Shown piece after piece: positions 1 to 64,000 of a stretch of 64,000 bases of DNA. The translations under genes and the position numbers were made by a program. The DNA comes from Prorocentrum cordatum. Lineage: Eukaryota. A model generated the notes under the pieces. The model was given only the letters and a program-made list of their open reading frames with translations, did no database searches and was not told the DNA's origin. Positions within the stretch are counted from its first letter, which is position 1, and each line of letters starts with the position of its first letter. The stretch is taken from contig CAUYUJ010000159.1 of NCBI GenBank assembly GCA_963575745.1, positions 1-64,000 on the forward strand, in the 5' to 3' direction.

Positions 1-3000
1 TACAACGGTCGATGATGTGAAAAACAATATGTTCCAGTTTATAAAAGAAGAGATCACATTCGACTTCTTCGTTGAAACGTCCTGGCAGTGACACGGAAGG
101 CATCACCGTGTTGCCTGGTTTATCCCAGGCTCGACATTCTCTACACGAGTCACAAATGCCTTTGATCAAACTCAAACGGGTTTCACCCAGACCAACCTTG
201 GTTAGAATCATCCGCATTTTTGGCTCCTTGGCATGAAACCATCTCAGGTGGAGTTTGCGGAGTTCTCGCTGCACTACAGCTGGGTCGAAGCTGCGCAGGT
301 TTTGGAGGCTGAGCTGAACGCCGAAGCGAGTCCAATCAGGGAGCCTTGGCCTTGGCCGTGGCTCTGCTTGAGGCTGCGGCGGTGGTGGAGGATCTCCTCC
401 CTCCATGCGTCCGCGCCTTGCTGCAACTTGTGGCAGTCTACGGTGATCGTCAGAGCTGCCAGCGCCACTGTTGCCACCAATAGCCCCGTCGGCTCTGGTG
501 ATGTCATGGCTGCTGGCGCCTGCGGTTGGATCGCCCTCACCAGGCCGTGGCGGCCTAGGCGCACGTATGCGCGCTCTCGCGGCCGGCGCCGCTTTTGCGG
601 CTGGCGCCGCTTCTGCGGCTGGAGCCGCTTCCGCGGCTGGCGCCGCAGGAGCGGCTTGTCCCGCCGGACGCGGCTGGCCAAAGTTATCCGGCAGTTTCCA
701 TTTTTCGGCAAATCTGCATTGGCCAGATATCTTGGTGTGGTGAGGATTGCTCTTCTGATATTCCTTCTTACAGCTTGGACAGTCCCAGTAATACGGTTCA
801 ACATCATACCACCGACACATCTTCGGGTCCCTACTGTGCTTTGGTGATTGCTTGTAGTTGTTGTCCACACAGCCAGGGCACCCAAGACCGCCAGGTGGTG
901 GTCGACAGATTTCTCCGTTTGGGTGTCTCCGAATTGTTGGGTCGTCCAAGTCGTAGCCAGCACTGTTTGTTACGAACGCATAGCTGCGTTCACGATTCGC
1001 GAATGGATCGCGACCGTAAGCAAACAGGTCTTTGGCGATTTGCACCGCATCAACGATCAATGACTGCATTCTGTAGGTATACTGTGCCGCCCTTGCTAGT
1101 TCTTTATTACAAGCATTGGCGTGCACATGATTACCTGGACAACGCTTGCCTCTGAAAGGTGCCAACAACTCTTCTTTGTTTGCCATCATCTGTGTTGGCT
1201 TGCGGATGTATTGTCCAAATGAATCTTTGAGACCAGTCGTGCACTGATCAATGATTGTTTGGCAAGTGACCTTGCGTTGTGCCAGTTCTTTCCATGGCTG
1301 GATCTCATCCACCCACGTGCCCATTGGTTGTTCCCTGAGGAAGAAACGTCTTAGGTCGTCTTGTAGTAGAGCGACTGTTCCACAGAACGTGATATGAGGC
1401 AGGTCCTCTTTGTGGTGTTTAAGCCACGTATCATGATTGACTTGTGCGTTGAAGTAAGAAGGGAGTCCAGTAGTTCTGCAGCTTGGCTGCAGAATCGTGA
1501 TCTTGACAAAGCAAGTCTTGAGGTAGTGGAGGACTGCTCTCTGTACTTCCGAGTTTCCAAGGTCAACCATAGATATCTTGTCAAGGTTCCCGCCTGACGA
1601 GAGTCCCCTCTTGAAGGCTAATATGGATATACCACCCTTGCCCCCACATACTTCAAGCATGTCCACTTGATTGTTTCTGCCGTAGCATAATGACTGGACC
1701 ATCGAGAAGACATCAGCATGTGAGTCAGCGGGTTGCCCCGCCGGTAACATCATGAAAATGTCCTCTGATTCGCTGTCCGAGTCCGAGTCGTCAAGAGGAA
1801 CGTCGTTGAAATATGTGGAGCAGTCAAGCCCTTTGAGGTCCTCTCCACAGTCGTCGTTACCGTCTTCCACTTTCTTCGGAACTTTCTTCGGTTTGATGCC
1901 GGCTTCTTTGTCAGCTTTCTGCTTTTCTTTCTGTTTTATCCTGGCATCAGTGGGCAACGCGGTTTCCGCGGAGAGATCCGCTGCGGAGGAATCCGCTGTA
2001 AAGTCAGGAAATGGCGGAATTTCAGGAAGGTTGTTGGTGGGTCGCGTTTGGCAACGCTCAATCGAAGGGGGAGGAGATCGATCGTCATCGACGATCGTCA
2101 CACGCTTTGGGCGTGGCCTTCGCGACTCACCATTGCCATGAAGAACTGGAGCCGGAGGCTCCCAGTATAGCCGAGTACTGATGTTTGTAACCCCATCAGG
2201 TAATGGAGCTACATAATTGTACCCAGTTGGCTGATCCTGGATCCTAATGTCTTGAACGATCTTGTTCGTGTCCAGGTCGGTCGTGACCCTACGAACCACA
2301 TGGTCCCATTGAGGGCCCTTCTGTGGACATTGAACGTAGTGTCTGACCTTTTTGTCAACGCGTGTACACACACTGAGGTGTACCGCACTCCGCTCATTCC
2401 TGAACATGTTGGCTTTATCGAGTTGATCAAGGAAGCGTGCAATAATAATAGCCAAAGTTTTATACCGAAACTCGGCACGTTGCTGATCTTGGCCATACCA
2501 ATCCAAATCATGCTCCTTGTGTGATCCACAAGTACATTTCCATAAGTGTATCGGTATATGAGGACAAGATGTAGCAACTTGTATATAAGAACCACTGGGA
2601 TATTTACTGGATCGGTCAAACTTAATGCCGAAATGACAGAGTCTGATTCGTATAACGCTTAGCTTCAAATCTTCAATAACATCTTTGATCGGACCCTGTT
2701 TCCAGAAATACCCGGGTGGCCCCAGGATAACTATCTGCATTCTCAGAGCACGCGCTTTGATCAGGAGATTTTGTATACGTTGATAATGTGGTCCCGCCCT
2801 CTTTCCTGGAGTACGAACGTACCAATCAGAGGTTGTGGCCACCCACAACATATTGTAGTCTCCTGCCAACAAATTTCCCAAATACTGTGTTCCAGTTGAA
2901 GTCATTACCTCATTATGGGTAATCCGGTCGCATATATATCCACGGGTTCGGAGTTCAGCGCAAGCTGTACGAATATCTTCGATGACGAGGCATTTTGAAT

Positions 3001-3106
3001 GGTATTTTTCTTCTCGGGCCTCAGCGCGGCCAACGTATGTCGCGAGGAGGCCGGTATTCGGCTTCTCTTCGCAAGCGAGCGCCGCCGGCGCGCCCGCCTG
3101 CCCCCG
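1..3106 (-). CDS. pol continuation (not in ORF track, open to window edge): degenerate DNMT-like domain, C5 DNA methyltransferase-like domain (~1050-1670), two CxxC-H-C fingers (~710-883), integrase N-terminus (1-265)
   Basis: Manual translation, in frame after the TGA at 3107. DNMT: MLEVCGGKGGIS / LQPSC / REQP / DQC..G....RKPT / CPGNHVH / AAQY. Integrase: LHLRWFH...CREC...FNEEVECDLFFY...FHIIDRC. Confidence 0.85.
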
Positions 3107-4377
3107 TCAGAGGGGCATGCTGTTAGCGGATGACTCCGCAGGCGTCACTGGTGCGGCTGCGCTCACGATCTCCACGCGGGTTGGCCCCGCAAGGTCCGTC
3201 GAACCTCCGCCCGTGCAGCTTGGTGGTGGTGGCGGTGTCGCGGGTGGCCCCGCTTGGTTCACAGGCGACCAATTATTCACCGCCTCCTGGACTGCCCAGA
3301 AAATCTTAGACTTCAGGGCATCCTTCATGTGTGGCCAGGTCCCTTCAGGACACTGTTGGCCTTTCCACCAGCTGTCGAGCGTCCTGTCTACGATCGCACG
3401 GGTCGTGTCCTTCAGGAGCTGCTTGTCGAGATATGGCTCGACAATGAACGTATCAGTCGTAACGGTCATAGACTGTCCCATCGCGGGTTGCCCCGCTGTT
3501 ACCCCAGCGGGTGACCCCGCACCTACACCGGCGGGTGGCCCCGCATTGACGGAGTCCTCGTCGTTCTCCGTCTCGGTGTAGACGTCATGACTACTGCGGA
3601 TTGTGAAGGTGTTGGTGACCGTCTGGCTTTTAGCCCCGTCATACAATCCGCAGGGAATGGCTAGGTGTCCTGAGGGGGTCTTCTTTGCCCTCAGGACCTT
3701 GGCGCCCTTCCCCAGCTTAAGAGTATACTCCCCGCTGGGGAAGATAACCTTCTGGAAGCCTGGCTTTAGCACGATAATTGTGTCACGTGCTTCCATGGCA
3801 CTCAGGCCCCAGATGGCTGGGAGGTTTGCACCTGAGCCCTCTGCGATGTTGGAAGCATACTCCTCGATGCGGGGGCTTGCCTCATTGGCGTATTGCACCC
3901 CTATCTTGAAGTTGCCCATTTTCCGACAGATCGCAGCACCCTCACCTACACCATTGATGTAGAGGGTTTTGCTCAGTGTGCATATGGCCGGTCTGTGATT
4001 GTACCTGGCCATAACCTCCTGAAAGGTTCGTGCTGTATTAGCTCCGATGATGTTCACGTTGGAGCCAATGTCTAGCATGAACGATATGCAGGGCATTCCG
4101 TCTTCGTCGGGGAAGAATGTCCCTGTCCGCGCCGCCAGAGCCATCGTACCATGGCCATCAGGATGGTGCGTAATCTGTGAACCGAGCGTGCCTTTCAGTA
4201 GGCGTTGTTCCAGCACCCACTGGCTCATTGTTAGCTCGGTGCACCATATTTGCTCATATTGGCGGCGCTCCTCCACGGTGATAGGTTCCTGTTCAAGGAC
4301 CCAGTAATTCGCGGAGAGTGTGGAGGTCCACTCACCTCCTGGCGGAAGCGTATCCGTGATGTCACGTGTGTAAAGAT
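3107..4377 (-). CDS. Retropepsin-like aspartic protease segment
   Basis: FMLDIGSNVNIIG (~4061-4078), flap-like INGVGEG, and LPAIWGL. Confidence 0.75.
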
Positions 4378-7300
4378 GAATAAAAAAAAAATAACAAAAA
4401 TAAGAACAAACAAAATGTAAGAAAATAAAAAAAAAATAAAAAAATAAAAAAAAAAAAAAAAAACAAAAAAAAAAAAAAAAAATACAAAACATAAAAAAAA
4501 ATAAAAGAAAAAAACAATAAATAAAACAATAAAAATATAAGATAAAAAAAAAAACAAAATAAAAAAGTAAAAAAAGCATGCCCTTCCGTGTTGATCATGA
4601 AGGTATTGTGGAATTGTGCTGCTTCAGCGCTTTCCGCACTGGCCCGGCTCCTAGCACTCACCGGGCTCTCTGCACGTGAGGTTCTGGATACACCTCCGCT
4701 CCTGCCGCTCCGCCTGATATTGGCCTCCATTGCTCTCAGGAATCCTGGATTCGGAGGCCCCGTTGCGGGTGACCCCGCTTTGGCGGCGGGAGCCGCTTCG
4801 GCGGGTGGCCCCGCTGCTGGGGGCCCCTGTGCTCGAAGCGTAGGCAGGATTGGCATCTGGATGCCTTGCTCTGGCGCTGGCCATGGGTGGGTCTGTGCAG
4901 CTGGGGCACGTGCGGATGGCTCCGCCGAGGCGGCTCGAGCCTCTAGTGCCTCCACTGCTTCCCGCAGCCGGCGCAGTTCCCGAGCATCCACCACATACCT
5001 TTCCTGCTGGCGCGCCTGTTCTGACTCAGCGTCGCGCTGTCCAGCATACGGAAAGTGTGCTGCGATTATGCCCGGCCCACGACATACAGCGCAAGGTGCC
5101 TCGTTTGGCGTACCTGGCCGCTGATTGCGGACGTGCTGCTGTGCAACACGATCCCAGCATATATCGTGGAAGAAATGTCCACATGCCAGTCTCCACACCG
5201 TGGTGCCCATCTCGTAGGGGTCCATACAGATCGGGCACTGTGTGAAATTGTAATCTGAAATGACTGGCGGGGGCACGTCGGGGCGAGTCCGAGCCTGACG
5301 CTCGAAAGTAGTTTCGCCCTCCCGATATGGCGTCGGTGGTGGCAGTCTGTCTATCTGTTCAGCGGGTGGCCCCGCACCTGCGGGTGTCCCCGCTTGGTTC
5401 TCACGCTCGATCCTTCTCTGGATAGCGCGCTGTTGGCGCAGCCTAGCGTTGTCCCGAACCTGCTGCCTAGATGCCAGTATCGCTTGCTGCGTGTTGTGCA
5501 CGTCGCGAATGTAGTCTGGCATGCTGCCCAGAGCGGCTGGCACCGCGAGACCAGCTGGCTGAACTACGGTCTCGGGGTCCGTCGGCGTGGGCATATAGGC
5601 GTAGTGCGGCAAAGACTGCGCATCGACTGCTCGTGTAAACTGCAAACGATACATCTCATTGGCCAGATTTCGAGTGTATTCGTTCGCAGGTGGCCCCGCA
5701 ATCATAGGAGTGTTATTTACTTGCGCGTAGTACTCCGGGTACATCGGCGCATCCATGGCCGGTGCCTCTGCTGGTCCATGATTGTCCCATCCATATATTG
5801 GGTGTGATGCTATTCCTGGAATAAACACCTGCCGATATGGATTCGTGGGATCAGCATTCGGAGCATCATCAGAAGTCCAGCTCCACAGAGGCCGAAAGTC
5901 GCCATGATTCGTAACATCTATGTTGCGGTTCCGCAACAGGCTGGGCACTCTATCAGCTTGTTGATGTAAAAAGGTAGCTTGTGCCCTCAAAGTGGCCGCC
6001 CTCCGTTCATAGTCTGCGCCCTGCTGACTGTCAGCGGGTGGCCCCGCGTGTGCGGATGACTCCGCAGGCGTTCGCTCGGCGGGTGACCCCGCAGCCACTC
6101 CTCCTTCACTACCCCTCGGAGTGCCGAAGGGAGTGGTCGCCCGGAGTGCCGCTGCGAGCGTCGGATTCCCGCGAATCGCCTGGAGTCGTTGCCACAAACT
6201 GTTTTCGCTCGTTTCGGGCGGCGGAGTCCGATACGGCGAGCCACCATCTGATCCGCTCATGGGGACAAACCTCGCGCCTCCAGCTTGCTGCGGAGGGCGT
6301 TGTGGTTGTGTCCCTAGGATGCCGGGTGGCCCCGCAGGAGGGCGCAGGTTCCTCTGCTGTGCATCTTGGATACCTGCGTGAACCGCCCACGGGTCAGCTC
6401 TATATAGCTGATCAGTCAGCCCAGAGACGTCAGCTGATGTCAAATGGCTGTTGAGAGCGTGGACCCAAGACTGCTGGTCCTGCCGCCACGGGGATGCTAC
6501 CGTCGCCACCGGTGTGACTACTTGTTGCCACGACCCGTCCGAGGTGTCTACTGCGGGTGTCCCCGCACCTGCGGGTGGCCCCGCACCTGCGGGTGGCCCC
6601 GCTTCAGGCATGGCCTCGTCCTCCTGGGCATTCATCATGAGGACTGTCTGTGTCTCAAACGGTCGTGGAGCAATATCTTGCTCGGTCATGACCAAGTTGA
6701 ATGGACGACCGTCCGTCTTAGTCCAGCCCTTGAGGTACATAGCATGATCTTCCATTACACCTACAGTTTTATCACACATTTTGAGTGGCAGGTAGTCATC
6801 AGTGCGAATCCTGTCCGCGGGTTGGCCCCGCTTCCGCGTCTTGTCATAGAACAGCGGATTGCTCCAGGCTTCGCCGACCCGATACTTCGCAATGCTCACG
6901 ATCTGCATGATGTGATCGGGCGGTATACGTCCGTCGTGGCCCCTTGTCATGACTATGTCATTTGCTGATCTCCATAGAGAGAAGCCACTGGACAGCATCT
7001 TGTTGATGCTGCAGAATATGAGCACCTCCGAGTCAGGACGGATGCCCGATTGAATCCTCGGGTCGCCCGGGAGGTAGGGGCAGCCATGCACAAATTGGCG
7101 CCCCCCCTTCCTCTTCGGGTTGTCCTGTGCGAGGCATGACAGGCCATTAGCAAGAATGTCCTTGACATACTCCCACTGCGCCCCGTGGATGAAATATACT
7201 GGGTCGTCTGGTTCTTTCATCCATGTTGTGATCGGCTTGAACAACGACTCGGGACAGTGGACGCCTGGACTGCTGTGGCCATTCGTAGCTCTGATGAAGT

Positions 7301-8336
7301 ACTGTGGCCTGCGGTTCGTTGGTTGAAACCTTTTCGGCAGCAGCAGGCTATCATCAACGCGCTTCATCTGGAGCCTGCCCTTCTGCATGCCGTGATGGTC
7401 AATTATCTCACAGCAGTTTAGCAGCACCCAGTACACGAATGACGAGTGGGGCCTGCCCTTGATCAGCACTTCGTGCATGTCACGATAGTGTTTATACTGA
7501 TCATTTTCCTGCCAGTTTGCCAGCAGATCGTCAATGACAACCCAGCCGTCGTACGGATCGAAAGTGCTGACCTTCTCGAAGTATCGGTTGTGTTTGTCCT
7601 TATAATATGGACTGTGGCGTAGAGCCGTCGAAAACCAGATCGATATCTTGGTCATCTGCTCCTTACTCGGCAGGGTCGGATCAGCGCCGTTCTGTTGCAT
7701 GACCTTCAGGAGCGATTCATTATGCTGCGCAACACGTAGTGGCGGCCTGTCTCGCAGCATGTTTCCCACCTTCTGTTGTTCGCGCTCCCAGTCGTTGTGA
7801 CACTTGAAATTACGACGAACCGGACAATTAATGACTTCATATCGGTCCGTGTCGTCTGGAGTGACTCGTGGGTTGATGGGCTGCCTCGGGCCTCTGTCTA
7901 CAATGCCTTGCCAATACAACTTGCATTCCAAAGGAATGACCCTCAGAACAGACATTATTGGCTGCCCGCTTGCGGGTGACCCCGCTAATGCAGCCGGCGG
8001 CGCCTTGACGGGTGGCCCCGCTAATGCAGCTGGCGCCGCTTTAATGGGTGGCCCTGCAGAACCTGCGGCTGACGAGGCAGCTCCTGCAGATGACTCCGCG
8101 CCAGGGTTCTGGCGACCTTTGTCAGCAGCTGCATCATCAGTCAGTTTCTGTTGGTCGCCAAACTCTTTGAGGACTCTGAAGCGTTCTTCTCTGGAGAGAG
8201 TGCCTTCCGCGGGTGTCCCCGCAGTTACGGCTGGCGCCGCTTTAGCGGGTGGCCCCGCAGGAAAACAATAAGAATGCGGAAAAAAAGATAGAACTACAAA
8301 AAAAAAAATTAAAAAAAAATAAAAAAAGAAAATCAA
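4362..8336 (-). CDS. Polyprotein segment with Tpt1/KptA-like RNA 2'-phosphotransferase (~6900-7650) and RING-H2 finger (~5080-5237)
   Basis: Tpt1 motifs in order: STALRH, DGWV, KGRLQ, IRATNGHS, IHGA...GL, GRQFVH, SGIR, SANDIVMTRGHDGRIPP. RING-H2: CPIC...CGHFFHDICW...CAVC. Both ORF ends fall in A-rich patches. Confidence 0.85.
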   Translation of the reverse strand: MIFFFYFFLIFFFVVLSFFPHSYCFPAGPPAKAAPAVTAGTPAEGTLSREERFRVLKEFGDQQKLTDDAAADKGRQNPGAESSAGAASSAAGSAGPPIKAAPAALAGPPVKAPPAALAGSPASGQPIMSVLRVIPLECKLYWQGIVDRGPRQPINPRVTPDDTDRYEVINCPVRRNFKCHNDWEREQQKVGNMLRDRPPLRVAQHNESLLKVMQQNGADPTLPSKEQMTKISIWFSTALRHSPYYKDKHNRYFEKVSTFDPYDGWVVIDDLLANWQENDQYKHYRDMHEVLIKGRPHSSFVYWVLLNCCEIIDHHGMQKGRLQMKRVDDSLLLPKRFQPTNRRPQYFIRATNGHSSPGVHCPESLFKPITTWMKEPDDPVYFIHGAQWEYVKDILANGLSCLAQDNPKRKGGRQFVHGCPYLPGDPRIQSGIRPDSEVLIFCSINKMLSSGFSLWRSANDIVMTRGHDGRIPPDHIMQIVSIAKYRVGEAWSNPLFYDKTRKRGQPADRIRTDDYLPLKMCDKTVGVMEDHAMYLKGWTKTDGRPFNLVMTEQDIAPRPFETQTVLMMNAQEDEAMPEAGPPAGAGPPAGAGTPAVDTSDGSWQQVVTPVATVASPWRQDQQSWVHALNSHLTSADVSGLTDQLYRADPWAVHAGIQDAQQRNLRPPAGPPGILGTQPQRPPQQAGGARFVPMSGSDGGSPYRTPPPETSENSLWQRLQAIRGNPTLAAALRATTPFGTPRGSEGGVAAGSPAERTPAESSAHAGPPADSQQGADYERRAATLRAQATFLHQQADRVPSLLRNRNIDVTNHGDFRPLWSWTSDDAPNADPTNPYRQVFIPGIASHPIYGWDNHGPAEAPAMDAPMYPEYYAQVNNTPMIAGPPANEYTRNLANEMYRLQFTRAVDAQSLPHYAYMPTPTDPETVVQPAGLAVPAALGSMPDYIRDVHNTQQAILASRQQVRDNARLRQQRAIQRRIERENQAGTPAGAGPPAEQIDRLPPPTPYREGETTFERQARTRPDVPPPVISDYNFTQCPICMDPYEMGTTVWRLACGHFFHDICWDRVAQQHVRNQRPGTPNEAPCAVCRGPGIIAAHFPYAGQRDAESEQARQQERYVVDARELRRLREAVEALEARAASAEPSARAPAAQTHPWPAPEQGIQMPILPTLRAQGPPAAGPPAEAAPAAKAGSPATGPPNPGFLRAMEANIRRSGRSGGVSRTSRAESPVSARSRASAESAEAAQFHNTFMINTEGHAFFTFLFCFFFYLIFLLFYLLFFSFIFFYVLYFFFFFLFFFFFFIFLFFFYFLTFCLFLFLLFFFYSSLHT

Positions 8337-9645
8337 CTAAAACAGAGCCCTTGTCCTCCTTAGCCTTCGCCCGCTTCTGCCCCCGCTCCGACCTCACCCA
8401 GCTTCGGCTTCGGCTGTCGCTTTCATATCCAGTGCCGAACCTGGTCGAGGTGCAAGGCTGGTGTGCAGTGTTGAGTCCATCACCTCGGAACGCTGCCCTT
8501 AGCTTGTCGCGAGCGTCGTCCTTGGACATCGCCCTTGTGGTCTACTGGAGCATCGATCGATGGCTCCACAAAGACCTCTTCCCTCTCCTGTCAGCATAGA
8601 CCAGGAGGATCTGCCACTCAGGGTCGTCCATCTTGGCATCGCTCTGACCTTCGGCCCGTACCCCCTGGCGTGTCTTCGGGGCTCTTTTTGGACGAAACAA
8701 CAAGAAATAAAAAAAAAAATAAATAAGCAAAAACAAAAAAGGAGCCTTTTTGCAGGAGTCGGTGACGACGAGGAGTCGGCTCTAGGTCTTGGAGGTGGTC
8801 TGCTGCTCTTGCCTGGTCGTGGACCAGGAGGGTCTCTTGGAGGGCCTTCTGGCTGGCCATGGTCATGGATGACCTGCCTCATCTGGTCGATGTCGGCAAA
8901 CACCGCGCGAATGGCCACTTTATTTTTTTTTTTTTTTGTTGGGTTTTGGGGGCCATTCTCATGGCCGGTAAGACACCCTTCGTGGATGAGCCACTTCTGC
9001 GGCCGAAGAGCTGAAAAAAAAAAAAAAGTAACCAGCAAAAAAAACAGAGCAAAAAAATAAAACAAAGCAAAAAAGCAAACAAGGGCAAAAGCAAAAAAAA
9101 AGGCAAAAAAAAAACAAAGCTCTTCCGTCAGGGAATGGATTCTCTGAACCGTCTTCCGCCGCCCACTCTTCTTTTAGCTCAGTGCGGTCAGTGCCGGCGG
9201 CGGACCCGGCAGCAGAGGCAACGTCTATCCACTCGTCCGCAGATCCAGCGGCTGGTGCTGCTTCTGCGGGTGACCCCGCTTCCTTGCTGGATTCTGCGGG
9301 TGACCCCGCTTCCTTACTGGATTCTGCGGGTGACCCCGCTTCCTTACTGGATTCTGCGGGTGACCCCGCTTCCTTATGGAATCGGCGGTTCCATTCCTTG
9401 AGGCGGTGGTCATTGGGAAGCTCTGCCCAATTTTCCTTGACGGTGTTGGCCACCTCTTCGGTCATAGGGACGGACGCGATCGGCCTCTGTGATGCGCTTT
9501 CCTCCTCCAGGAACCTCTTTGTTCGGATCATGGACGTTACCCGCGTCGTCTCCATGAGACCAATTCCACGGGGTTTCTCCATGGTGAGGGCTCCTGGAGG
9601 GGCGGTCCATCGGACACCTGCGCATGTGGCCTTTGAAGGGCTCAC
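8242..9645 (-). pseudogene. Disrupted low-complexity linker of element A polyprotein
   Basis: Frame changes near 9450, in-frame TAG at 8542-8544, A/T-rich patches, and a 30-nt tandem repeat (KEAGSPAESS) at 9260-9375. Confidence 0.55.
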
Positions 9646-12232
9646 ACTGACATACTTGCTTTCTGTACGTTTTGCGGTCAGTGATGATCTCCTGCTTCTT
9701 TGCCCTTTTGTCCCAGGCCTCTGGCGTCTTGGTCTTGCCGCCCTTGGTACGGATTATCGCGCCAGTCTCGTCCCTTTTGGCACAGTATTCCTTAGAATAC
9801 CAGTGCCGAAGAGTATCCATAGAGTAGCCGGGGTACCATTGGATGTACCAATCCGGCACCTGTTGAGCAGATACTCCAACGGAGTGCTCAGTGCTGTATG
9901 GATAGCCCGATTCATCATGCGTAGGGCGTCTAGGAGCTGAGCGGCTCCTTCCTCGGGCTGGCCCCGCTGACGCACTACCACGTGTCACTGGCCTTTGATC
10001 GTCATGCTCTGAGTCTCGGGGAGGCGACGGTCGCCTGTCCCTCTTGGCGTACCGCATGTCCTCCGAGTCCTCTGAGCTGTCCTGGACCATGAACTCGTTT
10101 TGATACGGGCTTCTGAAGTATCCGATGTCATTTAACTGCTCCATCGAGAGGTCGTTAATGTTCATTTGATCGCAACCTTGCATGAATACATCCATAGACC
10201 AAGCGGGTGGCCCCGCGGTTGTGTCTAGCATCTCTTCGGCGGGTGACCCCGCTAGAGCTTGGAGTGCTGTAAGCATCTGAGATGCTGACATGTTCGAATC
10301 CAAGTATGGACGTAGACGGGCAACTCCTGGGTGCGACAGCAGTTCGCTCATCGTCATCTGCTGCTGTGCTGGCGCACTCAAGAGTCGGATTGCTTCTGAA
10401 ACCTGCTCGTGGAGCATGTCGTTATAATCTTCTTCGGATTCTTCGGAGTCGGAATACGCGGGATGGCCCCGCATTTCGTCATCGGCGTCTCCCATCTCCG
10501 AGCCAGCCCACGACGGATTTTGCAGCAACGGCATGCCAATCACTTGTGGGGCCAGCGCGGCGGTGAGTTCTTCCTCTGTTGCCGGGACAGTCTCGGCTTC
10601 GGAGACCTCGTCACCGGCGGGTGGCCCCGCTGGAAGACCAAACCAAGCATTGTACGCAATCTCATCGACCTCGTCCCAACCGTGGAACTCGTCGAAGAGG
10701 GTCACTGCGTAGTCTTCCAGGGCCACGGTTGCTTCAGCATAGCGGGCCATCACGTAATACGTGGAGGAGCCCGCAGCGGGAGCCGCTTCTGGATTGACGT
10801 AAAACTCGTAGTCAATGTAATCTATGTCATCCATAAAAGAATTTTGAGCCAAATGTACGGATCCCTTTCCTTTCCCTTTCGGGCATTGATCGCGCAAGTG
10901 CTCTGTGCTGCCGCATGTATGACACTTCATAGTATTACCAGAAGCGTCCCTAGGGTTGCCCCTCCGCCCCTTTCCCTTACCGGAGGTCCGCCTGTGACCC
11001 TGACCTTTGCCTCCGATAAGAACTTCTTCAAAAGCCATATCAGTTAAGGACGTGAGGAAAGCAGTAATACCCCTACCATGCATACGGCGTCTGCGACCCC
11101 CTTTACCACGACCCTTTCCAAATTGTTTGAAATGTCGGCGTACTGCACGTCTCACTTTCCTGACTGGTTTCTTCATAAAGCGCCTCCAACGGCGTTTTGA
11201 TTTGCGATAAGCCATAAAGGCGGCTTCCGCCCTTTGCTGTTCAGAAAGGTGAGTGTCGTCCGCTGGATAGTCATTACCAGCAGAGACTATTCCATTGTGC
11301 TCATCGTCAGATGAAGTATCTGTGTCAGTGCCAGATTCAAACGGTGAGGGTGGCTGAAACCATTGAGCGGATGACTCCGCTTGGCCCCAGAGGGTTGTGC
11401 CCGAGGGCGGGCTTGCAGTGTAGGCGGCGCCTGGCGAGTAGTTCGACCAGGCGTTTGCCTCAGCTGCCTCTGCCGATACCTGGCCGGTCTGCCCTAGAAG
11501 GGCAGTGGCCTCGTTGGGCATATCGGCTGGGTCAGCCCAGGGATTTGGCTCGCCAGGACCAGCGGGTGACCCCGCAGTCGTGGCATAGACACCTGCATGT
11601 GAGTGGTGCCCTGTGAAGATACCCGCTATGTTGCCAGGAGAGCGCTCGGCGACATGTCCGTAGTTCCTCATCCTGGTCATCAGCCTGTCATAGTCTGCTT
11701 GTGTTCGGGGCATCTGATGATTGAAGGGCTCAAGCAGGTGTTGGGCTCGTGACGCGCCAACGCCTAACGCTCTGAAGAGAATCAGCGTTAGGATCTGAAA
11801 GTTGGGGATGACAAAGCCAACAGAGTTAGCCACGTCACGGGCCATCTCGAATCGAGCTAATACCGAGTCGATTCGCTCGCCCCTTTCGACGCGGAAGTCG
11901 ATAAGGGCCGTGCCAGAGTTGAGCTGGCGCTCATCTTCCAGATTTTCAAATTTGGTGCTCAGTAAGTACAGTATGTAGGTTACTGCATCCGTTGGCTGTC
12001 CATTGACAGTTACACCATAATTGATGATCTGGGAGGGGACCTGCATGGCGATACGACGAGCAAGACCTTGAAGGCCTCGTTGTAGTGCTGCAGCTTGTTG
12101 TGGTGGTGTCATATTGCCGCACGTTACGTTTAACCATGCATGTACTTCGCGAACATATTCGCGAAAAGGCGTAGTACCGGCAGGGTCCCATGAAGGGCCA
12201 GTAGTACGCGTGTCGTCCATCCCCTGCCGCAT
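9410..12232 (-). CDS. gag: Gag-like protein with CCHC zinc knuckle (ORF track 9410..12808; real start probably downstream of the LTR/PBS)
   Basis: CHTCGSTEHLRDQC (CX2CX4HX4C) at ~10883-10925, preceded by basic GKGKG-rich segments. Helical capsid-like N-terminus (FREYVREVHAW...). Confidence 0.8.
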   Translation of the reverse strand: MRQGMDDTRTTGPSWDPAGTTPFREYVREVHAWLNVTCGNMTPPQQAAALQRGLQGLARRIAMQVPSQIINYGVTVNGQPTDAVTYILYLLSTKFENLEDERQLNSGTALIDFRVERGERIDSVLARFEMARDVANSVGFVIPNFQILTLILFRALGVGASRAQHLLEPFNHQMPRTQADYDRLMTRMRNYGHVAERSPGNIAGIFTGHHSHAGVYATTAGSPAGPGEPNPWADPADMPNEATALLGQTGQVSAEAAEANAWSNYSPGAAYTASPPSGTTLWGQAESSAQWFQPPSPFESGTDTDTSSDDEHNGIVSAGNDYPADDTHLSEQQRAEAAFMAYRKSKRRWRRFMKKPVRKVRRAVRRHFKQFGKGRGKGGRRRRMHGRGITAFLTSLTDMAFEEVLIGGKGQGHRRTSGKGKGRRGNPRDASGNTMKCHTCGSTEHLRDQCPKGKGKGSVHLAQNSFMDDIDYIDYEFYVNPEAAPAAGSSTYYVMARYAEATVALEDYAVTLFDEFHGWDEVDEIAYNAWFGLPAGPPAGDEVSEAETVPATEEELTAALAPQVIGMPLLQNPSWAGSEMGDADDEMRGHPAYSDSEESEEDYNDMLHEQVSEAIRLLSAPAQQQMTMSELLSHPGVARLRPYLDSNMSASQMLTALQALAGSPAEEMLDTTAGPPAWSMDVFMQGCDQMNINDLSMEQLNDIGYFRSPYQNEFMVQDSSEDSEDMRYAKRDRRPSPPRDSEHDDQRPVTRGSASAGPARGRSRSAPRRPTHDESGYPYSTEHSVGVSAQQVPDWYIQWYPGYSMDTLRHWYSKEYCAKRDETGAIIRTKGGKTKTPEAWDKRAKKQEIITDRKTYRKQVCQCEPFKGHMRRCPMDRPSRSPHHGETPWNWSHGDDAGNVHDPNKEVPGGGKRITEADRVRPYDRRGGQHRQGKLGRASQ

Positions 12233-12580
12233 GTATCCCACAGCACATCCCATTATTACCCACAGAATGCCGAAGATTGTTATCTTGATCCAATGCATGT
12301 GCATTTCGGCTTCGGTGATTGGTTTGGGCTGTGGTTTGTCAGGCTCTGGCGTGGTAGCCGTGAGGCGCCTGACCGGCACGGGATGCAGGTGGCCCCGCTG
12401 CGAGTAGCCCCGCAGGGTGACCACGTTCTCGATCGAGTTGCCGATTGGCATCTGGTGGAAGTCGGGAGTGAAGTAGCGCAGTGCCGTAGGAGAGAGCGTC
12501 TCGAGTTCGCGGGTTGCCCCGCTAGCTCGATCGCGGACTGGCTCCGCTCCTCGCAGAGCCGACGCAACATGGTATTCCAC

Positions 12581-12598
12581 CGTGGTAGTAGTCCACCA
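12581..12598 (-). promoter_or_regulatory. Putative primer-binding site (TGGTGGAC..., compatible with a tRNA ending ...UCCACCA such as tRNA-Ala)
   Basis: TGG-starting motif 3 nt after the putative LTR-terminal CA. Confidence 0.4.
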
Positions 12599-12601
12599 AG
12601 T

Positions 12602-12912
12602 TGTGCCGTGGATTACAGGAATCAGAGCGAGAGCCAGCCACACGAGAGTGTAGCCAGCTCCGCTACCAAGTCGAAAACAAGCTGGTAAGCTTAGGTATGT
12701 GTTACGCATTAGGCGTTGCCATATCCCAGGCTTTGGCTCATAGCGCATGAGCAAGAGAGCGAGACGAAGCATGGGATCTGGAGTAAAGAGTAGGATGGGC
12801 ATCGTCAATGGAAAAGGATGTTTTCCGATCTCGGATGCAAGTAGTGCGCCTCAGTGAGGCACAGTCACATATCTGGCCGGGCCCGGCTTGAGCCAGGCAC
12901 GGCAGCGGTACA
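12602..12912 (-). repeat. Putative 5' LTR of element A
   Basis: On the minus strand it begins TGTACCG and ends CGGCACA (6/7 inverted termini), followed after 3 nt by TGG. The second LTR is not in the window, so this is unconfirmed. Confidence 0.5.
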
Positions 12913-13899
12913 TGCTCGATTTATATCTCGCCTTTAACCTTCTCCGTTTAAAGTGCGTGCACCACCATTACTTTTGCAGATCCCTGGGCGTCCATGGCGT
13001 TGGGGCCACGAAGGCTGCCAAGACAATCGAGGAAGGCTATCAAAATCGCCAAGACAGCATGAATTGGCTCCAAGACGGCCCAAAATGACCCCATCATGGC
13101 CCACAATTGCCTCAAGATGGCCCAAATTAGGCCCCCAAACGGCTCAGGATGATCCAAGAGGAACCTCAAGAGAGCCCGACGAGGTAAAAAACAATGGTCT
13201 TCTTTTGGTGTTTCATTGCTTGTGGGAATTATCACGCTTCGGTCGTCAGCTCAAGACGGTCCAGGAGGCCATCACGATTGCCTCAACGGGGCCCATGAGA
13301 GCTCCAACATGATTTGACAAGCGTCCAAGATGGCCTCAACAGTACCCAAGAGGGCGCATAGACTGATCTGGGGACTCTTCTTTTTCTCCGAGGCCATGAT
13401 TGAAGATCGCCCGAGTGTGCCCTGTGCAATCGCGGACAAGTGAGGAAACAACTCAGCATGCGTCACGAACCCTTGAAAAAACAGTGCAACCAGCGCGGGG
13501 TCGCGAATCTCTGGCCCCTCGAAGTAAGACTTCAGCAAGCACAAGCGCTGAGGGCATCGCGAAGAAGCCGCACACGCACCTTGAACGGTGTGAAACAGAC
13601 TGCCGCTCAACTCCTTGTGCTGCAAGCTAAGCCGAACTGCTTTCACGATCTGGTCTTCCTCTTAAGCAACCCATCAAGTAGCAAGAGGTTTGGTAGCCCT
13701 TCCGACTTGGGACATCATGTTTCGGAATTCCCCTCCCTCCATCCTCCTCCTCCTCCGTAGCCGCGGCATGACCAATCCCTGCAAGGAGGGGTGATGAATC
13801 CAATCACTCCGACGGTAGGACCCCGCACGAGAATCTGTTTAACTTGCCCCTCGCCCTTTTCCTCTTTGACTGGCAGAGGCCCTCCTCTCACCCTCTGCG

Positions 13900-16800
13900 T
13901 CCTCCTCCTCCTCTTCCCCCTCCTCCTCGTCGTCCTCCTCCTCCTCTACCTTCTTGTCCTACTCGTTACATGTCTTATTATCATCCTCCTCCTCTTCCTG
14001 CTGCTCCTCCTCCTTCTCTTGCTCCTCCTCCCTTCTCCTCCTCTTCCTCGGCGTATTAGTTGTATTACTTTTCGTAGTATCTGTTTTTTTCCTCGCCTTT
14101 GTCTTATTATTAGCATCGGTAGTCTGCTCGGTATAAGTATGATACCGGAGAAAAAACCCAATCACGGCTATACGGCTAGGGGGCTATAGGGCTAGAGGGC
14201 TATTGAACTATAGGGCTATAGAGCTATAGGGCTATAGAGTTGTAGGGCTATAGGGTTAGAGGGCTATAGGGCACCCCCGAGCACCCTCGGGCAAGCCCGG
14301 GCACCCGGGCACCCCTGGGTACCCCCCGGGCACCCGGGCGTGCAGCGAAAATCGGCGGCCAACCTCACCCCCGGGCACCCCCGGGCACCCGGGCGTGCAG
14401 CGAAAATCGGGGGCAAACCTATTCGAACCATATGAATCAGCTAGGACCCCTACAGAGGCAAGCTCTGAGTGGGGAATTAGTCGTACTGATAATATTACAA
14501 TTGTTAGTATTATTGGTATTAGCGTGAACATTCGTAGTCATCGTCTTGATTATTAGCATTAACAATAATATCCTTCGTCGCAATATTACTATATCTATCG
14601 TTCACATGTTTTGGATTCGTCTTCATCTGTTCTTCCCATTATTACCCTTATTATCCTTAGTAGTGTTATTAAGATTTGTCTTCTGCATCATCTTACGATG
14701 ATCATGCCTCCCCCGTCTTATTCTTGTTATTCGCCTTCAACGTTTTACTCTTCTTCGCCCTACTATGATTCTTAATGCTATTAGCATTCGTAGTCGTATT
14801 AACCGCCGTGTTCTTCTCAGTGTCGTTCGCATTTGCAGTCGTAGTATTATAACTATTCGCGTTCGACATATGAGTATGAAATCATTATTTCTATGTTTCC
14901 TAGTCGTAGTAGCCTTCATATTCTTCGGAATAGTATCCGTACGCTGTCCAGGATTCTCAGTATTCGTCTGGGTCTTCTCATTACCATGGTGCGTCGTCTT
15001 TTTCATAGTATTACTAGTATTACTACAATTCGCACGCGTACTATTAATACTAATAAGATTGTTCGTCTTCGTCCTTCTCCCCCTCCTCCTCCGCCTCCTC
15101 CGTCTCGTCCGTCTCATCCGTCCCCTCCGCCTCCTCCGCCTCCTCCACCACCTCGGCCTCCACGGCCTCCTCCTCCTCCTCATTGACCTTCTCCTCCACC
15201 TCCCCCATCCTCCTCCTCCTCCTCCTCCATATCCGCCTCTTCCTCCTTCTCCTTCATATCCGCCTTATCCTCCTCCTCCTCCATCTCCTTCTCCTCCTCC
15301 TCCTCCTCCTCCTCCTCCTCTCCTCCTCCTCATCGTCTATCATACTCTCATAATCCTCCTCCACTTCATCCTCAGCCTTCCTGCTCCTATTCAGCCTTTT
15401 TCCTCCTCACTCCTCCTCCTCCTCCTCCTCCTCCACCTCCTCCATCGCCTCCTACTTCTGCCTCCTCCTCCACCTCCTCCTCCTCACTCCTCTCCCTATG
15501 TTCTCCTCCCTACGCCTCCGCCTCCCCCCTGCTCCTCCCGCTCCCCCCGCCCCCGCTTCCTCCTCCCCTCCGCCACCACCTCCTCCTCATCCTCTTCCCT
15601 CCTCCCTCATCCGCTTCCTCCTCTCCTCATCCACCTCTTTCGCTTCTCTTTTTTTTCCACCTAATCCTCCTCCTCCTCCTCCTCCAACTCCTGCTCCTCT
15701 CCCCCATTGCTCCCCCTCCGCTTCCTCCTCCTCGACTCCTCCTCCTCCCTCCTCTTCCTCCTCCTTTCTCCTCCTCCCGCTCTTCCCGTGTCCTCCTCCT
15801 CCTCCTCCGCCCTCTTCCTTTTCCTTTTCCTCCGCCTCCTCCCTCCTCCCCTTCTCCTCCTCCTCCTCCTCCTCCTCCTCCTCCTGCCCCGCCCTCATTC
15901 CCCTCCTCCTTCTCCTCCTCATCATTATTATCCTGCCCTTGATATTAGTATTAAGATTTGTATGTGTATTACGATTCGTAGTGCTATTATTCATCGTATT
16001 ATTATTCGGATTGTTATTATTAGTTTCATTGTTCATCGTATTCCTCTTAGCATTAGTAGTCGTAGAAGTATGAGTTATCTTGTTATTCTTCTTCGTATTA
16101 TGAATCATACTCTTCGTCATCGTATGCTTAGTCTTCTTTTCCGTCTTCTTCTTCCGCATCCTCCACCTCCTCCTGCTCCTCTCCCCACTCCCCCTCCTCC
16201 TCTTCCTCGTCCTCCTCCTCCGCCTGTTCCCCCTCCTCCTCTGATGATCCTCGTTCGTCTTCTTATTCTTCTTACCAGATGTATTACTAGAACAGTATCG
16301 CTAATACAAGTATTTGTTCCTGTATGATTCGTATTCGTGGTATCGACATTGCCATTATGAATATCAATCGGGGTGTCCGTATTATCCTTCATATTGTTAG
16401 TCTAATTCTGCTTCGTACTAGTGTTATTATTCATAAACTGATTATTCTTCTACGTATTAATACTCGTATTCCGCATTCGCCTCCTCCTCCGGTTCCTCCT
16501 CCTCATCCTCATCCTCCTCCTCTTCCGCCTCCTCCTCCTCCTCTTCCTCCTCCTCCTCATCATCCGCCCCCCCCCGGCTCCCCTTCCTCTTCGTTCTCCT
16601 CCTCCCTTCTCTTTTCTCCCCCCTCCTCCCCTCCTCTCCTACTCCTCCTTCCTCCTCCTCCTACCTCCTCCTCCCCTCCTCCTCCTCTTCCCCCAGTTCC
16701 TCCTCCTCCTCCTCCTCCTCCTCGTCCTCCTTCTCCCTCCCCCGTCTCCCACCTCCCTATCATATCCCCCCTCCCTCCCTCCGTCCTCCCCTCCCATCCC

Positions 16801-17372
16801 TCCTCCCTCCCTTCCGCCCCTCCCTCCTGACTCTCCTTCCTCCTCGATCCCTCCCTCCTCCTCCTCTCCTCCTCCTCCTCCTCCTTCCTCCTCCTCCTCC
16901 TCCTCCTCCTCCTCCCCATCATCATCGACCTCCTCCTCCTCCTCCTCCTCCTTCTCATGTTCCTCCTGTTCCTCCGCCACCGCTCTCTCGACCTCCTCCT
17001 CATCCTCCTCATCCTCTTCATGCCCCTCCTCCTCCTCCACCTCCGCCTCCTTTTCCTCCTCCCTCACGTCCTCCCCCTCATCATTATCAGCAACAGCAGT
17101 ATCGTCAGCACCAGCAGCATCAGCATCAGTCTGATCGCCATCGCATTTTTTGTTCATCGCCATCATCAGCATCGCCATCACCATCGTCACCCCCATCACA
17201 ATCATCACCCAGCTCATCACCAGAATCATGACCATCCGCGTCATCAGCATAAGCATCATCAACACACCCGATGCTCCTCGGACTCATCATCATTCTCACC
17301 ACCAGAAACATCAGCATCGTGACCATCACCATCATCACCAGCAGCATCCACAACAACAACATCATCATCATC

Positions 17373-17404
<32 letters not shown>

Positions 17405-18075
17405 CATCGCCACCATTACCACCACGCACAACAGCAAAAACAGCAGTAACACCACAGCCAGCATCAACACCACTGCGAAAACCACCATCATCATCAACGC
17501 CACCATCACCACCACCGTCATCCTCACCATCATCACCATCAACATCACCACCATCATCATAATCATCAACCGGAACATCACCACCACCGCCGTCATCAGC
17601 AGTATCATCACCATCAACAGCAGCATCAGCCTCATCACCAACATGAGCATCATCATCATCACCATCATCATCATTGACGTGAACATCCTCAACATCAACA
17701 ACATCAGCATCATGAAAATCGTTACTAACAGTTTCCTCCGCATCGTCCCCCTCTTCCTCCTCAGTATCATGTTCCTCCTCTTCATCCCCCTCCTCCATCC
17801 CCGACCCCTCCTCCTCCTCATCATCATCATCACCAGCACCACCATCATCATGATTCCTCCTCCTCCCCGTCGTTATCATCATCAGCACCACCTTCAGCAA
17901 CATCATCGTTATATCACCAACAGCATCGTCAGCGGCACCAGCAGCAAGCAACAATATCCTCCTCGTCCTCCTTCTTCCCATCCTCTTTACCTTCTCCATC
18001 ACGTTTATTATCCTTGTTTCCCTCCTCCTCCTCATCGTCCTTGTCCTCCTCCTGATCACGTCCTCCTCCTCAGTT
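13900..18075. repeat. Degenerate (CCT)n / (TAT/CGT)n / (CAT)n microsatellite mosaic, with TAGGGCTA and CCCGGGCA short repeats at ~14170-14410
   Basis: Directly visible low-complexity triplet runs. Confidence 0.9.
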
Positions 18076-18188
18076 TCCCCTTTCTTCAGCTCCATCCCGT
18101 CTGTTTTCCCCATGCACCATTCCTTCCTCCTGGCAGGGGCGCGCGCGCCGACGCCGTTGGGACAACCCCGCAGGCACCGAGCTGGTCT

Positions 18189-20052
<1,864 letters not shown>

Positions 20053-20544
20053 GAGCTAGTCGCGGCCGCGCCCAGGCGGGAGGCAACGCGAACTCCAGCT
20101 CTGCCGCGAGCTGCTCCGCCTCGGCCCTGCACTTCAGCCCTGCCCCTCGCCCTTCTCCACTTCGACTGGCGGAGGCCCTCCTCCTCCTCCTCCTCCTCAC
20201 CTCCTCCTATTACCCTCCCTCTCCTTCCTCCCTCCTCCCTTCCTTTCCTAACACCTCCCTCCCTCCTCCTCCTCCTCCCTCCTCGTCCCTCCGGCTCTCC
20301 TCCCTCCTCCCCCTCTCCTCCTTCTCCTCCTTCCCCTCCTCCCTTCCCTCTCCCTCCTCCTCCTCCTCCTCCTCCTCAGATAGCTCAGGGGAGTGGCCCT
20401 TGAGTGCCTGTGGCAGGTCAGCTAAAGATTCCAGTTCCCAGGGGATGGACGCCCTGTTTTCCGAACGCGAGCGCGAGCGCGAGCGCGCCGAAGCGCAGTC
20501 CCCACTTGTAGAAAACTCCCGCTCGAAACTTGTTCGCGAGTCAT

Positions 20545-21770
20545 TCACAAACGAAGACACCGCCTGAGACTTCCTCCACAATCAAGCCTGGAGGGGCCAA
20601 AAATGACGACAGCTACACGTCTGCGACGACACGCTCGGATCAGTAGCATGACCTGTGGGCCCCATGGGGAGGGGGCCCCCGCCGGAGACTTCCTCGCGAA
20701 CCACTCACAGACGAGGCTCCCGCCTGAGACTTCCTCCTTACTCAATCCTGCAAAGGCCGAAAGTCACGACAGGTAAAATATTGCGATGACCGCAGATTAG
20801 TAACATGAGCTGCGGGCCCCACAGGGAGGGTGCTCCCGCTGGAGCCCTTCTCGAAATTCATTCACAGACGAGGCTCCCGCCTCAGAAATCCTCCATACTC
20901 AAACTTGAAGAGGCCAAAAGTGAGAACAGTTGCAAGGTTCCGATGACCCGCCCAGATTAGTAACATGAGATGCGCTTCCCATGGGGAGGGGGCCCCGGCC
21001 GGAGACTTCCTCGCAATTCATTCGCAAACGAGGCTCCTGCCTCAGACTTCCTCCATACTCAAGCTTGAAGAGGCCAAACATGAAGACAGTTACAAGGTCC
21101 CGTTGACCCGCTTGGATTAATAACATTAGCTGCGGGCCCCAAAGGCAGGGGGCTCCCGCATGAGATCCCCTCGTAATGCACTCACATACGAGGTTCCTGC
21201 TTCAGACTTCCTCCTCCATATTCGAGCCTGACAAAGCCCAAAGTAAGGACAGATACAAGAATCCGATGAACCTGTCGGATAAATAGCATGAGCTGCGGGC
21301 CCCATAGGTAGGGGGCTCGCGCCCGACACTTCCTCGCAATTCGCTCAAACACAGCCGAAGCTCCTGCTTGAGACTTCCTCCGCCTTAATGGGCCCCAGAA
21401 ACGGCAGGGCCGTTTTTTTTTCACCGTTTCCGAAAAAAGTGTCCCTTGAAAATGGAAACGGTAAAACACGGCGACCGAAAACGGCAACAACAACGGCTCC
21501 AGGATGGGAACCGGAGCGGGAACCCGTAAAAGAACGGCGACGGAACCAGTAACAAAAACGGTGTCGGAACTGGTAAAAAACGGCCCTGTCGTTTCCAGGG
21601 CCCACTAAGCTCCGCACTCAAGCTTGAAGAGGCCAACAGTGAATGCAACTACAAGGGTCTGATGACCCGCTCGGATCAGTAACATGAGCTGCGGGCTCCA
21701 TCGGGAGGGGGGGGCTCCCGCCTGAGATTTCCTCGCGAGGCGCTCACAGACGAGGCTCCCGCCTGGTCGA
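20545..21770. repeat. ~160-bp tandem satellite (about 6 units); related diverged array at ~46030-46620
   Basis: GCCTGAGACTTCCTCC-like anchor recurs at 20562, 20722, 20879, 21039, 21199 and 21366. Confidence 0.8.
21384..21609. mobile_element. MITE with ~45-bp imperfect TIRs and 6-bp TSD (CTCCGC) inserted in the satellite
   Basis: Left end CTTAATGGGCCCCAGAAACGGCAGGGCCGTTTT; right end reverse complement CTTAGTGGGCCCTGGAAACGACAGGGCCGTTTT. CTCCGC at 21378-21383 and 21610-21615, and the satellite unit resumes in register. Confidence 0.8.
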
Positions 21771-21924
21771 TGATCATAAGGGATGGTGATAGTGATGACA
21801 AGGGTGGTGCGCGATAGTGTTTACGATGGCGATGCGAATGATGGCCAGCGATCGTGACGGGATCATGACATGATAACGAGTGGGTGGGTGATGAGAAAAT
21901 GTGAGCGGTTGGTAGACTGAGTGG

Positions 21925-22036
21925 ATGCTGATGATGATGATGATGATGATGATGATGACGACATTTAGTGACCCTGAGGGGAAGGAGGTAGTGATGTTGG
22001 TTGTGGCTTTGATGATGATGATGATGGTGGTGATGA

Positions 22037-22070
<34 letters not shown>

Positions 22071-22080
22071 GATGATGATG

Positions 22081-22163
<83 letters not shown>

Positions 22164-22177
22164 GGTGGTGGTGGTGG

Positions 22178-22227
<50 letters not shown>

Positions 22228-22250
22228 GTGACGGTGGTGGTGATGAGGAG
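21925..22250. repeat. (GAT)n/(GGT)n microsatellite
   Basis: Directly visible. Confidence 0.9.
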
Positions 22251-22569
22251 GAAGAGAGGGGGAGGATGAGAAGGACTGCGCGGGGTGTCCAGAGAAAACA
22301 AGAACCTCACTTAGGATGTGAGGAAAAAGAGGCGAGGTGCTCGCGCCGTGGCATAGCTTGAATTGGGAAGCACGGCCTGTCAAATCCAGTCCCGCCCTCT
22401 ATCCATCCGCGCAACTAAACCGAGCACGAGCACCGTGGCTCGCTGGGAATAGCGACGCTTCTGTCGACCGCGCAACGCACGGGCCAACAGTGGTCAAGAA
22501 AGTGAGCCTGACCAAACATTATCCTGGCGAAGGACCCAGTCATATGCAGTTGTGAGTACTGTCGTCTGG

Positions 22570-23625
22570 GGTGTCGCCGTTGGGGGATCTCTTCATGGGG
22601 CCATGAAGCATGCGAAGGGTGTGCCGATGTGCGGTGGGGCCGCCATGTGGGCGCTGCCACTGATGCTGTGAGCGGAATGCACTATGAAGCCGCGAAAAGG
22701 GTGAGGTGTGCGCCGCAATGGGGCGGGGCCGCCACTGGGGCCTTTGTGGGTTCCCAATGGGGCCACGAAACGCTGCACTGGGCGCAGGAACCGCATGCGG
22801 ATGCAGCCACTGGGGCCTTCGGTGAGCTCCCCACGGGGTCACGAAGCGCTAAGCTGGGCGGGGGGAGCGCATGCGAACACCGCCTCTGGGGCCTTTAGTG
22901 GAGCTCCCTATGGGGCCACGAATCACTGTACTAGGTGGGGGTGACGCATGCGAACACCGCCACTGCAGCATAATTTGGAGCTCCCTGTGGGGGCACGAAA
23001 CGCTGTGCTGGGCGGGGGAACCGCATGCAAATGCAGCCACTGGGGCCTTCGGTGGAGCTCCTTATGGGGCCGCGAAGCGCTGTACTGAGTGGGGGTGACG
23101 CATTCGGGCGGTGCCACCGGGGCCTGCGGTGGAGCTCCTCCTGTGGCCACGGGGCGCTGTACTGGGTGGGGGTGACGCATGCGGGCGGTGCCACAGGGGC
23201 ATTCGGTGGAGTTCCCTATGGGGCCACGAAACGTGTCTGGGCGCAGAAACCGCATGCGAGCTCTGCCATTGAGACCTTCGGTGGAGCACCCTACGGGGTC
23301 ACGAAGCGCTATATTGGGCGCAGGAAACGCATGTGAGCTCTGCCACTGGGACCTTTTGTGGAGCTGCCTATGAGGCCACGAAGCGCTGTGCTGGGCGCAA
23401 GAAACGCATGCGAGTTCCACCACTGGGGCATTCGGTGGAGCTCCCTATGGGGCCACGAAGCGCCGCACTGTGCGCAGGACATGCGAGTTCCGCCACTGGG
23501 ACCTTCGGTGGAGCTCCCTATGGGGCCACGAAGCGCTGCAGTGGGCGCAAGAAACGCATGCGAGTTCCGCCACTGGGACCTTCGGCGGAGGTCCGTATGG
23601 GGCCACGAAGCGCTGTGCTGGGCGG
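22570..23625. repeat. ~75-77-bp GC-rich tandem satellite (about 13 units)
   Basis: GCCACTGGGGCCTTCGGTGGAGCTCCCTATGGGGCCACGAAGCGCTGT...GCATGCG recurs at ~76-nt spacing. Confidence 0.9.
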
Positions 23626-24359
23626 AGAGCAGGTTCGCGGATAGGGAGGAGGGAGGATTGGGAGGAGGCGGGAGAATGCGGGGCGCTCTGTCTCTCTCTC
23701 TCTCTCTCTCTTTTTCTCTCTCGCGCTCTCTTCAAAACGAGTACCCAAAACCCCAGCATGGTTGGGAAGAAAGGAGGCGCTCTGGCTTCCTGGTGCAAGC
23801 TCTGATTCGAGGAACTGGCTTATGTGCGCACGTGCTCTCCGCGCTTCTCGCCCAGCCTCGACCACAACCATAAACAAAAATCGTGTTGGCAACGAAGCCG
23901 CGAGAGCGCTGGCCGTAGAAAAATGCAGCAGCACACATCGATTGGCGACGGAGCGCAAGCCCCAGGCCCGCGTCTGAGGCGAGATTCCATAGCCATCTCA
24001 GAACACCAGCCATAGCTACAGTGCAGGACACGAGGCCACGGGTCAAGAGTAGACAGGTGAGACGACCCCAAAAGAGGACATGGGTAAGAACGAAATGATC
24101 TCCGCACGCACGCGATACGAGAGTGAGGAACATGAGGATCTACAGGCGCCCTTACCTCAGCAACGAAACCATGCTGCAACATGAAAAAGTTGCAGAGCAA
24201 ATCCGCCGATCCGGCGTGTGAGTTTCTGAGAGCGTGGGCTTGAGCTCGCTCAAGCTTCGCTCTGCGGGGGGAGGGGGACCTCATTTCCGACCTAATTCAG
24301 TGCTTCGCAGGGGGGGGGGGACCTCATTTCCGACCTATTTTCAGTGCTTCGCACCCCCC

Positions 24360-24899
24360 ACCCTCCAGAGCGACCCCCCCCCCCTGCAAAGCGCCCTCCC
24401 TCCCCCCTCCTGCCGCCCAGTCCCCCCCCCTGCAGAGCGGACCCCCCCCCTGCAGCCCCCCCCCCCCCCCCCCTGCAGAGCAGACCCTCCCCCCCCCTCC
24501 CTGCACCCCCTCCCCTGCAGAGCGGACCCCCCCCTGCAGAGCGGACCTCCCCCCTGCAGCTCTCCCCCTGCAGAACGAACCCCCCTCCCCTCCTCTGCCC
24601 CCTCCCCCCTGCAGAGCAGACCTCCCCTCCTGCACCCCGTCACCCTGCAGAGCGGACACCTCCCCCCCTGCAGCTCAGCCACCCCCTTCCCCCTGCAGAG
24701 CGGACCCCCTCCCGTGCAGCCCCGCCCCCCTGCAGAGCGGACCCCCCCTCCCCTGCACCCCCCCACCCCCTGCAGAGCAGACCCCTCCTCCTGCAGCCCC
24801 CCCCCTGCAGAGCGGACCCCCCCTCTCCCTTGCAGTCCCTCCCTCTGCCGAGCGGACCCCCCTGCAAGCAGACCCCCCCCCTACACACAGCTCCCCCCA

Positions 24900-24900
<1 letters not shown>
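24360..24900. repeat. C-rich minisatellite (CCCTGCAGAGCGGACCCCCC) followed by (GTC)n
   Basis: Directly visible repeated CTGCAGAGCGGA core. Confidence 0.85.
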
Positions 24901-24983
<83 letters not shown>

Positions 24984-24998
24984 TCGTCGTCGTCATCG

Positions 24999-25029
<31 letters not shown>

Positions 25030-25710
25030 GGTCGTTGTCGTCCGATGTATTCGTTTTCGTCGTCGTTTTCGTCTTCCTCGTCGTCGTTCATTTCCACAGG
25101 CACCCGGAGCGCCCCGGATCGGCGGCACTGGCCGGAGGCCACTACAATACGTAGGCACACAACGCTCGGACTACCTCCTTGCCAACGCAGGCGTTCCAGA
25201 CGTCAGCTCAAGATGTACACGGCGAGGCTCGGCAGTGCTCTCTGGCTCGCCATGTTCTTGCTGCCCCCTGCTCGCAGCGTCGCCAAACTTGCGCGCGCGG
25301 CTCGCGGGGCAGCCTCACGTAGGTACGGTTGGAACCGTATTTGTGAAGGGGCCCCAGGACACACACATAAATACACACAAATAAAACTACTCCCCATATT
25401 TTCCCATATGTTTCTGGGTTTTTGTCTTCCCCACCACTTCCCATATGTTCCCATATGTTCTGGGGAATCGACGATTCATTGTGTCTGTGTGTTTTTTCCC
25501 TCCTGAATTTGGGGGAACCCAAGCTCAGGTGCACGCGTGCAGAGCCCGCTGCTCATGAGAAGCCCCTGGCTGCACTCTGATCCAGTCCTGCCAGACGGCG
25601 AGCAAAGAGTGGGCCAGATTCGAGGAGGGCGGTCTTTCCACAGGCTCCCTCAAGGCAACCTCTGCCGGCCGTCGACGCACGCCAAGCGCAAGCGCCACGA
25701 GAGCCTTGCG

Positions 25711-25855
25711 TTAGGTCGGGCATGTCCCCCTACAGGGGGATGTGGGGCGAAAAATTACAAATAACCCAAAAGTATGCAAAAATACTCAAACAATCGTCTC
25801 CAGACTATTGTCTATGTTTGAAAATTTCTCCTGCAGAAGAACAGGCCCGACTTAA
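25711..25855. mobile_element. Short MITE of the same family as 18189/20052
   Basis: Begins TTAGGTCGGGCATGTCCCCCTACAGG and ends CCTGCAGAAGAACAGGCCCGACTTAA; these are imperfect inverted termini. Confidence 0.55.
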
Positions 25856-26409
25856 CTCTTGGGCGCCCACGCAACCCCATCTCAGAGGGCTCGCTCGCGC
25901 AAGCCGTGTTCGACCTCCGCCGCCGCCCCCCCCCAGACTCTACCCTTTCCATCCCTCCACTCCCGTCCAAGCCTAGAAGGCTCAAGCCTTCGCAGGCCCA
26001 ACTGTAGGGTTCTCCCCGGGGGCCGTAGGCGACTCGAGGAGGAGGAGGAGGAGGAGGAGGGAGGAGGAGGAGGAGATGATGATGATGATGATGATGATGC
26101 TGATGATGATGATGAGGAGGAGGATGAGGAGGAGGAGGAGGAGGAGGGGAGGAGGAGAAAGGAGGAGGAGAATGCGGAGGAGGAGGAGGAGGAGGAAGAA
26201 GGAGGGAGGAGTGAGGAGGAGGAGAGGAGGAGGAGGAGGAGGAGGAGGAGGAGGAGGAGGAGGAGGAGGACAGTGAGGACAGTGCCGAGAGCGTGCAGGT
26301 GAATCACGAACACGCCTCGAAAAAAAGAACGAGAGAGGGCCCTCATCCAACAAGGGGCGCTCACGAACACGCCTCCGAGAGAGGGCCCTCATCCAACAAG
26401 GGGCGCGCG

Positions 26410-26933
26410 CCGTGCGCGGGGCAGGGGAGCAACGGTGCGAGGGTCACTAACGGCGCAACGCCGGGCAGTCCCCACTCGCACCGCGCCCCCCGCCCGCACC
26501 CGCCCACTATTCAGGTGCCTCGGGCTCGGGCGCCTGCTGAGCATCGCAGGCACCCCGAGCTCCGAGAAAACAAGCGGCTCGAGGGGCTCGCCCGCCTTGG
26601 GATGCAGGCCCCTTCGAGCCAGCTCGAGCATCGACGCGATGGAGGCCAAGACAGCCCGCTGCACTTAAGGGGCCCTTAAGTGCAGCGGATCTGCTCCTTC
26701 CGTGCGCGGGGCTGGGGAGCAACGGTGCGAGGGTCACTAACGGCGCAACGCCGGGCAGTCCCCACTCGCACCGCGCCCCCCGCCAGCACTTCCGCCCACT
26801 AGTCAGGTGCCTCGGGCTCGGGCGCCTGCTGCGGCATCGCAGGCACCCCGAGCTCCGAGAAGACGAGCGGCTCGAGGGGCTCGCCCGTCTTGGGATGCAG
26901 GCCCCTTCGAGCCAGCTCGAGCATCGACGCGAT
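26410..26933. repeat. ~230-bp direct duplication (26410-26640, 26700-26933) separated by a 33-bp palindrome
   Basis: Near-identical copies, with CCGCTGCACTTAAGGG-G-CCCTTAAGTGCAGCGG at 26656-26688. Confidence 0.85.
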
Positions 26934-27279
26934 AGCTCCGTCCCCCCCACTCCCAGCTCCCGCCGACCCCGTCCCAGCCCTCTTGCACGCTCGAGACAGG
27001 CCGACCGACAGGAGGAGGAGGAGGAGGAGGAGGAGGACGGGTCGCCTAGGCCCTTCGGAGAAACCCTCCAGGCCCAACTGGCTGTCCATCACAGACGGCA
27101 CGGAATGCTAGCAACATGCCGGACACTCACATCATGCCTCTGACCCGGCGCTCGGGCAGGGTTAAGGGCGGCTCGCGCCAGAGCGCACAAACAGTTCAGA
27201 ACGCCCGACAGTCTTGCTTCCTCCGCAGCGCGCGGAAAGGGCAAGACTGGCCAGGAGCGATCTCTCAACGTTGCGAGAG

Positions 27280-27720
<441 letters not shown>

Positions 27721-27759
27721 GTCACGGTAGCGACTGGTCGGCGACAGATTGCGGCACGC

Positions 27760-28650
27760 CTACAGCCACATGGACGGCTGCCCGTGCGGGGGCCGCTGCT
27801 CTCTCGGCGCCGGCCTCGGCAGCGCCTCCCCTCGGCAGGCCCGCCCTGCTCGTCTGCCTGCCTCGCGAGCTCGAGGCGCACGGGCGGAGTGCGCGCGGGC
27901 GGCAGAGCCGACGCTGCCCCCGCGCGGCGCTCTGCAGCCGAGCACGAGGGTGGAGCTGCCTCGGCTTCTCAGGACGCACACCTGCCCCATCTCCGGGTAC
28001 CTCATGAAGTGGACCAGCTTCCTGCAGCCCAGGAGTGCCTCGCTGACCCACAGGCCAGTGTGGTTGTGAACGGTGGTCTTCAGCTCGGACAGGTCTAGCC
28101 CTCTGGGATGGAGCTCCAAAACGACAGCGACTGTCTCGATCAGCTGCTGGATGCAGCTAATGACTTCCTTCGTCCCCTCTGAAGAACGCGCGCCGTCCTT
28201 GACCGCGATTGCCTGAGACTCGCAGCTCGAATTGAGACGGCGGCCGTTGCGGACCGCCGGTGCACCTGGCACCGCGGATAGCCGGGACGGTTTGGTGGCG
28301 CCGAACGGCAGCGCAGCGCCAGAGCTGGAACGAACCACCCTGCTCCTGGTTGTAGACCAACCCCCCCGACAACAGGACGTCCGCGCCCTCGCTCGCGCAG
28401 AAGCACATGTGGATGCCAAGGTCGGAACGCAGCGCAAATGCCTTGACGTCCCTAATGATCCCCTCCTCGCAGACGTCGCCGTACACCCCCAGCATGCACT
28501 CAAAGCCCTGCGTGACTCCGCCCTCGGACCACATCTTCACCTGCAGCGGAACGTTGGCTCCGATCTGCAAGTGTGAGGCGCGGCCCTGGTACGTGATCCA
28601 CTCCTCGGACGGGGCGTGCAAGGCGTCAGGCTTGCCTCCAGCCCGCAGCT
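27760..28650 (-). pseudogene. Intronless, frameshifted gene remnant with OST-HTH/LOTUS-like domain (~27940-28170)
   Basis: VLELHPRGLDLSELKTTVHNHTGLWVSEALLGCRKLVHFMRYPEMGQVCVL resembles the LOTUS pattern. An upstream globular-looking segment is in another frame (ORF 28157..28798). Confidence 0.5.
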
Positions 28651-29289
28651 GACGGCCTGTGGGCGCGCCGCCGTGCGCGGCCGCATCCTGCTGGAGATGG
28701 CCTGGCACCCACGGCGCGGCCGTCCGGCGGGCCTGGCGCCATGCTGGACAGCGGAGCAGCGCGGCCGCCCACCAGATAGGGTGGCCGCAACCTGTCAAAG
28801 AAAGCGCGGTCCGCGCCTGTGGGGCGCCGCAAGGTAGACCGGGGACAGCTCTGTCCCTGATGTCTGATCTCCTGGGAAACCTCCTGGATGTAGAAAATCT
28901 GGGAGGCTAAGGATATCATGTGTAATACTCCTCTGCGAGGCCGGGAATTCGCCAACTTGAACCAAGTTGGGTACGGAAGACTGATATGGGACATCTTGGT
29001 TGGGTTTGCCGTCTCGCTGGGGGTCACGGAGCTACCAAGACGGCCGAAAAAGGCGACCAAAGCCACCAAGAGTCTCAAAGCCCAAGAGGGCGCAAGAGAG
29101 CCCCAAGACGGCCCAAGAGAGCCCCAAGGGGCCTTTAAGACTGCCCTACATGAGCCCTGCACAACCCTCATACATGACCTCCATGAGGACTTCAACAAAA
29201 GAACATACGGAACATGCAACATGAAAAAGCCTTCCTCTTCCACCTCCCCCTCCTCCTTCTCCTCCTCGCATTCGTCGACAACTTGGACT

Positions 29290-31014
<1,725 letters not shown>

Positions 31015-31269
31015 TGAGGAGCGGCATGGGCGCACAGGCGGCGGAGTGCGGGCCGGCGACGACGGCCCCGGTGGCGACGGCTGCTTGCCCCGCGCTGCCG
31101 CATGGCTCAAGAGGAGAAAGGCCCCCCTCCTCCCTCTCCTCAGAGGCGCGGGGGAGGCGCGGGGGGCCTACCCGGGGTCCGAGGGCCCGCGAGGGCCCAT
31201 AGGGCCCGAGGGCGGCACCTGGAGGCCGCTCTCGAGGCCCTGAGGGGCCGAGGCTCCAGGTGAGCCTCA
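31015..31269 (+). repeat. 5' LTR of element B
   Basis: Identical by eye to 43229-43483, with TGAGG/CCTCA inverted termini. Confidence 0.95.
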
Positions 31270-31271
31270 CG

Positions 31272-31289
31272 TGGGGGCTGCTCCGGGAA
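31272..31289 (+). promoter_or_regulatory. Primer-binding site, tRNA-Pro type
   Basis: TGGGGGCTGCTCCGGGAA, 2 nt after the LTR, closely resembles the MLV tRNA-Pro PBS TGGGGGCTCGTCCGGGAT. Confidence 0.8.
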
Positions 31290-31320
31290 ATCGTTTCCCG
31301 AGCGGGCCCGGGCCCGGGCG

Positions 31321-34300
31321 ATGGCGTCGCCCCAGCGCGCGCCTCGCGCGGAGCTGGGCGACGCCGACGCGGGCGACGTCGAGGCGGGCGCGGAGGCTGG
31401 CGCGCCGTCGGCGCAGGCGGCCGCGGCCCCAGCAGCGGCGGCGGCCGGCGCTGGCGTGGAGGTCGCCGGCTTCGAGGGCTCGCTGCTGGAGGCGATCGCC
31501 GACGGTGCCGTGGCGCAGCCGCCGCTGCTGGCCTTCGGCGCCTGGGTGCAGTGGCGCGCCGGCCCAGGTCGCCGGCTTCGCACTGCGCCCGCGATCGCGG
31601 CCAGCGAGAGCGCGTTGTGGCGGAGCACCATGGAGGCGCTGCACGGCCAGGACTGGCAGGCGCGGCTGCGCCAGCAGGGCCCCGCCGCGGCGCGCAGCCC
31701 CGCGACGCCAGCGGCTGCGCAGCCGCCGGCGGCCGACGACGTCCTGCGGCTGCTGGACTCGCCGGCGCGCGCGTCCGACGCGGGCTCCGACGCCACTGGA
31801 GCCCTGTCGGACGGCAGCTGGGGGCCGCTCACGGACGACGAGGTCCTGGAGCGGCTGCTCAAGGACGTGGAGCCGCACGAGTCGATGCGCGACTTCGAGC
31901 GGCGCCTGCTGCGCGCGCGGGCTGTGCTGACGCTGCGGCGGCAGGCGGTGCCGGAGGGCGCGGTCGAGTTCGGCATGAGGGAGGCCCGCTTCCTGGTGGA
32001 GGCGCGGGCCCACGGCGAGGGCGTGGCGGCCGCGCTGGAGGCGAAGCTGCACGCCGTCCTGGACGTCGAGACGGACGACGCCGACGAGGACGTGCGGGCG
32101 CTGATGGACCTCCTCGCGGTGGTGCGCGGCGGCGGCAGCGCTCGCGACGCCGTGGCCGGCGGGGCGCCGGCGCGGCCCCCGCAGGACCGAGCCCCGCCCG
32201 CCGGGCCCGCCGGCGTCGGCGTGGCGCCCGCGGGGCCACCCGCCTTCCCCGCCTTCGGCGAGGACCTGCCGCCGGGGCTTCCCCCGCGGGGCGGGCCGAC
32301 CGAGGCGGGCCCGGCGGGGCCCAGCTTGGCGGCAGCGCTGCAGGGCCTCGCGGGGGCGCTCGGCCAGCGGGCCGACAAGAAGTCGTCCACGATCCAGGTG
32401 AAGCCGCACTACAGTCTGCCGACGCTCGGCGACGGCGACTTCGACGTGGACTCGTTCGTGGAGGAGTTCGAGGAGATGGTCGGGCTGGCCAACGACGGTG
32501 CGGGGATGTCGGCGACGGAGATGGTGCGTGTGCTGGGGACCTGCCTGAAAGGCTCGCGTCAGCGGGCTTACAAGGTCGAGCTGCAGCAGGCTCGCCGGTC
32601 AGGCAGGCTGTCGGCGGATCCCGACGAGGTGTACCAGAGCCTGAAGGAGCGGCTGATGGAGTTCAAGGAGGGCTTGCTGGAGAAGCAGCAGCGGCTCAAC
32701 GCCGAGTGGAGGACGCTCTCCCGCGGCAAGATGAGCGCGCTGGAGTTTCAGGCGACGTTCGAGAACATCGTGGCGGAGATGGGGCTGGCTGGGATGGGCA
32801 AGTCCGATCGCGACCTGCTGCTCAGCTACCTGGCGCTCATCCCTCCCTCGCACCGTGCAGAGGTGCTCAAGGATCGCCGAGTGTATCAGCGCTCTGGCGC
32901 CCAGCCCGAGGTCCGCGGCGTCGAGACCTGGAGGGAGGCCCATCGCGTGCTGCTGAAGCTGGAGGAGGCCGAGAGCTCGGCCAAGGCGCTCGTCGCGGCT
33001 GTGGGCTCGGACTTCGCGCCCAGCCCGGGCGGCGGCGGTGGCCGGCGTCGGCGCGGTGGCGGTGGCGGCGATCAGGAGCCGCCCGAGGTCGGCGCTGTTG
33101 GCGGCTCCGGCGGCGCCGGCGCTGAGGGTGCTGTGAAGGTCTGCTTCCAGATGAGGGACAGCGGCACGTGTGCGCGTGGCGACGCCTGCAGGTTCTCGCA
33201 CGACCGGGCTGCCATCGCCGAGTCCCGGAGGACCAAGAAGGACGCTACCGGGCCGAAGGGCAAGGGCGCGGACGGCAAGAAGGGCAAGGGCTCGGACGAC
33301 GGCGGCAAGGGCGGCCTCAAGTCGCAGCTCTGCCTGCAGTTCCTCCGGGGTGCGTGCAGCAAGAGCGAGAAGGACTGCAAGTTCAGCCACTCGGGTAAGG
33401 CAGCTCAGAAGGTCATTGCAGCGGTTTACGCTGGCGCGGCCGCAGCTAAGGCGCCGCCGCCAAGCCTCGGCAGCGCGGGCTCCCCCGGCAGCGGCCAGGG
33501 AGCAGCGCCTGCGGCCGAGGAGGCGGCGCGGCCCGCAGCCTCTGGCGCGGCGCCGAAGGTGCAAGCTGCGGCGGGGGGCAAGCTCGAATGGGTGCGACCC
33601 TGTGGCGGCGTCTTCGGCCCGAGCTACGACCTCCCGCAGGTGAGCGTCGTCAGGGGCTCGCCCTCGCCCGAAGGAGCTCTGAAGGACCTGGACCAGATCC
33701 CCGCCAGCGCCTGGACGCAGGTGCAGGAGCCCGACGACGGGTACCACTACTTGTGCCACACGCATGTCTACGGCCTCAGCATCAGGACGCTCCTTGATGG
33801 CGGGGCGGTGTTCTCCCTGACGTGGGAGGCGACGATCGTCAGCATCATCAACAGCGCGATCGCGGAGGGCAAGTCTCCTGAGGACCCCGACTGGCCGATC
33901 GCGGGCCTGATGCACTGGGGCCGGGACTCGAAGGCCTCGTCGGTGGCGGACAAGGGCGACCTGAAGATTCGTGGCATGGTGGACCTGCGCCTGGCCTTCG
34001 AGGGGCTGGATGGTACGCGAGTGGTGCGTGTGTTTCGCCTTCGGCTTCTGCGCGGGGGTTGGGACAGGCCGTTTCTTATCATTCTTGGGGCCCCAGCGCT
34101 CGATGCACCCCCTCTGGGGATCGGGCACCGGCCTACGCTACAGGGCCACTACTTGCCGGGGCTGGGCATCACGGTCAAGCGTGCGGAGGCCGACGCGGTG
34201 CAAGCGAAGCTGTTGACCATCTCGGCGGTGTTCTCAGAGTGCGATGCCGATAAGCGTCGAGGTGAGGATCGTCGGGCTGCCAGTGCGGTAGGATCCCTGG

Positions 34301-36470
34301 TGTGGTCCGGCGCGGCCTGCCCGAGCTACCCCATCTGCATGGTCGGCGGCCAGTGCCCCGCGGAGTTCGGCGGCGGCGACACAGGCGTGATCGTGCTCGA
34401 CGACTCGGAGTCCGCCGTCCCCATCTACCTGAGCGGCGTGGAGGGCGTGCGGCTGGAGCTCGGCGACTGCGCTCTGGTGCCAGCCCGCGCTAGCGGCCTC
34501 GCAGCGGGTATCGTCGGCGACGTGGTGGCGAATGGCGCGGCGGCCGTCTGGGCCGCCCCCGGCCCTTGGCTCGGCCGGGAGCAGCTCGTCCTGGTCGGCA
34601 ACTGGGACCAGCCCGGCGTCAGCATCGAGGTCGGCGACATCGTGGGCGCCGTGATCCAGACCGACGGCGAGCCGGCCGGCGACGACCCGTCAGTGGCGCA
34701 CGTGTGGCAGGATTGGGACGAGCTGCGGGACATCGTTGAGCTGGAGGTGCCGACGGACGAGTACTACGCCGAGCGTCTAGTCTACTGGCAGCGGAAGTAC
34801 CCGAAGGCGGCCACCACCCTCCTCGAGCATCTCTTGGCGGTCGAGGGCCTGCTGGACGTGTGCATCGCGGCCGGGTACTCCATGGGTGCCGAGAAGTCCC
34901 TCGACAGGCTGGCTCAGCCCTCCGTCGAGGCGCTCGGCGAGATCGTGGGCCGCGAAGGCAGCGAGGCGTGCGAGCGGCATCTGGAGCTTATCAAGAACTG
35001 GTCGGTGCTCGAGGACGTGGCAGCGCTGCGGCGGTTCCTCGGCACGTTCAACTGGATCCGCGGCCACTTCCCCAAGGAGGTGCAGAAGCCGCTGGGGATC
35101 CTCACGCAGCAGCTCAAGAAGGACGCCGAGTGGCCGATGACCTCCGAGAAGGTTGCGGCCCAGCGCGCCATCCAGCAGCTCGCGTGCGAGGCCATCCGCC
35201 TCGCGGTGATCGACATGGTCGGGGCGATCTCGAAGGACCGCCCGCTCGAGCAGGTCGCGGATTTTTGCCCCTACGGTTGGGGTGGCAGCGTGTATCAGCT
35301 GGCCGCCGACCGCCGCACGCTCAACGTGCTGGCGATGTACGGCGGCTGCCTCAGCTTGGCGCAGAGCAATTGGCACCCCCGCCGGGGTGAGCTGTATGCG
35401 CAGCGCGAGACCAGGCGGGAGGCACGTAAGGATTTCGGTCGGCTGCCCGCCCTGTGCTGGACGGACCACGCGGCAGCGGTGAAGGGCGCTACGGGCGAGG
35501 CCGAGACGGACTCCACCGTCATCCGCTGGGTTGGCGAGATCGAGAGCGACGGCAGCAGGCTGATGAATCTCTCGGGGCGGAGCGCGGCCCTTGGTGATGG
35601 CCCCTCCCGAGAGAACGAGGCCCACGGCAAGTTCCTGCGCGAGCAGGCTAACTCCCTGGCGAACATCACGATCGAGGACATCATCGGCGATGACTACCGT
35701 CCGGGGGAGGGGGTCCCGTGGGGCCTTGACGAGACCCCCCTCGCGGCCGCCTTGCAGCTGGTGGCCGTGGCCGGGGCGGAGCGCGAGAAGGGCGACTCCA
35801 TCGCGCTGCACCTGCCGGACTACGGATGCGAGAGGCGGCGGAGCGCAGAGCAGGCGCGGGCAGCTCGACAGCTGCAGCTGGCGGCGCCAGGCCTGCGGCT
35901 TCGCATGATCCCGCACGACCCTCCGCTGGCAGACGGTGCCGGCGGCCTGTACTACATCGCGCCTCCTCGCTTCCCAGGTGATGCGAGTGGTAAGGCGCGG
36001 AAGCAGCTTCGCAATGACGTGCTGACCGCAGTGGCCGCCGTCTTGCGAGAGTGTGCCGCGCGGTGGCCCAAGGTCGTGATCGGGACGGGCCACGGCGGGC
36101 TGGTGGCGGCTGCAGCGGCCCACCCCAGAGTGGTGGAGGCCGCTCTCGCGCTGCGGTACGCGAGAGAGGCGGAGGGCATGCAGGTCGCGGAGGCGTGGGT
36201 GAACGTCAGGGCGTTCGTGGCGATCGGGCCGCGCGCCCACAGCCCGAGCAGGATCGGCTTTGTGCGAGAGGCGTTTCCGGAGTTCGGAGCGACTGCCCAC
36301 GGCGACGAGCGCCCGGCCCCCCTCTATTTGGTGGAGGGCGCCGGGGCGCACCGCCGTTTCGGGCAGGACCTCGGCGAGGCGCTGGGCGTGAAGGTGTCGG
36401 CCACGCTGGGCGAGGTCCTCATGCAGGAGGTGGTCTCTGCCCCCCCGCGGCTGCTGGAGTTCAGCGGCGG
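31321..36470 (+). CDS. Element B ORF1 (frame stays open to 37623): Gag with two CCCH fingers, aspartic protease, RT C-terminal half (thumb/connection), RNase H, alpha/beta-hydrolase-like domain
   Basis: CFQMRDSGTCARGDACRFSH and CLQFLRGACSKSEKDCKFSH; LLDGGA...IILGAP; LEHL...VEALGEIV...IKNW...LRRFLGTFNWIR; VADFCPYGWGG...AQSNW...GELYA...WTDH...IRW; VVIGTGHGG. Confidence 0.9.
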
Positions 36471-39400
36471 CGCTGCGCGTGCGGGCGGAGTTCGCTGGTG
36501 CTGGCGCGGTGCGGCCAGTGCATCAGGGCCGACCGCGAGCTCGAGGAGGAGGCGCGGCTGGCTGAGGCGCCGGAGGAGGCGTTCGGGGAGCCCGACGCGG
36601 TCGACGTGGCGGCCTCGGCGGCGCGCATGCGCGCGGTCCGCCCGCAGCCGGCAGTTGCCGTCGGGCCTGGCCCCTGCATCGCCGTGTCGGCGGAGCTCGT
36701 GCGGGACCTCCTGGAGTTTGGCGGCGGCCGAGCGGATTTCACGTGCAACTGCATCCGGGTCCGCCGAGCGCCGGCCGCGGGCGTCGTGGCCTTGGAGGCC
36801 GCGCGGGGTTTCTCCTATCGGTTGTCGTGCTTCGTCGTGCCACAGGGGCCCGAGCCGGGCGTGGAGGTGGCGCTGGCGCAGCCGTGCGTGGAGTTCGGGC
36901 TGGAGCTCGTCACGGAGATCGACGTGGAGCTGCTGCAGGCGGGCTTGCCGAAGGGCGCCGAGCTGGTCCAGCTCTTCGCCTGCGCCTGGCTGCTGTGGGA
37001 GGGCGGTGCGCGCCTCCCCGCGCTGGGCGCTACTCACGTGCATCGGCACTGCAGGGGGTCGGCCGTCAGCAACGGTGCGATCATCAAGGTGTCCTCCTAC
37101 TCCTCCGCCTACTCCGAGGTCTTCGCGGGCGCCCTGGGGCTATCATGGTACCGGGCCCTCCGCGATCGCTTCGGCGGGCGGGCATCAGGAGCCTTCGTCG
37201 AGTTCGCGGACTCCGACTTCGCGCGCGGCGAGCGGGAGGCCTTCGAGGTGCCGGACGTCCTCGGGGCGATCACCAACATGCGGGCGCCGGCGTCTGAGCA
37301 GGCATGCTCCGTCGGGCGCGTGGCATGCGCCCCGGAGCGCGGCACTGCAGCCTTCGACGCGGAGGTGGCGGACGGGCGCAAGCTGGAGGACGCCGACATC
37401 GCCATCAGGGAGGAGTACGCCGCGAAGGTGCGGGGCTGTGAGCCTGAGGCGGGGAGCGAGCCGTTCGAGCTGTCCAAGTCGCTTCGTGCCCACATCATCG
37501 GGGACCAGTGGAAGGACGAGGAGCTCGGGGCCGTCTGCATGCAGCTCCGCGCCGAGTCTGGCGCCGGCGACACCCCCGAGGCGCAGCGTCTCGGGGAAGA
37601 CTTCGCGCTCGAGCAGTTCGTGACGGTGGGCCCAGGGGAGCAGCGCTGGCTGCTTGTCCTCCCTGCGTCTGGCGGCCCGGGCTCGGGTATATCGTGGAGG
37701 CGCTTCATCTTCCTCCACGTTCACGCTGGTCCGTCTGGGGGTCACAAGACGGTGGTCGCCACTCGTGAGTGCGCCCGGCGGCTGGTGGTTTGGCCGGGGC
37801 TCGCGGCGGACATCGAGAAGTGGTGCGCTAGCTGCTGGGCCTGCCTCCGATTCAGGAAGCAGACTACGAAGGTGCAGGCCAGCTTCATCGTGGCACGGCA
37901 CCGGCTTCCTTTTCATCATGTGGTCATCGACGTGGAGGGCCGCATCACTCCCCCCGACGTCGACGGGTACGCGTATGTGCTGACCTACATCTGCGTGACG
38001 ACGGGGGCCCCCCTTCTTGAGCCGCTCAAGCACCTGCAGCACTCCGAGGTCCGGCGCGCCTTCTTTCGATGCGCGACTCGGGCCAAGACCTGGCCGATGC
38101 TGGTTAGTTCGGATCGTGGCAAGGAGTTCTGCAACGCTCTCATGGAGGAGCTCTGGGCGCTCCTCAACTTCGCAGGCCGCTTCGGCACGTCGTGGAGGCC
38201 CTGCGAGCAGGCGGACGCGGAGCGGTCCCACATCGAGTGTGCGAGGGAGATCGGCATCTTCCTGCACGACGTTTTCAAGTGTGCCCCCGGCCAGTGGGCC
38301 GAGCTCCTGCCGATCGTCGAGTTCGCGTTGTGGAACTCGCCCGGCAAATCGGCGCTGTCGCCGAGGGACCTCTGCATGGGGTGGTCGTTGGCTTCGCCGC
38401 TGGAGAGGGAGCTGCTGCCGCTGGAGCCCGCCGTTCGTGAGGCAGTCTCCGACGTCGCGGCAGCGCAGTTCGAGCAGTTCAGGCGTTTGCGGGAGGTTTA
38501 TCTTCAGCATCGGGCTCGAGCCGGCCGACGCAGAGCGGAGCTGGCTAATCGCACGAGATCGTCGAGGCGCCCGGAGGTCGGGGACATGGTATTGTTCAAG
38601 GACCCGAAGCTCTCCAAGGCCGTGGCCGGGCACGCCCCAGGCCGCCGGCCCCTACGCGGCCCCTTCGAGGTCCTCTCCACGAAGGGCAACGTGGCCACGT
38701 TGCGGGACCCCGAGACCCAGCAGGTGCTCAAGGACATCCACGGGGATTTCTTGGTCGGCGTCCCGGGCTTGGTGGACGACACGGAGCGCATCGTGAAGCT
38801 GGAGGAGGACGACGGCCGTGGCAGGGCCTCTGCCGGACAGCTTCTGGCAGCGCGGCTGGCCCCTGGAGGCGGCGAGGCCGCCGAGGCGCTGGCGCCGCGC
38901 GTGAAGGCGCGGATGCGAGAGGTGAAGGTCGGGCGGCTCGTCGCCTACCAGGGCGAGGAGGCGAAGCGCTGCCGGGTGGGCAAGGTGCTGAGCCTGGCTC
39001 AGGACCTGAGCAGCGTGACGGTGCACGTGTACCAGGCGGCGGTCGACGGACGGCTGCAGGTGGTCTGGACAGCGGCGTACGACCGCCAGGAGGGCGCGGA
39101 CTTCCAGCGGCAGAGAGTCGAGACGCTGGAGGCGAAGCGGGTGCTGGGTGTCGTGGAGCTCAACAAGGGCGTTCTGAACCACTCGGCGGCGAGCAGGCTG
39201 GCGCGGGCCGGCTGGCGGCTGGACGAGGGGACCGTACGGCACGGTGCCTTGGCGGCGGCGGCAGTGGCGCCGGCCGCGCCACGGCTCTCCGACCTCCCCT
39301 CGAGCCGCGTCATCGCGCTCGTCGCAGCTTGCCGTCCGCTCGAGGAGCTCGACCTGAAGATCGGCGAGGTCCAGGCGTGGGCGCACGGCGTTCCCCTCTT

Positions 39401-42400
39401 CGTGGAGATCTTCGATGGGGTCGGGAGGCTCTCGCAGGCGGTCCAGAGCTTAGGCGCTGCCAACGCGGTGTGCAGCGTGGTGGCCGGCGTCGACCTCAAG
39501 CGCAGGACGTACGGACAGTACTGGGACCTCAGCAGGGCTAAGGACCGTGCCCGGCTTCGCTACCTGCTCTTCGAGGTGCTGAGGCCGGCAGGAGCCCACT
39601 GGGCGCTCCCCTGTGCGAAGTGGAGCAGCCTCGGTGGCCACCAGCCCGACGCCAACGCGCACGCGCTGGCCTCCTTCACCATGGACGGCCTCGAGCACCT
39701 CGACGGCGCGGGCTGCCTGGCCTCCTTCGAAGGCCCTCGAGCGCACGCGCTGGTGGCAAGCGCGGAGTGGCAGCAGCGGTTCGGGTCAGCCGAAGCGCCG
39801 CGCGGGCGCTGGCGATACGTGCTCCCCGACGGCTGCATGTTCCACTGCAGGAGCCCGGACGAGGAGCCCCTGGCCATGCAGAAGCCGTACGTCATCGGGG
39901 GCAACTTCCCGCTGGACTTGCTGGACGTCCAGTGCCGCCGTGGAGCGCTGCGGCCGCTAGGGCGCGGCCTCGAAGGCGTCGAGGTCGCCTCCGCGGAGCT
40001 GGGCGGCGACGCCGGGAGCTCCATGATCGGAGCCGCGCGGGCGCCGGAGGGGCCTCGCATGCCCTGCGAGCCGGGGCGCGCGGCCGCTCCGGCTGCTGGG
40101 GTGACGAGGTCGGTGGACAAGCTGAGCGACGCTGAGATGGCGGAGAAGAAGGCGCGGCGGGAGCCGGCAGCGGCGGCGGCGAAGAAGAAGTGGGCCGAGC
40201 TGGCCAAGAAGGGTGACTGGGACCAGGTGCGGATGCCCGGCAAGTGCTTCAGGTTTGCCGAGGTGAAGGTTTCGCCGAGGCGCTCGGCAGAGTACAAGGC
40301 TAAGGTTCTGGAGGCGGTCGGGCTCGTCGGCGAGTGCGCGGGCTACAAGCACCTGGGCAGCCAGGAGCTGGAGGCGCTGAAGGAGATGATCAGCCTGAAG
40401 GCCGAGGCGTTCTGGGTGAAGGGCACCGCGCGGACGGTCATGCGCGGCTTCAAGCACGACGTGGTGACGACCGGCTTGCCTGTGCGTGGGCCGCCGATCC
40501 GCCTTAAGGGCCCGGAGGCTTCCATCGTCCGCGAGGAGCTCGAAGCGGGCGTGGAGCAAGGGCTGTACTCCAGGGGGACCTCGCCCTGGGGCAGCTGGGC
40601 CTTTCCGACCAAGGAGCACGCGAGCGGCCGGAGGCGTCGGACCGTCGTGGACTACCGCATGGTCAACCGCAGGATGGTGATGTTCGTGTACTACATCCGC
40701 CGGTGCCGAGACGTCAAGGGCGAGCTGGTGGGCTGCGCCTTCATCTCTGGCATGGACGGCGCTCGCGGCTTCAATCTCCTGGTCAACACTGAGCACGCGA
40801 AGGAGGTCCTGGCTGTGCTGGCGGACTGCGGCTGCTACCTCCCCGAGGTGCTGCAGCTGGGGCCAGCGACGGGGCCCTTCGACTTCCAGTTCTGCACCGA
40901 CGAGCTGTTCACTGGCACCGGCCGCGGACGCTACGGATCGGTTTGGAAGAACTACATCGACGACTTCTGGGTCAGGACGGGGCAGTGGCTGAACGGTCGC
41001 GCCTACACCGACCGAGAGTACGAGGAAATGCTGGCGGCGGCATCCCCCCCCCCGGCTGCCTCTCGCCCGCTGGGCGACTCGCTGGCAGCAGCCGGGTTCG
41101 CGGGGACCCGCAAGGCCAGCCAGAGCTACGACCACGCCAAGGGCGTGCTCGTGGGGCTGTGCGTGGCGCAGTCGGCCACGGGAGCGGCGGCTATGGAGGG
41201 CGGCGGCGTTGCCTTGGCGAACGGCCTCCGCATGCTGGTGGTGGCTGCCGCGGTGCGCACGGCGTCCTTGGTGGATGAAGGGCTGCGCGCGGGCGTGCAG
41301 CTGACTCAGGACATCTTCGAGGCGGCTGGCGACCTGGTCCAGAGCGTCTCCTGGAACCTCAGCGGGCTCATCCACGAGGTGTGCGAGGGGGCGGTCCTGG
41401 TGGTGCGCGTCCTGGTCGTCGTGCAGTGCTGCTACGCTCTCTACTGCCTGCGCTCGTGGGTGGCTTGCCGTTCGCAGCGGGCGGCGCTGGAGCGGGCTGC
41501 CACCGCCGGCGAGGCGGCTCAGCGCGGACTCACGTCCAGCGCGCGAGCCTGCGAGGCCGGCGACGGGCCCGCCTTCGGCCGCGAGCCGATGGCCAGAGCG
41601 GCAGCCGCTGGGAGGAGCCCGAGCGGGGCCCTCTCAGCAGCAGATGGCGCCGCCAGCCCTGTGGTGGCGCTGTGGCGCGAGGCGGAGTTCGAGACGCCCC
41701 TGCTCGGAGCGGCGGCACGCCCCCGAGCGGAGGTCCTCCAGATCCAGCGGAGCGCGGCGGTGGCGCTGCGGGACCTGGAGCACTCGGACCGCCAGCGCGC
41801 CGCGCGCGCGCGCGACCTGACCGCTTGCGGTGCGGTGGTGTCCGCAAAGCTGGTGGAGGCTGCGCGCAGCTCAGCAGTGAAGGACGCGGGCGACCTGTGC
41901 GAGTTCGAGGTTGAGGTGGCCGGCAGCCGCGGCGTGCGGTACGATGTGCGGCTTCGCGCTGGACGCTTGGCCGCAGCGTTGCTCCCCGCATCGTGCACCT
42001 GTGCGGACTTCTTCGGCGGCGTCGGCAGCCCCTGCAAGCACATCGGGGCGGCCTGGTGCTGCGCGGTGGACGGCAACTTCAGCGAGCTGGTGGAGCTGGC
42101 GCTCGCGGCTGGCCGCAAGGAGGGAGCTGCCGCTGGACCTCAGCGACGCGCAGCCCTGGCGCCGAGCGACTCCCTTGGCCTCGCGGGGGCCGTGCGGGAG
42201 CTCCGCGACTCGGAGGCCGAGGTCGTGCGCCTGCGCGAGGAGGTCCAGCAGCTGAAGGCGCAGCTGGGGGCGACCTCCAGGCGCGGAGCCGTGACCGAGT
42301 TCCTCTCGGCGTCGGAGACGCTGGCGGCTTGGGCGCGGGCTTGCGGTGAGGCCGAGAGCTATGTGCATGTGGCGTGCTTCACCTTCGACCAGCCGGGCGT

Positions 42401-42770
42401 GGTGAACTACCTGGAGGCGGCTCGAGCTCGAGGCCTCACAGTCCGTTTGGTGTTCAGCGGCCGTGACAAGGCCCTGACCAACAACCAGGGGCCGCGCCTG
42501 CAGCGGCTCCGAGCCTGTGGGTGCGAGGTGCGCGCTCACAAGGGATCGCGGCTGCACGCCAAGGTGATGATGACAGAGCGCGAGATTGTGCTGGGCAGCT
42601 GCAACTTCACGACTGCCAGCTTGGGCAACGTGGAGCGCGGGGCCAGCCTGCAGGAGCTGTCCGAGGAGACGGTGCTCGAGCAGAAGGAGTGGTTCGAGCA
42701 GCTGTTCGAGGCGGCGTCGCCCTTCAAGGACGGGATCGGCGAGGTGGTGCCTCCGTCGCCGGCCCGGTGA
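36440..42770 (+). CDS. Element B ORF2 (-1 frame; ORF track 36051..42770): integrase, C5 DNMT-like domain, RT fingers/palm (YIDD), hydrophobic segments, SWIM finger, PLD-family nuclease
   Basis: Integrase: H..GGH...WPGL...CWAC, VVIDV...SDRGKEF...AERSH, GPF. DNMT: VEIFDGVG...LPC...FEGP. RT: SPWGS...RTVVDYRMVN...MDGARGF...LQLGP...YIDD. SWIM: CTC...CKH. PLD: LHAKVMMTE...GSCNFT...NVE. Confidence 0.9.
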
Positions 42771-42778
42771 GGGCGCCG

Positions 42779-43037
42779 CGAGGCGCTGGAGGCCGGCTGG
42801 GCGCGAGGCCTGGCGGCCGTGGCGCTGAGGCGCGAGGCGCTGGAGGCCGGCTGGGCGCGAGGCCTAGCGGCCGTGGCGCCGAGGCGCGAGGCGCTGAAGG
42901 CCGGCTGGGCGCGAGGCCTAGCGGCCGTGGCGCCGAGGTGCGAGGCGCTGGAGGCCCGCCGGGCGAGAGGCCTAGCGGCCGCGGCGCGAGGTGCTGGAGG
43001 CCATCTGGGCGAGAGGCCCAGCGGCCGTGGCGCCGAG
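42779..43037 (+). repeat. 54-bp tandem repeat (about 5 units) in 3' UTR of element B
   Basis: CGAGGCGCTGGAGGCCGGCTGGGCGCGAGGCCTAGCGGCCGTGGCGCCGAGGCG units start at 42779, 42833 and onward. Confidence 0.85.
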
Positions 43038-43213
43038 ATGGCAGGAGCGCGGCATTTTGCTGCGCCGTCGACGCCCGGCAGCGCCGGGAGCTATGAGCGA
43101 CTGCATGGCGCCGAGTTCGGCGACTTCGAGGAATTCATCGACTTCAATTTTGTGGAGCGGCACGTCGCGGAGGACGTGCCGGGGCGCCTGTGCCGCGGAG
43201 TGGTGCCCTGCTC

Positions 43214-43224
43214 GAGGAGAGGGG
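43214..43224 (+). promoter_or_regulatory. Polypurine tract
   Basis: GAGGAGAGGGG, 4 nt upstream of the 3' LTR. Confidence 0.75.
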
Positions 43225-43228
43225 CACG

Positions 43229-43483
43229 TGAGGAGCGGCATGGGCGCACAGGCGGCGGAGTGCGGGCCGGCGACGACGGCCCCGGTGGCGACGGCTGCTT
43301 GCCCCGCGCTGCCGCATGGCTCAAGAGGAGAAAGGCCCCCCTCCTCCCTCTCCTCAGAGGCGCGGGGGAGGCGCGGGGGGCCTACCCGGGGTCCGAGGGC
43401 CCGCGAGGGCCCATAGGGCCCGAGGGCGGCACCTGGAGGCCGCTCTCGAGGCCCTGAGGGGCCGAGGCTCCAGGTGAGCCTCA
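43229..43483 (+). repeat. 3' LTR of element B
   Basis: Identical by eye to 31015-31269. Confidence 0.95.
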
Positions 43484-45075
<1,592 letters not shown>

Positions 45076-45258
45076 GGGTTACCCTTAGTCTCCTTTACCA
45101 TTCTTGAATGAATTGTAGAGCGTACGGGTTCGGGTTCGGGTTCGGGAAGGCGCCCGCGATACAAAAAAACACAAGCATATGCGACATCTACTACGTACAT
45201 GTAATAAAGATCCCACTGGGCAGTGGAACTTCTCTGGAATCGGCGGAACAAACACTTG

Positions 45259-45542
45259 GGGTCGCGTATGGGTCGCGGGGTGGGTCGCGGGGTGGGTCGC
45301 GGGGTGGGTCGCGGGTGGGTCGCGGGGTGGGTCGTGGGGTGGGTGGGTCGCGGGGTGGGTCGCGGGGCGGGTCGCGGGTAAGTCGCGGGGTGGGCCGCGG
45401 GGTGGGTTGCGGGTGGGTGACGGGCGGGTCACTGGGTGGGTCGCGGGGTGGGTCGCGGGTGGGTCGCGGGGTGGGTCGCGGGGTGGGTCGCGGGGTGGGT
45501 CGCGGGTGGGTCGCGGGTGGGCCGCGGGCGTGTCGGGGGGGG
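45259..45542 (+). repeat. G-rich 12-mer minisatellite (GGGTCGCGGGGT)n, G-quadruplex-prone
   Basis: Directly visible regularly spaced G3/G4 runs. Confidence 0.85.
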
Positions 45543-46649
45543 GCGACGACAACAACAACAAACATAATCCCCCCCGCGCATCCCCACTTCAGCCACGCAC
45601 CCAAGAACAAAAAATGAGCGTTCGGCCCCCTTCACTCTGATATAAATATAATAAAATCCCCCTGGAAAATGGAGCCCCTCTGGGATCGGCAGAAACGGCC
45701 ATTTGTTGTGTAGAATTGGAATACGGATCTTTCTGGAAAGTGGAACTTCTCGGGATTCGGTCGCACAAACAACTTGGTATGAAGCTTTGTAGCACGGTTC
45801 CCTCTGGCAACTTGAGTTTCTCGGAATTCGGTAGCAAACGCAACTTGTAGTTGGAATTGTAATACGGATCCCTGCGAAAACTGGAGCTTCTCGGGAATCG
45901 GCACGCGCGTACAAACTAACGCCTTTTCCTCCTCTTCCTCCTTCTCCTCCTCCTCCTCCAGCTCCGCCTCCGCCTCCTCCGCCTCCGCCTCCTCCTCCTC
46001 CTCCTCCTCCTCCTCCTCCTTTTCCTCCTCCTCCAATTCAGACTTCCTCCAATTCCACCCAGAAATGGCGCTCCCGCTCAAGAGTTCCTTCAATGGCACT
46101 CAGAAGTGAGCCTCCCGCCTGAGACTTCCTACAAGTTCAAGGCTGAGAGGCCCGATAATGACGACAGCGTTATGGTTTGTATGATTGCATGAAATGCAAG
46201 CATGAGCTGCGGATCCTTTTGAAGCAAGGGCTCCCGCTTGAGACCCCCTCCAACTCCACTCAGAAACGAAGCTCCCGCTCGACACTTGCTCCAACTTCAC
46301 TCAGACATGACACTCCCGCTTGAAACGTCTTCCAATTTCACTCAGAAATGAGCCTCCCGCTTGGGACTTCCTACACTCTCAAAGCTGGGAGAACCAACGA
46401 TGGCGACCATTCTATGTTTGTATGATTCACTGAAAGTCAAACATGAACTGCGGAATATTTAAGAACAGGGGCACCCGCTCTAGATTTCCTCGGGTTCCAC
46501 TCAGAAATGAAGCTCGCGTTCCCAACTTCTTCCGATTTCACTCAGAAACGACGCTCTCGCTTGCGACTTCTTCCAATTTCGTTCAGGATTGGCCCTCCCG
46601 CTTGGGACCTGACAGGGTCATATTCCGCTAACATAGACCACGTGTTGTC

Positions 46650-46666
46650 CTACTACTACTGCGATG

Positions 46667-46745
<79 letters not shown>

Positions 46746-46843
46746 TTACTTCTACTTCTACTTCTACTTCTTCTACTACTACTACTACTACTACTACTAC
46801 GACTACTACTACTACTACTACTACGACTGCGACTACTACTACA

Positions 46844-46874
<31 letters not shown>

Positions 46875-46986
46875 TTACTACTACTACTACTACTACTACT
46901 ACAACTACTACAACAACTACTACTACTACTACTACTACTTCTACTACTACTTCTACTATTACTACTACTACTACTACTACTACTAG

Positions 46987-47032
<46 letters not shown>

Positions 47033-47046
47033 GCTACGACTACGAG

Positions 47047-47103
<57 letters not shown>

Positions 47104-47177
47104 CACTACTACAACTAAAACTACTACTACTGCGACGACGACGACGACGACAACGACGACGACGACGACGACGACTG

Positions 47178-47217
<40 letters not shown>

Positions 47218-47357
47218 GACCACTACTACTACGACTCCTTCTACTACTACTACTACTACTACTACTACTATTACTACTACTACTTCTACTACTTCTTGTT
47301 CTTCTTCTTCTTCTACTACTACTACTACTACGACTACTACTACTACTACTACTACTT

Positions 47358-47401
<44 letters not shown>
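46650..47401. repeat. (TAC)n microsatellite abutting the 3' end of the LINE remnant
   Basis: Directly visible. Confidence 0.95.
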
Positions 47402-50400
47402 GGCCTAGTGCGTCTGGAGCGCAGCCTCCAGCCGGCGCGCCTCCTGCGGCGCGAGGCCGCTTCCCGGCTGGGGCTGGCGGCGGAGCGCCTGCACGGCCCC
47501 CGCGCAAAACCCCAGGAAGTGGCCCGCTGTTTCCTGCGACTGGCCGCAGAAGCGGCGCGCCCTGGCGACGCCCGCCTCGTCGCAAGAGAAAGCGCCTTGC
47601 AGGGGCAAGCGGGCCCGCGCGAGCACCTCGGGGAGCGAGGCGCCTGCGATGCTGTGTTCGAGCGCCGTGCACCCCACGCCCGCCCAGCGCGCCAGCGCCT
47701 CCATCTGCGCTGGGCTCGCCAGCCACGCCTGCCCCTGCCGTTGCGCCGCCGCTTTGGCGTGGTCGAAGTACTTGGCGCGGGCCCTGGGCCCCGCCTGCGG
47801 CCCCGGTGGGTCCGGGAGGTCCTGCCGGTGCAGGAGCTGGCGGACGCGCCGCATCCAAGACCCCTCCGCATGTTCCGCCAGCACGAGGCGCGCTCGGCTT
47901 CCGCATTCCTGGGGTCCACCAGGATCCTGCTGTAGAGGCGCGCGGCGCGCTCCTCCATCGTCGTGGCCCACCGCGCACTCCACCCCATGTGGCGCAGCTA
48001 GGAGGAGGGCTCGCAGGATGGGGCCACGCGCTCCAGAGGCACCGCGGGCCCATCGCTCTTGGTGGCGGTCAGCGGCGACTCGAAGCCCTCCGCGCGGATG
48101 CAGACCTCGGCCCCGCGCGCGACCTTCGGGGGCGTGCTCGCGGCGAGGCCCAGGCTCAGCTCGTCCAGCGAGAACCCGGGGTTGGCCATGGTTTGGGCAT
48201 GGCGCCGGCCCACCGCAAGGGCCTGCCGCTCGATGGCTCTGAGGTGGGCCTGGCCTGGGGGCCCACCGGCGGGCGCCGAAGAGTTTGTACTCGCCGACGA
48301 ACCCGACACGTGCACCGCGCGGGTGTCTGGCAATCCCCTGGCCAGGATGGCCGTCTTCGTCGGGCCGTGCCTCAGGCGCCCCCGGCGGCGGCGCGCGGCG
48401 CCCTGTGGGGCGCGGCCCGCCAGCCCGCGCTGCGCCCGCGACCCGGCCAGGGCTCGCAATTCGTCGACGCACGCGCGCGGTCCGATCACTGCGTCGGAGG
48501 AGAGGTCGAGCAGGCCCTGGCGGACGGCATCCGAGGACGCCGCCGCCAGGCAGTCGTCCCAATCCTCGCCACTCACCAAACCACCCCAACCCAACCCGAA
48601 GGCTTCAATTTGCCCTCCATTTCCAATTGGGGGGGGTCGGGGAACACTGAAAAAACACATGGAACCCGTACCCCCCCAACCCGAAATTCGAATCAAATTC
48701 GGGTCTTCGGGTTGGGTTGGGGTGGTCTGGTAGGTAGTCAAATCCGACTGGCCATCCGCCGGGAGGGCCGCTTACTGTCGGATTTCGCTGACGTCCAGGT
48801 CTCGGCGTCCGAGCCGTCGGTGCGCTCGGCAAGCTGCAAATTCTGCTGGTGGCGGGCCCAGCCCGATGCCCGCCCCTGGGGTGGCCGCGATTTCCTCGAT
48901 CTTGGTCGCGCTGGCGAGGCTGTATTGGGCTGGGCTGAGCTTGCGGCCCTGAGGCATGCCGACCTGCGGGCGGAACGGCCGCGTGCACTGGCCCCGCCCG
49001 GTGACCGAGACGGTCGCGCCGCGGAGCATCGCTTCGGCCATGAGCCATTGCCTGCCAGCCACACCCGCGCGGTCGCACATTGCAACCATCGCCTCCGCAC
49101 GGTCCTGGCTGTCGAACGCCTGCGCCTCGCCCGCGAAGACTTCCGCGGCTGGCCTGCCCTGGTGGGCGCAGATGTCGAACACCTCAAGATCAAGCGGGGT
49201 AGAGACCAGGCTGCCCCCCCCCCCGCCTACTGGAAGTCGCCGAGGCCGCGCTCCAGCGCCGCGAGGTTGCGTCCAGCCCGCAACTCTTCCAGGAAGCGGC
49301 CCTCCACGGGTCACAGGGCCAAGGCCCTGTAGCCGCGGTATTCTACATGGGGCCGGCCTTCCCTGCGCTTGCGGTATTTGTCCTGCAGGAGCCACAGCGC
49401 TGGGACTATTCGCCATGGATACCAGCGAGCCGAGGACACCCAGGTGCGCGCTGTGGACCAGCGCATATGGGAGGCCCCTGCATTGTGCCCGTGGGCGGAT
49501 CCCCCGCAGCGCGGCGCTCGCCTCCGCGAGCGCGACGGCCTCCGCAGCAGTCCAGTGGCTGAGCGCGCGCCGGGCCCCCGTGCGCTAGCTTTCGAGGCGG
49601 CTTCGCATCGCGGCAGCGTGGTCGACGTCCCACTCCTGGCCCCACGGCGGGTCGTCACGCAGGAGGATGCACCTGCGGGCCCCGTCCGGGACCTGCGCCG
49701 CGCGTCCTCTGGGCCCCATCGCGATGGCTGGGAGGCCTTCTGGAGGGTCCGTGGAGCACTGCTTGAGGGCCGTGGCCGCCGCGAGCGGGTTCTTGCGCAG
49801 GAGGCGCACCAGGCGACGGCGCGCGCCCATCTGCCGCGCCTGGGCTCTCTCGCCCCGGGCGGCTCGCAACTGCTGCTGGGCCGTGCGCGGGGCCACCTGC
49901 GATTCGGCCGTGGCGTTGCGATGCGCTTGGGCTGCCGCGTCCGTGACCGCGCCGAAGGCCGCCGCCTCGGCCCAGTCCGCCTCGCGGCGGCGGCCGGCCC
50001 TGTCTCTGGGTGGCTGCGCGAGCTCGGCAGCTGCTGCCACCAAGAAGGCCGCCACCCGCCACGTCCAAGCTGCCGCGTCCAGCGCGGCCCTGGCGTCTTG
50101 GTGGGGCGCTCGCGCCCATGAGGCTTCTTGGCAGCGCGCCTCCAGTTCAGCCTGCAGTGTGGCGTAGATTGCGTCCGCCCACTGCGTCACTCCCCACTGC
50201 CACTGTCGGCGCCCACGCTGTGCCGTAGCGCTCCTCCTTGGCCCATCCGCGCCCACGTGCTCAAAGACCACAGTCCAGGTGACGGGGTGGTGGTCGAGGT
50301 CCTGGGAGCCAAGCGCCAGCGACCGCGCCTGGCACATGCTGAGGTTGCAGCCATTTTCCCTGCAGCGAATGCCATTGCGGGCCAGGACCGCCCCGCAGGG

Positions 50401-51470
50401 GCTCGCAGACGGGGCGATCACTGCGTCCAGGCGCCTCCCGCGAACGGGTAGCCACCGTCTCTGGGATCACGTGGCAGAGGTTCCTCACGGTCGTTGCGGC
50501 ATCCACCATGGCGTCGATGTCGTCGCCGGGGTTGAGGCCCCCCGCCGCGTGGACGCGGCCGCCTGGGTGGCGGCGCACCGGCGCTTCGAGGGCTGCGTCA
50601 GGTTCTTGGAAAATTTGCTCCACCGACTCTGCTCGGGCCCGTTCGTTAACGCTCCGCTGGCGAGGTGGAGCGCTGAACCCGCACCAGCAATCGCCAGGGC
50701 CTGTTTGCACCCAGCATGTGCCCGCCCCTCTGGACCAGTCGGGAAGGTGCGCCACCAGCCCCTCCGCGTCTCGGTGGATCATGGCCACGACCGCGCCGAA
50801 TTCCAGTGTCCTCGGCCCATGTAGCGAGTAGGGGGCTCCAGGGAGAGCCGTGGCGAGGTTGTCGTCGCCTGGGCAACGGCACGAGACGCCGAAGAGCCAT
50901 GCGACGCCGAGGGCTCCCATCACCGCGCTGACGTCCTCCCACCGGCGAGGGGGGATGGCGGCGCCTCCGACCTCGACGCCCCTACTGAAGCCGAAGTTGA
51001 GCATGCCCGCAGTGAGGCTCCGCGCTGGCCGATGTGGTCCTCGGGCGGGAGGCGCTGGGAGCCTGCTGCGAAGATCTTTGCACGCCGCGGCTAGTCTTCG
51101 CGCTAGCGCCGCCGTTGCGGGGAGGTGCCTCTGGCCTGCTGGTCCACTGGCGTCTGTCCCAGGCGGGGGGCTGCCCTGAGGTGGTCCTGTAGGCTCTCGC
51201 GCCACGGGCCTGGCGCAGCCGGCGCGAAGGTCCGGAGCGCTTCCTCGAGCGGGGCTGTTCGTCCGCGCAGCACGTGCGCCTCCGCTCGGCGCAGCTCCGC
51301 GTCTGCGCTTGTTATGGCGGCGGCGCCACATGCTGGGGGGCAAACTGAGGTCAGCGCCGCGACGACCTCTCCCCCGACCGAAGACCCGCCCTGCCGTCAC
51401 GCTGGCGGGCCTTCTCTGAGCGGATCCCGTACCGAACGCGCACGGGGTTCGTGGCCGCCGTGGCGTGGAA
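47402..51470 (-). pseudogene. Decayed non-LTR (LINE-like) retrotransposon: APE endonuclease and RT remnants in several frames
   Basis: APE-like fragments AAGGLNP and DLDHHPV; RT-like fragments QAFDSQDR, GMPQGRKLSP and WDDC. Many frameshifts and stops. Confidence 0.65.
48575..48731. mobile_element. Fold-back MITE inserted in the LINE RT region
   Basis: 27-bp TIRs with one mismatch: ACCAAACCACCCCAACCCAACCCGAAG and CTTCGGGTTGGGTTGGGGTGGTCTGGT. Confidence 0.7.
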
Positions 51471-51489
51471 GCCGCCCGCCCGCCCGCCC

Positions 51490-52467
<978 letters not shown>

Positions 52468-53950
52468 TGGGTCCCCGGAAGACTCGACCCATTCCCCAGG
52501 ACCGGTTCTTCATCTTGAGTCGTTTCGTGGCCGGTCCCAGGGCCAAGCGAGGGCCGGTACAGAGGCCGAAGATTGCGAAACACCTCCGTCTTGTTTCTTC
52601 CAACGCGTCGGATCTCTGAAGGGTGCGCTCTGCCCGGGACTCCGATGACACTCCCTCCGCGGCGACGGGAGCCCTCCCGGGCGAGCAGCGGCATCGGTAC
52701 CCATCGGTCGGAAGAAGCAGGTAGAAACATGAAGCAGGACGGCGTTGAAAGCAGATTGGGTGTCCAACCGCCCCCTGAAGAGGAGGGAAAAGGTGAAGCC
52801 ACTCGATCATTGAAGTAGGAAGGCGCTCAAAGCAGATTGGGATCTGGGGGTCCATGAATACCTACTTTCAACGACCGATGCGTCGCCGAGGTCGGCGATG
52901 CATGGCCGATGCATCTCCGATGCGTCGCCGGTGCATCTGCGATGCGGCGCGATCCTCCGACCCCATCCACTCGGACCCCATCTAGTAGGAGGCCTAGACT
53001 CCAGGGGCGCGCTCTGCGCGGCGACGGGAGCCCTCCCGGGCGAGCTGTGGCATCGGTGCACCGCCCCCCCCCCCCGTCGGAGCCTCCGGGGCCGCGCCGC
53101 CAACGCCCTGCCGCGCCTCTCGGCGCGGCGAGCGCGGCCGCTCGGGCGCGGCGGCGGGCGCGGAGGGCGCCGCCGCCGCGGCTGGCGGCGCCGCGGCCGG
53201 CCGCGTCGCGGCGGACTGGCACGGCGGCGGGTGCTGTCAGGACCACTCTCGGGGAAGGGGGGCGAACGGGCAGGAGACCCCGAGATCCAACGCATGGAAA
53301 ACATCAAAACGATGGGCTCTCGCAATGTTCGGCCTCTGTAGAGACCCTCGCCTGGCCCTGGGATCGTCAACAAAACGATTCGGGATGCAGAGCTGGTCCT
53401 GGGGAATGGGTCGAGACTTCCGGGGACCCCGCTTTGAACAGATCGCGATACCGGATCTTCTCTGGGTAGCAGGGTGGTGACCCGGCTGGTTTTCCTGGCG
53501 CCCAGTGGCGCGGGGAGGCGCCCCCGTATCGAGGAGTGGGCCCGGCGGCGGGGCCGAACCCGGCTGCATGCGGCAGGTTTCGCTTCTCCCCCTTTCCCTA
53601 TCCTACCATCAGGTCCGGCTCGACCATCGTTCAGCCCATCCCGGTTGGCGCGGCGGCCCCGCTGGCCGATTCACTCCCCTATAGTCGGGGGTGTCGAGGG
53701 GTATATCACCCACTGGGATGGTGGGACGATGCGGATCGCGATGGAGATGGGGATGGGGGCCCAGAGATCCGACGTCGCGTTTTTGTTCCATGCGGGGTCC
53801 CCGGAAGTCTCGACCCAGTCCCCAGGACCGGCTCTTCATCCTGAGTCGTCCTGTGGACGGTCCCAGGGCCAAGCGAGGGCCGCTAGAGAGGCCGAAGACT
53901 GCCACACACCTCCGCCTGGATGCTTTCCTTTCAACACGTCGGATCTCTGG
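52468..53950. repeat. Three copies of a ~150-bp repeat in alternating orientation (52468+, ~53280-53430 inverted, 53795+)
   Basis: Shared GGGTCCCCGGAAG.CTCGACCCA.TCCCCAGGACC...CCCAGGGCCA.GCGAGGG core. Confidence 0.7.
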
Positions 53951-56339
53951 GACCGTCGCCCTGGAGTGTGGGGGGGGGGGGGCCCACCGCCCCAGCGCCG
54001 CCTGGGCGCCCGGCGAAGCGGTGCTGATGTCAGGCGTCCCCCCCCCCAGAGAGACGAGGCCCCAGACAGATCGGAGTGGCCGGCACTTGGCCGCCCTCGC
54101 CCCCTGCGAGGGGCAACGATAGGGGGGAGGGACTGGCACAGAGGGGGAGGGGTGCATCGACCTAGAAGCGGCGACACATCGCCGATAGGTCGGCGACAGG
54201 GCCCCGATGGTGAGCCCGCACCTTCCTGGGCAGGTCAGGACTATCGGGCCCCTGTCGGCGATCCGTGGGCGATTGGGGGTCGATGCGCCCCCCCCCCTGT
54301 GCCCATCCCCCCCTGTCGTTGCCCCTGACCCTGGCAGGGGGCCGGGAGCGGGCCCCGGGACGGGCCCAAGAAGGACGGCTCGGGCGAAACGCCGATGCTA
54401 CAGCCATCGCGCTACCAGCAGGGGCGCACCATCAGGGACGAAGGGGCTGTGCTGGCCACGGCGCGCCTATGGGCCACAAGAGCAGGCTCCACGACAGAGC
54501 TCTAGAGGGCACGGCCCGAACACCCGGGCAACTCCTGATGCCACGGCGGTCCTCATTTCAGCGTCCTGGCTGAACGGGGAGGTCGTCCAGACCCCCGGGG
54601 GGCAAGCGCCTCGAAGACCACATGGAGCGCCGGTCATCTCTGGGGCGGTGGCCCTGGCCCGGGGCGAGCCCCGCGCTTCGCCAGAGCACTCCTCGCGAGG
54701 CATGGCGCGAGGAGCTGGGGACACCGTGGGAGGGGGAGAGAGGAGGCGGCGGCGACGACGGACACGATATAGCCTCGGCAGCACGCGTGAACGCATGAGT
54801 GACCCTGGGCAGGAGTGACCCTTGGTGTGTGGCTGTAAGGGGCTGCGGGGGAGGCCAAATCCTAGCAATCCAAGGGCGCAAGCCAGTGTGCCCGCCCGAA
54901 AGGTCAGTCCGGCGAAAGGTCACTCTTACGCGTAGCAGATAACCGACCGAACCGAACCGAACGCAACCGACTACGCCGCATTCGAGCCGACCAAACCGCA
55001 AACACCGTTGAATACCGCCACTCCACGGGATTTCTCCTGCGGTGCGCTGTCTAGAATCCCGAGGCGAATCCAGCCGTGCTGACGAGGAAAAGACAGCGGT
55101 ATCGGTATCCTCTCTTCGGACACCGCAATTGTTGGGTGTCGTTGGCCCCTGGATCGTTCTAGGACTGCCCCGGGGCCAGGAGACGCCCCTCATATGTGAA
55201 AAACTGCAAAAATCTGCCATCACCATTGCGTTTGCCGACAGGTACTACGGCGGGTTCGTGTCGTGACGACCTGCGCGCTGGTTTCTGACACCGCGTGGGT
55301 CGTTGAACCTGGAGCGATCGGCGGCTGTTCGGTCGCCAGATTGCTTCGTATGCTTCTCAGAAGGCGATGGCCCTACATCTACAGAGAAGGCCCGCGCCAT
55401 TTAAAAAGCAGGGGTGCCTCTAAAAAAACCATCTGCGCGTGGCTGAAAATACTCGGGGCATCTACCGACCTGGGTGAAACCTAACGCGGGTTAGTCGGGC
55501 TTTGCAGTATCCTGCAGGGTCCTGCAGATTTGTTGGCGGCACGCAAGGGGGGTAGGAGGAGGGGGGAAGGCTTCTGAGAAGGAGGCTGAGTCTTAGAAGG
55601 TGACGGCCTTACATCTGTAGAGCTGGCCCGCGACCTCTAAGAAGCAGGGGTGCCTCCGAGAAGCCCTCCTCCCTCCCCCCACCCCCCTCTGCGCGCGGCT
55701 GCACCTGCTCGGGGATCTGCTGACCTGGGTCAAACCAAACCCAAGCCAGCCGGGACTTGTAAAATCCTGTAGGATCCTGCAAGATCGCTAGCCCGGGCCA
55801 GTGCACCCCTGGCTCTGCAGGATCCTGCAACTGTTGTTGGCGGCGCGCAGAGGGGGGTAGGGGGACGGAGGAAAGCTTCTCAGGAAGGAGGCTGCTTCTT
55901 AGACGGCTGCAAGATCCTGCGCGCCAGCCCGGGCCAGTGCACCCCTGGCTCTGCGGGATCCTGAAAAATTCGGCGCCCTGGAGCACCACCGCTTGCGCTG
56001 ACCCCCGTCTCAAGGCTCCCGACATACAGTCAAAGCGTGCACGAAAGACGGGTGGTAAGGACGCAAGACCCTTGGAGCCCGAAGTCGGGATCTCTTTGGG
56101 CGGCGGGCGACCAGTGAAAAAGGCAAAGAACGGGCCGCAGAGGGAACGTACTGGGCGCGTTGACTTGCTGGGCGCGTTGCCTTACTGGGCGCGTTGACTG
56201 ACGGCTCCCCCGCCCTCCGCGCTGCAGTCCTCGGTCGGGGCGCCCCCGCTGCCCCAGGGGGGGGGCCCGCCCGCGTGGCTTGGGGGCGTGGGCGCGTGGC
56301 TTGGGGGCGTGGGCGCCCCCTCGCGCGCCGCTCGTCGTG

Positions 56340-58300
<1,961 letters not shown>

Positions 58301-58607
58301 ATGGTGAACAGGTGAGCATATTCAAACCAATTCTGCCCCAGCTTTTTGGGGGTGGGCGGGTTCTGGGTGAACCAAAAAGACTGCAGAACGGAAAACGGAT
58401 GACGAGGTCAGGTCATTTCCGTGGGGCACAAACATGACCCTGACTACTCTCTTTCCAGACCACTGCTTGCGGTGAACAGGTGAGCATCTTCAAACCAATT
58501 CTGCCCATATACAGGACCCCCGCATACAGCACTGGAGTGGCGAATTTATTCGACGAAATATTACAAGTTAGGTACTGCAGCAGGAAAGCCCCCCCGAGGC
58601 CCCAAGA

Positions 58608-61600
58608 TTAGAAGGGGAAGGACAAGGAGGGAGGAAGAGAAGAGAAGGCAGGCCACAATTCGTGCACACGCAAGAGGCTGAGGGACGAGGCGATAGCCTT
58701 GGCTAGCACGAGGCACAGCTTCTCGGGGTAAACCTGCTTCTGGCGTGTCAAGAATCCCCCTTGTCCCGTGGGCCCGTCCAACTGATAATGTGGTTTCCCC
58801 GAAAAGCTGCAAACGCCACGGCCCTTACATTTTGCACCTTCCAGAGCCGAACACTTAACGTTGAACAGGTTGAGACGAGTACGAGCTCTCCAAGGCGTGC
58901 CGAAAGCGCAATAATCAACAATATATGTCGTGCACTCGGGACGTCTCATCATGGCCGGCCGACGGTGGCCAAGCCACAAGTAGCTCTGGGAGGGGTTCTC
59001 CTCCCCACACGGCAGGCCTCGCTGGATGCGCGCTTCTAGCAGCACGCCCGACCGATGAGCCAGCACGTTACCTTCGGCAACTGTCCGCTGATCACGCACA
59101 TCCAGATTTGGGAGACCTGCGGGGTATTCAGGACTGCGCAGCCTATGAGGGAGTCGTGACCACTGTGGCGCCCGTCGGGCCATCGCGAACGATTGGCATG
59201 GGGTACCTGACCACATTCCCACGACCAGCCCTGATCGAATCCATCCAAGAAGGGTGTTGAACGCATTATCATTCAGCAGGTCGCGGGACGGCCCGTGGCA
59301 GATATCGATGCAAACGACGGCGATATTCCGGTCCGCCAAAGCAGCCGCCAGCCCTCCTGCCCCCGAGAACAGGTCTAGAAAGATCCTCGGGCCGAGGGGC
59401 TGCGGCTGTGCAAGAGCTTGGCGTAGCGCTCGACGAAGGGCGTGAGGCCGCGGCCCACCAGCGCCGCGATCTGACCCCTCACCGTCGCGGGGAGCTTGCC
59501 GAGCTGCAAGGACACCCGCGCGTGCTTGTCGTAGCGAGCGACGCTCCGAAAGCTGCGCCAGTGCCCCCTCTGCTGCACCTCGAGGAGCGATCGCGCTCGA
59601 ACGAGACGATCGTGGCTGGCGCCCCCGCGCCGCAGCGCGTAGAGGCTCGGCTCGACGCAAAAGACCTGCACCTGCTGCACGGCCAGCGCGAAGGACCGGT
59701 ACAACTGCCTCGAGCTGACGTCGAAGAGGCGCTCCCCGCGGGCGCGCCCCGCCTTCAGCGCCTGCAGCAGCGGGATGAGCGGGCGGTGGCGGTCCAAGTC
59801 GAGGAGCACGCTCAGGTCGAACTCCTGGGTCTTGGACGGCCGTCCCAGCTCTTCCACGCGAACGCAGAAGCCCCAGAACGCGCCCTGGCCGCGCGACGTC
59901 GTGGGCGGCACCAGCTGTCCCACAGTCAGGCTGAGGAGCTCCGAGGGGCGCATGTAGGTCTCGAACATGACGATGATGACCAGGGCGCCCACCGGGCACT
60001 CGGGCAGCATCGCCCACGCCAAGGCCAGCACGACGCCCCAGGGCAGTGGCGGGCGGCTGTGCCCCGGGTCCAGCTGGCGCCAGCCCAGCATGGCCGCATG
60101 CGCGTTGGGGAAGACCTGGCGCAGCGGGCCGCCCAACGTAGGCTGGGCCCGCACCACGGCGGCCAGCAGCCGAGAGGCCAGCGCCCGCGACCACCCCTCG
60201 CCCCGCGCCCACTCCACGAAGTTGAGGAGCTGGAGGTCCCACTGCGGGCCCGACCAAGCGGGCAGCGGCCACCGATTCAGGTAGCCAGCCAGCTGCTCCA
60301 GCACGTCGCAGTAGCCCGCCTGCGTCGCCGGGCGGATCCGCTCCTGCTGGAGACCGGTCAGCAGCGGGGCCAGCAGCAGCAGCCGCGCCCGCGTCGCCGC
60401 CCGGAGGCGCTCCAGGCGGCCCGAGCCCTGGCGGCCCCCAGGGCCAGAGGGGGTTGAGCGGGCAACCCGCCGTGCGCCACCAGGACGGATGGGCAGGCAA
60501 GCCCCAGGGGCGCTCGGCCCAGCGCGCCCGCTGCTCGCGAGGCCGCGGCCCGTCAGCGCGCCGACAGAACGGCTGCTGGAGCAGCCCGGGCCCGCGTCGT
60601 CCACGTCGTCGGAGTCGGACGGGACCGCGCGCAGCAACTGCGCTGGAGGCAGGCAAACGATGCTGGACATGGACTGCCACTTTCGCTTGGCCCCCATGCC
60701 GAGGCTGGTGAACTCGGCTCGCAGCGTCCAGGGTGTTGAGCTCCGAGGGGACCCATCGGTCGTGAAGCTTGAGCCCGACGGCGAGAGCAATGGCAGACGA
60801 GAGCCGGCACTGAAAGTTCATGGCCGGAGTCGACGACCTGCCCTTCGCGCGAGCACAAATCACCGACATGTTATCGCCCAGAAGCAGCACACGGGTGTTA
60901 TGAAGGCTACAATCTCGAGCAACATGTCGCACCGTCCAGGTCCTGGCCCGGGCCTCGAGATGGACCTGGGACCCCGGGGCACCCCTCCAGCGGCCCGCGT
61001 AGGCCACAGCCCAGCTCCGCTCGACCAGGGCCGCCGGGACCTCAGCGAACGAGCGGGCCCGCCCGAGCCCCAGGATGTTGGCCTCCGAAGCCTCCGAGAT
61101 CTCCAGCTCCTCCTGGTGATCCAGAGCCCGGGACCGCGGCGCCTCTGAGCTACTGAGAAGACCACGAAAGCGTGCTCGCTCACGAACACGGCCCACAGCG
61201 GCGACCTCACTAGTCTCCCAGCGCGTCGATCCAACTCCAAATCCCCAGCATGACGCGTCGTGGCCGAAGACTCGACTCGACCACGGGCGACGCATCGAGG
61301 CACGAGCCAAGGGCAGAAGAGCACGTATCCACCGAACTTCGCGCTGAACAGAATGCCAGAGGGGCTGACGGCGAGTGTAACTCTCGTGGATGAACACATA
61401 GACCTTTTCCACGAGGCACAAGATCTCCGGGGAAAGCGAAAACAGAGCCGTGACGTGGCCCACGAAACGCTCCAGCTCCTGCCCTGTGAAAGCAGGTCGA
61501 ACCTCTAGAAGATAGTCGGCAGCCAGTTTCAACATCCAGAAACGATTAGCTTTAGGACGCCGCTCCCCAGACGAGCCCACCAAAGTGAAACCTATGAAGT

Positions 61601-62934
61601 CATTGCCCCCCGCCTCTGAGGTCTCCAAGGTCGACGCGACCCCAAGGCCCGCGAGCTGAGACTGCATACTCTCGACGTCCGAGGTGGCAACCGACTTATA
61701 CTGGGCAATGGAAACGAAGTTGTCGATATAAAGTCCGCGAAGCGACCCAGCGTCGCCAAGAGGCGGGAGCGGGGCCTTATCTAGGAGCCACGGGGCCTCG
61801 GGGGAAACATTATTGCGCTGATACTGGTTGGCGGCCTGTACAAGAGCCACGGCCCAATTCCAACCCATCGGCACCACACGAGCCCGCGCGCGGGCCCAGC
61901 CCCGATTACGAGCCGCATCCGGGAGCGCGGCGGCGAGGTCCGGGGACAGGTGCGCAATAGGAAGGGAGGGCAGGCCGAAAAAACACCTGTACTGTTCAGG
62001 AAGTGTGAACTGGCAATAGCAGACTTCGACATCGCCCCCGTGCAGCACGGGGATCACATGAGGCTCGCATTCGAGATGAGCGAGAGCCTCACCAGAGGGC
62101 AAAACCACACCAGGAGGCTCGCGGAACCGAAGGTTAGGCACACGAGTGTCCCAGATCAGGCGAAGAGCACCTGACTTCTTTCGAACGAAAAACAAGCCAC
62201 TTTCTTCGAGTACATCATCGCTGACTTCCACAACGCCAGCGGCCCAGAGCTCAGAAACGAACTCTCCAAAAAGTTTGGGGTTATCCCGAAGAACGGGATC
62301 AAGGGAAGAGGCTGCCATCAAAGCTGTCGCGGCGAGCGGCGGCCTCCTCCTCAGAAAGTAGGATTGACCGATCTTCAAGCGCAGACTGCAGGGCGGGCGG
62401 CAGACACTCACTCAGCGCAACTCGCCCAGAGAGCCCCGCGGGAAGCGACACGTTCCCTTGCTCGAAGTTCGCCCGATCACCGACGGCCATCGCGTCATCC
62501 GCGTAGCCGGGCCGCGTGCCCTGGAGCGCCTCCCACGCCCCCAGGGCGCCCCCGCAGTCAGGCGGGGGAGCGACGACTGATCCGCACTGCCGAGCAAGGT
62601 GTCGAACGGCCGAGACCTGAGCAGAAGTCAAGGACGAAGGCGAGGCCGCCAGCGGCTCCGGGGCGCCCAGCTCGTTCAAGGCGCGGATGCCCTCGAACAG
62701 CCAGCCCTCCTGAGCACGTCGACGTCGAAGCCGCCGCCGCTGGCTCTGGGACAGGCCCAGCCCGCTGGCACCCCCAGCGCAGATCTCCGAGGCGGCCGCC
62801 AGGGAGATCGGCAGAACGTCGCGCTGCCTCATCTGCTGCGAAGCTGAAAGCGCCTCAGGGCGGCACCACCTGCCAGCCCTGAACCCCTCACGAAAGCCCT
62901 CGAGGAGGCGGGGCAGTCCCCCCCGTGGCGGCAC
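58608..62934 (-). CDS. DIRS pol: N-terminal region, frameshift ~62305, then RT (YIDN), RNase H, and C-terminal C5 DNMT (~58650-59390)
   Basis: RT: FFVRKKSGALRLIWD, VPMGWNWA, LYIDNF. RNase H: HDASCWG...LEA...GDNMSV...WVPSELN. DNMT: FLDLFSGAGG...GTPCQSF...EENP...DYCAFGTPWR. Confidence 0.85.
59375..60790 (-). CDS. Tyrosine recombinase
   Basis: FETYMRPSELL (R), SKT (K), LYALRRGGASH (Y-x-x-R in place of HxxR), RGHW...VARY (catalytic Tyr). Confidence 0.9.
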   Translation of the reverse strand: MLSPSGSSFTTDGSPRSSTPWTLRAEFTSLGMGAKRKWQSMSSIVCLPPAQLLRAVPSDSDDVDDAGPGCSSSRSVGALTGRGLASSGRAGPSAPGACLPIRPGGARRVARSTPSGPGGRQGSGRLERLRAATRARLLLLAPLLTGLQQERIRPATQAGYCDVLEQLAGYLNRWPLPAWSGPQWDLQLLNFVEWARGEGWSRALASRLLAAVVRAQPTLGGPLRQVFPNAHAAMLGWRQLDPGHSRPPLPWGVVLALAWAMLPECPVGALVIIVMFETYMRPSELLSLTVGQLVPPTTSRGQGAFWGFCVRVEELGRPSKTQEFDLSVLLDLDRHRPLIPLLQALKAGRARGERLFDVSSRQLYRSFALAVQQVQVFCVEPSLYALRRGGASHDRLVRARSLLEVQQRGHWRSFRSVARYDKHARVSLQLGKLPATVRGQIAALVGRGLTPFVERYAKLLHSRSPSARGSF

Positions 62935-62955
62935 AAATCAGATGGAAGCAGGCCC

Positions 62956-64000
62956 TCAGGCCTCCTCCTTGGGACCTTTGGGCTTCTTCTTTGGATCAGC
63001 CGACGTCGGTCCCGCACCTTCTCCCTTGGCCAGCGCGGCCTCCTCACGCGCCTTGCGGCGCTCCTTCAGCACGGCGGCGCGGGCCGCCAGCTCCTTAGCC
63101 ACGTAGTCCTCCAGCTCAGGCATGACGATGGCGCTGCTCCTCAGATTCTTCACGCCGAGGAACAGCGAGCGCTCGCTCAGCCAGTCGTCGCCGCCCGAGC
63201 CGCCCGTGTCCACCTCCCGCAGCAGATCCTTGTAGGCGCTCTCCCACATCTGATAGCGCCGGCTCAGGAGCTCGAGCGTCGCCAAGTTGCAGACCTGCAT
63301 CTGATCGATCGTCATGCCGACCTCCAGGAGCTGGGACAACAGCAAGTGCTCGTCCACGCCGACGTCCGTCGCCGACAGCCCCATCACCGAGCGCCACCAG
63401 TAGTGCCGCTGCACCGGGCTGTGGTTGCCCTCGTAGATCGGCTCCGCCGTGTAATACGTCGAGCGCGGACCCTCGATCTCCCAGCTCTTGCCAAAGTCAG
63501 CGGGCTTCATGTCCTGCAGCGCGCTCGCGAAGGAGCGGCGGTAGCGCTGCTGGGCGTCCTGCCTGGCAGGCAGGATGCGGGCGTCGTCCTCGATCCCTGC
63601 AGCGTGGCCCGATGGCAGCGTGCCCTCGAGCCCTCCGCTCAACACGGTGCCGTCCGTCAGCTTGAAGATACAGCGATCGTTGGACTCGAACTCGACTGAC
63701 CCCAGCGAGGCGGCGAGGGCATCACCAAGCCCCACACTGCCCCAAGCCTCCAGCGCGCACCACTTCGCGGCAGGCCCGGCACCCGCGCCCGCCGCGATCG
63801 GCACAGCCGCAGGGGCCGCAGCCCCGCCGGGACGCAAGCCCCGCGCGAGAGCCTCTCCCGTGTCCATGTGGTACTGCCTGTCCTGGCCGAAGCGGTAGTG
63901 GTCGACCAGGTAGTGAGGGAGCACGCGCACCGTCGCGGGCGCCTGCCCGTTGGCCAGGAACCGCTTCAGGTCGTCGGCCTCGGCGAAGTCCTCCTCGAAG
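62956..64000 (-). CDS. DIRS Gag-like ORF (5'-partial)
   Basis: Open to the window edge, directly upstream of pol. EGPRST...RHYWW...EH...DQ...NLATLELLSRR pattern and a basic C-terminus. Confidence 0.7.
   Translation of the reverse strand, partial: FEEDFAEADDLKRFLANGQAPATVRVLPHYLVDHYRFGQDRQYHMDTGEALARGLRPGGAAAPAAVPIAAGAGAGPAAKWCALEAWGSVGLGDALAASLGSVEFESNDRCIFKLTDGTVLSGGLEGTLPSGHAAGIEDDARILPARQDAQQRYRRSFASALQDMKPADFGKSWEIEGPRSTYYTAEPIYEGNHSPVQRHYWWRSVMGLSATDVGVDEHLLLSQLLEVGMTIDQMQVCNLATLELLSRRYQMWESAYKDLLREVDTGGSGGDDWLSERSLFLGVKNLRSSAIVMPELEDYVAKELAARAAVLKERRKAREEAALAKGEGAGPTSADPKKKPKGPKEEA

Follow-up and report, generated by a model that had tools for sequence, protein, structure and literature searches.

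Why one short hairpin should recur about 50 times within a single retroelement, and whether the encoded protein or the nucleic acid dictates this recurrence, is the question raised by the present locus. The window, by which we mean the whole stretch of 64,000 nucleotides that was analysed (positions 1 to 64,000 of contig CAUYUJ010000159.1 of Prorocentrum cordatum), opens with a copia-type element in which a 14-nt motif is found in some 50 copies, variants included, across 579-12522, mostly in coding linkers (Table 1). The nearest named relatives of the element's proteins are Prorocentrum cordatum proteins. A stop at 3106, changes of frame and T-rich tracts interrupt its open reading frames; the tracts were considered as introns, but their junctions have no AG acceptor and they are better read as insertions or slippage. 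The LTR pair is not visible because one element end lies outside the window. Pfam finds Tpt1/KptA and RING domains in ORF 4362-8336, and a weak zf-CCHC match in ORF 9410-12850 (E = 0.002, below the Pfam cut-off) points to a putative Gag of the element. The module at 665-1726 gave no Pfam hit with the window protein or with 12 homologues, the DNA_methylase family being unmatched, and no PDB sequence hit. RVT_2 is present in all four scanned homologues of this module and one homologue has an rve match below Pfam's cut-off (E = 0.00059), while the window itself ends in an integrase-like N-terminus. The motif is present in every inter-domain linker of the window element. It is not a feature of the whole superfamily, since such peptides number only 0-3 in 24 long homologues of the 665-1726 module.

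Table 1. The element at the start of the window, its modules and the sites of the hairpin motif (copies are named by their first position; peptides are those read on the minus strand).
Feature	Position	Strand	Description
Host element	1..12900	-	Decayed copia-type retroelement copy, ~13 kb, running off the window start
Long ORFs	9410-12850, 8959-9753, 4362-8336, 3107-4594, 2-3106	-	Long minus-strand reading frames of the element
Upstream cluster	12385..12522	-	12509 exact, loop GCAA; 12400 (GCGGGGCTACTCGC) and 12385 (CCC>CCT), one mismatch each
Pair	11367..11575	-	11562 AGSPA exact; 11367 AESSA (GCGGAGTCATCCGC, pair 5 A-T); both identical in L001
Group	10203..10630	-	Exact: 10617 AGPPA, 10239 AGSPA, 10203 AGPPA
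5-nt-loop variant	10458-10472	-	GCGGGGCCATCCCGC, read M-R-G-H-P-A
30-nt tandem repeat KEAGSPAESS	9266..9369	-	Four exact copies: 9356, 9326, 9296, 9266
Linker before Tpt1 module	7972..8258	-	Exact copies 8245, 8209, 7972
Decayed or variant copies in the linker before Tpt1		-	8227 (GCCGT), ~8098 (AESSA type, CCG>CTG), ~8057 (3 changes), 8008 (CCCGT)
Linker after Tpt1 module	6553..6831	-	6589, 6571, 6553 exact, 18-nt spacing (AGPPAGAGPPAGAGTPA)
5-nt-loop variant	6817	-	GCGGGGCCAACCCGC, in the linker after Tpt1
Group	6034..6335	-	6079 AGSPA, 6052 AESSA, 6034 AGPPA; 6322 one-mismatch copy
Group directly before RING module	5362..5699	-	5380 AGTPA, 5362 AGPPA, both exact
Copy of the preceding group	5686	-	AGPPA with CCT, G.U in sense RNA
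Linker after RING module	4765..4925	-	4912 AEPSA (pair 5 A-T), 4801 AGPPA, 4783 AAPAA (pair 5 C-G), 4765 AGSPA
Group, 24-nt spacing	3483..3544	-	3531 AGPPA, 3507 AGSPA, 3483 AGQPA
Group	3126..3253	-	3240 AGPPA; 3176 5-nt-loop variant read A-G-P-T-R; 3126 AESSA
Group	1728..1996	-	1983 ADSSA, 1968 ADLSA (pair 5 A-T; G..A loop on + strand)
Single copy AGQPA	1728	-	Exact; adjoins the methyltransferase-like module, directly before it
C5-DNA-methyltransferase-like module	665..1726	-	Conserved, 354 aa, motif clusters on both flanks; match to the methyltransferase fold of DNMT1, DNMT3 or M.HhaI borderline
18-nt tandem repeat (E/K)AAPAA	579..664	-	GCGGC-N4-GCCGC at 633, 615, 597, 579; 651 AGQAA (G-G at pair 5)

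A sequence-only reading of this DNA had noted about 26 exact copies of GCGGG-N4-CCCGC and had taken them to reflect a constraint at the nucleic-acid level. The window contains 27 such copies, 26 at the places where that reading had put them (1728-12522) and one at 32230. Dinucleotide shuffling gives a chance level of 0.29 on average and 2 at most (100 shuffles), and of the 195 perfect 5+4+5 hairpins in the window 27 have the GCGGG stem, while the next commonest stems occur 6 times. On the minus, coding strand the 26 copies read GCG GGG NNA CCC GC, i.e., Ala-Gly-x-Pro-Ala. A comparison with codon-shuffled sequence inside the element and with the DNA outside it, as proposed earlier, bears the claim out: the exact motif was reproduced 1.8 times on average and 7 times at most in 2000 synonymous-codon shuffles, and the general form GCGGN-N4-N'CCGC, observed 37 times, 2.9 times on average and 10 at most (2000 shuffles); the 51 kb of the window outside the element hold one exact copy. 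Since the shuffles do not reproduce the motif count, codon bias is rejected.

The choice of codons leads to the same point. Across 1-14000 the three minus frames contain 29 AG.PA peptides: 26 are encoded by the exact palindrome, two differ by CCC>CCT only and one is unrelated, so that one particular codon pair out of 16 combinations serves 26 of 29 peptides. The element shows flat codon usage (GCG 0.29, GGG 0.23, CCC 0.23), for which reason a role of the motif as a rare-codon pause was dropped. Motif positions 3, 6, 9 and 12, all of them third codon positions, are invariant in 26/26 copies, and position 15 is free (A 10, C 5, G 4, T 7); the codon that follows the motif begins with a purine in 25/26, mostly encoding E, G or D. 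Because 25 of the 26 copies are in phase 0 with the long ORFs, which the motif leaves unbroken, the protein must constrain the sites too. It could still be asked whether the pattern arose by chance, through biased codons in Ala/Gly/Pro linkers or as an artefact of assembly. A-G-x-P-A alone fixes four of the five stem pairs and hence about 1 in 4 such peptides should by chance form a palindrome; among the four distinct AG.PA sites that lie outside the element in open frames of 150 aa or more, one is indeed palindromic. The use of one codon pair out of 16 in 26/29 peptides and shuffles that reach at most 7 are at odds with chance and codon bias, and the presence of the motif in independent public records (L001, L020, L069, L077) is at odds with an artefact, which makes the probability of any such origin practically negligible.

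The loops on the sense (minus) strand, reported earlier as GCCA, GTCA, GACA and GCAA, number 10, 10, 3 and 3, respectively, and all 26 loops begin with G and end with A (motif positions 6 and 9). The covariant stems were also found, GCGGA-GTCA-TCCGC at 3126, 6052 and 11367 and GCGGC-N4-GCCGC at 579, 597, 615, 633 and 4783, as were the G..A loops on the opposite strand (GAGA and GGAA on the + strand at 1968 and 1983) and the varying peptides (AGPPA/AGSPA/AGTPA/AGQPA/AESSA/AAPAA). In addition, we found 5-nt-loop variants at 3176, 6817 and 10458 and about ten decayed copies, e.g., 5686, 6322, 8008 and 12385 with one mismatch, 8057 and 8098. Stem pair 5 covaries (A-T 6, C-G 5, against one mismatch). 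Altogether the single-pair variants within the element comprise 11 compensatory ones (these same A-T 6 and C-G 5), 5 with G-T or T-G, 3 with G-G and none with A-C; the sense-strand wobble bias of 5 versus 0 is small (binomial p ~0.03, one-sided) and confounded by coding. As a consequence of the covariation at pair 5, residues 2 and 4 of the A?x?A peptides co-vary, G with P, E or D with S and A with A (G-P 27, G-S 0, E-S 5, E-P 1, D-S 2, A-A 12). Pair 3 is the same G-C in all 26 stems and the alternatives GCC/CCG, GCA/CCT and GCT/CCA are absent, which points to sequence recognition or common descent and not structure alone. The RNA hairpin has a predicted energy of -9.3 kcal/mol, and the predicted mean stem probability in context is 0.61 for the sense and 0.38 for the antisense strand (26 sites). 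An Rfam search with the motif returned no family, the sole row having E = 0.96. By eye, the purine run is too short in the family of the window element for a polypurine tract. The 14-mer would share no more than a 6-nt resemblance with a tRNA or the spliced leader, and an origin from either was dropped.

Not all copies obey the coding phase: 12400 and 12385 share one frame and 12509 lies in another, neither being that of the long ORF. The 579..664 cluster separates the methyltransferase-like module from the integrase-like N-terminus. The failure of the shuffles, the fixed third positions of the stem, the covariation of pair 5 and the copies in other frames or in non-coding sequence of related elements together uphold the core of the sequence-only reading, a constraint acting at the level of the nucleic acid.

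A second genomic copy, L001, is the only record that resembles the window element by blastn and comes from genome contigs. The copies at 10617, 10458, 10239 and 10203 are all identical in L001, and the 22-nt spacer between 10239 and 10203 differs at 5 positions; the counterpart of the 9266..9369 repeat has three units, one of them with CCCTC. Overall, 8/194 motif positions are changed versus 25/352 in the flanks (p = 0.19). Freely broken stems in other copies had been named beforehand as evidence against a nucleic-acid constraint, and stems are indeed broken in L001; against this stands the conservation between deep lineages described below. As the motif is not significantly better kept than its flanks, individual dead copies decay freely, and conservation of the motif appears, from the sequences compared, only between deep lineages. 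Where the window and L001 differ by indels, entire repeat units of 27-30 nt are involved, with no clean 14-15-nt indel in this one other copy. In a GC-rich bacterial genome bin of 6.5 Mb there are 27 matches, 9 of them on one 3.4-kb contig, itself a copy of the window element.

Motif pairs were also sought in metagenome contigs, where 87 stretches were found, none like the window element by blastn, and in viral contigs, where there were none; a protein-level scan of metagenome contigs for the element returned no relative. Seventeen of the 87 stretches, picked by motif count, were inspected, and the informative ones are L077, L069 and L020; since the search that yielded them required a pair of motif copies, two per record are due to ascertainment. 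Several of the others appear by eye to be tandem arrays (L072, L087, L002 with a 12-nt period) or to have bacterial-looking ORFs. L077 and L069 are Symbiodiniaceae-type copia polyproteins, 51-57% identical, in which conserved four-fold residues have the same codon in 123/364 cases (34%), i.e., synonymous sites are saturated. All their AG.PA peptides (5/5 in each) nevertheless use GCG...CCC, while GCG makes up 16-17% of Ala codons and CCC 12-15% of Pro codons. In both, the motif lies at the protease-integrase and integrase-RT boundaries, and AGSPA followed by AGSTA occupies the same spot of the protease-integrase linker; L077 has, furthermore, two copies of a variant read R-V-E-P. L020 carries five exact copies and one variant after the pol stop, in three frames. 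Every one of 22 copia proteins of the Symbiodiniaceae clade has 1-7 occurrences of the peptide A[GD].[PT]A, where 0.07-0.35 would be expected; 18 less closely related copia proteins have 0-1. Orientation is uniform within each element (26/26, 12/12, 10/10 and 6/6) and opposite in the Symbiodiniaceae-type elements, whose sense loops are consequently different: TAGC, TGGC or TGGT, with a G.A closing pair in 7/14 (L077) and 3/11 (L069). The GNNA rule proposed for sense-strand loops thus holds in the family of the window element and fails in Symbiodiniaceae-type copia, where loops are mostly T..C, and this difference makes a common loop-dependent RNA function unlikely.

The reading that we tentatively consider most likely, though we would not give it an even chance, is that the 14-mer is a hairpin or palindrome unit maintained at the nucleic-acid level as a repeated cis signal on genomic RNA or cDNA. 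An active copia-type lineage would maintain this unit, in which five GC-rich base pairs enclose a 4-nt loop, in many copies, some 45-50 in the ancestor of the window copy. It would be written only where it is tolerated, in disordered linkers between protein modules and in untranslated ends, and coding copies would nearly always take the codon phase that gives the harmless Ala-Gly-x-Pro-Ala; because the unit is palindromic, this peptide is read in either orientation. We infer that the hairpin acts while the element is single-stranded, as genomic RNA and possibly as minus-strand cDNA. By analogy with Ty1 SL1, its preferred role would be in dimerisation or packaging, through hairpin-to-duplex pairing of two co-packaged genomes, multi-site binding by Gag zinc knuckles, or both; as a likely consequence, reverse transcriptase would pause and switch strands at the hairpins.

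In Ty1, the two palindromic arms of SL1 (PAL1-PAL2) pass from a hairpin to an intermolecular duplex that is needed for dimerisation and mobility, and SL1, like the window motif, belongs to a copia-type element and has short self-complementary arms with a 3-4-nt loop (PMC6844567). The self-duplex of the window motif is predicted to be slightly more stable than two hairpins (-20.4 versus -18.6 kcal/mol). Ty1, however, has one such hairpin, in the 5' UTR, whereas the window motif is present in about 50 copies, lies in in-frame coding linkers and has a GC-only stem. The dimerisation initiation sites of retroviruses such as HIV-1 are analogous dimerisation palindromes. Genomes of single-stranded RNA viruses contain dispersed packaging signals, many stem-loops that share a motif and each bind coat protein. 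The window motif, as predicted by folding, likewise consists of many short stem-loops of shared sequence along the whole element and within coding sequence, but the viral signals are degenerate, with stems that differ in sequence and no tie to a single codon phase or to linkers. HIP1 of cyanobacteria is a highly iterated, genome-wide perfect palindrome of 8 bp that resembles the unit in being short, GC-rich, far over expectation in coding sequence and kept at the nucleotide level; the unit differs in having a loop and in being confined to linkers and, within the window, to one element, no genome-wide over-representation of the HIP1 kind being seen there (one copy in the remaining 51 kb). The palindromic elements of Rickettsia, which are selfish, ~100-150 bp long and in-frame insertions relative to orthologues, and bacterial REP also place in-frame palindromes at tolerated protein sites, with non-coding copies too, but the unit has 14 nt and a uniform orientation, and there is no clean insertion polymorphism between the window and L001. 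Its tetraloop is closed by a G-C pair and in 26/26 begins with G and ends with A, as in GNRA tetraloops, from which it departs by having a purine at loop position 3 in only 3/26 (GCAA), so that it fits only the looser GNNA. No description of an in-frame mini-hairpin motif was found in the literature searched, and six forms of the 14-mer occur there only as an unrelated plant primer. The Symbiodinium copia paper does not mention palindromes, hairpins, linkers or stem-loops; there is likewise no mention of palindromes, hairpins or linkers in the accessible part of the dinoflagellate DNMT-retrotransposon paper, and the accessible part of an adenine-methyltransferase preprint has no bearing on the motif.

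Other readings account for parts of these data. The motif could be a site in double-stranded DNA, a palindromic CpG-bearing target of a dimeric DNA-binding protein or of a cytosine methyltransferase, either the DNMT-like module of the element or one of the host. Such a site would function independently of orientation, in keeping with the occurrence of the same stem in both orientations in different families; moreover, pairs 1-4 are conserved in sequence and not merely in pairing, each arm has a CpG, and copies decay most often through a CpG transition. But loop ends fixed within a family (G..A in 26/26) are needless in the spacer of a dimer site, orientation is uniform within each element, the methyltransferase fold match is borderline with no Pfam hit, and by eye we noticed no methyltransferase-like module in the L077 and L069 translations, which makes this reading unlikely. 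A selfish or neutral by-product, a functionless unit that multiplies by replication slippage, template switching of reverse transcriptase or templated insertion and survives where it is harmless, also seems unlikely to us. It would explain the identical sub-variant GCGGAGTCATCCGC at the dispersed positions 3126, 6052 and 11367 and in decayed form around 8098, the tandem arrays with 18-, 24- and 30-nt periods, and the difference in unit number between the window (4) and L001 (3), where a 27-nt duplication carries the variant. Copies in several frames and in non-coding sequence with uniform orientation within an element, and the lack of extra conservation between the two genomic copies, fit it as well. 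It does not account for the same consensus and codons in L077, L069 and L020 despite saturated synonymous sites, nor for the homologous linker position in L077 and L069; the window and L001 show no clean 14-15-nt presence/absence difference, and no known mechanism would plant a 14-mer in fresh places.

Selection might, alternatively, act on the peptide, AG[x][P/T]A being a processing site of the polyprotein or a required linker whose shared codons stem from recent copying of linker cassettes. The motif is found at every inter-domain boundary of the window element and at two boundaries in L077 and L069 too, A[GD].[PT]A is in excess in the 22 Symbiodiniaceae-clade proteins, and the 25/26 copies in phase 0 and the 25/26 purine-starting next residues agree with a protein-level role. 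We regard it as rather improbable, since it leaves unexplained the invariant rare codons across saturated lineages, a covariation of residues 2 and 4 that mirrors a base pair, and the non-coding and out-of-frame copies, and tandem copies 4-7 residues apart would be superfluous for cleavage. More speculative, and quite improbable in our estimate, is the idea that the hairpins are universal phase-0 recombination joints: with the same 14-mer in the same phase and orientation at every module edge, a reverse transcriptase that pauses and resumes at any copy, on the same or a co-packaged RNA, would always remain in frame. If true, the process would do with RNA what exon shuffling does through phase-compatible introns, and it would explain the fixed sequence, phase and orientation, the assembly of a polyprotein of ~12-15 modules (RING, Tpt1, DNMT-like and others) and a joint sequence common to unrelated dinoflagellate copia families.

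Whatever the function of the unit, it cleanly illustrates overlapping codes: two residues are made to co-vary by one base pair (Gly/Pro, Glu-or-Asp/Ser, Ala/Ala), which protein-only analyses would misread as a peptide motif. Knowledge of the cis-acting RNA or DNA signals in LTR retrotransposons comes from a few model elements, where they lie mostly in the leaders; here one short hairpin, repeated ~50 times and hidden in frame in linkers, is common to distant families of retroelements in dinoflagellates, whose huge genomes such elements have shaped. Should the hairpin serve in packaging or dimerisation, it would represent a new way of marking a very long genomic RNA, and if it is a recombination joint, it would provide a mechanism for the capture of domains by retroelements.

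Across the 64-kb window, GCGGG-N4-CCCGC is matched exactly 27 times, with 26 of the matches within 1728-12522, i.e., inside the decayed copia-type retroelement copy (the host element) at the window start, against a chance expectation for the window of 0.29, and at most 2, in dinucleotide shuffles. The GCGGG stem accounts for 27 of the 195 perfect 5+4+5 hairpins in the window and every other stem for six at most; among the other loop lengths tried for the same stem, only N5 is in excess. The polarity is uniform in 26/26 copies: the plus strand reads GCGGGT..CCCCGC and the minus strand, on which the long ORFs lie, reads GCG GGG NNA CCC GC and encodes Ala-Gly-(Pro/Ser/Thr/Gln)-Pro-Ala, with a phase that agrees with the long ORFs in 25 of the 26 and with the sense loops GCCA (10), GTCA (10), GACA (3) and GCAA (3). 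About 45-50 units are recognizable in the window copy and about 26 are intact. The single exact copy beyond the element encodes AGPPA in frame within a 2119-aa open frame, and is compatible with chance given its GC content of 72%.

The A-G-x-P-A peptide by itself sets four of the five stem pairs and leaves just two sites free, the third base of the first Ala codon and that of the Pro codon. Chance alone would then make about one in four of these peptides palindromic, and outside the element one of four AG.PA peptides is. Inside the element, 26 of 29 use GCG/CCC, two use GCG/CCT and one is unrelated. Codon use in the element is almost flat (GCG is 0.29 of Ala, GGG 0.23 of Gly and CCC 0.23 of Pro codons). 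Third-codon positions 3, 6, 9 and 12 are invariant over the 26 copies, while position 15 is A10/C5/G4/T7. When codons were shuffled synonymously 2000 times with the protein sequence kept, the exact 14-mer was expected 1.8 times on average (maximum 7; 26 observed) and the general form GCGGN-N4-N'CCGC 2.9 times (maximum 10; 37 observed). The excess thus survives the codon-shuffled control that the sequence-only reading had proposed, run here inside the element, and codon bias is ruled out as its cause since the shuffles never exceed 7.

Stem pairing was counted with four pairs fixed at consensus and one free. Pair 5, which closes the loop, varies to A-T (6), C-G (5), T-G (1) and G-G (1), and pairs 1, 3 and 4 vary to G-T (4) and G-G (2); A-C was found at no stem pair among the single-pair variants of the element. 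These 19 variants, which are not independent events because they include sets of copies (the tandem of AAPAA units and the three AESSA sites), comprise 11 compensatory changes, 5 sense-strand wobbles and 3 mismatches. In the encoded A?x?A peptides residues 2 and 4 combine as G-P 27, G-S 0, E-S 5, E-P 1, D-S 2 and A-A 12; the base pair explains this covariation, for which no protein reason is apparent. The predicted hairpin energy is -9.3 kcal/mol for RNA and -5.6 kcal/mol for DNA, and within 134-nt contexts the stem is predicted to pair with a mean probability of 0.61 on the sense strand, against 0.38 on the antisense strand.

The closest named proteins to the host element are unnamed products of Prorocentrum cordatum, with pieces shared at 79% identity. 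Many homologues of its 354-residue module, for which there is no Pfam family, sit in polyproteins of 1000-3300 aa with RVT_2; in four long ones that were scanned, RVT_2 was present in all, RING in one, and rve in one at E = 0.00059, short of Pfam's cut-off. The structure model of this module resembles C5 DNA methyltransferases at a borderline level. A conserved Cys/His-rich segment comes next, and, compared by eye with these homologues, the last residues in the window resemble the HHCC start of an integrase. Together with RVT_2 and rve in the homologues, this end suggests a copia-type retroelement of large size, with its integrase core and reverse transcriptase past the window start. The protease-like segment was named by eye, Pfam giving no match to it. 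It is unusual for a retrotransposon to carry Tpt1/KptA, which is an enzyme of RNA repair or ADP-ribosylation.

Features of the host element and of the window, with positions in the window
Feature	Position	Strand	Remark
354-residue module (methyltransferase-like)	665-1726	minus	941 homologues at E <= 0.001 in public proteins
Tpt1/KptA RNA 2'-phosphotransferase domain (Pfam, E = 8e-16) and RING finger	4362-8336	minus	
Zinc knuckle (Pfam)	9410-12850		below threshold
Motif clusters of 2-5 copies, separating every pair of polyprotein modules		minus	flank zinc knuckle, Tpt1, RING, protease-like segment, methyltransferase-like module and integrase start
N5-loop variants of the 14-mer	3176, 6817, 10458		within element; 3 copies
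30-nt tandem repeat, KEAGSPAESS x4	9266-9385	minus	3 units in L001
Low-complexity tracts breaking the coding sequence	4360-4590, 8262-8345, 8690-8745, 8920-8960, 9015-9112		window copy; as read on sense (minus) strand, most are T-rich and 8920-8960 is A-rich
Junction partners of gene models P0001-P0003	about 9790 and about 7700		gene models vs element
Exact 14-mer beyond the element	32230-32243	plus	AGPPA

The window copy is dead: it shows frame changes, a stop codon at 3106 and T-rich tracts not shared by a second genomic copy, L001. The low-complexity tracts within 8262-9112 are absent there and one ORF runs through; the tract at 4360-4590 falls beyond the region that L001 covers. The tract junctions lack intron-like AG ends, and the tracts look like insertions or slippage expansions. 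Three P. cordatum gene models, P0001-P0003, join 'HWYSK' straight to 'VMERFGMDPTLP' and skip about 2 kb present in the window element, which reflects either a shorter element variant or a predicted intron; the junction does not coincide with the motif. In the rest of the window, 14000-31000 and 44000-58000 consist mostly of simple sequence whose period lengths are divisible by 3 (CCT-type and the like), in repeat families of hundreds of copies with strong GC skew.

The contig L001, 3354 nt long and assigned to a Myxococcales genome bin, is 93.5% identical to the window over 11480-9292 and 82-88% over 8686-7864. Another contig of the bin, L092 (G001:C578:1-1060), is also a copy of the element, and since both are eukaryotic retroelement copies (92-95% identical to the element), the bin must contain eukaryotic contamination. 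The 14-mer pattern occurs 27 times in the 6.5-Mb bin, 9 of them on L001 alone, and the reversed control pattern 23 times. Seven motifs are unchanged between the window and L001 (11367, 10617, 10458, 10239, 10203, 8245 and 8209), and the 22-nt spacer that separates 10239 and 10203 has 5 differences; elsewhere one of the two copies has a broken motif, often through a CpG transition. Mismatches affect 8/194 motif columns and 25/352 flanking columns (p = 0.19), meaning that individual genomic copies lose the motif about as fast as other sequence. The sequence-only reading had held that stems freely broken by synonymous changes in other copies would speak against its claim, and for L001 this is partly the case. 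Judged by its share of intact units, the window copy seems to descend neutrally from a master in which all were present.

Metagenome contigs were scanned for pairs of motif copies within 34 nt. Of the 87 stretches found, most are unrelated and three are copia elements (L077, L069 and L020), in each of which two copies are therefore given by the search itself. The minus strands of L077 and L069 encode gag-protease-integrase-RT polyproteins, which share 51-57% identity and have Symbiodinium proteins as named relatives; in BLAST, they showed no similarity to the window ORFs. On the sense strand of these two, the units read GCGGGTAGCCCCGC (AGSPA) and GCGGGTGG(C/T)CCCGC (AGGPA). When reverse-complemented, the GGC form matches the window AGPPA unit exactly; the unit is thus inverted in L077 and L069, and is in phase 0 all the same. 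Every AG.PA peptide uses GCG...CCC (5/5 in each), codons that are rare in these elements (GCG 16-17%, CCC 12-15%), and the two share a codon at 123 of 364 conserved four-fold residues. AGSPA followed by AGSTA (GCGGGTAGCACCGC, with a G.A closing pair) stands at one shared position in the protease-integrase linker of the two elements, and a variant read as R-V-E-P is found twice in L077. In L020, five exact copies and one AGSTA-type copy follow the end of the copia pol ORF in three different frames and are thus non-coding. The peptide A[GD].[PT]A occurs 1-7 times per protein in 22 proteins of the L077/L069 clade (expected 0.07-0.35), 0-1 times in 18 copia proteins that are more distant, and such peptides are also rare in 24 long homologues from the window element's own superfamily; the unit is thus lineage-restricted and no general copia feature. 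Three further contigs (L072, L087 and L002) hold tandem arrays of overlapping GCGGGTTT(T/C)CCCGC-type units with a 12-nt period and bear no relation to the element.

We place the 14-mer in a known kind, hairpins or palindromes that act in cis and lie within coding sequence. Looser parallels are HIP1, Rickettsia palindromic elements, REP sequences and the dispersed packaging signals of viruses. No Rfam family matches it, and six forms of it had no relevant occurrence in the searched literature. The Ty1 SL1 hairpin, formed from PAL1 and PAL2, opens to an intermolecular duplex required for RNA dimerization and mobility (PMC6844567). SL1 is the nearest parallel, but it is present in one copy in the leader, whereas the 14-mer is present in about fifty in coding linkers. 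The self-duplex of the 14-mer is predicted slightly better than two hairpins (-20.4 vs -18.6).

We tentatively favor a putative cis-acting signal, a hairpin repeated along the genomic RNA or cDNA, that would serve dimerization or packaging; strand transfer at the hairpins during reverse transcription would follow as a consequence. Single-stranded RNA is suggested by the wobble bias (G-T or T-G 5, A-C 0), the G..A loop ends fixed in the window element's family, the uniform orientation inside each element and the higher predicted pairing of the sense strand. A site acting as duplex DNA is rather unlikely, even though pairs 1-4 conserve sequence beyond pairing alone, the unit contains two CpGs, its orientation is inverted in the L077/L069 clade and the element has a methyltransferase-like module. 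It is unlikely, too, that the unit is a selfish by-product.

The near-universal phase 0 and the position of units at all domain boundaries imply that the protein constrains the sites too, and could speak for a protein motif or processing site. Such a role is nonetheless improbable, and a purely peptide reading fails on codon choice, residue covariation and the non-coding copies, which bears out the constraint at nucleic-acid level that had been proposed from the sequence. The 14-mer is, robustly, a nucleic-acid unit under constraint in active lineages, and the protein only accommodates it. As a long shot, the units may be phase-compatible recombination joints, at which the reverse transcriptase would shuffle protein modules in frame.

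Follow-up and report, generated by a model that had tools for sequence, protein, structure and literature searches.

A minus-strand segment that encodes, in a single ORF, a domain of the Tpt1/KptA family of NAD-dependent 2'-phosphotransferases and a RING-H2 finger is very likely a conserved accessory module of a very large LTR-type retroelement family of Ty1/copia order in Prorocentrum-like dinoflagellates. We analyzed a stretch of 64,000 nt from Prorocentrum cordatum (positions 1 to 64,000 of contig CAUYUJ010000159.1; hereafter, the window). On the minus strand, the element reads Gag(CCHC), linker, Tpt1, a largely unstructured-looking region of ~550 aa, RING-H2, a protease-like part and a UGA stop; past this stop, a domain of unknown type and a possible methyltransferase-like domain precede integrase, reverse transcriptase and RNase H, the last parts being read from relatives. 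The window holds >12.6 kb of the element ahead of the integrase core, and the reverse transcriptase lies beyond it. The features are, in the order of the element:

12652–12671, minus strand: 20-nt block ACTTGGTAGCGGAGCTGGCT, a possible primer-binding site, identical in the window and in the metagenome relative L001
9410–12451, minus strand: Gag-like ORF with a basic tract and a CCHC knuckle; its start is set at the first in-frame Met past the primer-binding-like block
8341–9473, minus strand: linker between Gag and Tpt1, in three reading frames in the window copy, with four tandem AGSPA hairpins at 9266–9369
8259–8343, minus strand: T-rich insert of 85 nt, directly ahead of the first hairpin of the Tpt1 ORF
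4362–8336, minus strand: Tpt1-RING ORF (P0001), 1324 aa from stop to stop, with the first Met at residue 128
6939–7646, minus strand: Tpt1/KptA domain (Pfam PTS_2-RNA), residues 231–466 of P0001
5079–5240, minus strand: RING-H2 finger (C3H2C3), residues 1033–1086 of P0001
4369–4584, minus strand: T-rich tract, with T making up at least 70% of the sense strand, at the junction of the RING and protease-like ORFs, with a frame change across it
3107–4374, minus strand: protease-like ORF, with LDIGS at 4061–4075 and a TGA stop at 3107–3109 followed by CGG
2–3106, minus strand: start of the pol-type ORF, in the frame of the protease-like ORF, with an unknown domain, a possible C5-methyltransferase-like domain, Cys-rich fingers and the integrase N-terminus, where the window ends

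The presence of a Tpt1 domain, proposed in the preliminary description from motifs seen in the sequence, was confirmed by a match to the Pfam profile PTS_2-RNA (PF01885) of 59 bits, against a gathering cutoff of 26 (E 8.1e-16; profile positions 6–177 of 177). The span given there, 5080–7650, runs exactly from the start of this domain (7646–6939) to the end of the RING finger (5240–5079). Its motifs were also correctly placed, as judged from an alignment of 24 sequences with canonical Tpt1: LRH corresponds to R240-H241, KGRL to K319 and R321, and GRQFVH to R413. The tetrad R240, H241, R321 and R413 falls in invariant or nearly invariant columns of 15 canonical Tpt1 proteins, with which K319, R349, H354 and R433 likewise align; L001, L002 and P0007 have the complete tetrad too. 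The catalytic tetrad of ApeTpt1 is Arg14-His15-Arg63-Arg116, plus Lys60, and in solved Tpt1 structures the residues equivalent to K319 and R433 touch the transferred phosphate (PMC10622864, partial text). A sequence search of the PDB retrieved human and mouse TRPT1 at E 2e-12. The AlphaFold model of the domain (pLDDT 79.7, pTM 0.77) was compared with the PDB using Foldseek, and all 22 matches with E ≤ 0.001 were Tpt1/KptA proteins, with alignments of ~250–260 columns and target-normalised TM values up to 0.71 (best match 7yw2, E 2.2e-11, target TM 0.70). Taken together, the alignment and the predicted fold place this domain in the Tpt1/KptA family as a true, if divergent, member that has the RNA lobe, the NAD lobe and a full Arg-His-Arg-Arg tetrad.

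The relatives of this domain with solved structures are cellular Tpt1/KptA proteins (PF01885), such as TRPT1 from human and mouse (7yw3/7yw2) and those from Clostridium thermocellum (6e3a) and Aeropyrum pernix (8tg4). Unlike them, the domain is embedded in a retroelement polyprotein, is preceded by a family-specific helical extension of ~90 aa (residues ~141–230), has ~35–40 extra residues inserted into the RNA lobe, between its LRH and KxR motifs, and scores lower (59 bits vs 150–190 for canonical Tpt1 proteins). Because of the large insertion in the RNA lobe and a score far below that of canonical Tpt1, an altered choice of substrate is possible. Additionally, HGT, present in at least 90% of the aligned sequences, is replaced by HGA in the window subfamily. 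The divergent RNA lobe with its insertion, the low similarity and the HGA change would also suit a Tpt1 fold that is kept for binding NAD, ADP-ribose or RNA, or for ADP-ribosylating proteins, and not as a nucleic-acid 2'-phosphotransferase. We consider this very unlikely, given that the tetrad, K319 and R433 are retained across lineages that are ~40% identical and that pure binding would not need them.

Among the family fragments covering each site, R240 was retained in 13 of 14, H241 in 12 of 14, R321 in 30 of 31 and R413 in 44 of 49. Likewise, dN/dS between L001 and L002 was 0.18 over 330 codons of Tpt1 and 0.84 over 137 codons of the upstream linker. Both Tpt1 and RING have been passed down in the lineage of the element, with purifying selection acting on them.

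The RING-H2 finger was detected in the same ORF, as previously proposed, with three Pfam models above their cutoffs in P0001: zf-C3HC4_2 (30.4 bits, cutoff 27), zf-RING_2 (30.2, cutoff 27.3) and zf-RING_11 (29.5, cutoff 27). The set of ligands is full, C1034-x2-C1037-x14-C1052-x-H1054-x2-H1057-x2-C1060-x21-C1082-x2-C1085, and L001 contains the same eight ligands with identical spacing (zf-RING_11, 33.8 bits); this conservation is that of two sequences, because only in L001 is the whole module present in one ORF.

The Tpt1-RING segment was found in other copies of the element, including L001, in agreement with the earlier view that it is not an insertion private to one copy. L001 is collinear with the window from Gag through the protease-like part, and encodes Gag, Tpt1 (PTS_2-RNA, 61.8 bits), RING and the protease-like part, in this order, in one uninterrupted ORF of 2653 aa; its identity to the window is ~34–42%, and 34% over 1062 alignment columns for the collinear Tpt1-RING ORF. 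Five database proteins besides L001 link Tpt1 to Gag or protease pieces: in P0005, Gag (94% identical) leads directly into the N-terminal part of the Tpt1 ORF; pieces of Gag and Tpt1 are fused in P0004 and P0172, and pieces of Tpt1 and protease in P0008 and P0014. We recovered three metagenome loci as well as 26 shorter relatives, with 39–99% identity, from several contigs of Prorocentrum cordatum and from other sources, and a search of representatives retrieved seven at E ≤ 1e-30 and 59 proteins at E ≤ 1e-10. The distribution of these sequences indicates that the element is a dispersed multi-copy family.

In the window, T-rich spacers and frame changes lie between the ORFs, and this gives them the look of separate cistrons, as would occur if Tpt1-RING were a host gene landed in one copy or a separate gene in a same-strand dinoflagellate array. 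Against this reading, L001 holds all the parts in one ORF, the five additional proteins tie Tpt1 to either Gag or the protease-like part, and every ORF contains the same in-frame hairpin; we therefore regard it as extremely improbable. The sharing of this hairpin among segments, noted in the preliminary description, is real: motif GCGGGNNNNCCCGC occurs 27 times in the window (0.29 expected), 26 of these being within 1728–12522. In a relative, the stems contain only changes that still pair on the sense strand. These comparisons support that Tpt1 and RING-H2, in one ORF, are an integral and conserved part of a copia-order retroelement.

T-rich tracts also occur in the linker region, at 9005–9120 and 8259–8351, and the linker is broken into several frames: P0005, which is one continuous ORF, maps by tblastn onto frames -1, -2, -3, -2 and -3 of the window. 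The 85-nt insert falls exactly between ...KGS and AGPPA..., which are neighbours in P0005, and it changes the frame because 85 is not a multiple of 3. We considered this insert as a canonical intron and discarded it, since it has GT at the start but no AG at its 3' end. L001 is devoid of the T-rich tract at the junction of RING and protease, where it retains a single frame. T-rich inserts and frame changes interrupt the window copy at its domain junctions, and it is probably unable to make a single polyprotein of the L001 type; with these frame breaks, it may be dead.

The location of Tpt1-RING between Gag and protease, as originally described, holds, although both flanking labels are softer than was implied. 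The Gag-like ORF shares 53% identity with L001 over 635 columns and 94% with P0005 over 463 residues; no capsid profile from Pfam matched it, and the label is suggested by its position, its basic tract and a CCHC knuckle at 10883–10924 in which C-x2-C-x4-H-x4-C is visible (zf-CCHC, 18.3 bits, E 0.0024, under the cutoff of 20.8). The protease-like ORF shares 34–42% identity with the last part of the L001 ORF, and had no match in Pfam nor, with a four-sequence profile, in the PDB; here the label is suggested by the D-x-G-S motif, the AEGSG...LPAIWGL motif, its position and its collinearity with relatives, with LDIGS and AEGSG...LPAIWGL being kept between the window and L001.

The pol-type ORF shares 40% identity with P0177 and 37% with P0178. 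Within the window, the integrase N-terminus contains an H-x4-H...C-x2-C (HHCC) finger, and its first catalytic Asp lies near position 64. A C5-methyltransferase-like domain is possible at 992–1723, as suggested by motifs recognized by eye and an Atlas lead (0.88); the fold prediction for this region was unusable (pLDDT 38.6).

The gene order of the relatives and a sub-threshold match to RVT_2 point to a copia-like element. P0178 matched RVT_2 with 24.1 bits (E 3.2e-5), under the gathering score of 31.6, and its sequence reads HHCC, D..D-x35-E (DD35E integrase), RVT_2 and an RNase H-like end, with the integrase preceding the reverse transcriptase; the Pfam profile rve did not match P0178 in spite of its DD35E pattern, and the RNase H-like end is homologous, by eye, to L001:2-694. 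With a Gag-like and a protease-like part followed by integrase, reverse transcriptase and an RNase H-like end, the element has the order of Ty1/copia (Pseudoviridae), which it also resembles in the sub-threshold CCHC knuckle, the weak RVT_2 match, the DD35E integrase with its HHCC finger (in P0177 and P0178) and the TGG-initiated block resembling a primer-binding site. Conversely, the dinoflagellate element is very large, contains at least two, possibly three, accessory enzyme domains and ~26 in-frame GC hairpins along its length, and standard profiles other than RVT_2 fail on it or fall below threshold.

L001 is otherwise only ~35–50% identical to the window at the protein level, yet it shares the 20-nt block ACTTGGTAGCGGAGCTGGCT, and its TGG-containing block is located ~340 nt downstream of the end of pol. 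This block may be the complement of the 3' end of an initiator tRNA (TGGTAGC...); there was no tRNA gene within the window for comparison. A short LTR-like stretch precedes the block, up to ~12896; the 3' end of the element falls beyond the window.

The published activities of Tpt1 are on RNA 2'-PO4 and on 5'-PO4 of RNA or DNA (PMC6182162, PMC6333775, PMC12170183, partial texts). Together with the intact tetrad and the purifying selection, they make plausible the role advanced in the preliminary description, namely that the element repairs or caps its own RNA, its tRNA primer or its cDNA ends and ubiquitinates host restriction factors. Made within the Gag-side polyprotein, Tpt1 would sit with the nucleic acids of the element and would use NAD+ to attack a phosphate on them. 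It could strip internal 2'-phosphates, which are expected to hinder reverse transcriptase, from the very long genomic RNA or from the tRNA primer; alternatively, it could add an ADP-ribose cap to 5'-phosphate ends of RNA or cDNA. The RING finger would recruit a host E2 and ubiquitinate a nearby target; this target might be Gag or a host factor, and even the ADP-ribose mark itself is conceivable. In its most elaborate form, the element would run its own end-marking of nucleic acids, with Tpt1 ADP-ribosylating RNA or cDNA ends or clearing 2'-phosphates from a template of ~15 kb or longer, RING acting on the mark or the particle, the ~26 in-frame GCGGG-NNNN-CCCGC hairpins serving, in the sense-strand RNA, as signals that direct packaging or recruit an enzyme, and the possible C5-methyltransferase-like domain providing a third activity; we hold this full scheme to be rather unlikely.

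The same module might instead be aimed at the host as a counter-defence, with Tpt1 acting on host RNA, tRNA or NADP(H) and RING marking a restriction factor for degradation. RING E3 ligases are a common viral means of removing host factors. Conservation and selection would fit equally well, and Tpt1 also takes the 2'-phosphate of NADP(H) (PMC10622864, partial text). However, the sequence gives no pointer to a host target, and the occurrence of the enzyme in one polyprotein with Gag, in L001, places it with the element's own RNA, so we consider counter-defence an unlikely alternative.

Retrotransposons rarely carry enzymes outside the standard set. A full-text literature search found no report of a Tpt1-RING module in retrotransposons and, as far as this search goes, the combination of Tpt1 and a RING ubiquitin-ligase finger in a retrotransposon protein was not previously described. 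Known accessory domains in retrotransposon polyproteins include a chromodomain, a DnaQ-like exonuclease, a helicase and a DNA methylase, which are similar to Tpt1-RING in being non-essential extra domains inside a retroelement polyprotein; Tpt1, ADP-ribosylation and RING have zero occurrences each in the available part of that text (PMC6338049). Closer in host, the SymbioLINE-Dnmt and SymbioDIRS-Dnmt3 elements of Symbiodinium are likewise dinoflagellate retroelements with a captured host-type enzyme that modifies nucleic acids and keeps its catalytic residues, and this capture of a DNA methyltransferase merited its own report; they are, however, LINE and DIRS elements with DNMT, as opposed to a copia-order element with Tpt1, and the Copia elements of Symbiodinium lack a DNMT domain (PMC5890265, partial text). 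The available part of that source does not mention Tpt1, phosphotransferase or RING.

A selected and conserved Tpt1 in a retroelement would offer a concrete setting for asking about the role of Tpt1 outside tRNA splicing, its presence in taxa without the tRNA-splicing pathway being treated as an open point (PMC6182162, PMC6333775, PMC12170183, partial texts). Paired with RING, it could also connect nucleic-acid ADP-ribosylation to ubiquitin. DELTEX RING-DTC ligases ubiquitylate ADP-ribose on nucleic acids (PMC10810221, partial text), a parallel that is conceptual, an idea limited to the pairing with a RING E3; Pfam found no DTC domain in the Tpt1-RING ORF.

Dinoflagellate genomes contain very divergent copia-order elements that are mostly missed by standard profiles, which matters for repeat annotation and for gene models. 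Incidentally, the Prorocentrum gene models P0003, P0004, P0008 and P0014 are chimeras that include pieces of the element.

In the first 13 kb of the window every long ORF lies on the minus strand, with the following arrangement:

12850–9410, minus strand: Gag-like ORF (P0002), with a CCHC knuckle
9473–8341, minus strand: linker with a broken reading frame
8336–4362, minus strand: Tpt1-RING ORF (P0001), 1324 aa
7646–6939, minus strand: Tpt1 domain, by its PTS_2-RNA match
5240–5079, minus strand: RING, with three RING models above cutoff
4594–3107, minus strand: protease-like ORF
3106–2, minus strand: last ORF, past a single TGA and in the same frame as the protease-like ORF, running off the window start
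992–1723, minus strand: possible C5-methyltransferase-like domain (residues 462–705 of ORF 3106–2), from motifs found by eye

Residues 231–466 of P0001 matched the Pfam family PTS_2-RNA (E 8.1e-16, 59 bits; gathering score, 26), and three Pfam RING models exceeded their cutoffs over residues 1033–1086. Since these residues convert to window positions 7646–6939 and 5240–5079, the span 5080–7650 proposed for them in the preliminary description is exact. The element family is highly divergent, and standard profiles mostly miss it: in the Gag-like ORF the CCHC knuckle alone was matched, just under its cutoff (18.3 vs 20.8 bits), no family in Pfam or NCBIfam matched the protease-like ORF or the last ORF, and a four-sequence profile of the protease-like part retrieved no PDB match at E ≤ 10.

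By sequence, human TRPT1 (E 2.3e-12) and mouse TRPT1 (E 1.9e-11) are the solved structures nearest to the window Tpt1, which has in common with them FIRATNGHS/LIRANQGHS, the HG motif and GRQFVHGCPYLPGDPRIQSGIR/GRTHIHLAPGLPGDPGIISGMR. We aligned the window domain with eight members of the element family and 15 canonical Tpt1 proteins from a representative search. Columns that are invariant or conserved to at least 90% hold R240-H241 (LRH), K319 and R321 (QKGRLQ vs KxRF), R349/H354 (IRAxxGHS), H384-G385, R413 (GRQFVH) and S430-G431-x-R433. According to excerpts of a study of the Aeropyrum enzyme, the catalytic tetrad is Arg14-His15-Arg63-Arg116, with Lys60 and Arg133/134 as additional conserved phosphate contacts (PMC10622864); the window residues show this same pattern, and therefore LRH, KGRL and GRQFVH, singled out earlier as tetrad candidates, are the right motifs. 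An AlphaFold model from this alignment (mean pLDDT 79.7, pTM 0.77) retrieved only Tpt1/KptA entries among its 22 Foldseek matches in the PDB at E ≤ 0.001 (22/22), the best being mouse 7yw2 (E 2.2e-11, target-normalised TM 0.70), and beyond these entries the next matches drop to E 0.065 and worse. The window protein contains a catalytically complete Tpt1 fold together with a complete RING-H2 finger. The Tpt1 domain differs from cellular Tpt1 in a confident helical N-terminal extension of approximately 90 residues, an insertion of approximately 35–40 residues between LRH and KxR, the replacement of HGT by HGA in its subfamily, and a much lower profile score than the 150–190 bits per domain of the cellular proteins. 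Reverse transcriptase, integrase and RING were absent from all 25 of the scanned representative matches, which are more distant Tpt1 relatives. In P0147 (1513 aa), a protein from the representative search, a canonical Tpt1 (123 bits) is fused to a C-5 cytosine DNA methylase domain (108 bits), which makes it a second instance of a nucleic-acid-modifying enzyme linked to Tpt1.

The Tpt1-RING segment could be an independent host insertion absent from other copies of the element, a question that we addressed in protein and contig collections. An alignment-based scan of metagenome contigs yielded three loci, one of which, L001 (8780 bp), contains a single ORF of 2653 aa, uninterrupted and with an open 3′ end. 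By tblastn, L001 is collinear with the window over Gag (12313–10526, 53% identity), the Gag C-terminus and linker, a single 1062-column segment from Tpt1 through RING (7934–4908, 34% identity) and the protease-like part (4300–3665). Its ORF matches PTS_2-RNA (61.8 bits) and RING (zf-RING_11, 33.8 bits), the latter with 8/8 ligands in spacing identical to that of the window. Similarly, P0005 (903 aa), encoded on a 3.4-kb contig filed with a bacterial bin, matches the C-terminal half of Gag at 94% identity and then continues with no intervening stop through residues 1–120 of the Tpt1 ORF. Gag and Tpt1 pieces are also joined in P0004, and Tpt1 and protease pieces in P0008 and P0014, all three gene models of Prorocentrum cordatum as named by their source. 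In the divergent P0172, from the representative library, a piece of the Gag C-terminus (46% identity) is joined to a piece of the Tpt1 N-lobe (39%). There are 26 shorter relatives, with identities of 39–99%, and in the exhaustive representative search 602 proteins matched at E ≤ 0.001, of which 59 reached ≤ 1e-10 and seven ≤ 1e-30, the closest being short fragments. Single-protein scans with the Tpt1 domain found no relative in metagenome and genome contigs, nor did alignment-based scans in viral and genome contigs. Between L001 and another metagenome relative, L002, dN/dS is 0.18 for Tpt1 (330 codons) and 0.84 for the upstream linker (137 codons), whose alignment is less certain. Among family fragments covering each site, the tetrad is retained in 13/14 (R240), 12/14 (H241), 30/31 (R321) and 44/49 (R413), and the exceptions fit decaying copies. 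The presence of the segment in L001, and the linked pieces in P0005, P0004, P0008, P0014 and P0172, do not uphold a host insertion. Because of the L001 ORF, these joins, the size of the family, the dN/dS values and the site retention, we conclude from the sequence comparisons that the Tpt1-RING module is an inherited and selected part of the element lineage.

The collections also contained sequences of doubtful labelling. A EukProt set labelled Pyramimonas sp. includes approximately 20 Tpt1-family fragments (P0010, P0013, P0015–P0031) of 40–99% identity, one of them 99% identical to the window, which suggests a mislabel or dinoflagellate sequence within this set; in several of the fragments, conserved histidines are replaced by Arg. 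The published P. cordatum models P0003, P0004, P0008 and P0014 splice element pieces to unrelated sequence or to each other and are annotation chimeras; examples are a Tpt1 N-lobe fused to protease and a PPR-containing model of 2202 aa, with Tpt1 at its end, named glucan synthase by one source. Eighteen sequencing runs hold part of the stretch, none of them at least half of its words; no RNA run is among them, and they have no bearing on expression.

The preliminary description had also argued, from hairpin motifs shared by all segments, that these form one unit. We confirmed these motifs: where shuffles predict 0.29 occurrences of GCGGGNNNNCCCGC, the window has 27, of which 26 fall inside 1728–12522. 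The hairpin is 14 nt long (GCGGG-NNNN-CCCGC), with approximately 26 copies on the minus (sense) strand. Within four coding stretches of the element (12313–9410, 8219–4600, 4300–3107 and 3103–2), 20 in-frame sites code for Ala-Gly-x-Pro-Ala, using GCG in 20/20, GGG in 20/20 and CCC in 19/20, whereas outside the hairpins their shares of the respective codon families in the same ORFs are 25, 15 and 18%. Because the three codons are nearly fixed at the sites, the constraint, as judged from codon usage, is on the nucleotides and not on the peptide alone. In L001 (599–8494) the hairpin takes the form GC[G/A]GG-NNNN-CCTGC (n = 17) and its third stem pair is G.T in 12 copies and A.T in five, pairing on the sense strand only, which suggests that the hairpin is formed by sense-strand RNA or single-stranded DNA. 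Only 6/19 window sites lie within six residues of an L001 site, and hairpin positions therefore turn over. These hairpin findings support the earlier view that the segments together make up a single unit.

A 20-nt block, ACTTGGTAGCGGAGCTGGCT, is identical in L001 and in the window (12671–12652), and lies approximately 340 nt downstream of the L001 pol end. Its start, TGGTAGC, has what we take to be the look expected of an initiator-tRNA primer-binding site, and directly downstream of this putative site both the window and L001 have a similar hairpin whose stem change is compensated. At the other end, the integrase is cut off by the window edge at its first catalytic Asp, so the pol part was read from two relatives collinear with the last ORF, P0177 (38% identity, E 1e-91) and P0178 (37%, E 5e-54). 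The continuation of P0178, read from its sequence, shows an H-x4-H...C-x2-C finger and a D...D-x35-E integrase core, then a match to RVT_2, the copia-type reverse transcriptase profile (E 3.2e-5, 24.1 bits, under the gathering score of 31.6), and an RNase H-like end homologous to L001:2–694. The order Gag, protease, integrase, reverse transcriptase and RNase H, together with this weak, sub-threshold match, supports the earlier classification of the element as copia-like. The sole PDB sequence match of P0178 at E ≤ 1, an amidohydrolase, was discarded as chance (E 0.17).

The possible C5-methyltransferase-like domain shows EVCGGKGG, QPSC, REQP and QYIRK by eye, and an Atlas lead points to phage-type DNA methylase clusters (0.88), as does a range approximately 90 residues downstream of it (0.78). 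The domain had no Pfam match and nothing below E 0.24 in a PDB sequence search, and its fold model from a three-sequence alignment was unusable (pLDDT 38.6). If the domain is real, an element of copia order would carry a methylase-like domain, whereas Symbiodinium Copia elements are without a DNMT according to excerpts of PMC5890265.

Within domains the window ORFs are intact (1146, 1324, 495 and 1035 codons). Three T-rich tracts, each with a sense-strand T content of at least 70% and all absent from P0005 and L001, lie at domain junctions, and the frame shifts across each:

9120–9005, minus strand: T-rich tract
8351–8259, minus strand: T-rich tract
4584–4369, minus strand: T-rich tract

An 85-nt tract (8343–8259) is inserted exactly between residues that are neighbours in P0005; it begins with GT and was rejected as a canonical intron because it is without AG at its 3′ end. 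The tracts could be damage, or separators splitting the polyprotein into cistrons, perhaps by serving as polypyrimidine tracts where a spliced leader is added. The Gag-Tpt1-RING-protease side is divided from the pol side by a single in-frame TGA (3107–3109), the stop of the protease-like ORF, followed by CGG and a GC-rich stretch. We take this UGA-CGG to resemble the known readthrough context of plant viruses and alphaviruses, and the TGA may be a programmed readthrough site.

In the open-access main texts searched we came across no retrotransposon described as carrying a Tpt1/KptA or RING domain; the paper on DNMT-retrotransposons never mentions Tpt1, phosphotransferase or RING (PMC5890265), and an opinion article on accessory domains of retrotransposon polyproteins includes neither Tpt1 nor RING (PMC6338049). 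We rate the element as an LTR-type retroelement carrying a new accessory module. In L001, an intact relative, the Gag side of the translated polyprotein includes both Tpt1 and RING, and the two are conserved under selection. According to excerpts of the literature, Tpt1 enzymes transfer internal RNA 2′-phosphates to NAD+ and some ADP-ribosylate the 5′-phosphate ends of RNA or DNA (PMC6333775; PMC6182162; PMC12170183). The most economical reading would be that the element applies this chemistry to its own very long RNA, tRNA primer or cDNA ends. Tpt1 might clear 2′-phosphates, which we would expect to hinder reverse transcriptase, or it might cap 5′-phosphate ends. The RING would supply E3 activity on Gag, on a host factor or on the ADP-ribose mark. 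The last idea is taken from DELTEX ligases, which, from excerpts of PMC10810221, ubiquitylate ADP-ribose on nucleic acids; however, these have a DTC domain, which is absent from the window element protein. A host-directed role of Tpt1-RING in counter-defence fits equally well in most respects.

The window also contains a second, unrelated retroelement-like region on the plus strand (36018–42770 and 31264–37623; approximately 70% GC). One of its ORFs matches Integrase_H2C2 (42.7 bits) and, weakly, rve, and has a PLD-like domain at its C-terminus (PLDc_2, 48.7 bits); a long ORF that overlaps it encodes a CCCH zinc finger.

Follow-up and report, generated by a model that had tools for sequence, protein, structure and literature searches.

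Two reverse transcriptase segments in swapped order within a giant Ty3/gypsy-like retroelement of Prorocentrum cordatum

In the window, i.e. the whole stretch of 64,000 nucleotides analysed here, an LTR retroelement of 12.5 kb occupies positions 31015-43483. Its reverse transcriptase (RT) is encoded in two pieces, which lie ~5.6 kb apart and in swapped order. Is this an accident of a single copy, or a gene arrangement from which a polymerase could be made? All features described below are located on the given (+) strand.

The two pieces of the reverse transcriptase

The N-half of the RT is found downstream, at 40335..41111 (ORF2 residues 1440-1698), and consists of an N-terminal extension, the fingers, palm motifs A-C and a conserved tail (VRTGQ...TDxEYE). 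The fingers/palm motifs span ORF2 residues 1478-1652 (40449-40973), with YIDD at 40953-40964. A profile of 30 RT-half sequences (A2) matched the RTs of CaMV (8r0s_A, 2.5e-17) and Ty3 (4ol8_A, 5.1e-12); none of the 30 sequences deviates at the Asp of motif A or at the DD of YxDD. A model of this half could be aligned with residues 22..215 of 4ol8_A (Z 13.6, rmsd 5.3, 151 aligned residues) and with residues 1..187 of HIV-1 RT; these structural matches deserve caution, because the single-chain model is of low quality, with a mean pLDDT of 59.8 and values under 50 in stretches of the palm. Beyond the conserved tail, the sequence varies by subfamily: others contain a low-complexity stretch followed by Tpt1/KptA, and translation of the window gives a hydrophobic, membrane-span-like region (41115..41477) with no Pfam match. 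The latter was considered as a thumb and ruled out, as neither the thumb profile described below (A3) nor the canonical profile matched it.

The upstream piece (34684-35583) comprises a leader, palm D/E, the thumb and RNase H. The family-specific leader (34684..34821; H..., P-T-x-E-Y-Y helix) was delimited by conservation and modelling: all 17 sequences share H6, P23 and Y27, and residues 25-38 were modelled as a helix with a pLDDT of 74-90. The thumb-RNase H region that follows (ORF1 residues 1187-1440, nt 34822-35583) is composed of the RT C-half at 34822..35223, with the palm helix (LEHL), primer-grip-like strands, thumb and connection, and of the RNase H domain at 35224..35583. The corresponding profile of 17 sequences (A3) matched Ty3 RT (3.6e-15), CaMV RT (1.6e-10) and 7q5b_A (2.5e-15). 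The model of this region was superposed on 8r0s_A (Z 13.0, rmsd 7.6, 202 aligned residues) and on residues 253..459 of 4ol8_A (Z 10.7, rmsd 7.2, 170 aligned), and structures of RNase H1 match the RNase H domain with Z 10-11 and an rmsd of 2.5-3. The catalytic D, E and D columns of RNase H are invariant in the 17 sequences, and palm D/E and thumb contain many further invariant residues, namely H49, D58, G68, K71, G85, R90, G92, F118, G120, N123 and R126.

Taken together, A2 and A3 tile Ty3 RT end to end (residues 65-233 and 227-454 of 4ol8_A), and CaMV RT is tiled likewise (residues 148-319 and 315-416 of 8r0s_A). An ordinary-RT profile, built from seven contiguous gypsy RT-RNase H segments, splits in two with swapped genomic order: its positions 44-221 match ORF2 residues 1449-1630 (2e-13) and its positions 243-469 match ORF1 residues 1185-1451 (E 0.039). 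Both results bear out the original prediction of an RT that is split just past YxDD and whose halves are exchanged. When all 64 kb were scanned in six frames with the three profiles, no second copy of either half was detected at E<0.05, in agreement with the claim that no YxDD precedes the upstream half and no thumb follows the downstream half. Pfam searches with the single window sequence gave weak matches for RVT_1 (E 0.31) and RT_RNaseH (E 0.0015; 8.9e-11 in the relative L017), but the family profiles were decisive. The cut lies in the loop after the YxDD strand and thus within the palm, where breaking a polymerase is a drastic step.

Element boundaries, domains and reading frames

The element is flanked by two LTRs of 255 bp (TG...CA; 31015..31269 and 43229..43483), which differ at 0 of 255 positions, as expected for the recent insertion that had been proposed. 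Reading of the sequence further revealed a candidate primer-binding site (31270..31290; TGG... starting two bases after the LTR, without tRNA assignment) and a polypurine-tract-like run just 5' of the 3' LTR (43214..43224). The predicted target-site duplication can be read as TACT on both sides (31011..31014 and 43484..43487); it is weak evidence, since both flanks sit within an (ACT)n microsatellite. Tandem repeats of 54 bp (family D8; 42723..43087) are found between the stop codon (42768-42770) and the 3' LTR. Further near-identical copies are P0161 (99%) and P0160 (92%), and the nearest protein with a name, at 99% identity, carries the label Prorocentrum cordatum, which fits a dinoflagellate host. 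Direct repeats of at least 80 bp were detected in none of eight long related loci, and both LTRs were seen only in the window.

Several other domains surround the RT pieces. The gag-like region ends with two CCCH zinc fingers (33136..33393) recognized by Pfam (zf-CCCH, 3.3e-4, 20.9 bits at a cut-off of 20.5; zf-CCCH_DUS3L, 5.8e-6), the second finger being read from the sequence; CCCH fingers likewise occur in the relative L011. A protease-like region (LLDGGA...ILGAPAL; 33781..34113) is conserved in relatives at 27-32% identity and has no Pfam match; the best PDB match of its profile, retroviral-like aspartic protease 1, is non-significant (E 0.13). Between this region and the thumb half lies a beta-rich domain with no Pfam match (34324..34668), where relatives contain a Cys-rich insert and no RT motifs. 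The upstream RT piece is followed by a conserved, weakly alpha/beta-hydrolase-like domain (G-x-G-Q/H-G-G; 35584..36468), which has no PDB sequence match and is matched by Abhydrolase_6 in one of 13 relatives (E 0.009). The coding part of ORF2 starts with a Cys4 zinc-ribbon-like motif and a conserved region (36474..37637) that is 55% identical to P0009 and has no Pfam match. The integrase (37698..38207) combines an H2C2 zinc finger (Integrase_H2C2, PF17921, 6.3e-11, 42.7 bits at a cut-off of 25.5) with a DDE core (rve, 7.7e-6, 26.5 bits, under the cut-off of 32.6). Its C-terminal region and a further conserved region (38538..39377) have no Pfam match and are kept in 18 loci at 27-37% identity. 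At 39378..40217, a C5-methyltransferase-like region has conserved F-x-G-x-G, P-C and E-N-P columns in its alignment (A4), which may correspond to the C5 methyltransferase motifs I, IV (PC) and VI (ENV). PF00145 matched it in three of 16 relatives (best E 0.013) and gave 0 matches in the window sequence, and no PDB sequence match was obtained. The polyprotein continues past the RT N-half with a SWIM zinc finger (41940..42053; PF04434, E 0.003, 17.5 bits against a cut-off of 19.6), which is also precomputed for P0160, and ends with a PLD-like (HKD) domain (42345..42704; PLDc_2, 8.6e-13), which ends the L011 ORF as well (5.7e-14). Of the domains noted between the RT halves, the integrase is present, and the hydrolase-like domain and the DNMT correspond to weakly matched stretches.

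These domains are distributed over two reading frames, ORF1 (31264-37623) and ORF2 (36018-42770). The coding part of ORF1 starts at the first ATG and extends to the frame change (31321..36476), and homology to relatives stops at ~36476. Compared to the relatives, the change to ORF2 is a one-base shift at 36466..36482. It had been suggested that a frameshift sets the ratio of the two halves. A programmed -1 frameshift was rejected: no slippery heptamer X XXY YYZ exists at 36466-36482, the three relatives that cross this point (P0009, P0006 and P0169) all stay in frame, and both RT halves are encoded in one stop-free ORF in 11 of 16 related loci, with up to 6,924 residues (L017) and, in L016, 6,901 residues. 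The remaining five loci change frame at differing places. Because one ORF encodes both halves in most relatives, they are made there in a 1:1 ratio. The one-base shift in the window arose by mutation, reverse-transcription error or assembly error. It separates the two RT pieces of a copy whose relatives are in frame and therefore makes the description of this element as intact doubtful; the coding capacity of the window copy is for this reason uncertain. Probably, this copy is defective or a base was mis-called.

Conservation of the arrangement and its possible explanations

A total of 68 related loci was fetched, and in 63 the RT-half match reaches YxDD. Thumb-RNase H was not found within 1.5 kb after YxDD in any of the 46 loci with at least 600 nt of downstream sequence, and it lies upstream on the same strand, at a spacing of 4.4-9.0 kb, in 16 of the 17 loci in which both halves occur. 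In the exception, L007, thumb-RNase H comes after gag and the protease-like region, an order that fits a tandem or wrapped assembly. Furthermore, P0003 and P0005, relatives retrieved with the thumb-RNase H query (39-53% identical), contain the protease-like region, beta domain, thumb and RNase H, and fingers/palm are absent between the protease-like region and RNase H. The 16 same-order loci are independent, stem from metagenomes and misbinned genome bins, share 28-48% amino-acid identity, often encode the arrangement in one ORF and display no DNA-level similarity to the window. That the order results from a faulty assembly, from a nested insertion or from a rearrangement unique to the window copy is hardly credible in view of these loci, and the search for homologues of the same order has answered this part of the original prediction in the affirmative. 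Both RT pieces are, by their substitution patterns, under strong purifying selection. For L016/L066, dN/dS is 0.022 (RT half) and 0.048 (thumb-RNase H); the values for L021/L026 are 0.107 and 0.082. The remaining locus-locus pairs show saturation at synonymous sites (pS 0.74-0.88) and a pN of 0.07-0.35, with nearly equal pN values for the two halves, pair by pair. The recurrence in deeply diverged relatives and this selection support the notion that the arrangement was mobilised and maintained. The RT pieces could be relics of a non-autonomous family that is polymerised in trans by canonical retroelements; the frame shift of the window copy would fit, as would the many other RT genes of dinoflagellate genomes described in PMC11453091. 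Relics are, however, difficult to reconcile with dN/dS values of 0.02-0.11, saturated synonymous sites and catalytic residues that are invariant in 30 and 17 sequences, which makes this explanation very improbable.

Just as improbable is a restoration of contiguity after transcription or translation, by back-spliced or circular RNA or by ligation of protein ends. The halves share a frame in most relatives and would be joined in frame if the intervening length is a multiple of three; moreover, the gene model of P0161 lacks 26 residues directly behind the RT half, a gap that might reflect an intron call or a true deletion. Against such a joining, no intein-like nucleophile is present at the junctions, whose conserved ends are ...VRTGR... 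and H-I/V-V-E..., protein conservation runs across both putative junctions, and the giant single ORF stays open far past them. It is also conceivable, if unlikely, that the pieces do not reassemble. The upstream piece would then be kept only as RNase H plus a nucleic-acid-binding platform, and fingers/palm would either have another activity or work with a stand-in for palm D/E and thumb that has escaped recognition. In line with this assumption, the RT half has its own conserved N-terminal extension and tail after YxDD, and within the upstream piece conservation is highest in RNase H (59% identity in P0003, compared to 51% for the thumb). However, the sequence past the conserved tail differs among subfamilies and therefore no common thumb substitute follows; the invariant palm D/E and thumb residues are hard to explain for an orphan thumb, and within each pair pN hardly differs between the two pieces.

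We therefore favour, with a probability of roughly 0.65, a family of giant Ty3/gypsy-like elements in which two segments come together to form the RT. The family is probably large and old and extends over dinoflagellates and other marine protists, the window copy being a recent insertion. Along its giant polyprotein, in which the RT gene is circularly permuted, the domains follow each other as gag (CCCH), protease-like region, beta domain, palm D/E with thumb and RNase H, hydrolase-like domain, zinc ribbon, integrase, methyltransferase-like region, RT fingers with palm A-C, membrane-like region, SWIM and PLD. The polymerase active site would be rebuilt by non-covalent docking of the two RT pieces, either within the uncleaved polyprotein or after cleavage by the putative protease. 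Docking may be helped by the conserved, family-specific extensions at the new ends: the tail that follows YxDD and the leader that precedes the LEHL helix.

Comparison with known retroelements and polymerases

The element resembles Ty3/gypsy elements (Metaviridae, e.g. yeast Ty3) in its short TG..CA LTRs with a 4-bp flanking repeat (weak, within a microsatellite), its gag-like region with zinc fingers, its RT and RNase H, which are closest to the Ty3 and caulimovirus enzymes, and its integrase (IN) with an N-terminal H2C2 finger and a DDE core. Ty3/gypsy elements have the order protease, contiguous RT-RNase H, IN, whereas here the RT C-half and RNase H precede IN and the RT N-half follows it, as is the case in the window and in all but one of the 17 loci with both halves. 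Two CCCH fingers are present instead of a CCHC zinc knuckle, and many extra domains occur in ORFs of 4,000 to more than 6,900 residues. The candidate for a retropepsin-type aspartic protease (motif D-T/S-G) is the region with LLDGGA. For the arrangement of IN, methyltransferase and RT, the domain order of Gmr1 is the comparison. The order IN, methyltransferase(-like), RT motifs is also shared with elements described in bioRxiv 10.64898/2026.05.21.726589; according to this preprint, in which the terms "thumb" and "domain order" are absent, these contain an ordinary RT and an adenine (Dam-like) methyltransferase, in contrast to the weakly C5-like one found here. A cytosine-methyltransferase-like domain inside the polyprotein, weakly matched here, is known from the dinoflagellate/algal retroelements SymbioLINE-Dnmt, SymbioDIRS-Dnmt3 and KnitGypsy-Dnmt3 (PMC5890265, available excerpt). 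The same excerpt notes shuffled domain orders for DIRS forms and makes no mention of a split RT; these elements contain an endonuclease (LINE) or a tyrosine recombinase (DIRS), whereas a DDE integrase and LTRs are found here (PMC5890265). Pfam detected Integrase_H2C2 and rve in our element and no tyrosine recombinase or apurinic-type endonuclease domain.

The RNA-dependent RNA polymerases of Birnaviridae and Permutotetraviridae have a permuted palm (motif order C-A-B), and yet adopt the same right-hand fold and are functional. Their permutation is local and confined to one contiguous domain, whereas here the pieces are ~1,900 residues apart, with whole enzymes in between. The p66/p51 heterodimer of HIV-1 RT and engineered split RTs illustrate that RT activity can come from two polypeptides and that the fold tolerates handling in parts. 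However, p51 is a shortened form of the p66 chain, whereas the fragments described here are complementary, and the engineered splits are artificial. No description of such a split RT was found in the literature searched. Given that many distant relatives have this layout, the two-piece RT seems to be a functional, hitherto undescribed route to this enzyme.

Two separated segments of one reverse transcriptase

Two very long, overlapping plus-strand frames (ORF1, 31264-37623, and ORF2, 36018-42770) lie between two direct repeats. The fingers and palm motifs of a reverse transcriptase (RT) occupy residues 1478-1652 of ORF2 (nt 40449-40973), with YIDD at their end (nt 40953-40964). The helix that normally comes after YxDD, primer-grip-like strands, the thumb and RNase H were located in ORF1 (residues 1187-1440, nt 34822-35583). 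The original prediction had claimed exactly such a split after YxDD in swapped order. In Pfam scans of both ORFs, the single sequences gave weak matches (RVT_1, E = 0.31, for the RT half; RT_RNaseH, E = 0.0015, for the thumb-RNase H piece), and strong ones were obtained with family alignments. Already as single sequences, both pieces matched the RT of cauliflower mosaic virus (PDB chain 8r0s_A) in complementary stretches, 180-294 and 316-431. The profile of 30 RT-half sequences matched 8r0s_A (2.5e-17, chain 148-319) and the Ty3 RT 4ol8_A (5.1e-12, chain 65-233). The profile of 17 thumb-RNase H sequences matched 4ol8_A (3.6e-15, chain 227-454) and 8r0s_A (1.6e-10, chain 315-416). Because these matches are complementary on the same chains, the two pieces together cover a normal RT-RNase H from one end to the other, and their meeting point is just past the YLDD strand of Ty3. 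A profile of seven ordinary contiguous gypsy RT-RNase H segments gave two matches in swapped genomic order, its positions 44-221 on ORF2 and 243-469 on ORF1. When all three profiles were run over the six frames of the entire window, each half was found exactly once. The predicted split and permutation are borne out by the tiling and by this single occurrence.

The single-chain model of the thumb-RNase H piece (pLDDT 74.9) resembles 8r0s_A 243..459 (Z 13.0, rmsd 7.6, 202 residues aligned), 4ol8_A 253..459 (Z 10.7) and RNase H1 structures (Z 10-11, rmsd 2.5-3). The model of the RT half has low confidence (pLDDT 59.8, with parts of the palm below 50) but still agrees with the split, matching 4ol8_A 22..215 (Z 13.6, rmsd 5.3, 151 aligned) and residues 1..187 of HIV-1 RT. 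An origin of the split by duplication and truncation is plausible. Two matches had hinted at leftover duplicated ends: HMMER aligned EYYAERLVYW in ORF1 with the YVDD strand in foamy-virus RT, and one related locus (L017) extends a canonical profile past YxDD. This candidate was dropped, as the profile-profile comparison of the two halves gave a probability of 0.2% and no detectable overlap between the two ends.

Among the other domains of the element, Integrase_H2C2 (6.3e-11), a PLD-like domain (8.6e-13) and CCCH fingers are well supported by Pfam; rve and SWIM are weaker, both falling under the Pfam cut-offs. Of the region predicted to be a DNMT, a weak likeness to C5 methyltransferases is left (PF00145 in 3 of 16 relatives, best E = 0.013), and the predicted hydrolase is weakly alpha/beta-hydrolase-like (one of 13 relatives, E = 0.009). 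Sequence profiles of these two regions had no significant match in the PDB. The protease-like region is not established as a protease. For the beta domain at 34324-34668, dUTPase was guessed from motifs; Pfam gave no match and we make no such claim.

The element and its relatives

The direct repeats measure 255 bp each (31015-31269 and 43229-43483), have TG...CA ends and differ at 0 of 255 positions, so that the LTRs are identical as predicted. Downstream of the 5' repeat there is a TGG-type primer-binding-like site, and upstream of the 3' repeat a run of purines. The element comprises 12,469 bp with about 70% G+C. The predicted target-site duplication can be read as TACT on either side; this 4-bp duplication alone is little proof, because the element sits within an (ACT)n microsatellite. 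This long, imperfect (ACT)n / (ACTACG)n tract covers 29170-30900 and 43490-45000, and soon after the element there is a G-rich tandem repeat (45242-45560; at least 17 copies of an 11-12 bp unit, GGGTCGCGGGGT-like). No further copy of the element or its LTR was found elsewhere in the 64-kb window. The closest named protein, P0161 (labelled Prorocentrum cordatum), aligns with 90% of the RT-half query at 99% identity. A second one, P0160, is 92% identical, with the same series of RT half, membrane-like segment, SWIM and PLD and the same C-terminus. These two matches indicate that several near-identical copies exist, which fits recent activity of the element. Compared to the window (about 41040-41117), the P0161 gene model skips 26 residues immediately behind the conserved RT-half tail; either an intron was called there, or 78 nt have really been deleted.

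More distant relatives display the same arrangement. The thumb-RNase H search gave related proteins with 39-53% identity, among them P0003 and P0005, which contain the protease-like region, the beta domain, thumb and RNase H and no fingers or palm in between. At E<=1e-3 the exhaustive RT-half search yielded 1,438 cluster representatives, ordinary gypsy-type RTs included, and at E<=1e-30 it yielded 56; ordinary gypsy polyproteins appeared in it only at 27-29% identity. The long close relatives P0109, P0034 and P0010 share the order integrase, methyltransferase-like region, RT half, which is followed by unrelated tails and never by a thumb. The 53% identical protein P0169 continues from the thumb-half leader directly to a Cys-rich stretch and the hydrolase-like domain, with thumb and RNase H missing, and is thus a deletion derivative or else an artefact of the gene model.

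DNA was fetched around the relatives from 68 loci, of which 59 are metagenomic and nine (L060-L068) stem from genome bins labelled Rickettsiales, Methanobacteriota, actinobacterium, Planctomycetaceae and others. These bacterial and archaeal labels presumably reflect misbinning or bin contamination. In 63 of the 68 loci the RT-half match reaches YxDD. Of these, 46 have at least 600 nt of downstream sequence, and none of the 46 has a thumb-RNase H match within 1.5 kb downstream of the RT half. Both halves are present in 17 loci, and in 16 of these the thumb-RNase H piece lies upstream on the same strand, the order predicted from the window copy. In the remaining one (L007) it lies downstream, past gag and the protease-like region; this order looks like a tandem or wrapped assembly, and locus L004 suggests the same. 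The spacing between the halves is 4.4-9.0 kb. Judged from these sequences, the layout is not a one-off: what was observed in a single copy holds for a large family. No LTR pair of at least 80 bp was found in eight long relatives.

Several features vary within the family. A divergent subfamily (L041, L067, L068) showed no methyltransferase-like region in the interval from integrase to RT half. In two of these loci (L041:1672-2272 and L067:3299-3899) the stretch just upstream of the thumb half instead resembles the C-terminal motif of C5 methyltransferases. Hydrophobic, membrane-span-like segments come right after the RT half in the window (41115-41477) and in several relatives. In several loci such segments also occur just ahead of the thumb-half leader, adjoining the ends that would have to meet; the window lacks them there. 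In relatives the RT half is followed by a Tpt1/KptA RNA 2'-phosphotransferase domain (6.4e-27 in L011) and, about 8 kb beyond it, by a PLD-like domain. A 1,324-aa open frame on the minus strand of the window (4365-8336) contains the same Tpt1/KptA domain (8.1e-16) and a RING finger, with no RT-half or thumb profile match nearby. Strand composition is extreme over 4 kb at 14001-18000 (GC skew -0.48 and -0.67, AT skew -0.38 and -0.21).

Reading frames and selection

In 11 of 16 loci the two halves are located in one stop-free frame; in the other five the frame changes at differing places. The stop-free frames of L017:2-20773 (6,924 aa), L016:2-20704 (6,901 aa), L011:2-18742 (6,247 aa) and L014:3-17954 (5,984 aa), most of which reach the locus ends, combine retroelement, Tpt1 and PLD-like domains and would be among the longest retroelement ORFs. 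The window copy is shifted by one base within 36466-36482, where no slippery heptamer was found. All three relatives that cover this point cross it in frame: P0009 (81% identical upstream), P0006 and P0169. Hence, the family norm is one giant polyprotein that delivers the halves 1:1, and the window copy has a lesion here or was miscalled at one base. The original interpretation was therefore right about the split but wrong in assuming a frameshift that sets the ratio of the halves.

For the closest pair of loci, L016 and L066, dN/dS is 0.022 in the RT half and 0.048 in the thumb-RNase H piece; for L021 and L026 it is 0.107 and 0.082, respectively. The remaining locus pairs have saturated synonymous sites (pS 0.74-0.88), with pN at 0.07-0.35. 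Within every pair, pN is nearly equal in the two halves, as expected if they were inherited together for a long time. Invariant are the motif-A Asp, both Asp of YxDD, and the Asp, Glu and Asp columns of RNase H. The two new ends carry conserved, family-specific sequences. After YxDD, most subfamilies have a tail (L/I)T(V/I)R(T/S)GR ... TDxE, which is reduced to ATGR in the divergent group L032, L036, L041 and L067. The LEHL helix is preceded by a leader with invariant His, Pro and Tyr that is modelled as a helix. Tail and leader are possible docking elements.

Assembly of the polymerase and significance

The permuted order, its age, its selection and the co-translation from one ORF are established. 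The polymerase would probably be restored when the segment with fingers and palm A-C docks onto the one with palm D/E, thumb and RNase H, whether the polyprotein is then still uncleaved or has already been processed. The main rival is that the two pieces work apart. The upstream piece, however, retains the invariant palm-D/E and thumb residues, and no conserved domain that could substitute for them follows the RT half. It is unlikely that the pieces are made contiguous again in the RNA or the protein, and nothing supports it; an intein-like join was rejected from the conserved end residues. If rebuilt by docking, this would be the first natural RT with an active site composed of two segments whose coding sequences are 4-9 kb apart, cut inside the palm and swapped in order. 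Located close to the end of an ORF of 4,000-7,000 residues, the catalytic fingers/palm would then give the element an inherent integrity check: a copy would become active as a polymerase only if it is undamaged and translated in full, favouring the copying of intact elements in cis. We regard this reading as tentative and assign it a probability of roughly one in four.

Methyltransferase-bearing retroelements have been described, namely LINE- and DIRS-type DNMT elements in Symbiodinium and gypsy-DNMT3 in a charophyte (PMC5890265), and Dam-bearing LTR elements, one clade of which has the methyltransferase between IN and RT (bioRxiv 10.64898/2026.05.21.726589). The available excerpts of these two sources and of PMC10449503, PMC11453091 and PMC6338049 do not mention a two-piece RT. 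No relevant description of a split, permuted, bipartite or fragmented RT, or of these domain combinations, was found in a search whose scope excluded subscription journals and Repbase-type catalogues. The family is a variant of Ty3/gypsy-like LTR retroelements, and an RT cut inside the palm in swapped order appears to be unprecedented.

In all LTR retroelements and retroviruses, RT-RNase H is treated as one fixed, contiguous unit, and the domain order is used for their classification and automatic detection. That a family of this kind is widespread and under selection suggests that nature can reassemble the RT fold from segments made apart, and gives studies of split or permuted polymerases a natural model. 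The cut inside the palm also explains why such elements escape domain-based annotation, as seen here from the RVT_1 match of the window copy and from relatives in bacterial- or archaeal-labelled bins. The family may make up a sizeable, unannotated share of the very large dinoflagellate genomes.

Follow-up and report, generated by a model that had tools for sequence, protein, structure and literature searches.

A C-terminal SWIM finger and single-HKD phospholipase D module in a Ty3/gypsy-like LTR retrotransposon of the dinoflagellate Prorocentrum cordatum

Enzymes added to retrotransposons reveal how elements cope with their hosts, and the add-ons known include chromodomains, dUTPase, exonuclease, and DNA methyltransferases. 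On the host side, transposons are silenced by small RNAs that the nuclease Zucchini (MitoPLD, PLD6) produces. The product of this gene of the animal piRNA pathway has a phospholipase D (PLD) fold with one HKD motif, an N-terminal membrane anchor, and a catalytic domain facing the cytosol, and it acts as a dimer that cuts single-stranded RNA. Finding an enzyme of the Zucchini kind on the transposon side raises the question of whether it would process the element's own RNA or serve in counterdefense.

Two other groups of described PLD proteins are close in fold or in setting. Nuc (from Salmonella plasmid pKM101; 1byr) and NucT (from Helicobacter pylori; 6ehi) are bacterial, stand-alone proteins, secreted or periplasmic, whose chains each carry a single HKD motif within a domain of some 150 residues. 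PLD folds are also carried by poxviruses, in the F13-type palmitylated envelope protein, which is membrane bound through cysteines, and in the K4-type virion nicking-joining enzyme.

Little is understood of the huge genome, the unusual chromatin, or the transposon biology of Prorocentrum cordatum, a bloom-forming dinoflagellate. In the accessible text of de Mendoza et al. 2018 (PMC5890265), the dinoflagellate retroelements SymbioLINE-Dnmt and SymbioDIRS-Dnmt3 are cases in which pol gained a nucleic acid enzyme and domain orders were shuffled; the words PLD, phospholipase, and SWIM are absent from the same text. What LINE and DIRS elements gained in those cases is a cytosine methyltransferase (PMC5890265), whereas the element described here is an LTR retrotransposon with a DDE integrase. 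We found no published description of a retrotransposon add-on that combines a conserved PLD-type nuclease, a zinc finger, and a membrane anchor.

The DNA analyzed here is a 64,000-nucleotide stretch of P. cordatum contig CAUYUJ010000159.1 (the window), and all features given below lie on its forward strand. An earlier note, made from the sequence alone, had drawn attention to the segment from 41100 to 42770, and its claims are taken up where the results bear on them.

The element and its reverse transcriptase

A complete LTR retrotransposon occupies 31015 to 43483 (12,469 bp), and the C-terminal end of its pol reading frame is the segment from 41100 to 42770 (the module). This element is a Ty3/gypsy-like LTR retrotransposon of a dinoflagellate family, and it is very young. 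Its 255-bp 5′ LTR (31015 to 31269; termini TGAGG...CCTCA) and its 3′ LTR (43229 to 43483) differ at none of 255 positions, TACT stands directly 5′ of the first and directly 3′ of the second, and a purine-rich tract read from the sequence (GAGGAGAGGGG; 43214 to 43224) precedes the 3′ LTR. The TACT target-site duplication lies within a (TAC)n repeat and is weak evidence when taken alone. Together with H2C2 and rve integrase domains and CCCH fingers, these features bear out the earlier assignment of the module to a retrotransposon polyprotein. A (TAC)n microsatellite surrounds this copy of the element on both sides.

Likeness to Ty3/gypsy elements (Metaviridae) lies in the LTRs, gag-like zinc fingers, RNase H, and an H2C2 plus DDE integrase. 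The two CCCH fingers of the gag-like part (33136 to 33393; individually 33136 to 33213 and 33340 to 33393) exceeded the Pfam cutoffs as zf-CCCH_DUS3L (32.6 bits) and zf-CCCH (25.1 bits), and zf-CCCH_12 scored 23.6 bits, below its own cutoff. RNase H (35254 to 35538) is a weak call, with an RT_RNaseH score of 18.3 bits below the cutoff of 24.8. The integrase (37698 to 38207) has an H2C2 zinc domain (37698 to 37859; Integrase_H2C2, 44.6 bits, cutoff 25.5) followed by a DDE core (37908 to 38207; rve, 29.1 bits, just below the cutoff of 32.6). Unlike Ty3/gypsy elements, this one has CCCH rather than CCHC fingers, is 12.5 kb long, has a reverse transcriptase (RT) split so that the N-terminal half lies 3′ of the integrase, and carries a pol that ends in an anchor, a SWIM finger, and a PLD domain.

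The RT motifs are of the Ty3/caulimovirus/foamy kind. By alignment to solved chains, the C-terminal half (end of the palm, thumb, and connection; 34825 to 35178, in the first frame) corresponds to residues 316 to 431 of 8r0s_A (“Enzymatic polyprotein”; E = 0.003) and also to residues 321 to 428 of the foamy virus PR-RT 7ksf. The N-terminal half (fingers and palm; 40572 to 40964) ends with YIDD at 40953 to 40964, and its part from 40572 to 40913 aligned with residues 179 to 294 of 8r0s_A (E = 0.39). Pfam RVT_1 gave no score anywhere in the element frames scanned. The standard order of protease, RT, RNase H, and integrase, with a contiguous RT, is not the order of this element; the half with YIDD sits 3′ of the integrase, and about 5.4 kb separates it from the half with the thumb and RNase H upstream. 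If functional, the split RT would be an unusual way of building a reverse transcriptase.

The pol frame that carries the module encodes 2,250 residues. In the window copy, the coding frame changes by −1 at 36469 to 36471, and the GC signal of third codon positions passes from one frame to the other at about 36440 to 36470. Because two other copies (P0160 and P0161) have a frame that continues through the matching site, the change is either a 1-nt indel in the window copy relative to them or an assembly error, and with a frame change at about 36470 that those two copies lack, the module of the window copy may be untranslated. Within the module, GC at third codon positions is 0.83 to 0.93, the same as in the remaining pol frame. 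The frame closes with a TGA stop codon (42768 to 42770) preceded directly by a conserved P-x-S/T-P-x-R tail, which is present in many rows of the family alignment. A repeat search placed seven tandem copies at 54-nt spacing in the 3′ untranslated part (42723 to 43087).

The module had been described as cargo in the env position. It continues the pol frame without an intervening stop codon and is therefore a C-terminal pol extension, not a separate env-like gene. Identity as an env gene was rejected because a separate ORF after pol is absent and Pfam recognized no envelope family or surface domain in either the whole frame or the module alone. Nor is the module an integrase or an RNase H, because the element already has one of each; the H2C2 and rve domains of the integrase lie elsewhere in the same frame.

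Architecture of the C-terminal module

From its N terminus, the module consists of a hydrophobic helical region, a linker, a SWIM finger, a 34-residue helix, and a single PLD domain. This agrees with the structural reading in the earlier note, in which hydrophobic stretches, a SWIM motif, and a coiled coil preceded a single HxK domain of the Nuc/Zucchini kind.

The hydrophobic region is rich in Ala, Gly, and Val (41103 to 41522). AlphaFold2 modeled three long helices (residues 22 to 53, 57 to 96, and 100 to 161) in a 280-residue piece starting at 41040, with a mean pLDDT of 67.5 for the piece. The length of the region varies among relatives, which carry inserted repeats at the corresponding place in the alignment. 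Only part of the hydrophobicity claimed earlier held: a single segment, 41376 to 41453, is strongly hydrophobic (Kyte-Doolittle value of 2.28 over 19 residues), but the first stretch that had been quoted stays below 1.6. The strongly hydrophobic segment is a transmembrane-like helix with a Cys-Cys pair and includes one Arg and one Gln. About 385 residues, among them the SWIM finger and long helix, separate it from the HKD motif; in Zucchini/PLD6 orthologues, an N-terminal anchor is expected immediately ahead of the catalytic domain. A 19-residue segment with hydropathy of at least 1.6 stands upstream of the SWIM finger in 9 of the 12 family members examined (130 to 200 residues upstream in 8 of those 9), and the remaining 3 members fall below the threshold. 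The Arg and Gln and the three members below the threshold count against an anchor, which would have to insert into the membrane from inside a cytosolic polyprotein.

The SWIM zinc finger (41940 to 42053) has its ligands at C41994, C42000, C42033, and H42039, and the ligand pattern, C-x-C-x10-C-x-H, spans 41994 to 42041. Scores for Pfam SWIM (PF04434) were 17.5, 19.5, and 20.1 bits for the window copy, depending on the piece scanned, and so straddle the cutoff of 19.6, whereas seven of nine relatives that reach this region exceed it at 23.1 to 33.1 bits. Eleven alignment rows have residues there: eight carry the ligands, two are without the domain, and one has S-x-C. The AlphaFold2 model consists of three strands and a helix and aligns to phage SWIM proteins at 1.5 to 1.9 Å over 52 to 55 columns. 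The ligands, the model, and the relatives support the SWIM finger proposed earlier; the profile score of the window copy itself lies at the cutoff.

The helix that follows (42174 to 42275; AlphaFold2 residues 99 to 132, block pLDDT of 85 to 95) is conserved among relatives and has three to four zipper-like heptads, judged by eye. A single predicted helix with this pattern fits the coiled coil that had been claimed and makes the segment a candidate for dimerization.

The single PLD domain (42345 to 42704) scored 48.7 bits against PLDc_2 (PF13091) when the whole frame was scanned and 51.4 bits when the module was scanned alone, well clear of the cutoff of 27. One PLDc_2 stretch and one HKD motif occur in the 2,250-residue frame, in keeping with the one HxK domain noted before. 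The catalytic motif is intact, reading H-x-K-x4-E-x5-G-S-x-N (42555 to 42605); compared with H-x-K-x4-D-x6-G-S-x-N, E replaces D, and G-S is preceded by five residues instead of six. At the D/E position, 26 of 37 aligned relatives have D and 10 have E. Across these 37 aligned members, the catalytic residues are kept in 36 (H), 35 (K), 36 (D/E), 37 (G), 36 (S), and 33 (N).

AlphaFold2 predicted the PLD part with a pLDDT of 94 to 98, and Foldseek matched the predicted fold to known PLD enzymes, as had been anticipated. Among solved structures, Nuc came first (1byr; E = 2e-11, TM score of 0.88, root mean square deviation of 1.9 Å), followed by NucT (6ehi; TM score of 0.80) and then mouse Zucchini (4ggj; TM score of 0.70). 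A single-sequence search of solved structures instead gave mouse Zucchini (E = 1e-6 and 2e-6) ahead of Nuc (0.012) and NucT (0.06), making Zucchini the closest animal relative of the PLD domain by sequence. With the family profile, Nuc was again the best match (7e-21), followed by Zucchini (8e-15 and 4e-14), the poxvirus nicking-joining enzyme (4e-14), and, further down, NucT (9e-11), one phospholipase (2.5e-10), and then PLD3/PLD4 exonucleases. The likeness to Zucchini pointed out earlier therefore stands as the best single-sequence match, but by structure and profile the closest protein is Nuc. Because the family profile scores Nuc above Zucchini (78 versus 58 bits), orthology to Zucchini/PLD6 is not favored. 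The five best distinct profile matches are enzymes known to act on nucleic acid, and this ranking of sequence relatives would favor nucleic acid over lipid as the substrate.

Each of these proteins differs from the module in ways that set it apart. Nuc and NucT share the single HKD per chain and the domain size, but the PLD domain is only 16 to 18% identical to them in sequence, and the module forms the C terminus of a eukaryotic retrotransposon polyprotein, in which the PLD domain is preceded by the anchor, the SWIM finger, and the long helix. Zucchini (4ggj and 4gel) also has one HKD, but it has neither the SWIM finger nor the coiled-coil helix, its TM score is below that of Nuc, and it is a host gene where the module is part of a transposon. 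Poxvirus envelope proteins were the best matches in a library of predicted viral structures; poxvirus PLD proteins, however, have two lobes per chain, reach TM scores to the target of 0.34 to 0.64, belong to a DNA virus, and are without a SWIM finger.

Relatives and selection

A search of 1.84 billion representatives gave 313 proteins that match the module at E ≤ 1e-3, of which 11 reach E ≤ 1e-30, and the module is therefore not a product of chance. Close copies (P0159 to P0162; 93 to 98% identity) come from four separate contigs and are assigned to Prorocentrum cordatum by NCBI. Of six long matches, three have PLDc_2 in a precomputed Pfam list, two of them together with rve. At 30 to 70% identity, relatives retain the order of anchor, SWIM finger, helix, and PLD domain at the 3′ end of related elements, and PLDc_2 exceeds its cutoff in all 10 relatives that reach the C terminus. 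In three loci (L005, L006, and L007), the ORF ending in the module lies 450 to 650 nt upstream of a gag ORF; the L006 contig starts inside the SWIM finger, and its anchor region falls outside the sequence. A fourth locus (L003) has the same module ORF on a sequence that ends before any gag. The gag of L007 is 38% identical to that of the window element (E = 1e-54), and the L007 module is fused to an RNA 2′-phosphotransferase domain (95.7 bits). Decayed forms also occur: a 63% relative (P0163) has lost the HKD histidine, and P0007 and P0157 are deletion derivatives among the database relatives. Neither outcome that the earlier note set against its own reading, a missing PLD fold match or a module lost or degenerate in related elements, was found: the fold matches, and related elements carry the module intact.

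The module is under purifying selection and is conserved across diverged elements. Between the window copy and L001, dN/dS was 0.29 over the 528 codons of the module (0.24 for the PLD domain, 0.21 for the SWIM finger, and 0.28 for the hydrophobic part) and 0.09 for the neighboring RT half, and three pairwise comparisons of the PLD domain gave 0.22, 0.38, and 0.30, all rough values from three DNA sequences with dS of 0.9 to 1.3, near saturation. The comparison across element copies proposed in the earlier note thus gave ratios of 0.2 to 0.4. We conclude that the module is a true component, kept by selection, of a dinoflagellate family of Ty3/gypsy-like LTR retrotransposons, and that its HKD domain belongs to the Nuc/NucT/Zucchini branch of the PLD superfamily.

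Proposed working and alternatives

The reading that we favor, with modest confidence, is that the module is a membrane-tethered, dimeric phosphodiesterase of the Nuc/Zucchini type that acts on nucleic acid as an accessory to the element. We infer dimerization, membrane tethering, a nucleic acid substrate, and a role in replication or host interference from the features described above; the earlier note had listed counter-silencing, cDNA or RNA processing, and membrane remodeling as roles that the module could have. Two copies of the module would pair via the 34-residue helix, bringing two half-sites into one HKD active center; to our knowledge, two half-sites form one active center in all single-HKD enzymes. 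The hydrophobic helix would tether the dimer to a membrane or within the particle and leave the catalytic part facing the cytosol, as in Zucchini/MitoPLD, and the SWIM finger might bind the substrate or a partner. The PLD enzyme would then cleave phosphodiester bonds in single-stranded RNA or DNA, an activity that would be accessory.

An anchored PLD domain could also hydrolyze or bind phospholipid, as claimed for MitoPLD and cardiolipin, or behave like poxvirus F13, remodeling membranes for particle assembly, wrapping, exit, or entry in place of an env gene. The place of the module, last in the coding region and following a hydrophobic helix that bears a Cys-Cys pair, would suit such a role, as would the Ala/Gly-rich helical region of variable length, which looks membrane active by eye. 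Zucchini structure entries are titled cardiolipin hydrolase (“mitochondrial cardiolipin hydrolase” for the mouse protein), and, among predicted viral structures, those that match best are the major envelope protein of orf virus and the “palmitylated EEV envelope lipase” of a crocodilepox virus (E = 2e-7 to 2e-6). However, the TM scores of the poxvirus envelope proteins (0.34 to 0.64) are below that of Nuc (0.88), and the family profile places nucleases in ranks 1 to 5 and a phospholipase sixth. SWIM fingers usually accompany nucleic acid enzymes, and the presence of one here argues against a lipid substrate, as do the absence of a separate ORF and of a surface domain recognized by Pfam, and the fusion to an RNA 2′-phosphotransferase in L007, which points to RNA. 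We regard a lipid-directed enzyme as unlikely. Another reading makes the anchor, SWIM finger, and PLD domain an ancestral third component in the env slot of an undescribed dinoflagellate LTR lineage with a split and permuted RT, the PLD domain being a Zucchini-like, membrane-bound RNA endonuclease for processing the element's own RNA or sabotaging RNA-based silencing by the host. We consider this quite unlikely; if true, it would mean that Zucchini-type nucleases have moved between transposons and host genome defense pathways.

The SWIM finger and PLD domain might otherwise constitute a second, sequence- or structure-directed DNA endonuclease, comparable to PLD restriction enzymes of the BfiI or SauUSI type, that cuts or nicks target DNA and so selects insertion sites or attacks competing elements or modified DNA. 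The PLD fold is common to the restriction enzyme SauUSI, but matches to the defense nucleases DrmC (31.6 bits), DpdK, and MkoB were weak, all far below their cutoffs. The window copy does lie inside a (TAC)n microsatellite on both sides, but a single insertion is uninformative about site choice, the element has a complete integrase, and a hydrophobic anchor fits poorly with an enzyme that acts on chromosomal DNA, leaving this explanation improbable. Retrotransposons are known to capture host sequence, and the broken HKD motif of P0163 and the deletion derivatives P0007 and P0157 are what an inert captured fragment of a host gene, useless to the element, might produce. Against such a passenger stand dN/dS values of 0.2 to 0.4, catalytic residues kept in 33 to 37 of 37 members, and a four-part order still in place at 30% identity, in elements with a gag identity of only 38%, and we disfavor it as highly improbable.

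The disordered linker between the hydrophobic region and the SWIM finger holds a conserved GDGP motif (41559 to 41570; local pLDDT below 50), found at the same place in 12 of 14 relatives scanned. GDGP also occurs once in the first frame, at 35593, 3′ of RNase H.

Position of the module in the element

The module between 41100 and 42770 is the C-terminal part of the pol frame of a complete LTR retrotransposon (31015 to 43483) of 12,469 bp, which has ~70% G+C compared to ~53% in the surrounding region. The 5′ and 3′ LTRs (31015 to 31269 and 43229 to 43483) are 255-bp direct repeats with 0 mismatches that start with TGAGG and end with CCTCA, and the purine tract GAGGAGAGGGG lies directly before the 3′ LTR. 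TACT is found at both ends of the element, and because the insertion lies within a (TAC)n microsatellite, this duplication is weak evidence by itself. Long, strongly strand-skewed trinucleotide microsatellites of the (TAC)n/(ACT)n type (14000 to 18000, 29200 to 31000, and 43480 to 45100) border the element and are found again in other parts of the window. A tblastn search for further copies in the 64-kb window, using the second frame, matched only that frame itself.

An earlier note, made from the sequence alone, had placed the module in a retrotransposon polyprotein. This was borne out by the identical LTRs, the integrase, and the position of the module, which closes a long reading frame (36018 to 42770, stop codon TGA at 42768 to 42770). 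The further claim that it occupies the env position was not: the module is not an env gene, since it shares the reading frame of pol and gave no match to an envelope family. Between the stop codon and the 3′ LTR, a 54-nt unit is repeated seven times in tandem (42723 to 43087), and the first copy overlaps the coding end.

Coding sequence starts with the ATG at 31321, stays in one frame up to ~36470, and continues in the −1 frame to 42770, with third-codon-position G+C of 0.8 to 0.98 in the coding frame throughout, module included. Two proteins from other copies of the element, P0160 (3,845 aa) and P0161 (3,612 aa), read straight through the junction, and therefore the family encodes one giant gag-pol protein. 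The most likely cause of the frame change at ~36469 to 36471 in the window copy, despite the identical LTRs, is a 1-nt indel in a GGCGGCG run or else an assembly error. A C CCC CCG heptamer is in frame at 36441, ~25 nt upstream of the frame change, and was considered as a programmed −1 frameshift site. It was rejected because the two other copies continue unshifted ~25 nt downstream and a 1-nt indel is simpler.

The element resembles Ty3/gypsy elements in its LTRs, integrase, and reverse transcriptase (RT) motifs but fails their canonical domain order. A complete integrase and an RNase H are present elsewhere in the protein, separate from the module, and weak structure alignments together with motifs found by eye indicate that the RT is split and out of order. 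One RT piece, the thumb (34825 to 35178), precedes RNase H and integrase and aligns to residues 316 to 431 of 8r0s_A (E 0.003) and also to foamy PR-RT. The other (40572 to 40964) ends in YIDD, lies ~5.4 kb downstream of the thumb piece and directly before the hydrophobic region, and aligns weakly to residues 179 to 294 of 8r0s_A (E 0.39). With Pfam RVT_1, neither frame scored, and splitting them into 400-residue pieces did not change this. The split order is kept in P0160, P0161, and the 50%-identical protein P0164. A short similar stretch, T-D-x-E/Y-Y-x-E-x-L, occurs after YIDD and before the thumb piece. By eye, 38970 to 40067 looked methyltransferase-like and 33901 to 34800 dUTPase-like, and both were rejected when Pfam, NCBIfam, and a solved-structure search gave nothing.

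Domains of the module

Pfam PLDc_2 matched the module in a single stretch (42345 to 42704), scoring 48.7 bits with the whole frame and 51.4 bits with the module (cut-off, 27), and the HKD motif (42555 to 42605) is complete, with Glu replacing Asp. A structure model of the SWIM-helix-PLD part, built from a 37-sequence alignment of module family members, had a mean pLDDT of 83.6, and its PLD part (block mean pLDDT, 94 to 98) has the PLD fold. By profile, motif, and fold the module is a PLD superfamily member, and the single-HKD domain read earlier stands. The catalytic residues vary little among these 37 sequences (H in 36, K in 35, D/E in 36, G in 37, S in 36, and N in 33).

By fold, the closest solved structure was Nuc (1byr; E 2e-11, TM to target 0.88, rmsd 1.9 Å), followed by NucT (6ehi; TM 0.80) and mouse Zucchini (4ggj; TM 0.70), with FAM83, PLD3/PLD4, SauUSI, and classical phospholipases D below. 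A single-sequence search of solved structures ranked mouse Zucchini (E 1e-6 and 2e-6) ahead of Nuc (0.012) and NucT (0.06). The family profile gave Nuc at 7e-21, Zucchini at 8e-15 and 4e-14, and a poxvirus virion nicking-joining enzyme at 4e-14; NucT (9e-11), a phospholipase (2.5e-10), and the PLD3/PLD4 exonucleases came after. On these fold, sequence, and profile rankings, the domain belongs with the small single-HKD enzymes, a group to which its architecture also assigns it. To our knowledge, all characterized members of this group are nucleases or disputed nuclease/lipases. Zucchini orthologue is a name that should not be used for the module, because the family profile scores Nuc above Zucchini. 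A search of the ESM Atlas gave no usable match.

The SWIM finger claimed in the earlier note is partly upheld. Its C-x-C-x10-C-x-H ligands are present at 41994 to 42041, and that part of the model forms three strands and one helix followed by a disordered linker, but the Pfam scores in the window copy (17.5, 19.5, and 20.1 bits) straddle the cut-off of 19.6. In a viral structure library, phage SWIM proteins aligned to the N-terminal part of the model at 1.5 to 1.9 Å over 52 to 55 columns. Ahead of the PLD domain, where a coiled coil had been proposed, the model predicts one 34-residue helix (42174 to 42275), in agreement with the helical part of that proposal. Among the hydrophobic stretches noted earlier, the one at 41376 to 41453 held, with a hydropathy of 2.28 over 19 residues; a single Arg, a single Gln, and a Cys-Cys pair lie within this segment. 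The others were not strongly hydrophobic. With these qualifications on SWIM score and hydrophobicity, the overall observation was confirmed. A second model (mean pLDDT, 67.5) placed three long helices at 41103 to 41522, then ~70 disordered residues, and a helix before the SWIM finger. Ala/Gly-rich repeats of F-E-A-A-G-type units (41103 to 41375) precede the transmembrane-like helix, and their copy number varies among relatives (P0029, P0019, and P0153).

Copies, relatives, and selection

At E ≤ 1e-3, ≤ 1e-10, and ≤ 1e-30, a search of 1.84 billion representatives with the module returned 313, 58, and 11 proteins, respectively, mostly short fragments that jointly span every module part. Proteins of similar length gave 7 matches at E ≤ 1e-5, and PLDc_2 and SWIM occur together in five of these in a precomputed Pfam list. 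One protein, P0153 (919 aa), is 60% identical over the full length of the module and extends upstream into the RT half. There were six matches to long proteins, five of them carrying the NCBI name Prorocentrum cordatum. Four (P0159 to P0162) have 93 to 98% identity and lie on four different contigs, and therefore the element is multi-copy and its host is very probably this dinoflagellate. P0163 is 63% identical to the window protein, and P0164 (50%), labeled as a bacterial metagenome bin, has the eukaryote-type domain order of the element and is truncated within the hydrophobic region. In sequencing run X1 (contigs, of unknown kind), related copies covered 30 of 30 element bins with no joints, a result uninformative on expression, splicing, or a subgenomic message.

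Metagenome contigs contributed 21 loci encoding a module relative. One (L001, 72% identical in the PLD part) has the RT half, hydrophobic region, SWIM finger, helix, and PLD domain in the order of the element. In L005, L006 (whose contig starts within the SWIM finger, with the anchor outside its sequence), and L007, a gag-like ORF lies 450 to 650 nt downstream of an ORF that ends in the module, both on one strand. Because this spacing fits assembly through a shared LTR, we infer that the assembler ran through the LTR into gag and that the module is at the 3′ end in these families too. L003 also has the module ORF, its contig stopping 255 nt past the stop codon, before any gag.

Compared with the element, the L007 gag has 38% identity (E 1e-54) and the SWIM-PLD part 30% over 340 residues. 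At this locus (L007:1-4994), anchor, SWIM, and PLD close an ORF of >1,600 residues that carries a Tpt1/KptA RNA 2′-phosphotransferase domain (95.7 bits) and Cys-rich W-x-C-x2-C motifs, and the gag ORF 450 nt downstream has CCCH fingers. The large proteins P0075 (1,664 aa) and P0077 (923 aa) resemble the L007 ORF and are without RT or integrase. RanBP2-kind W-x-C-x2-C fingers seen by eye in all three were rejected, with no Pfam call at E ≤ 0.01. The window has its own minus-strand ORF (4362 to 8336; 1,324 residues) with a Tpt1/KptA domain (59 bits) and a RING finger, which had no similarity to the L007 Tpt1 ORF at E ≤ 1e-4. Three other minus-strand ORFs (2 to 3106, 9410 to 12850, and 58608 to 62411; 1,035 to 1,267 residues) matched no Pfam family at E ≤ 0.001.

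The earlier note had made its reading depend on persistence of the module in related elements, and the four-part layout is kept in diverged relatives. PLDc_2 scored above cut-off in 10 of 10 examined relatives reaching the C terminus and SWIM in seven of nine, and of 12 members, 9 have a hydrophobic segment (score, ≥1.6) on the N-terminal side of the SWIM finger, 130 to 200 residues away from it in eight of these nine.

Selection was estimated by the Nei-Gojobori method. Between the window and L001, dN/dS was 0.29 for the whole module (528 codons; dS 0.88), 0.24 for PLD, 0.21 for SWIM, 0.33 for helix plus linker, 0.28 for the hydrophobic part, and 0.09 for the adjoining RT half, while PLD pairwise values among the window, L001, and L002 were 0.22, 0.38, and 0.30; all are rough, with synonymous change near saturation and three sequences only, and all are well below 1. 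The comparison across element copies proposed in the note thus gave 0.21 to 0.38 within the module for three sequences, indicating purifying selection, and the module is under constraint, less than the polymerase. It is a real, conserved accessory module, making this an LTR retrotransposon with an extra enzyme. No description of a PLD/HKD domain in a retrotransposon was found in full-text literature outside Repbase and subscription journals, a provisional result; term searches in a dinoflagellate genomics review (PMC11453091), a paper on methyltransferase-bearing dinoflagellate retrotransposons (PMC5890265), and an accessory-domain review (PMC6338049) gave no mention of one.

Predicted activity and alternatives

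Single-HKD enzymes need two chains per active site, and Zucchini has an N-terminal membrane anchor. Reasoning from that need for two chains, we lean toward a tethered dimeric enzyme, in which the 34-residue helix would pair two chains, the hydrophobic helix would tether the dimer to a membrane or particle as the Zucchini anchor does, the SWIM finger would bind substrate or a partner, and the enzyme would cut nucleic acid. By cutting, the enzyme could process RNA or cDNA of the element itself, destroy nucleic acid of the host or of rivals, or interfere with silencing. The predicted biochemistry is clear-cut and can be put to the test.

A role directed at lipids or membranes, comparable to that of poxvirus F13 or to the claimed action of MitoPLD on cardiolipin, is an unlikely alternative: the best matches in the viral structure library were poxvirus envelope proteins (E 2e-7 to 2e-6; TM to target 0.34 to 0.64) and giant-virus PLD proteins, but nucleic acid is favored over lipid because nucleases outrank phospholipases in sequence and fold comparisons, because a SWIM finger is present, and because the distant relative L007 fuses the module to an RNA-end enzyme. 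That the module encodes a DNA-targeting endonuclease of the restriction-enzyme kind is rather improbable; the defense nucleases DrmC, DpdK, NucT, and MkoB gave sub-threshold matches only in NCBIfam and PADLOC. An inert passenger, with its catalytic residues retained and dN/dS below 1, would be a considerable surprise.

Release of the putative enzyme from the polyprotein was considered at a conserved GDGP motif, which lies behind the anchor in the disordered linker (41559) and occurs again after RNase H (35593). In the fuller form L-S/T-x3-4-A-x1-3-G-D-G-P it recurs at domain borders (35593 to 35604 and 41559 to 41570 in the window, and in P0016, P0017, P0033, P0153, P0158, and L003), following RNase H and the hydrophobic region and, in some of the relatives, preceding the hydrophobic region as well. 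It is a guess that these motifs mark protease sites freeing a SWIM-PLD protein; alternatively, the motif may be a copy of the usual RNase H end. Immediately before the stop codon, a P-x-S/T-P-x-R tail is conserved in the window (42750 to 42767) and at the C termini of many rows in a wide alignment of module relatives (A1), and this tail could be a docking or phosphorylation site.
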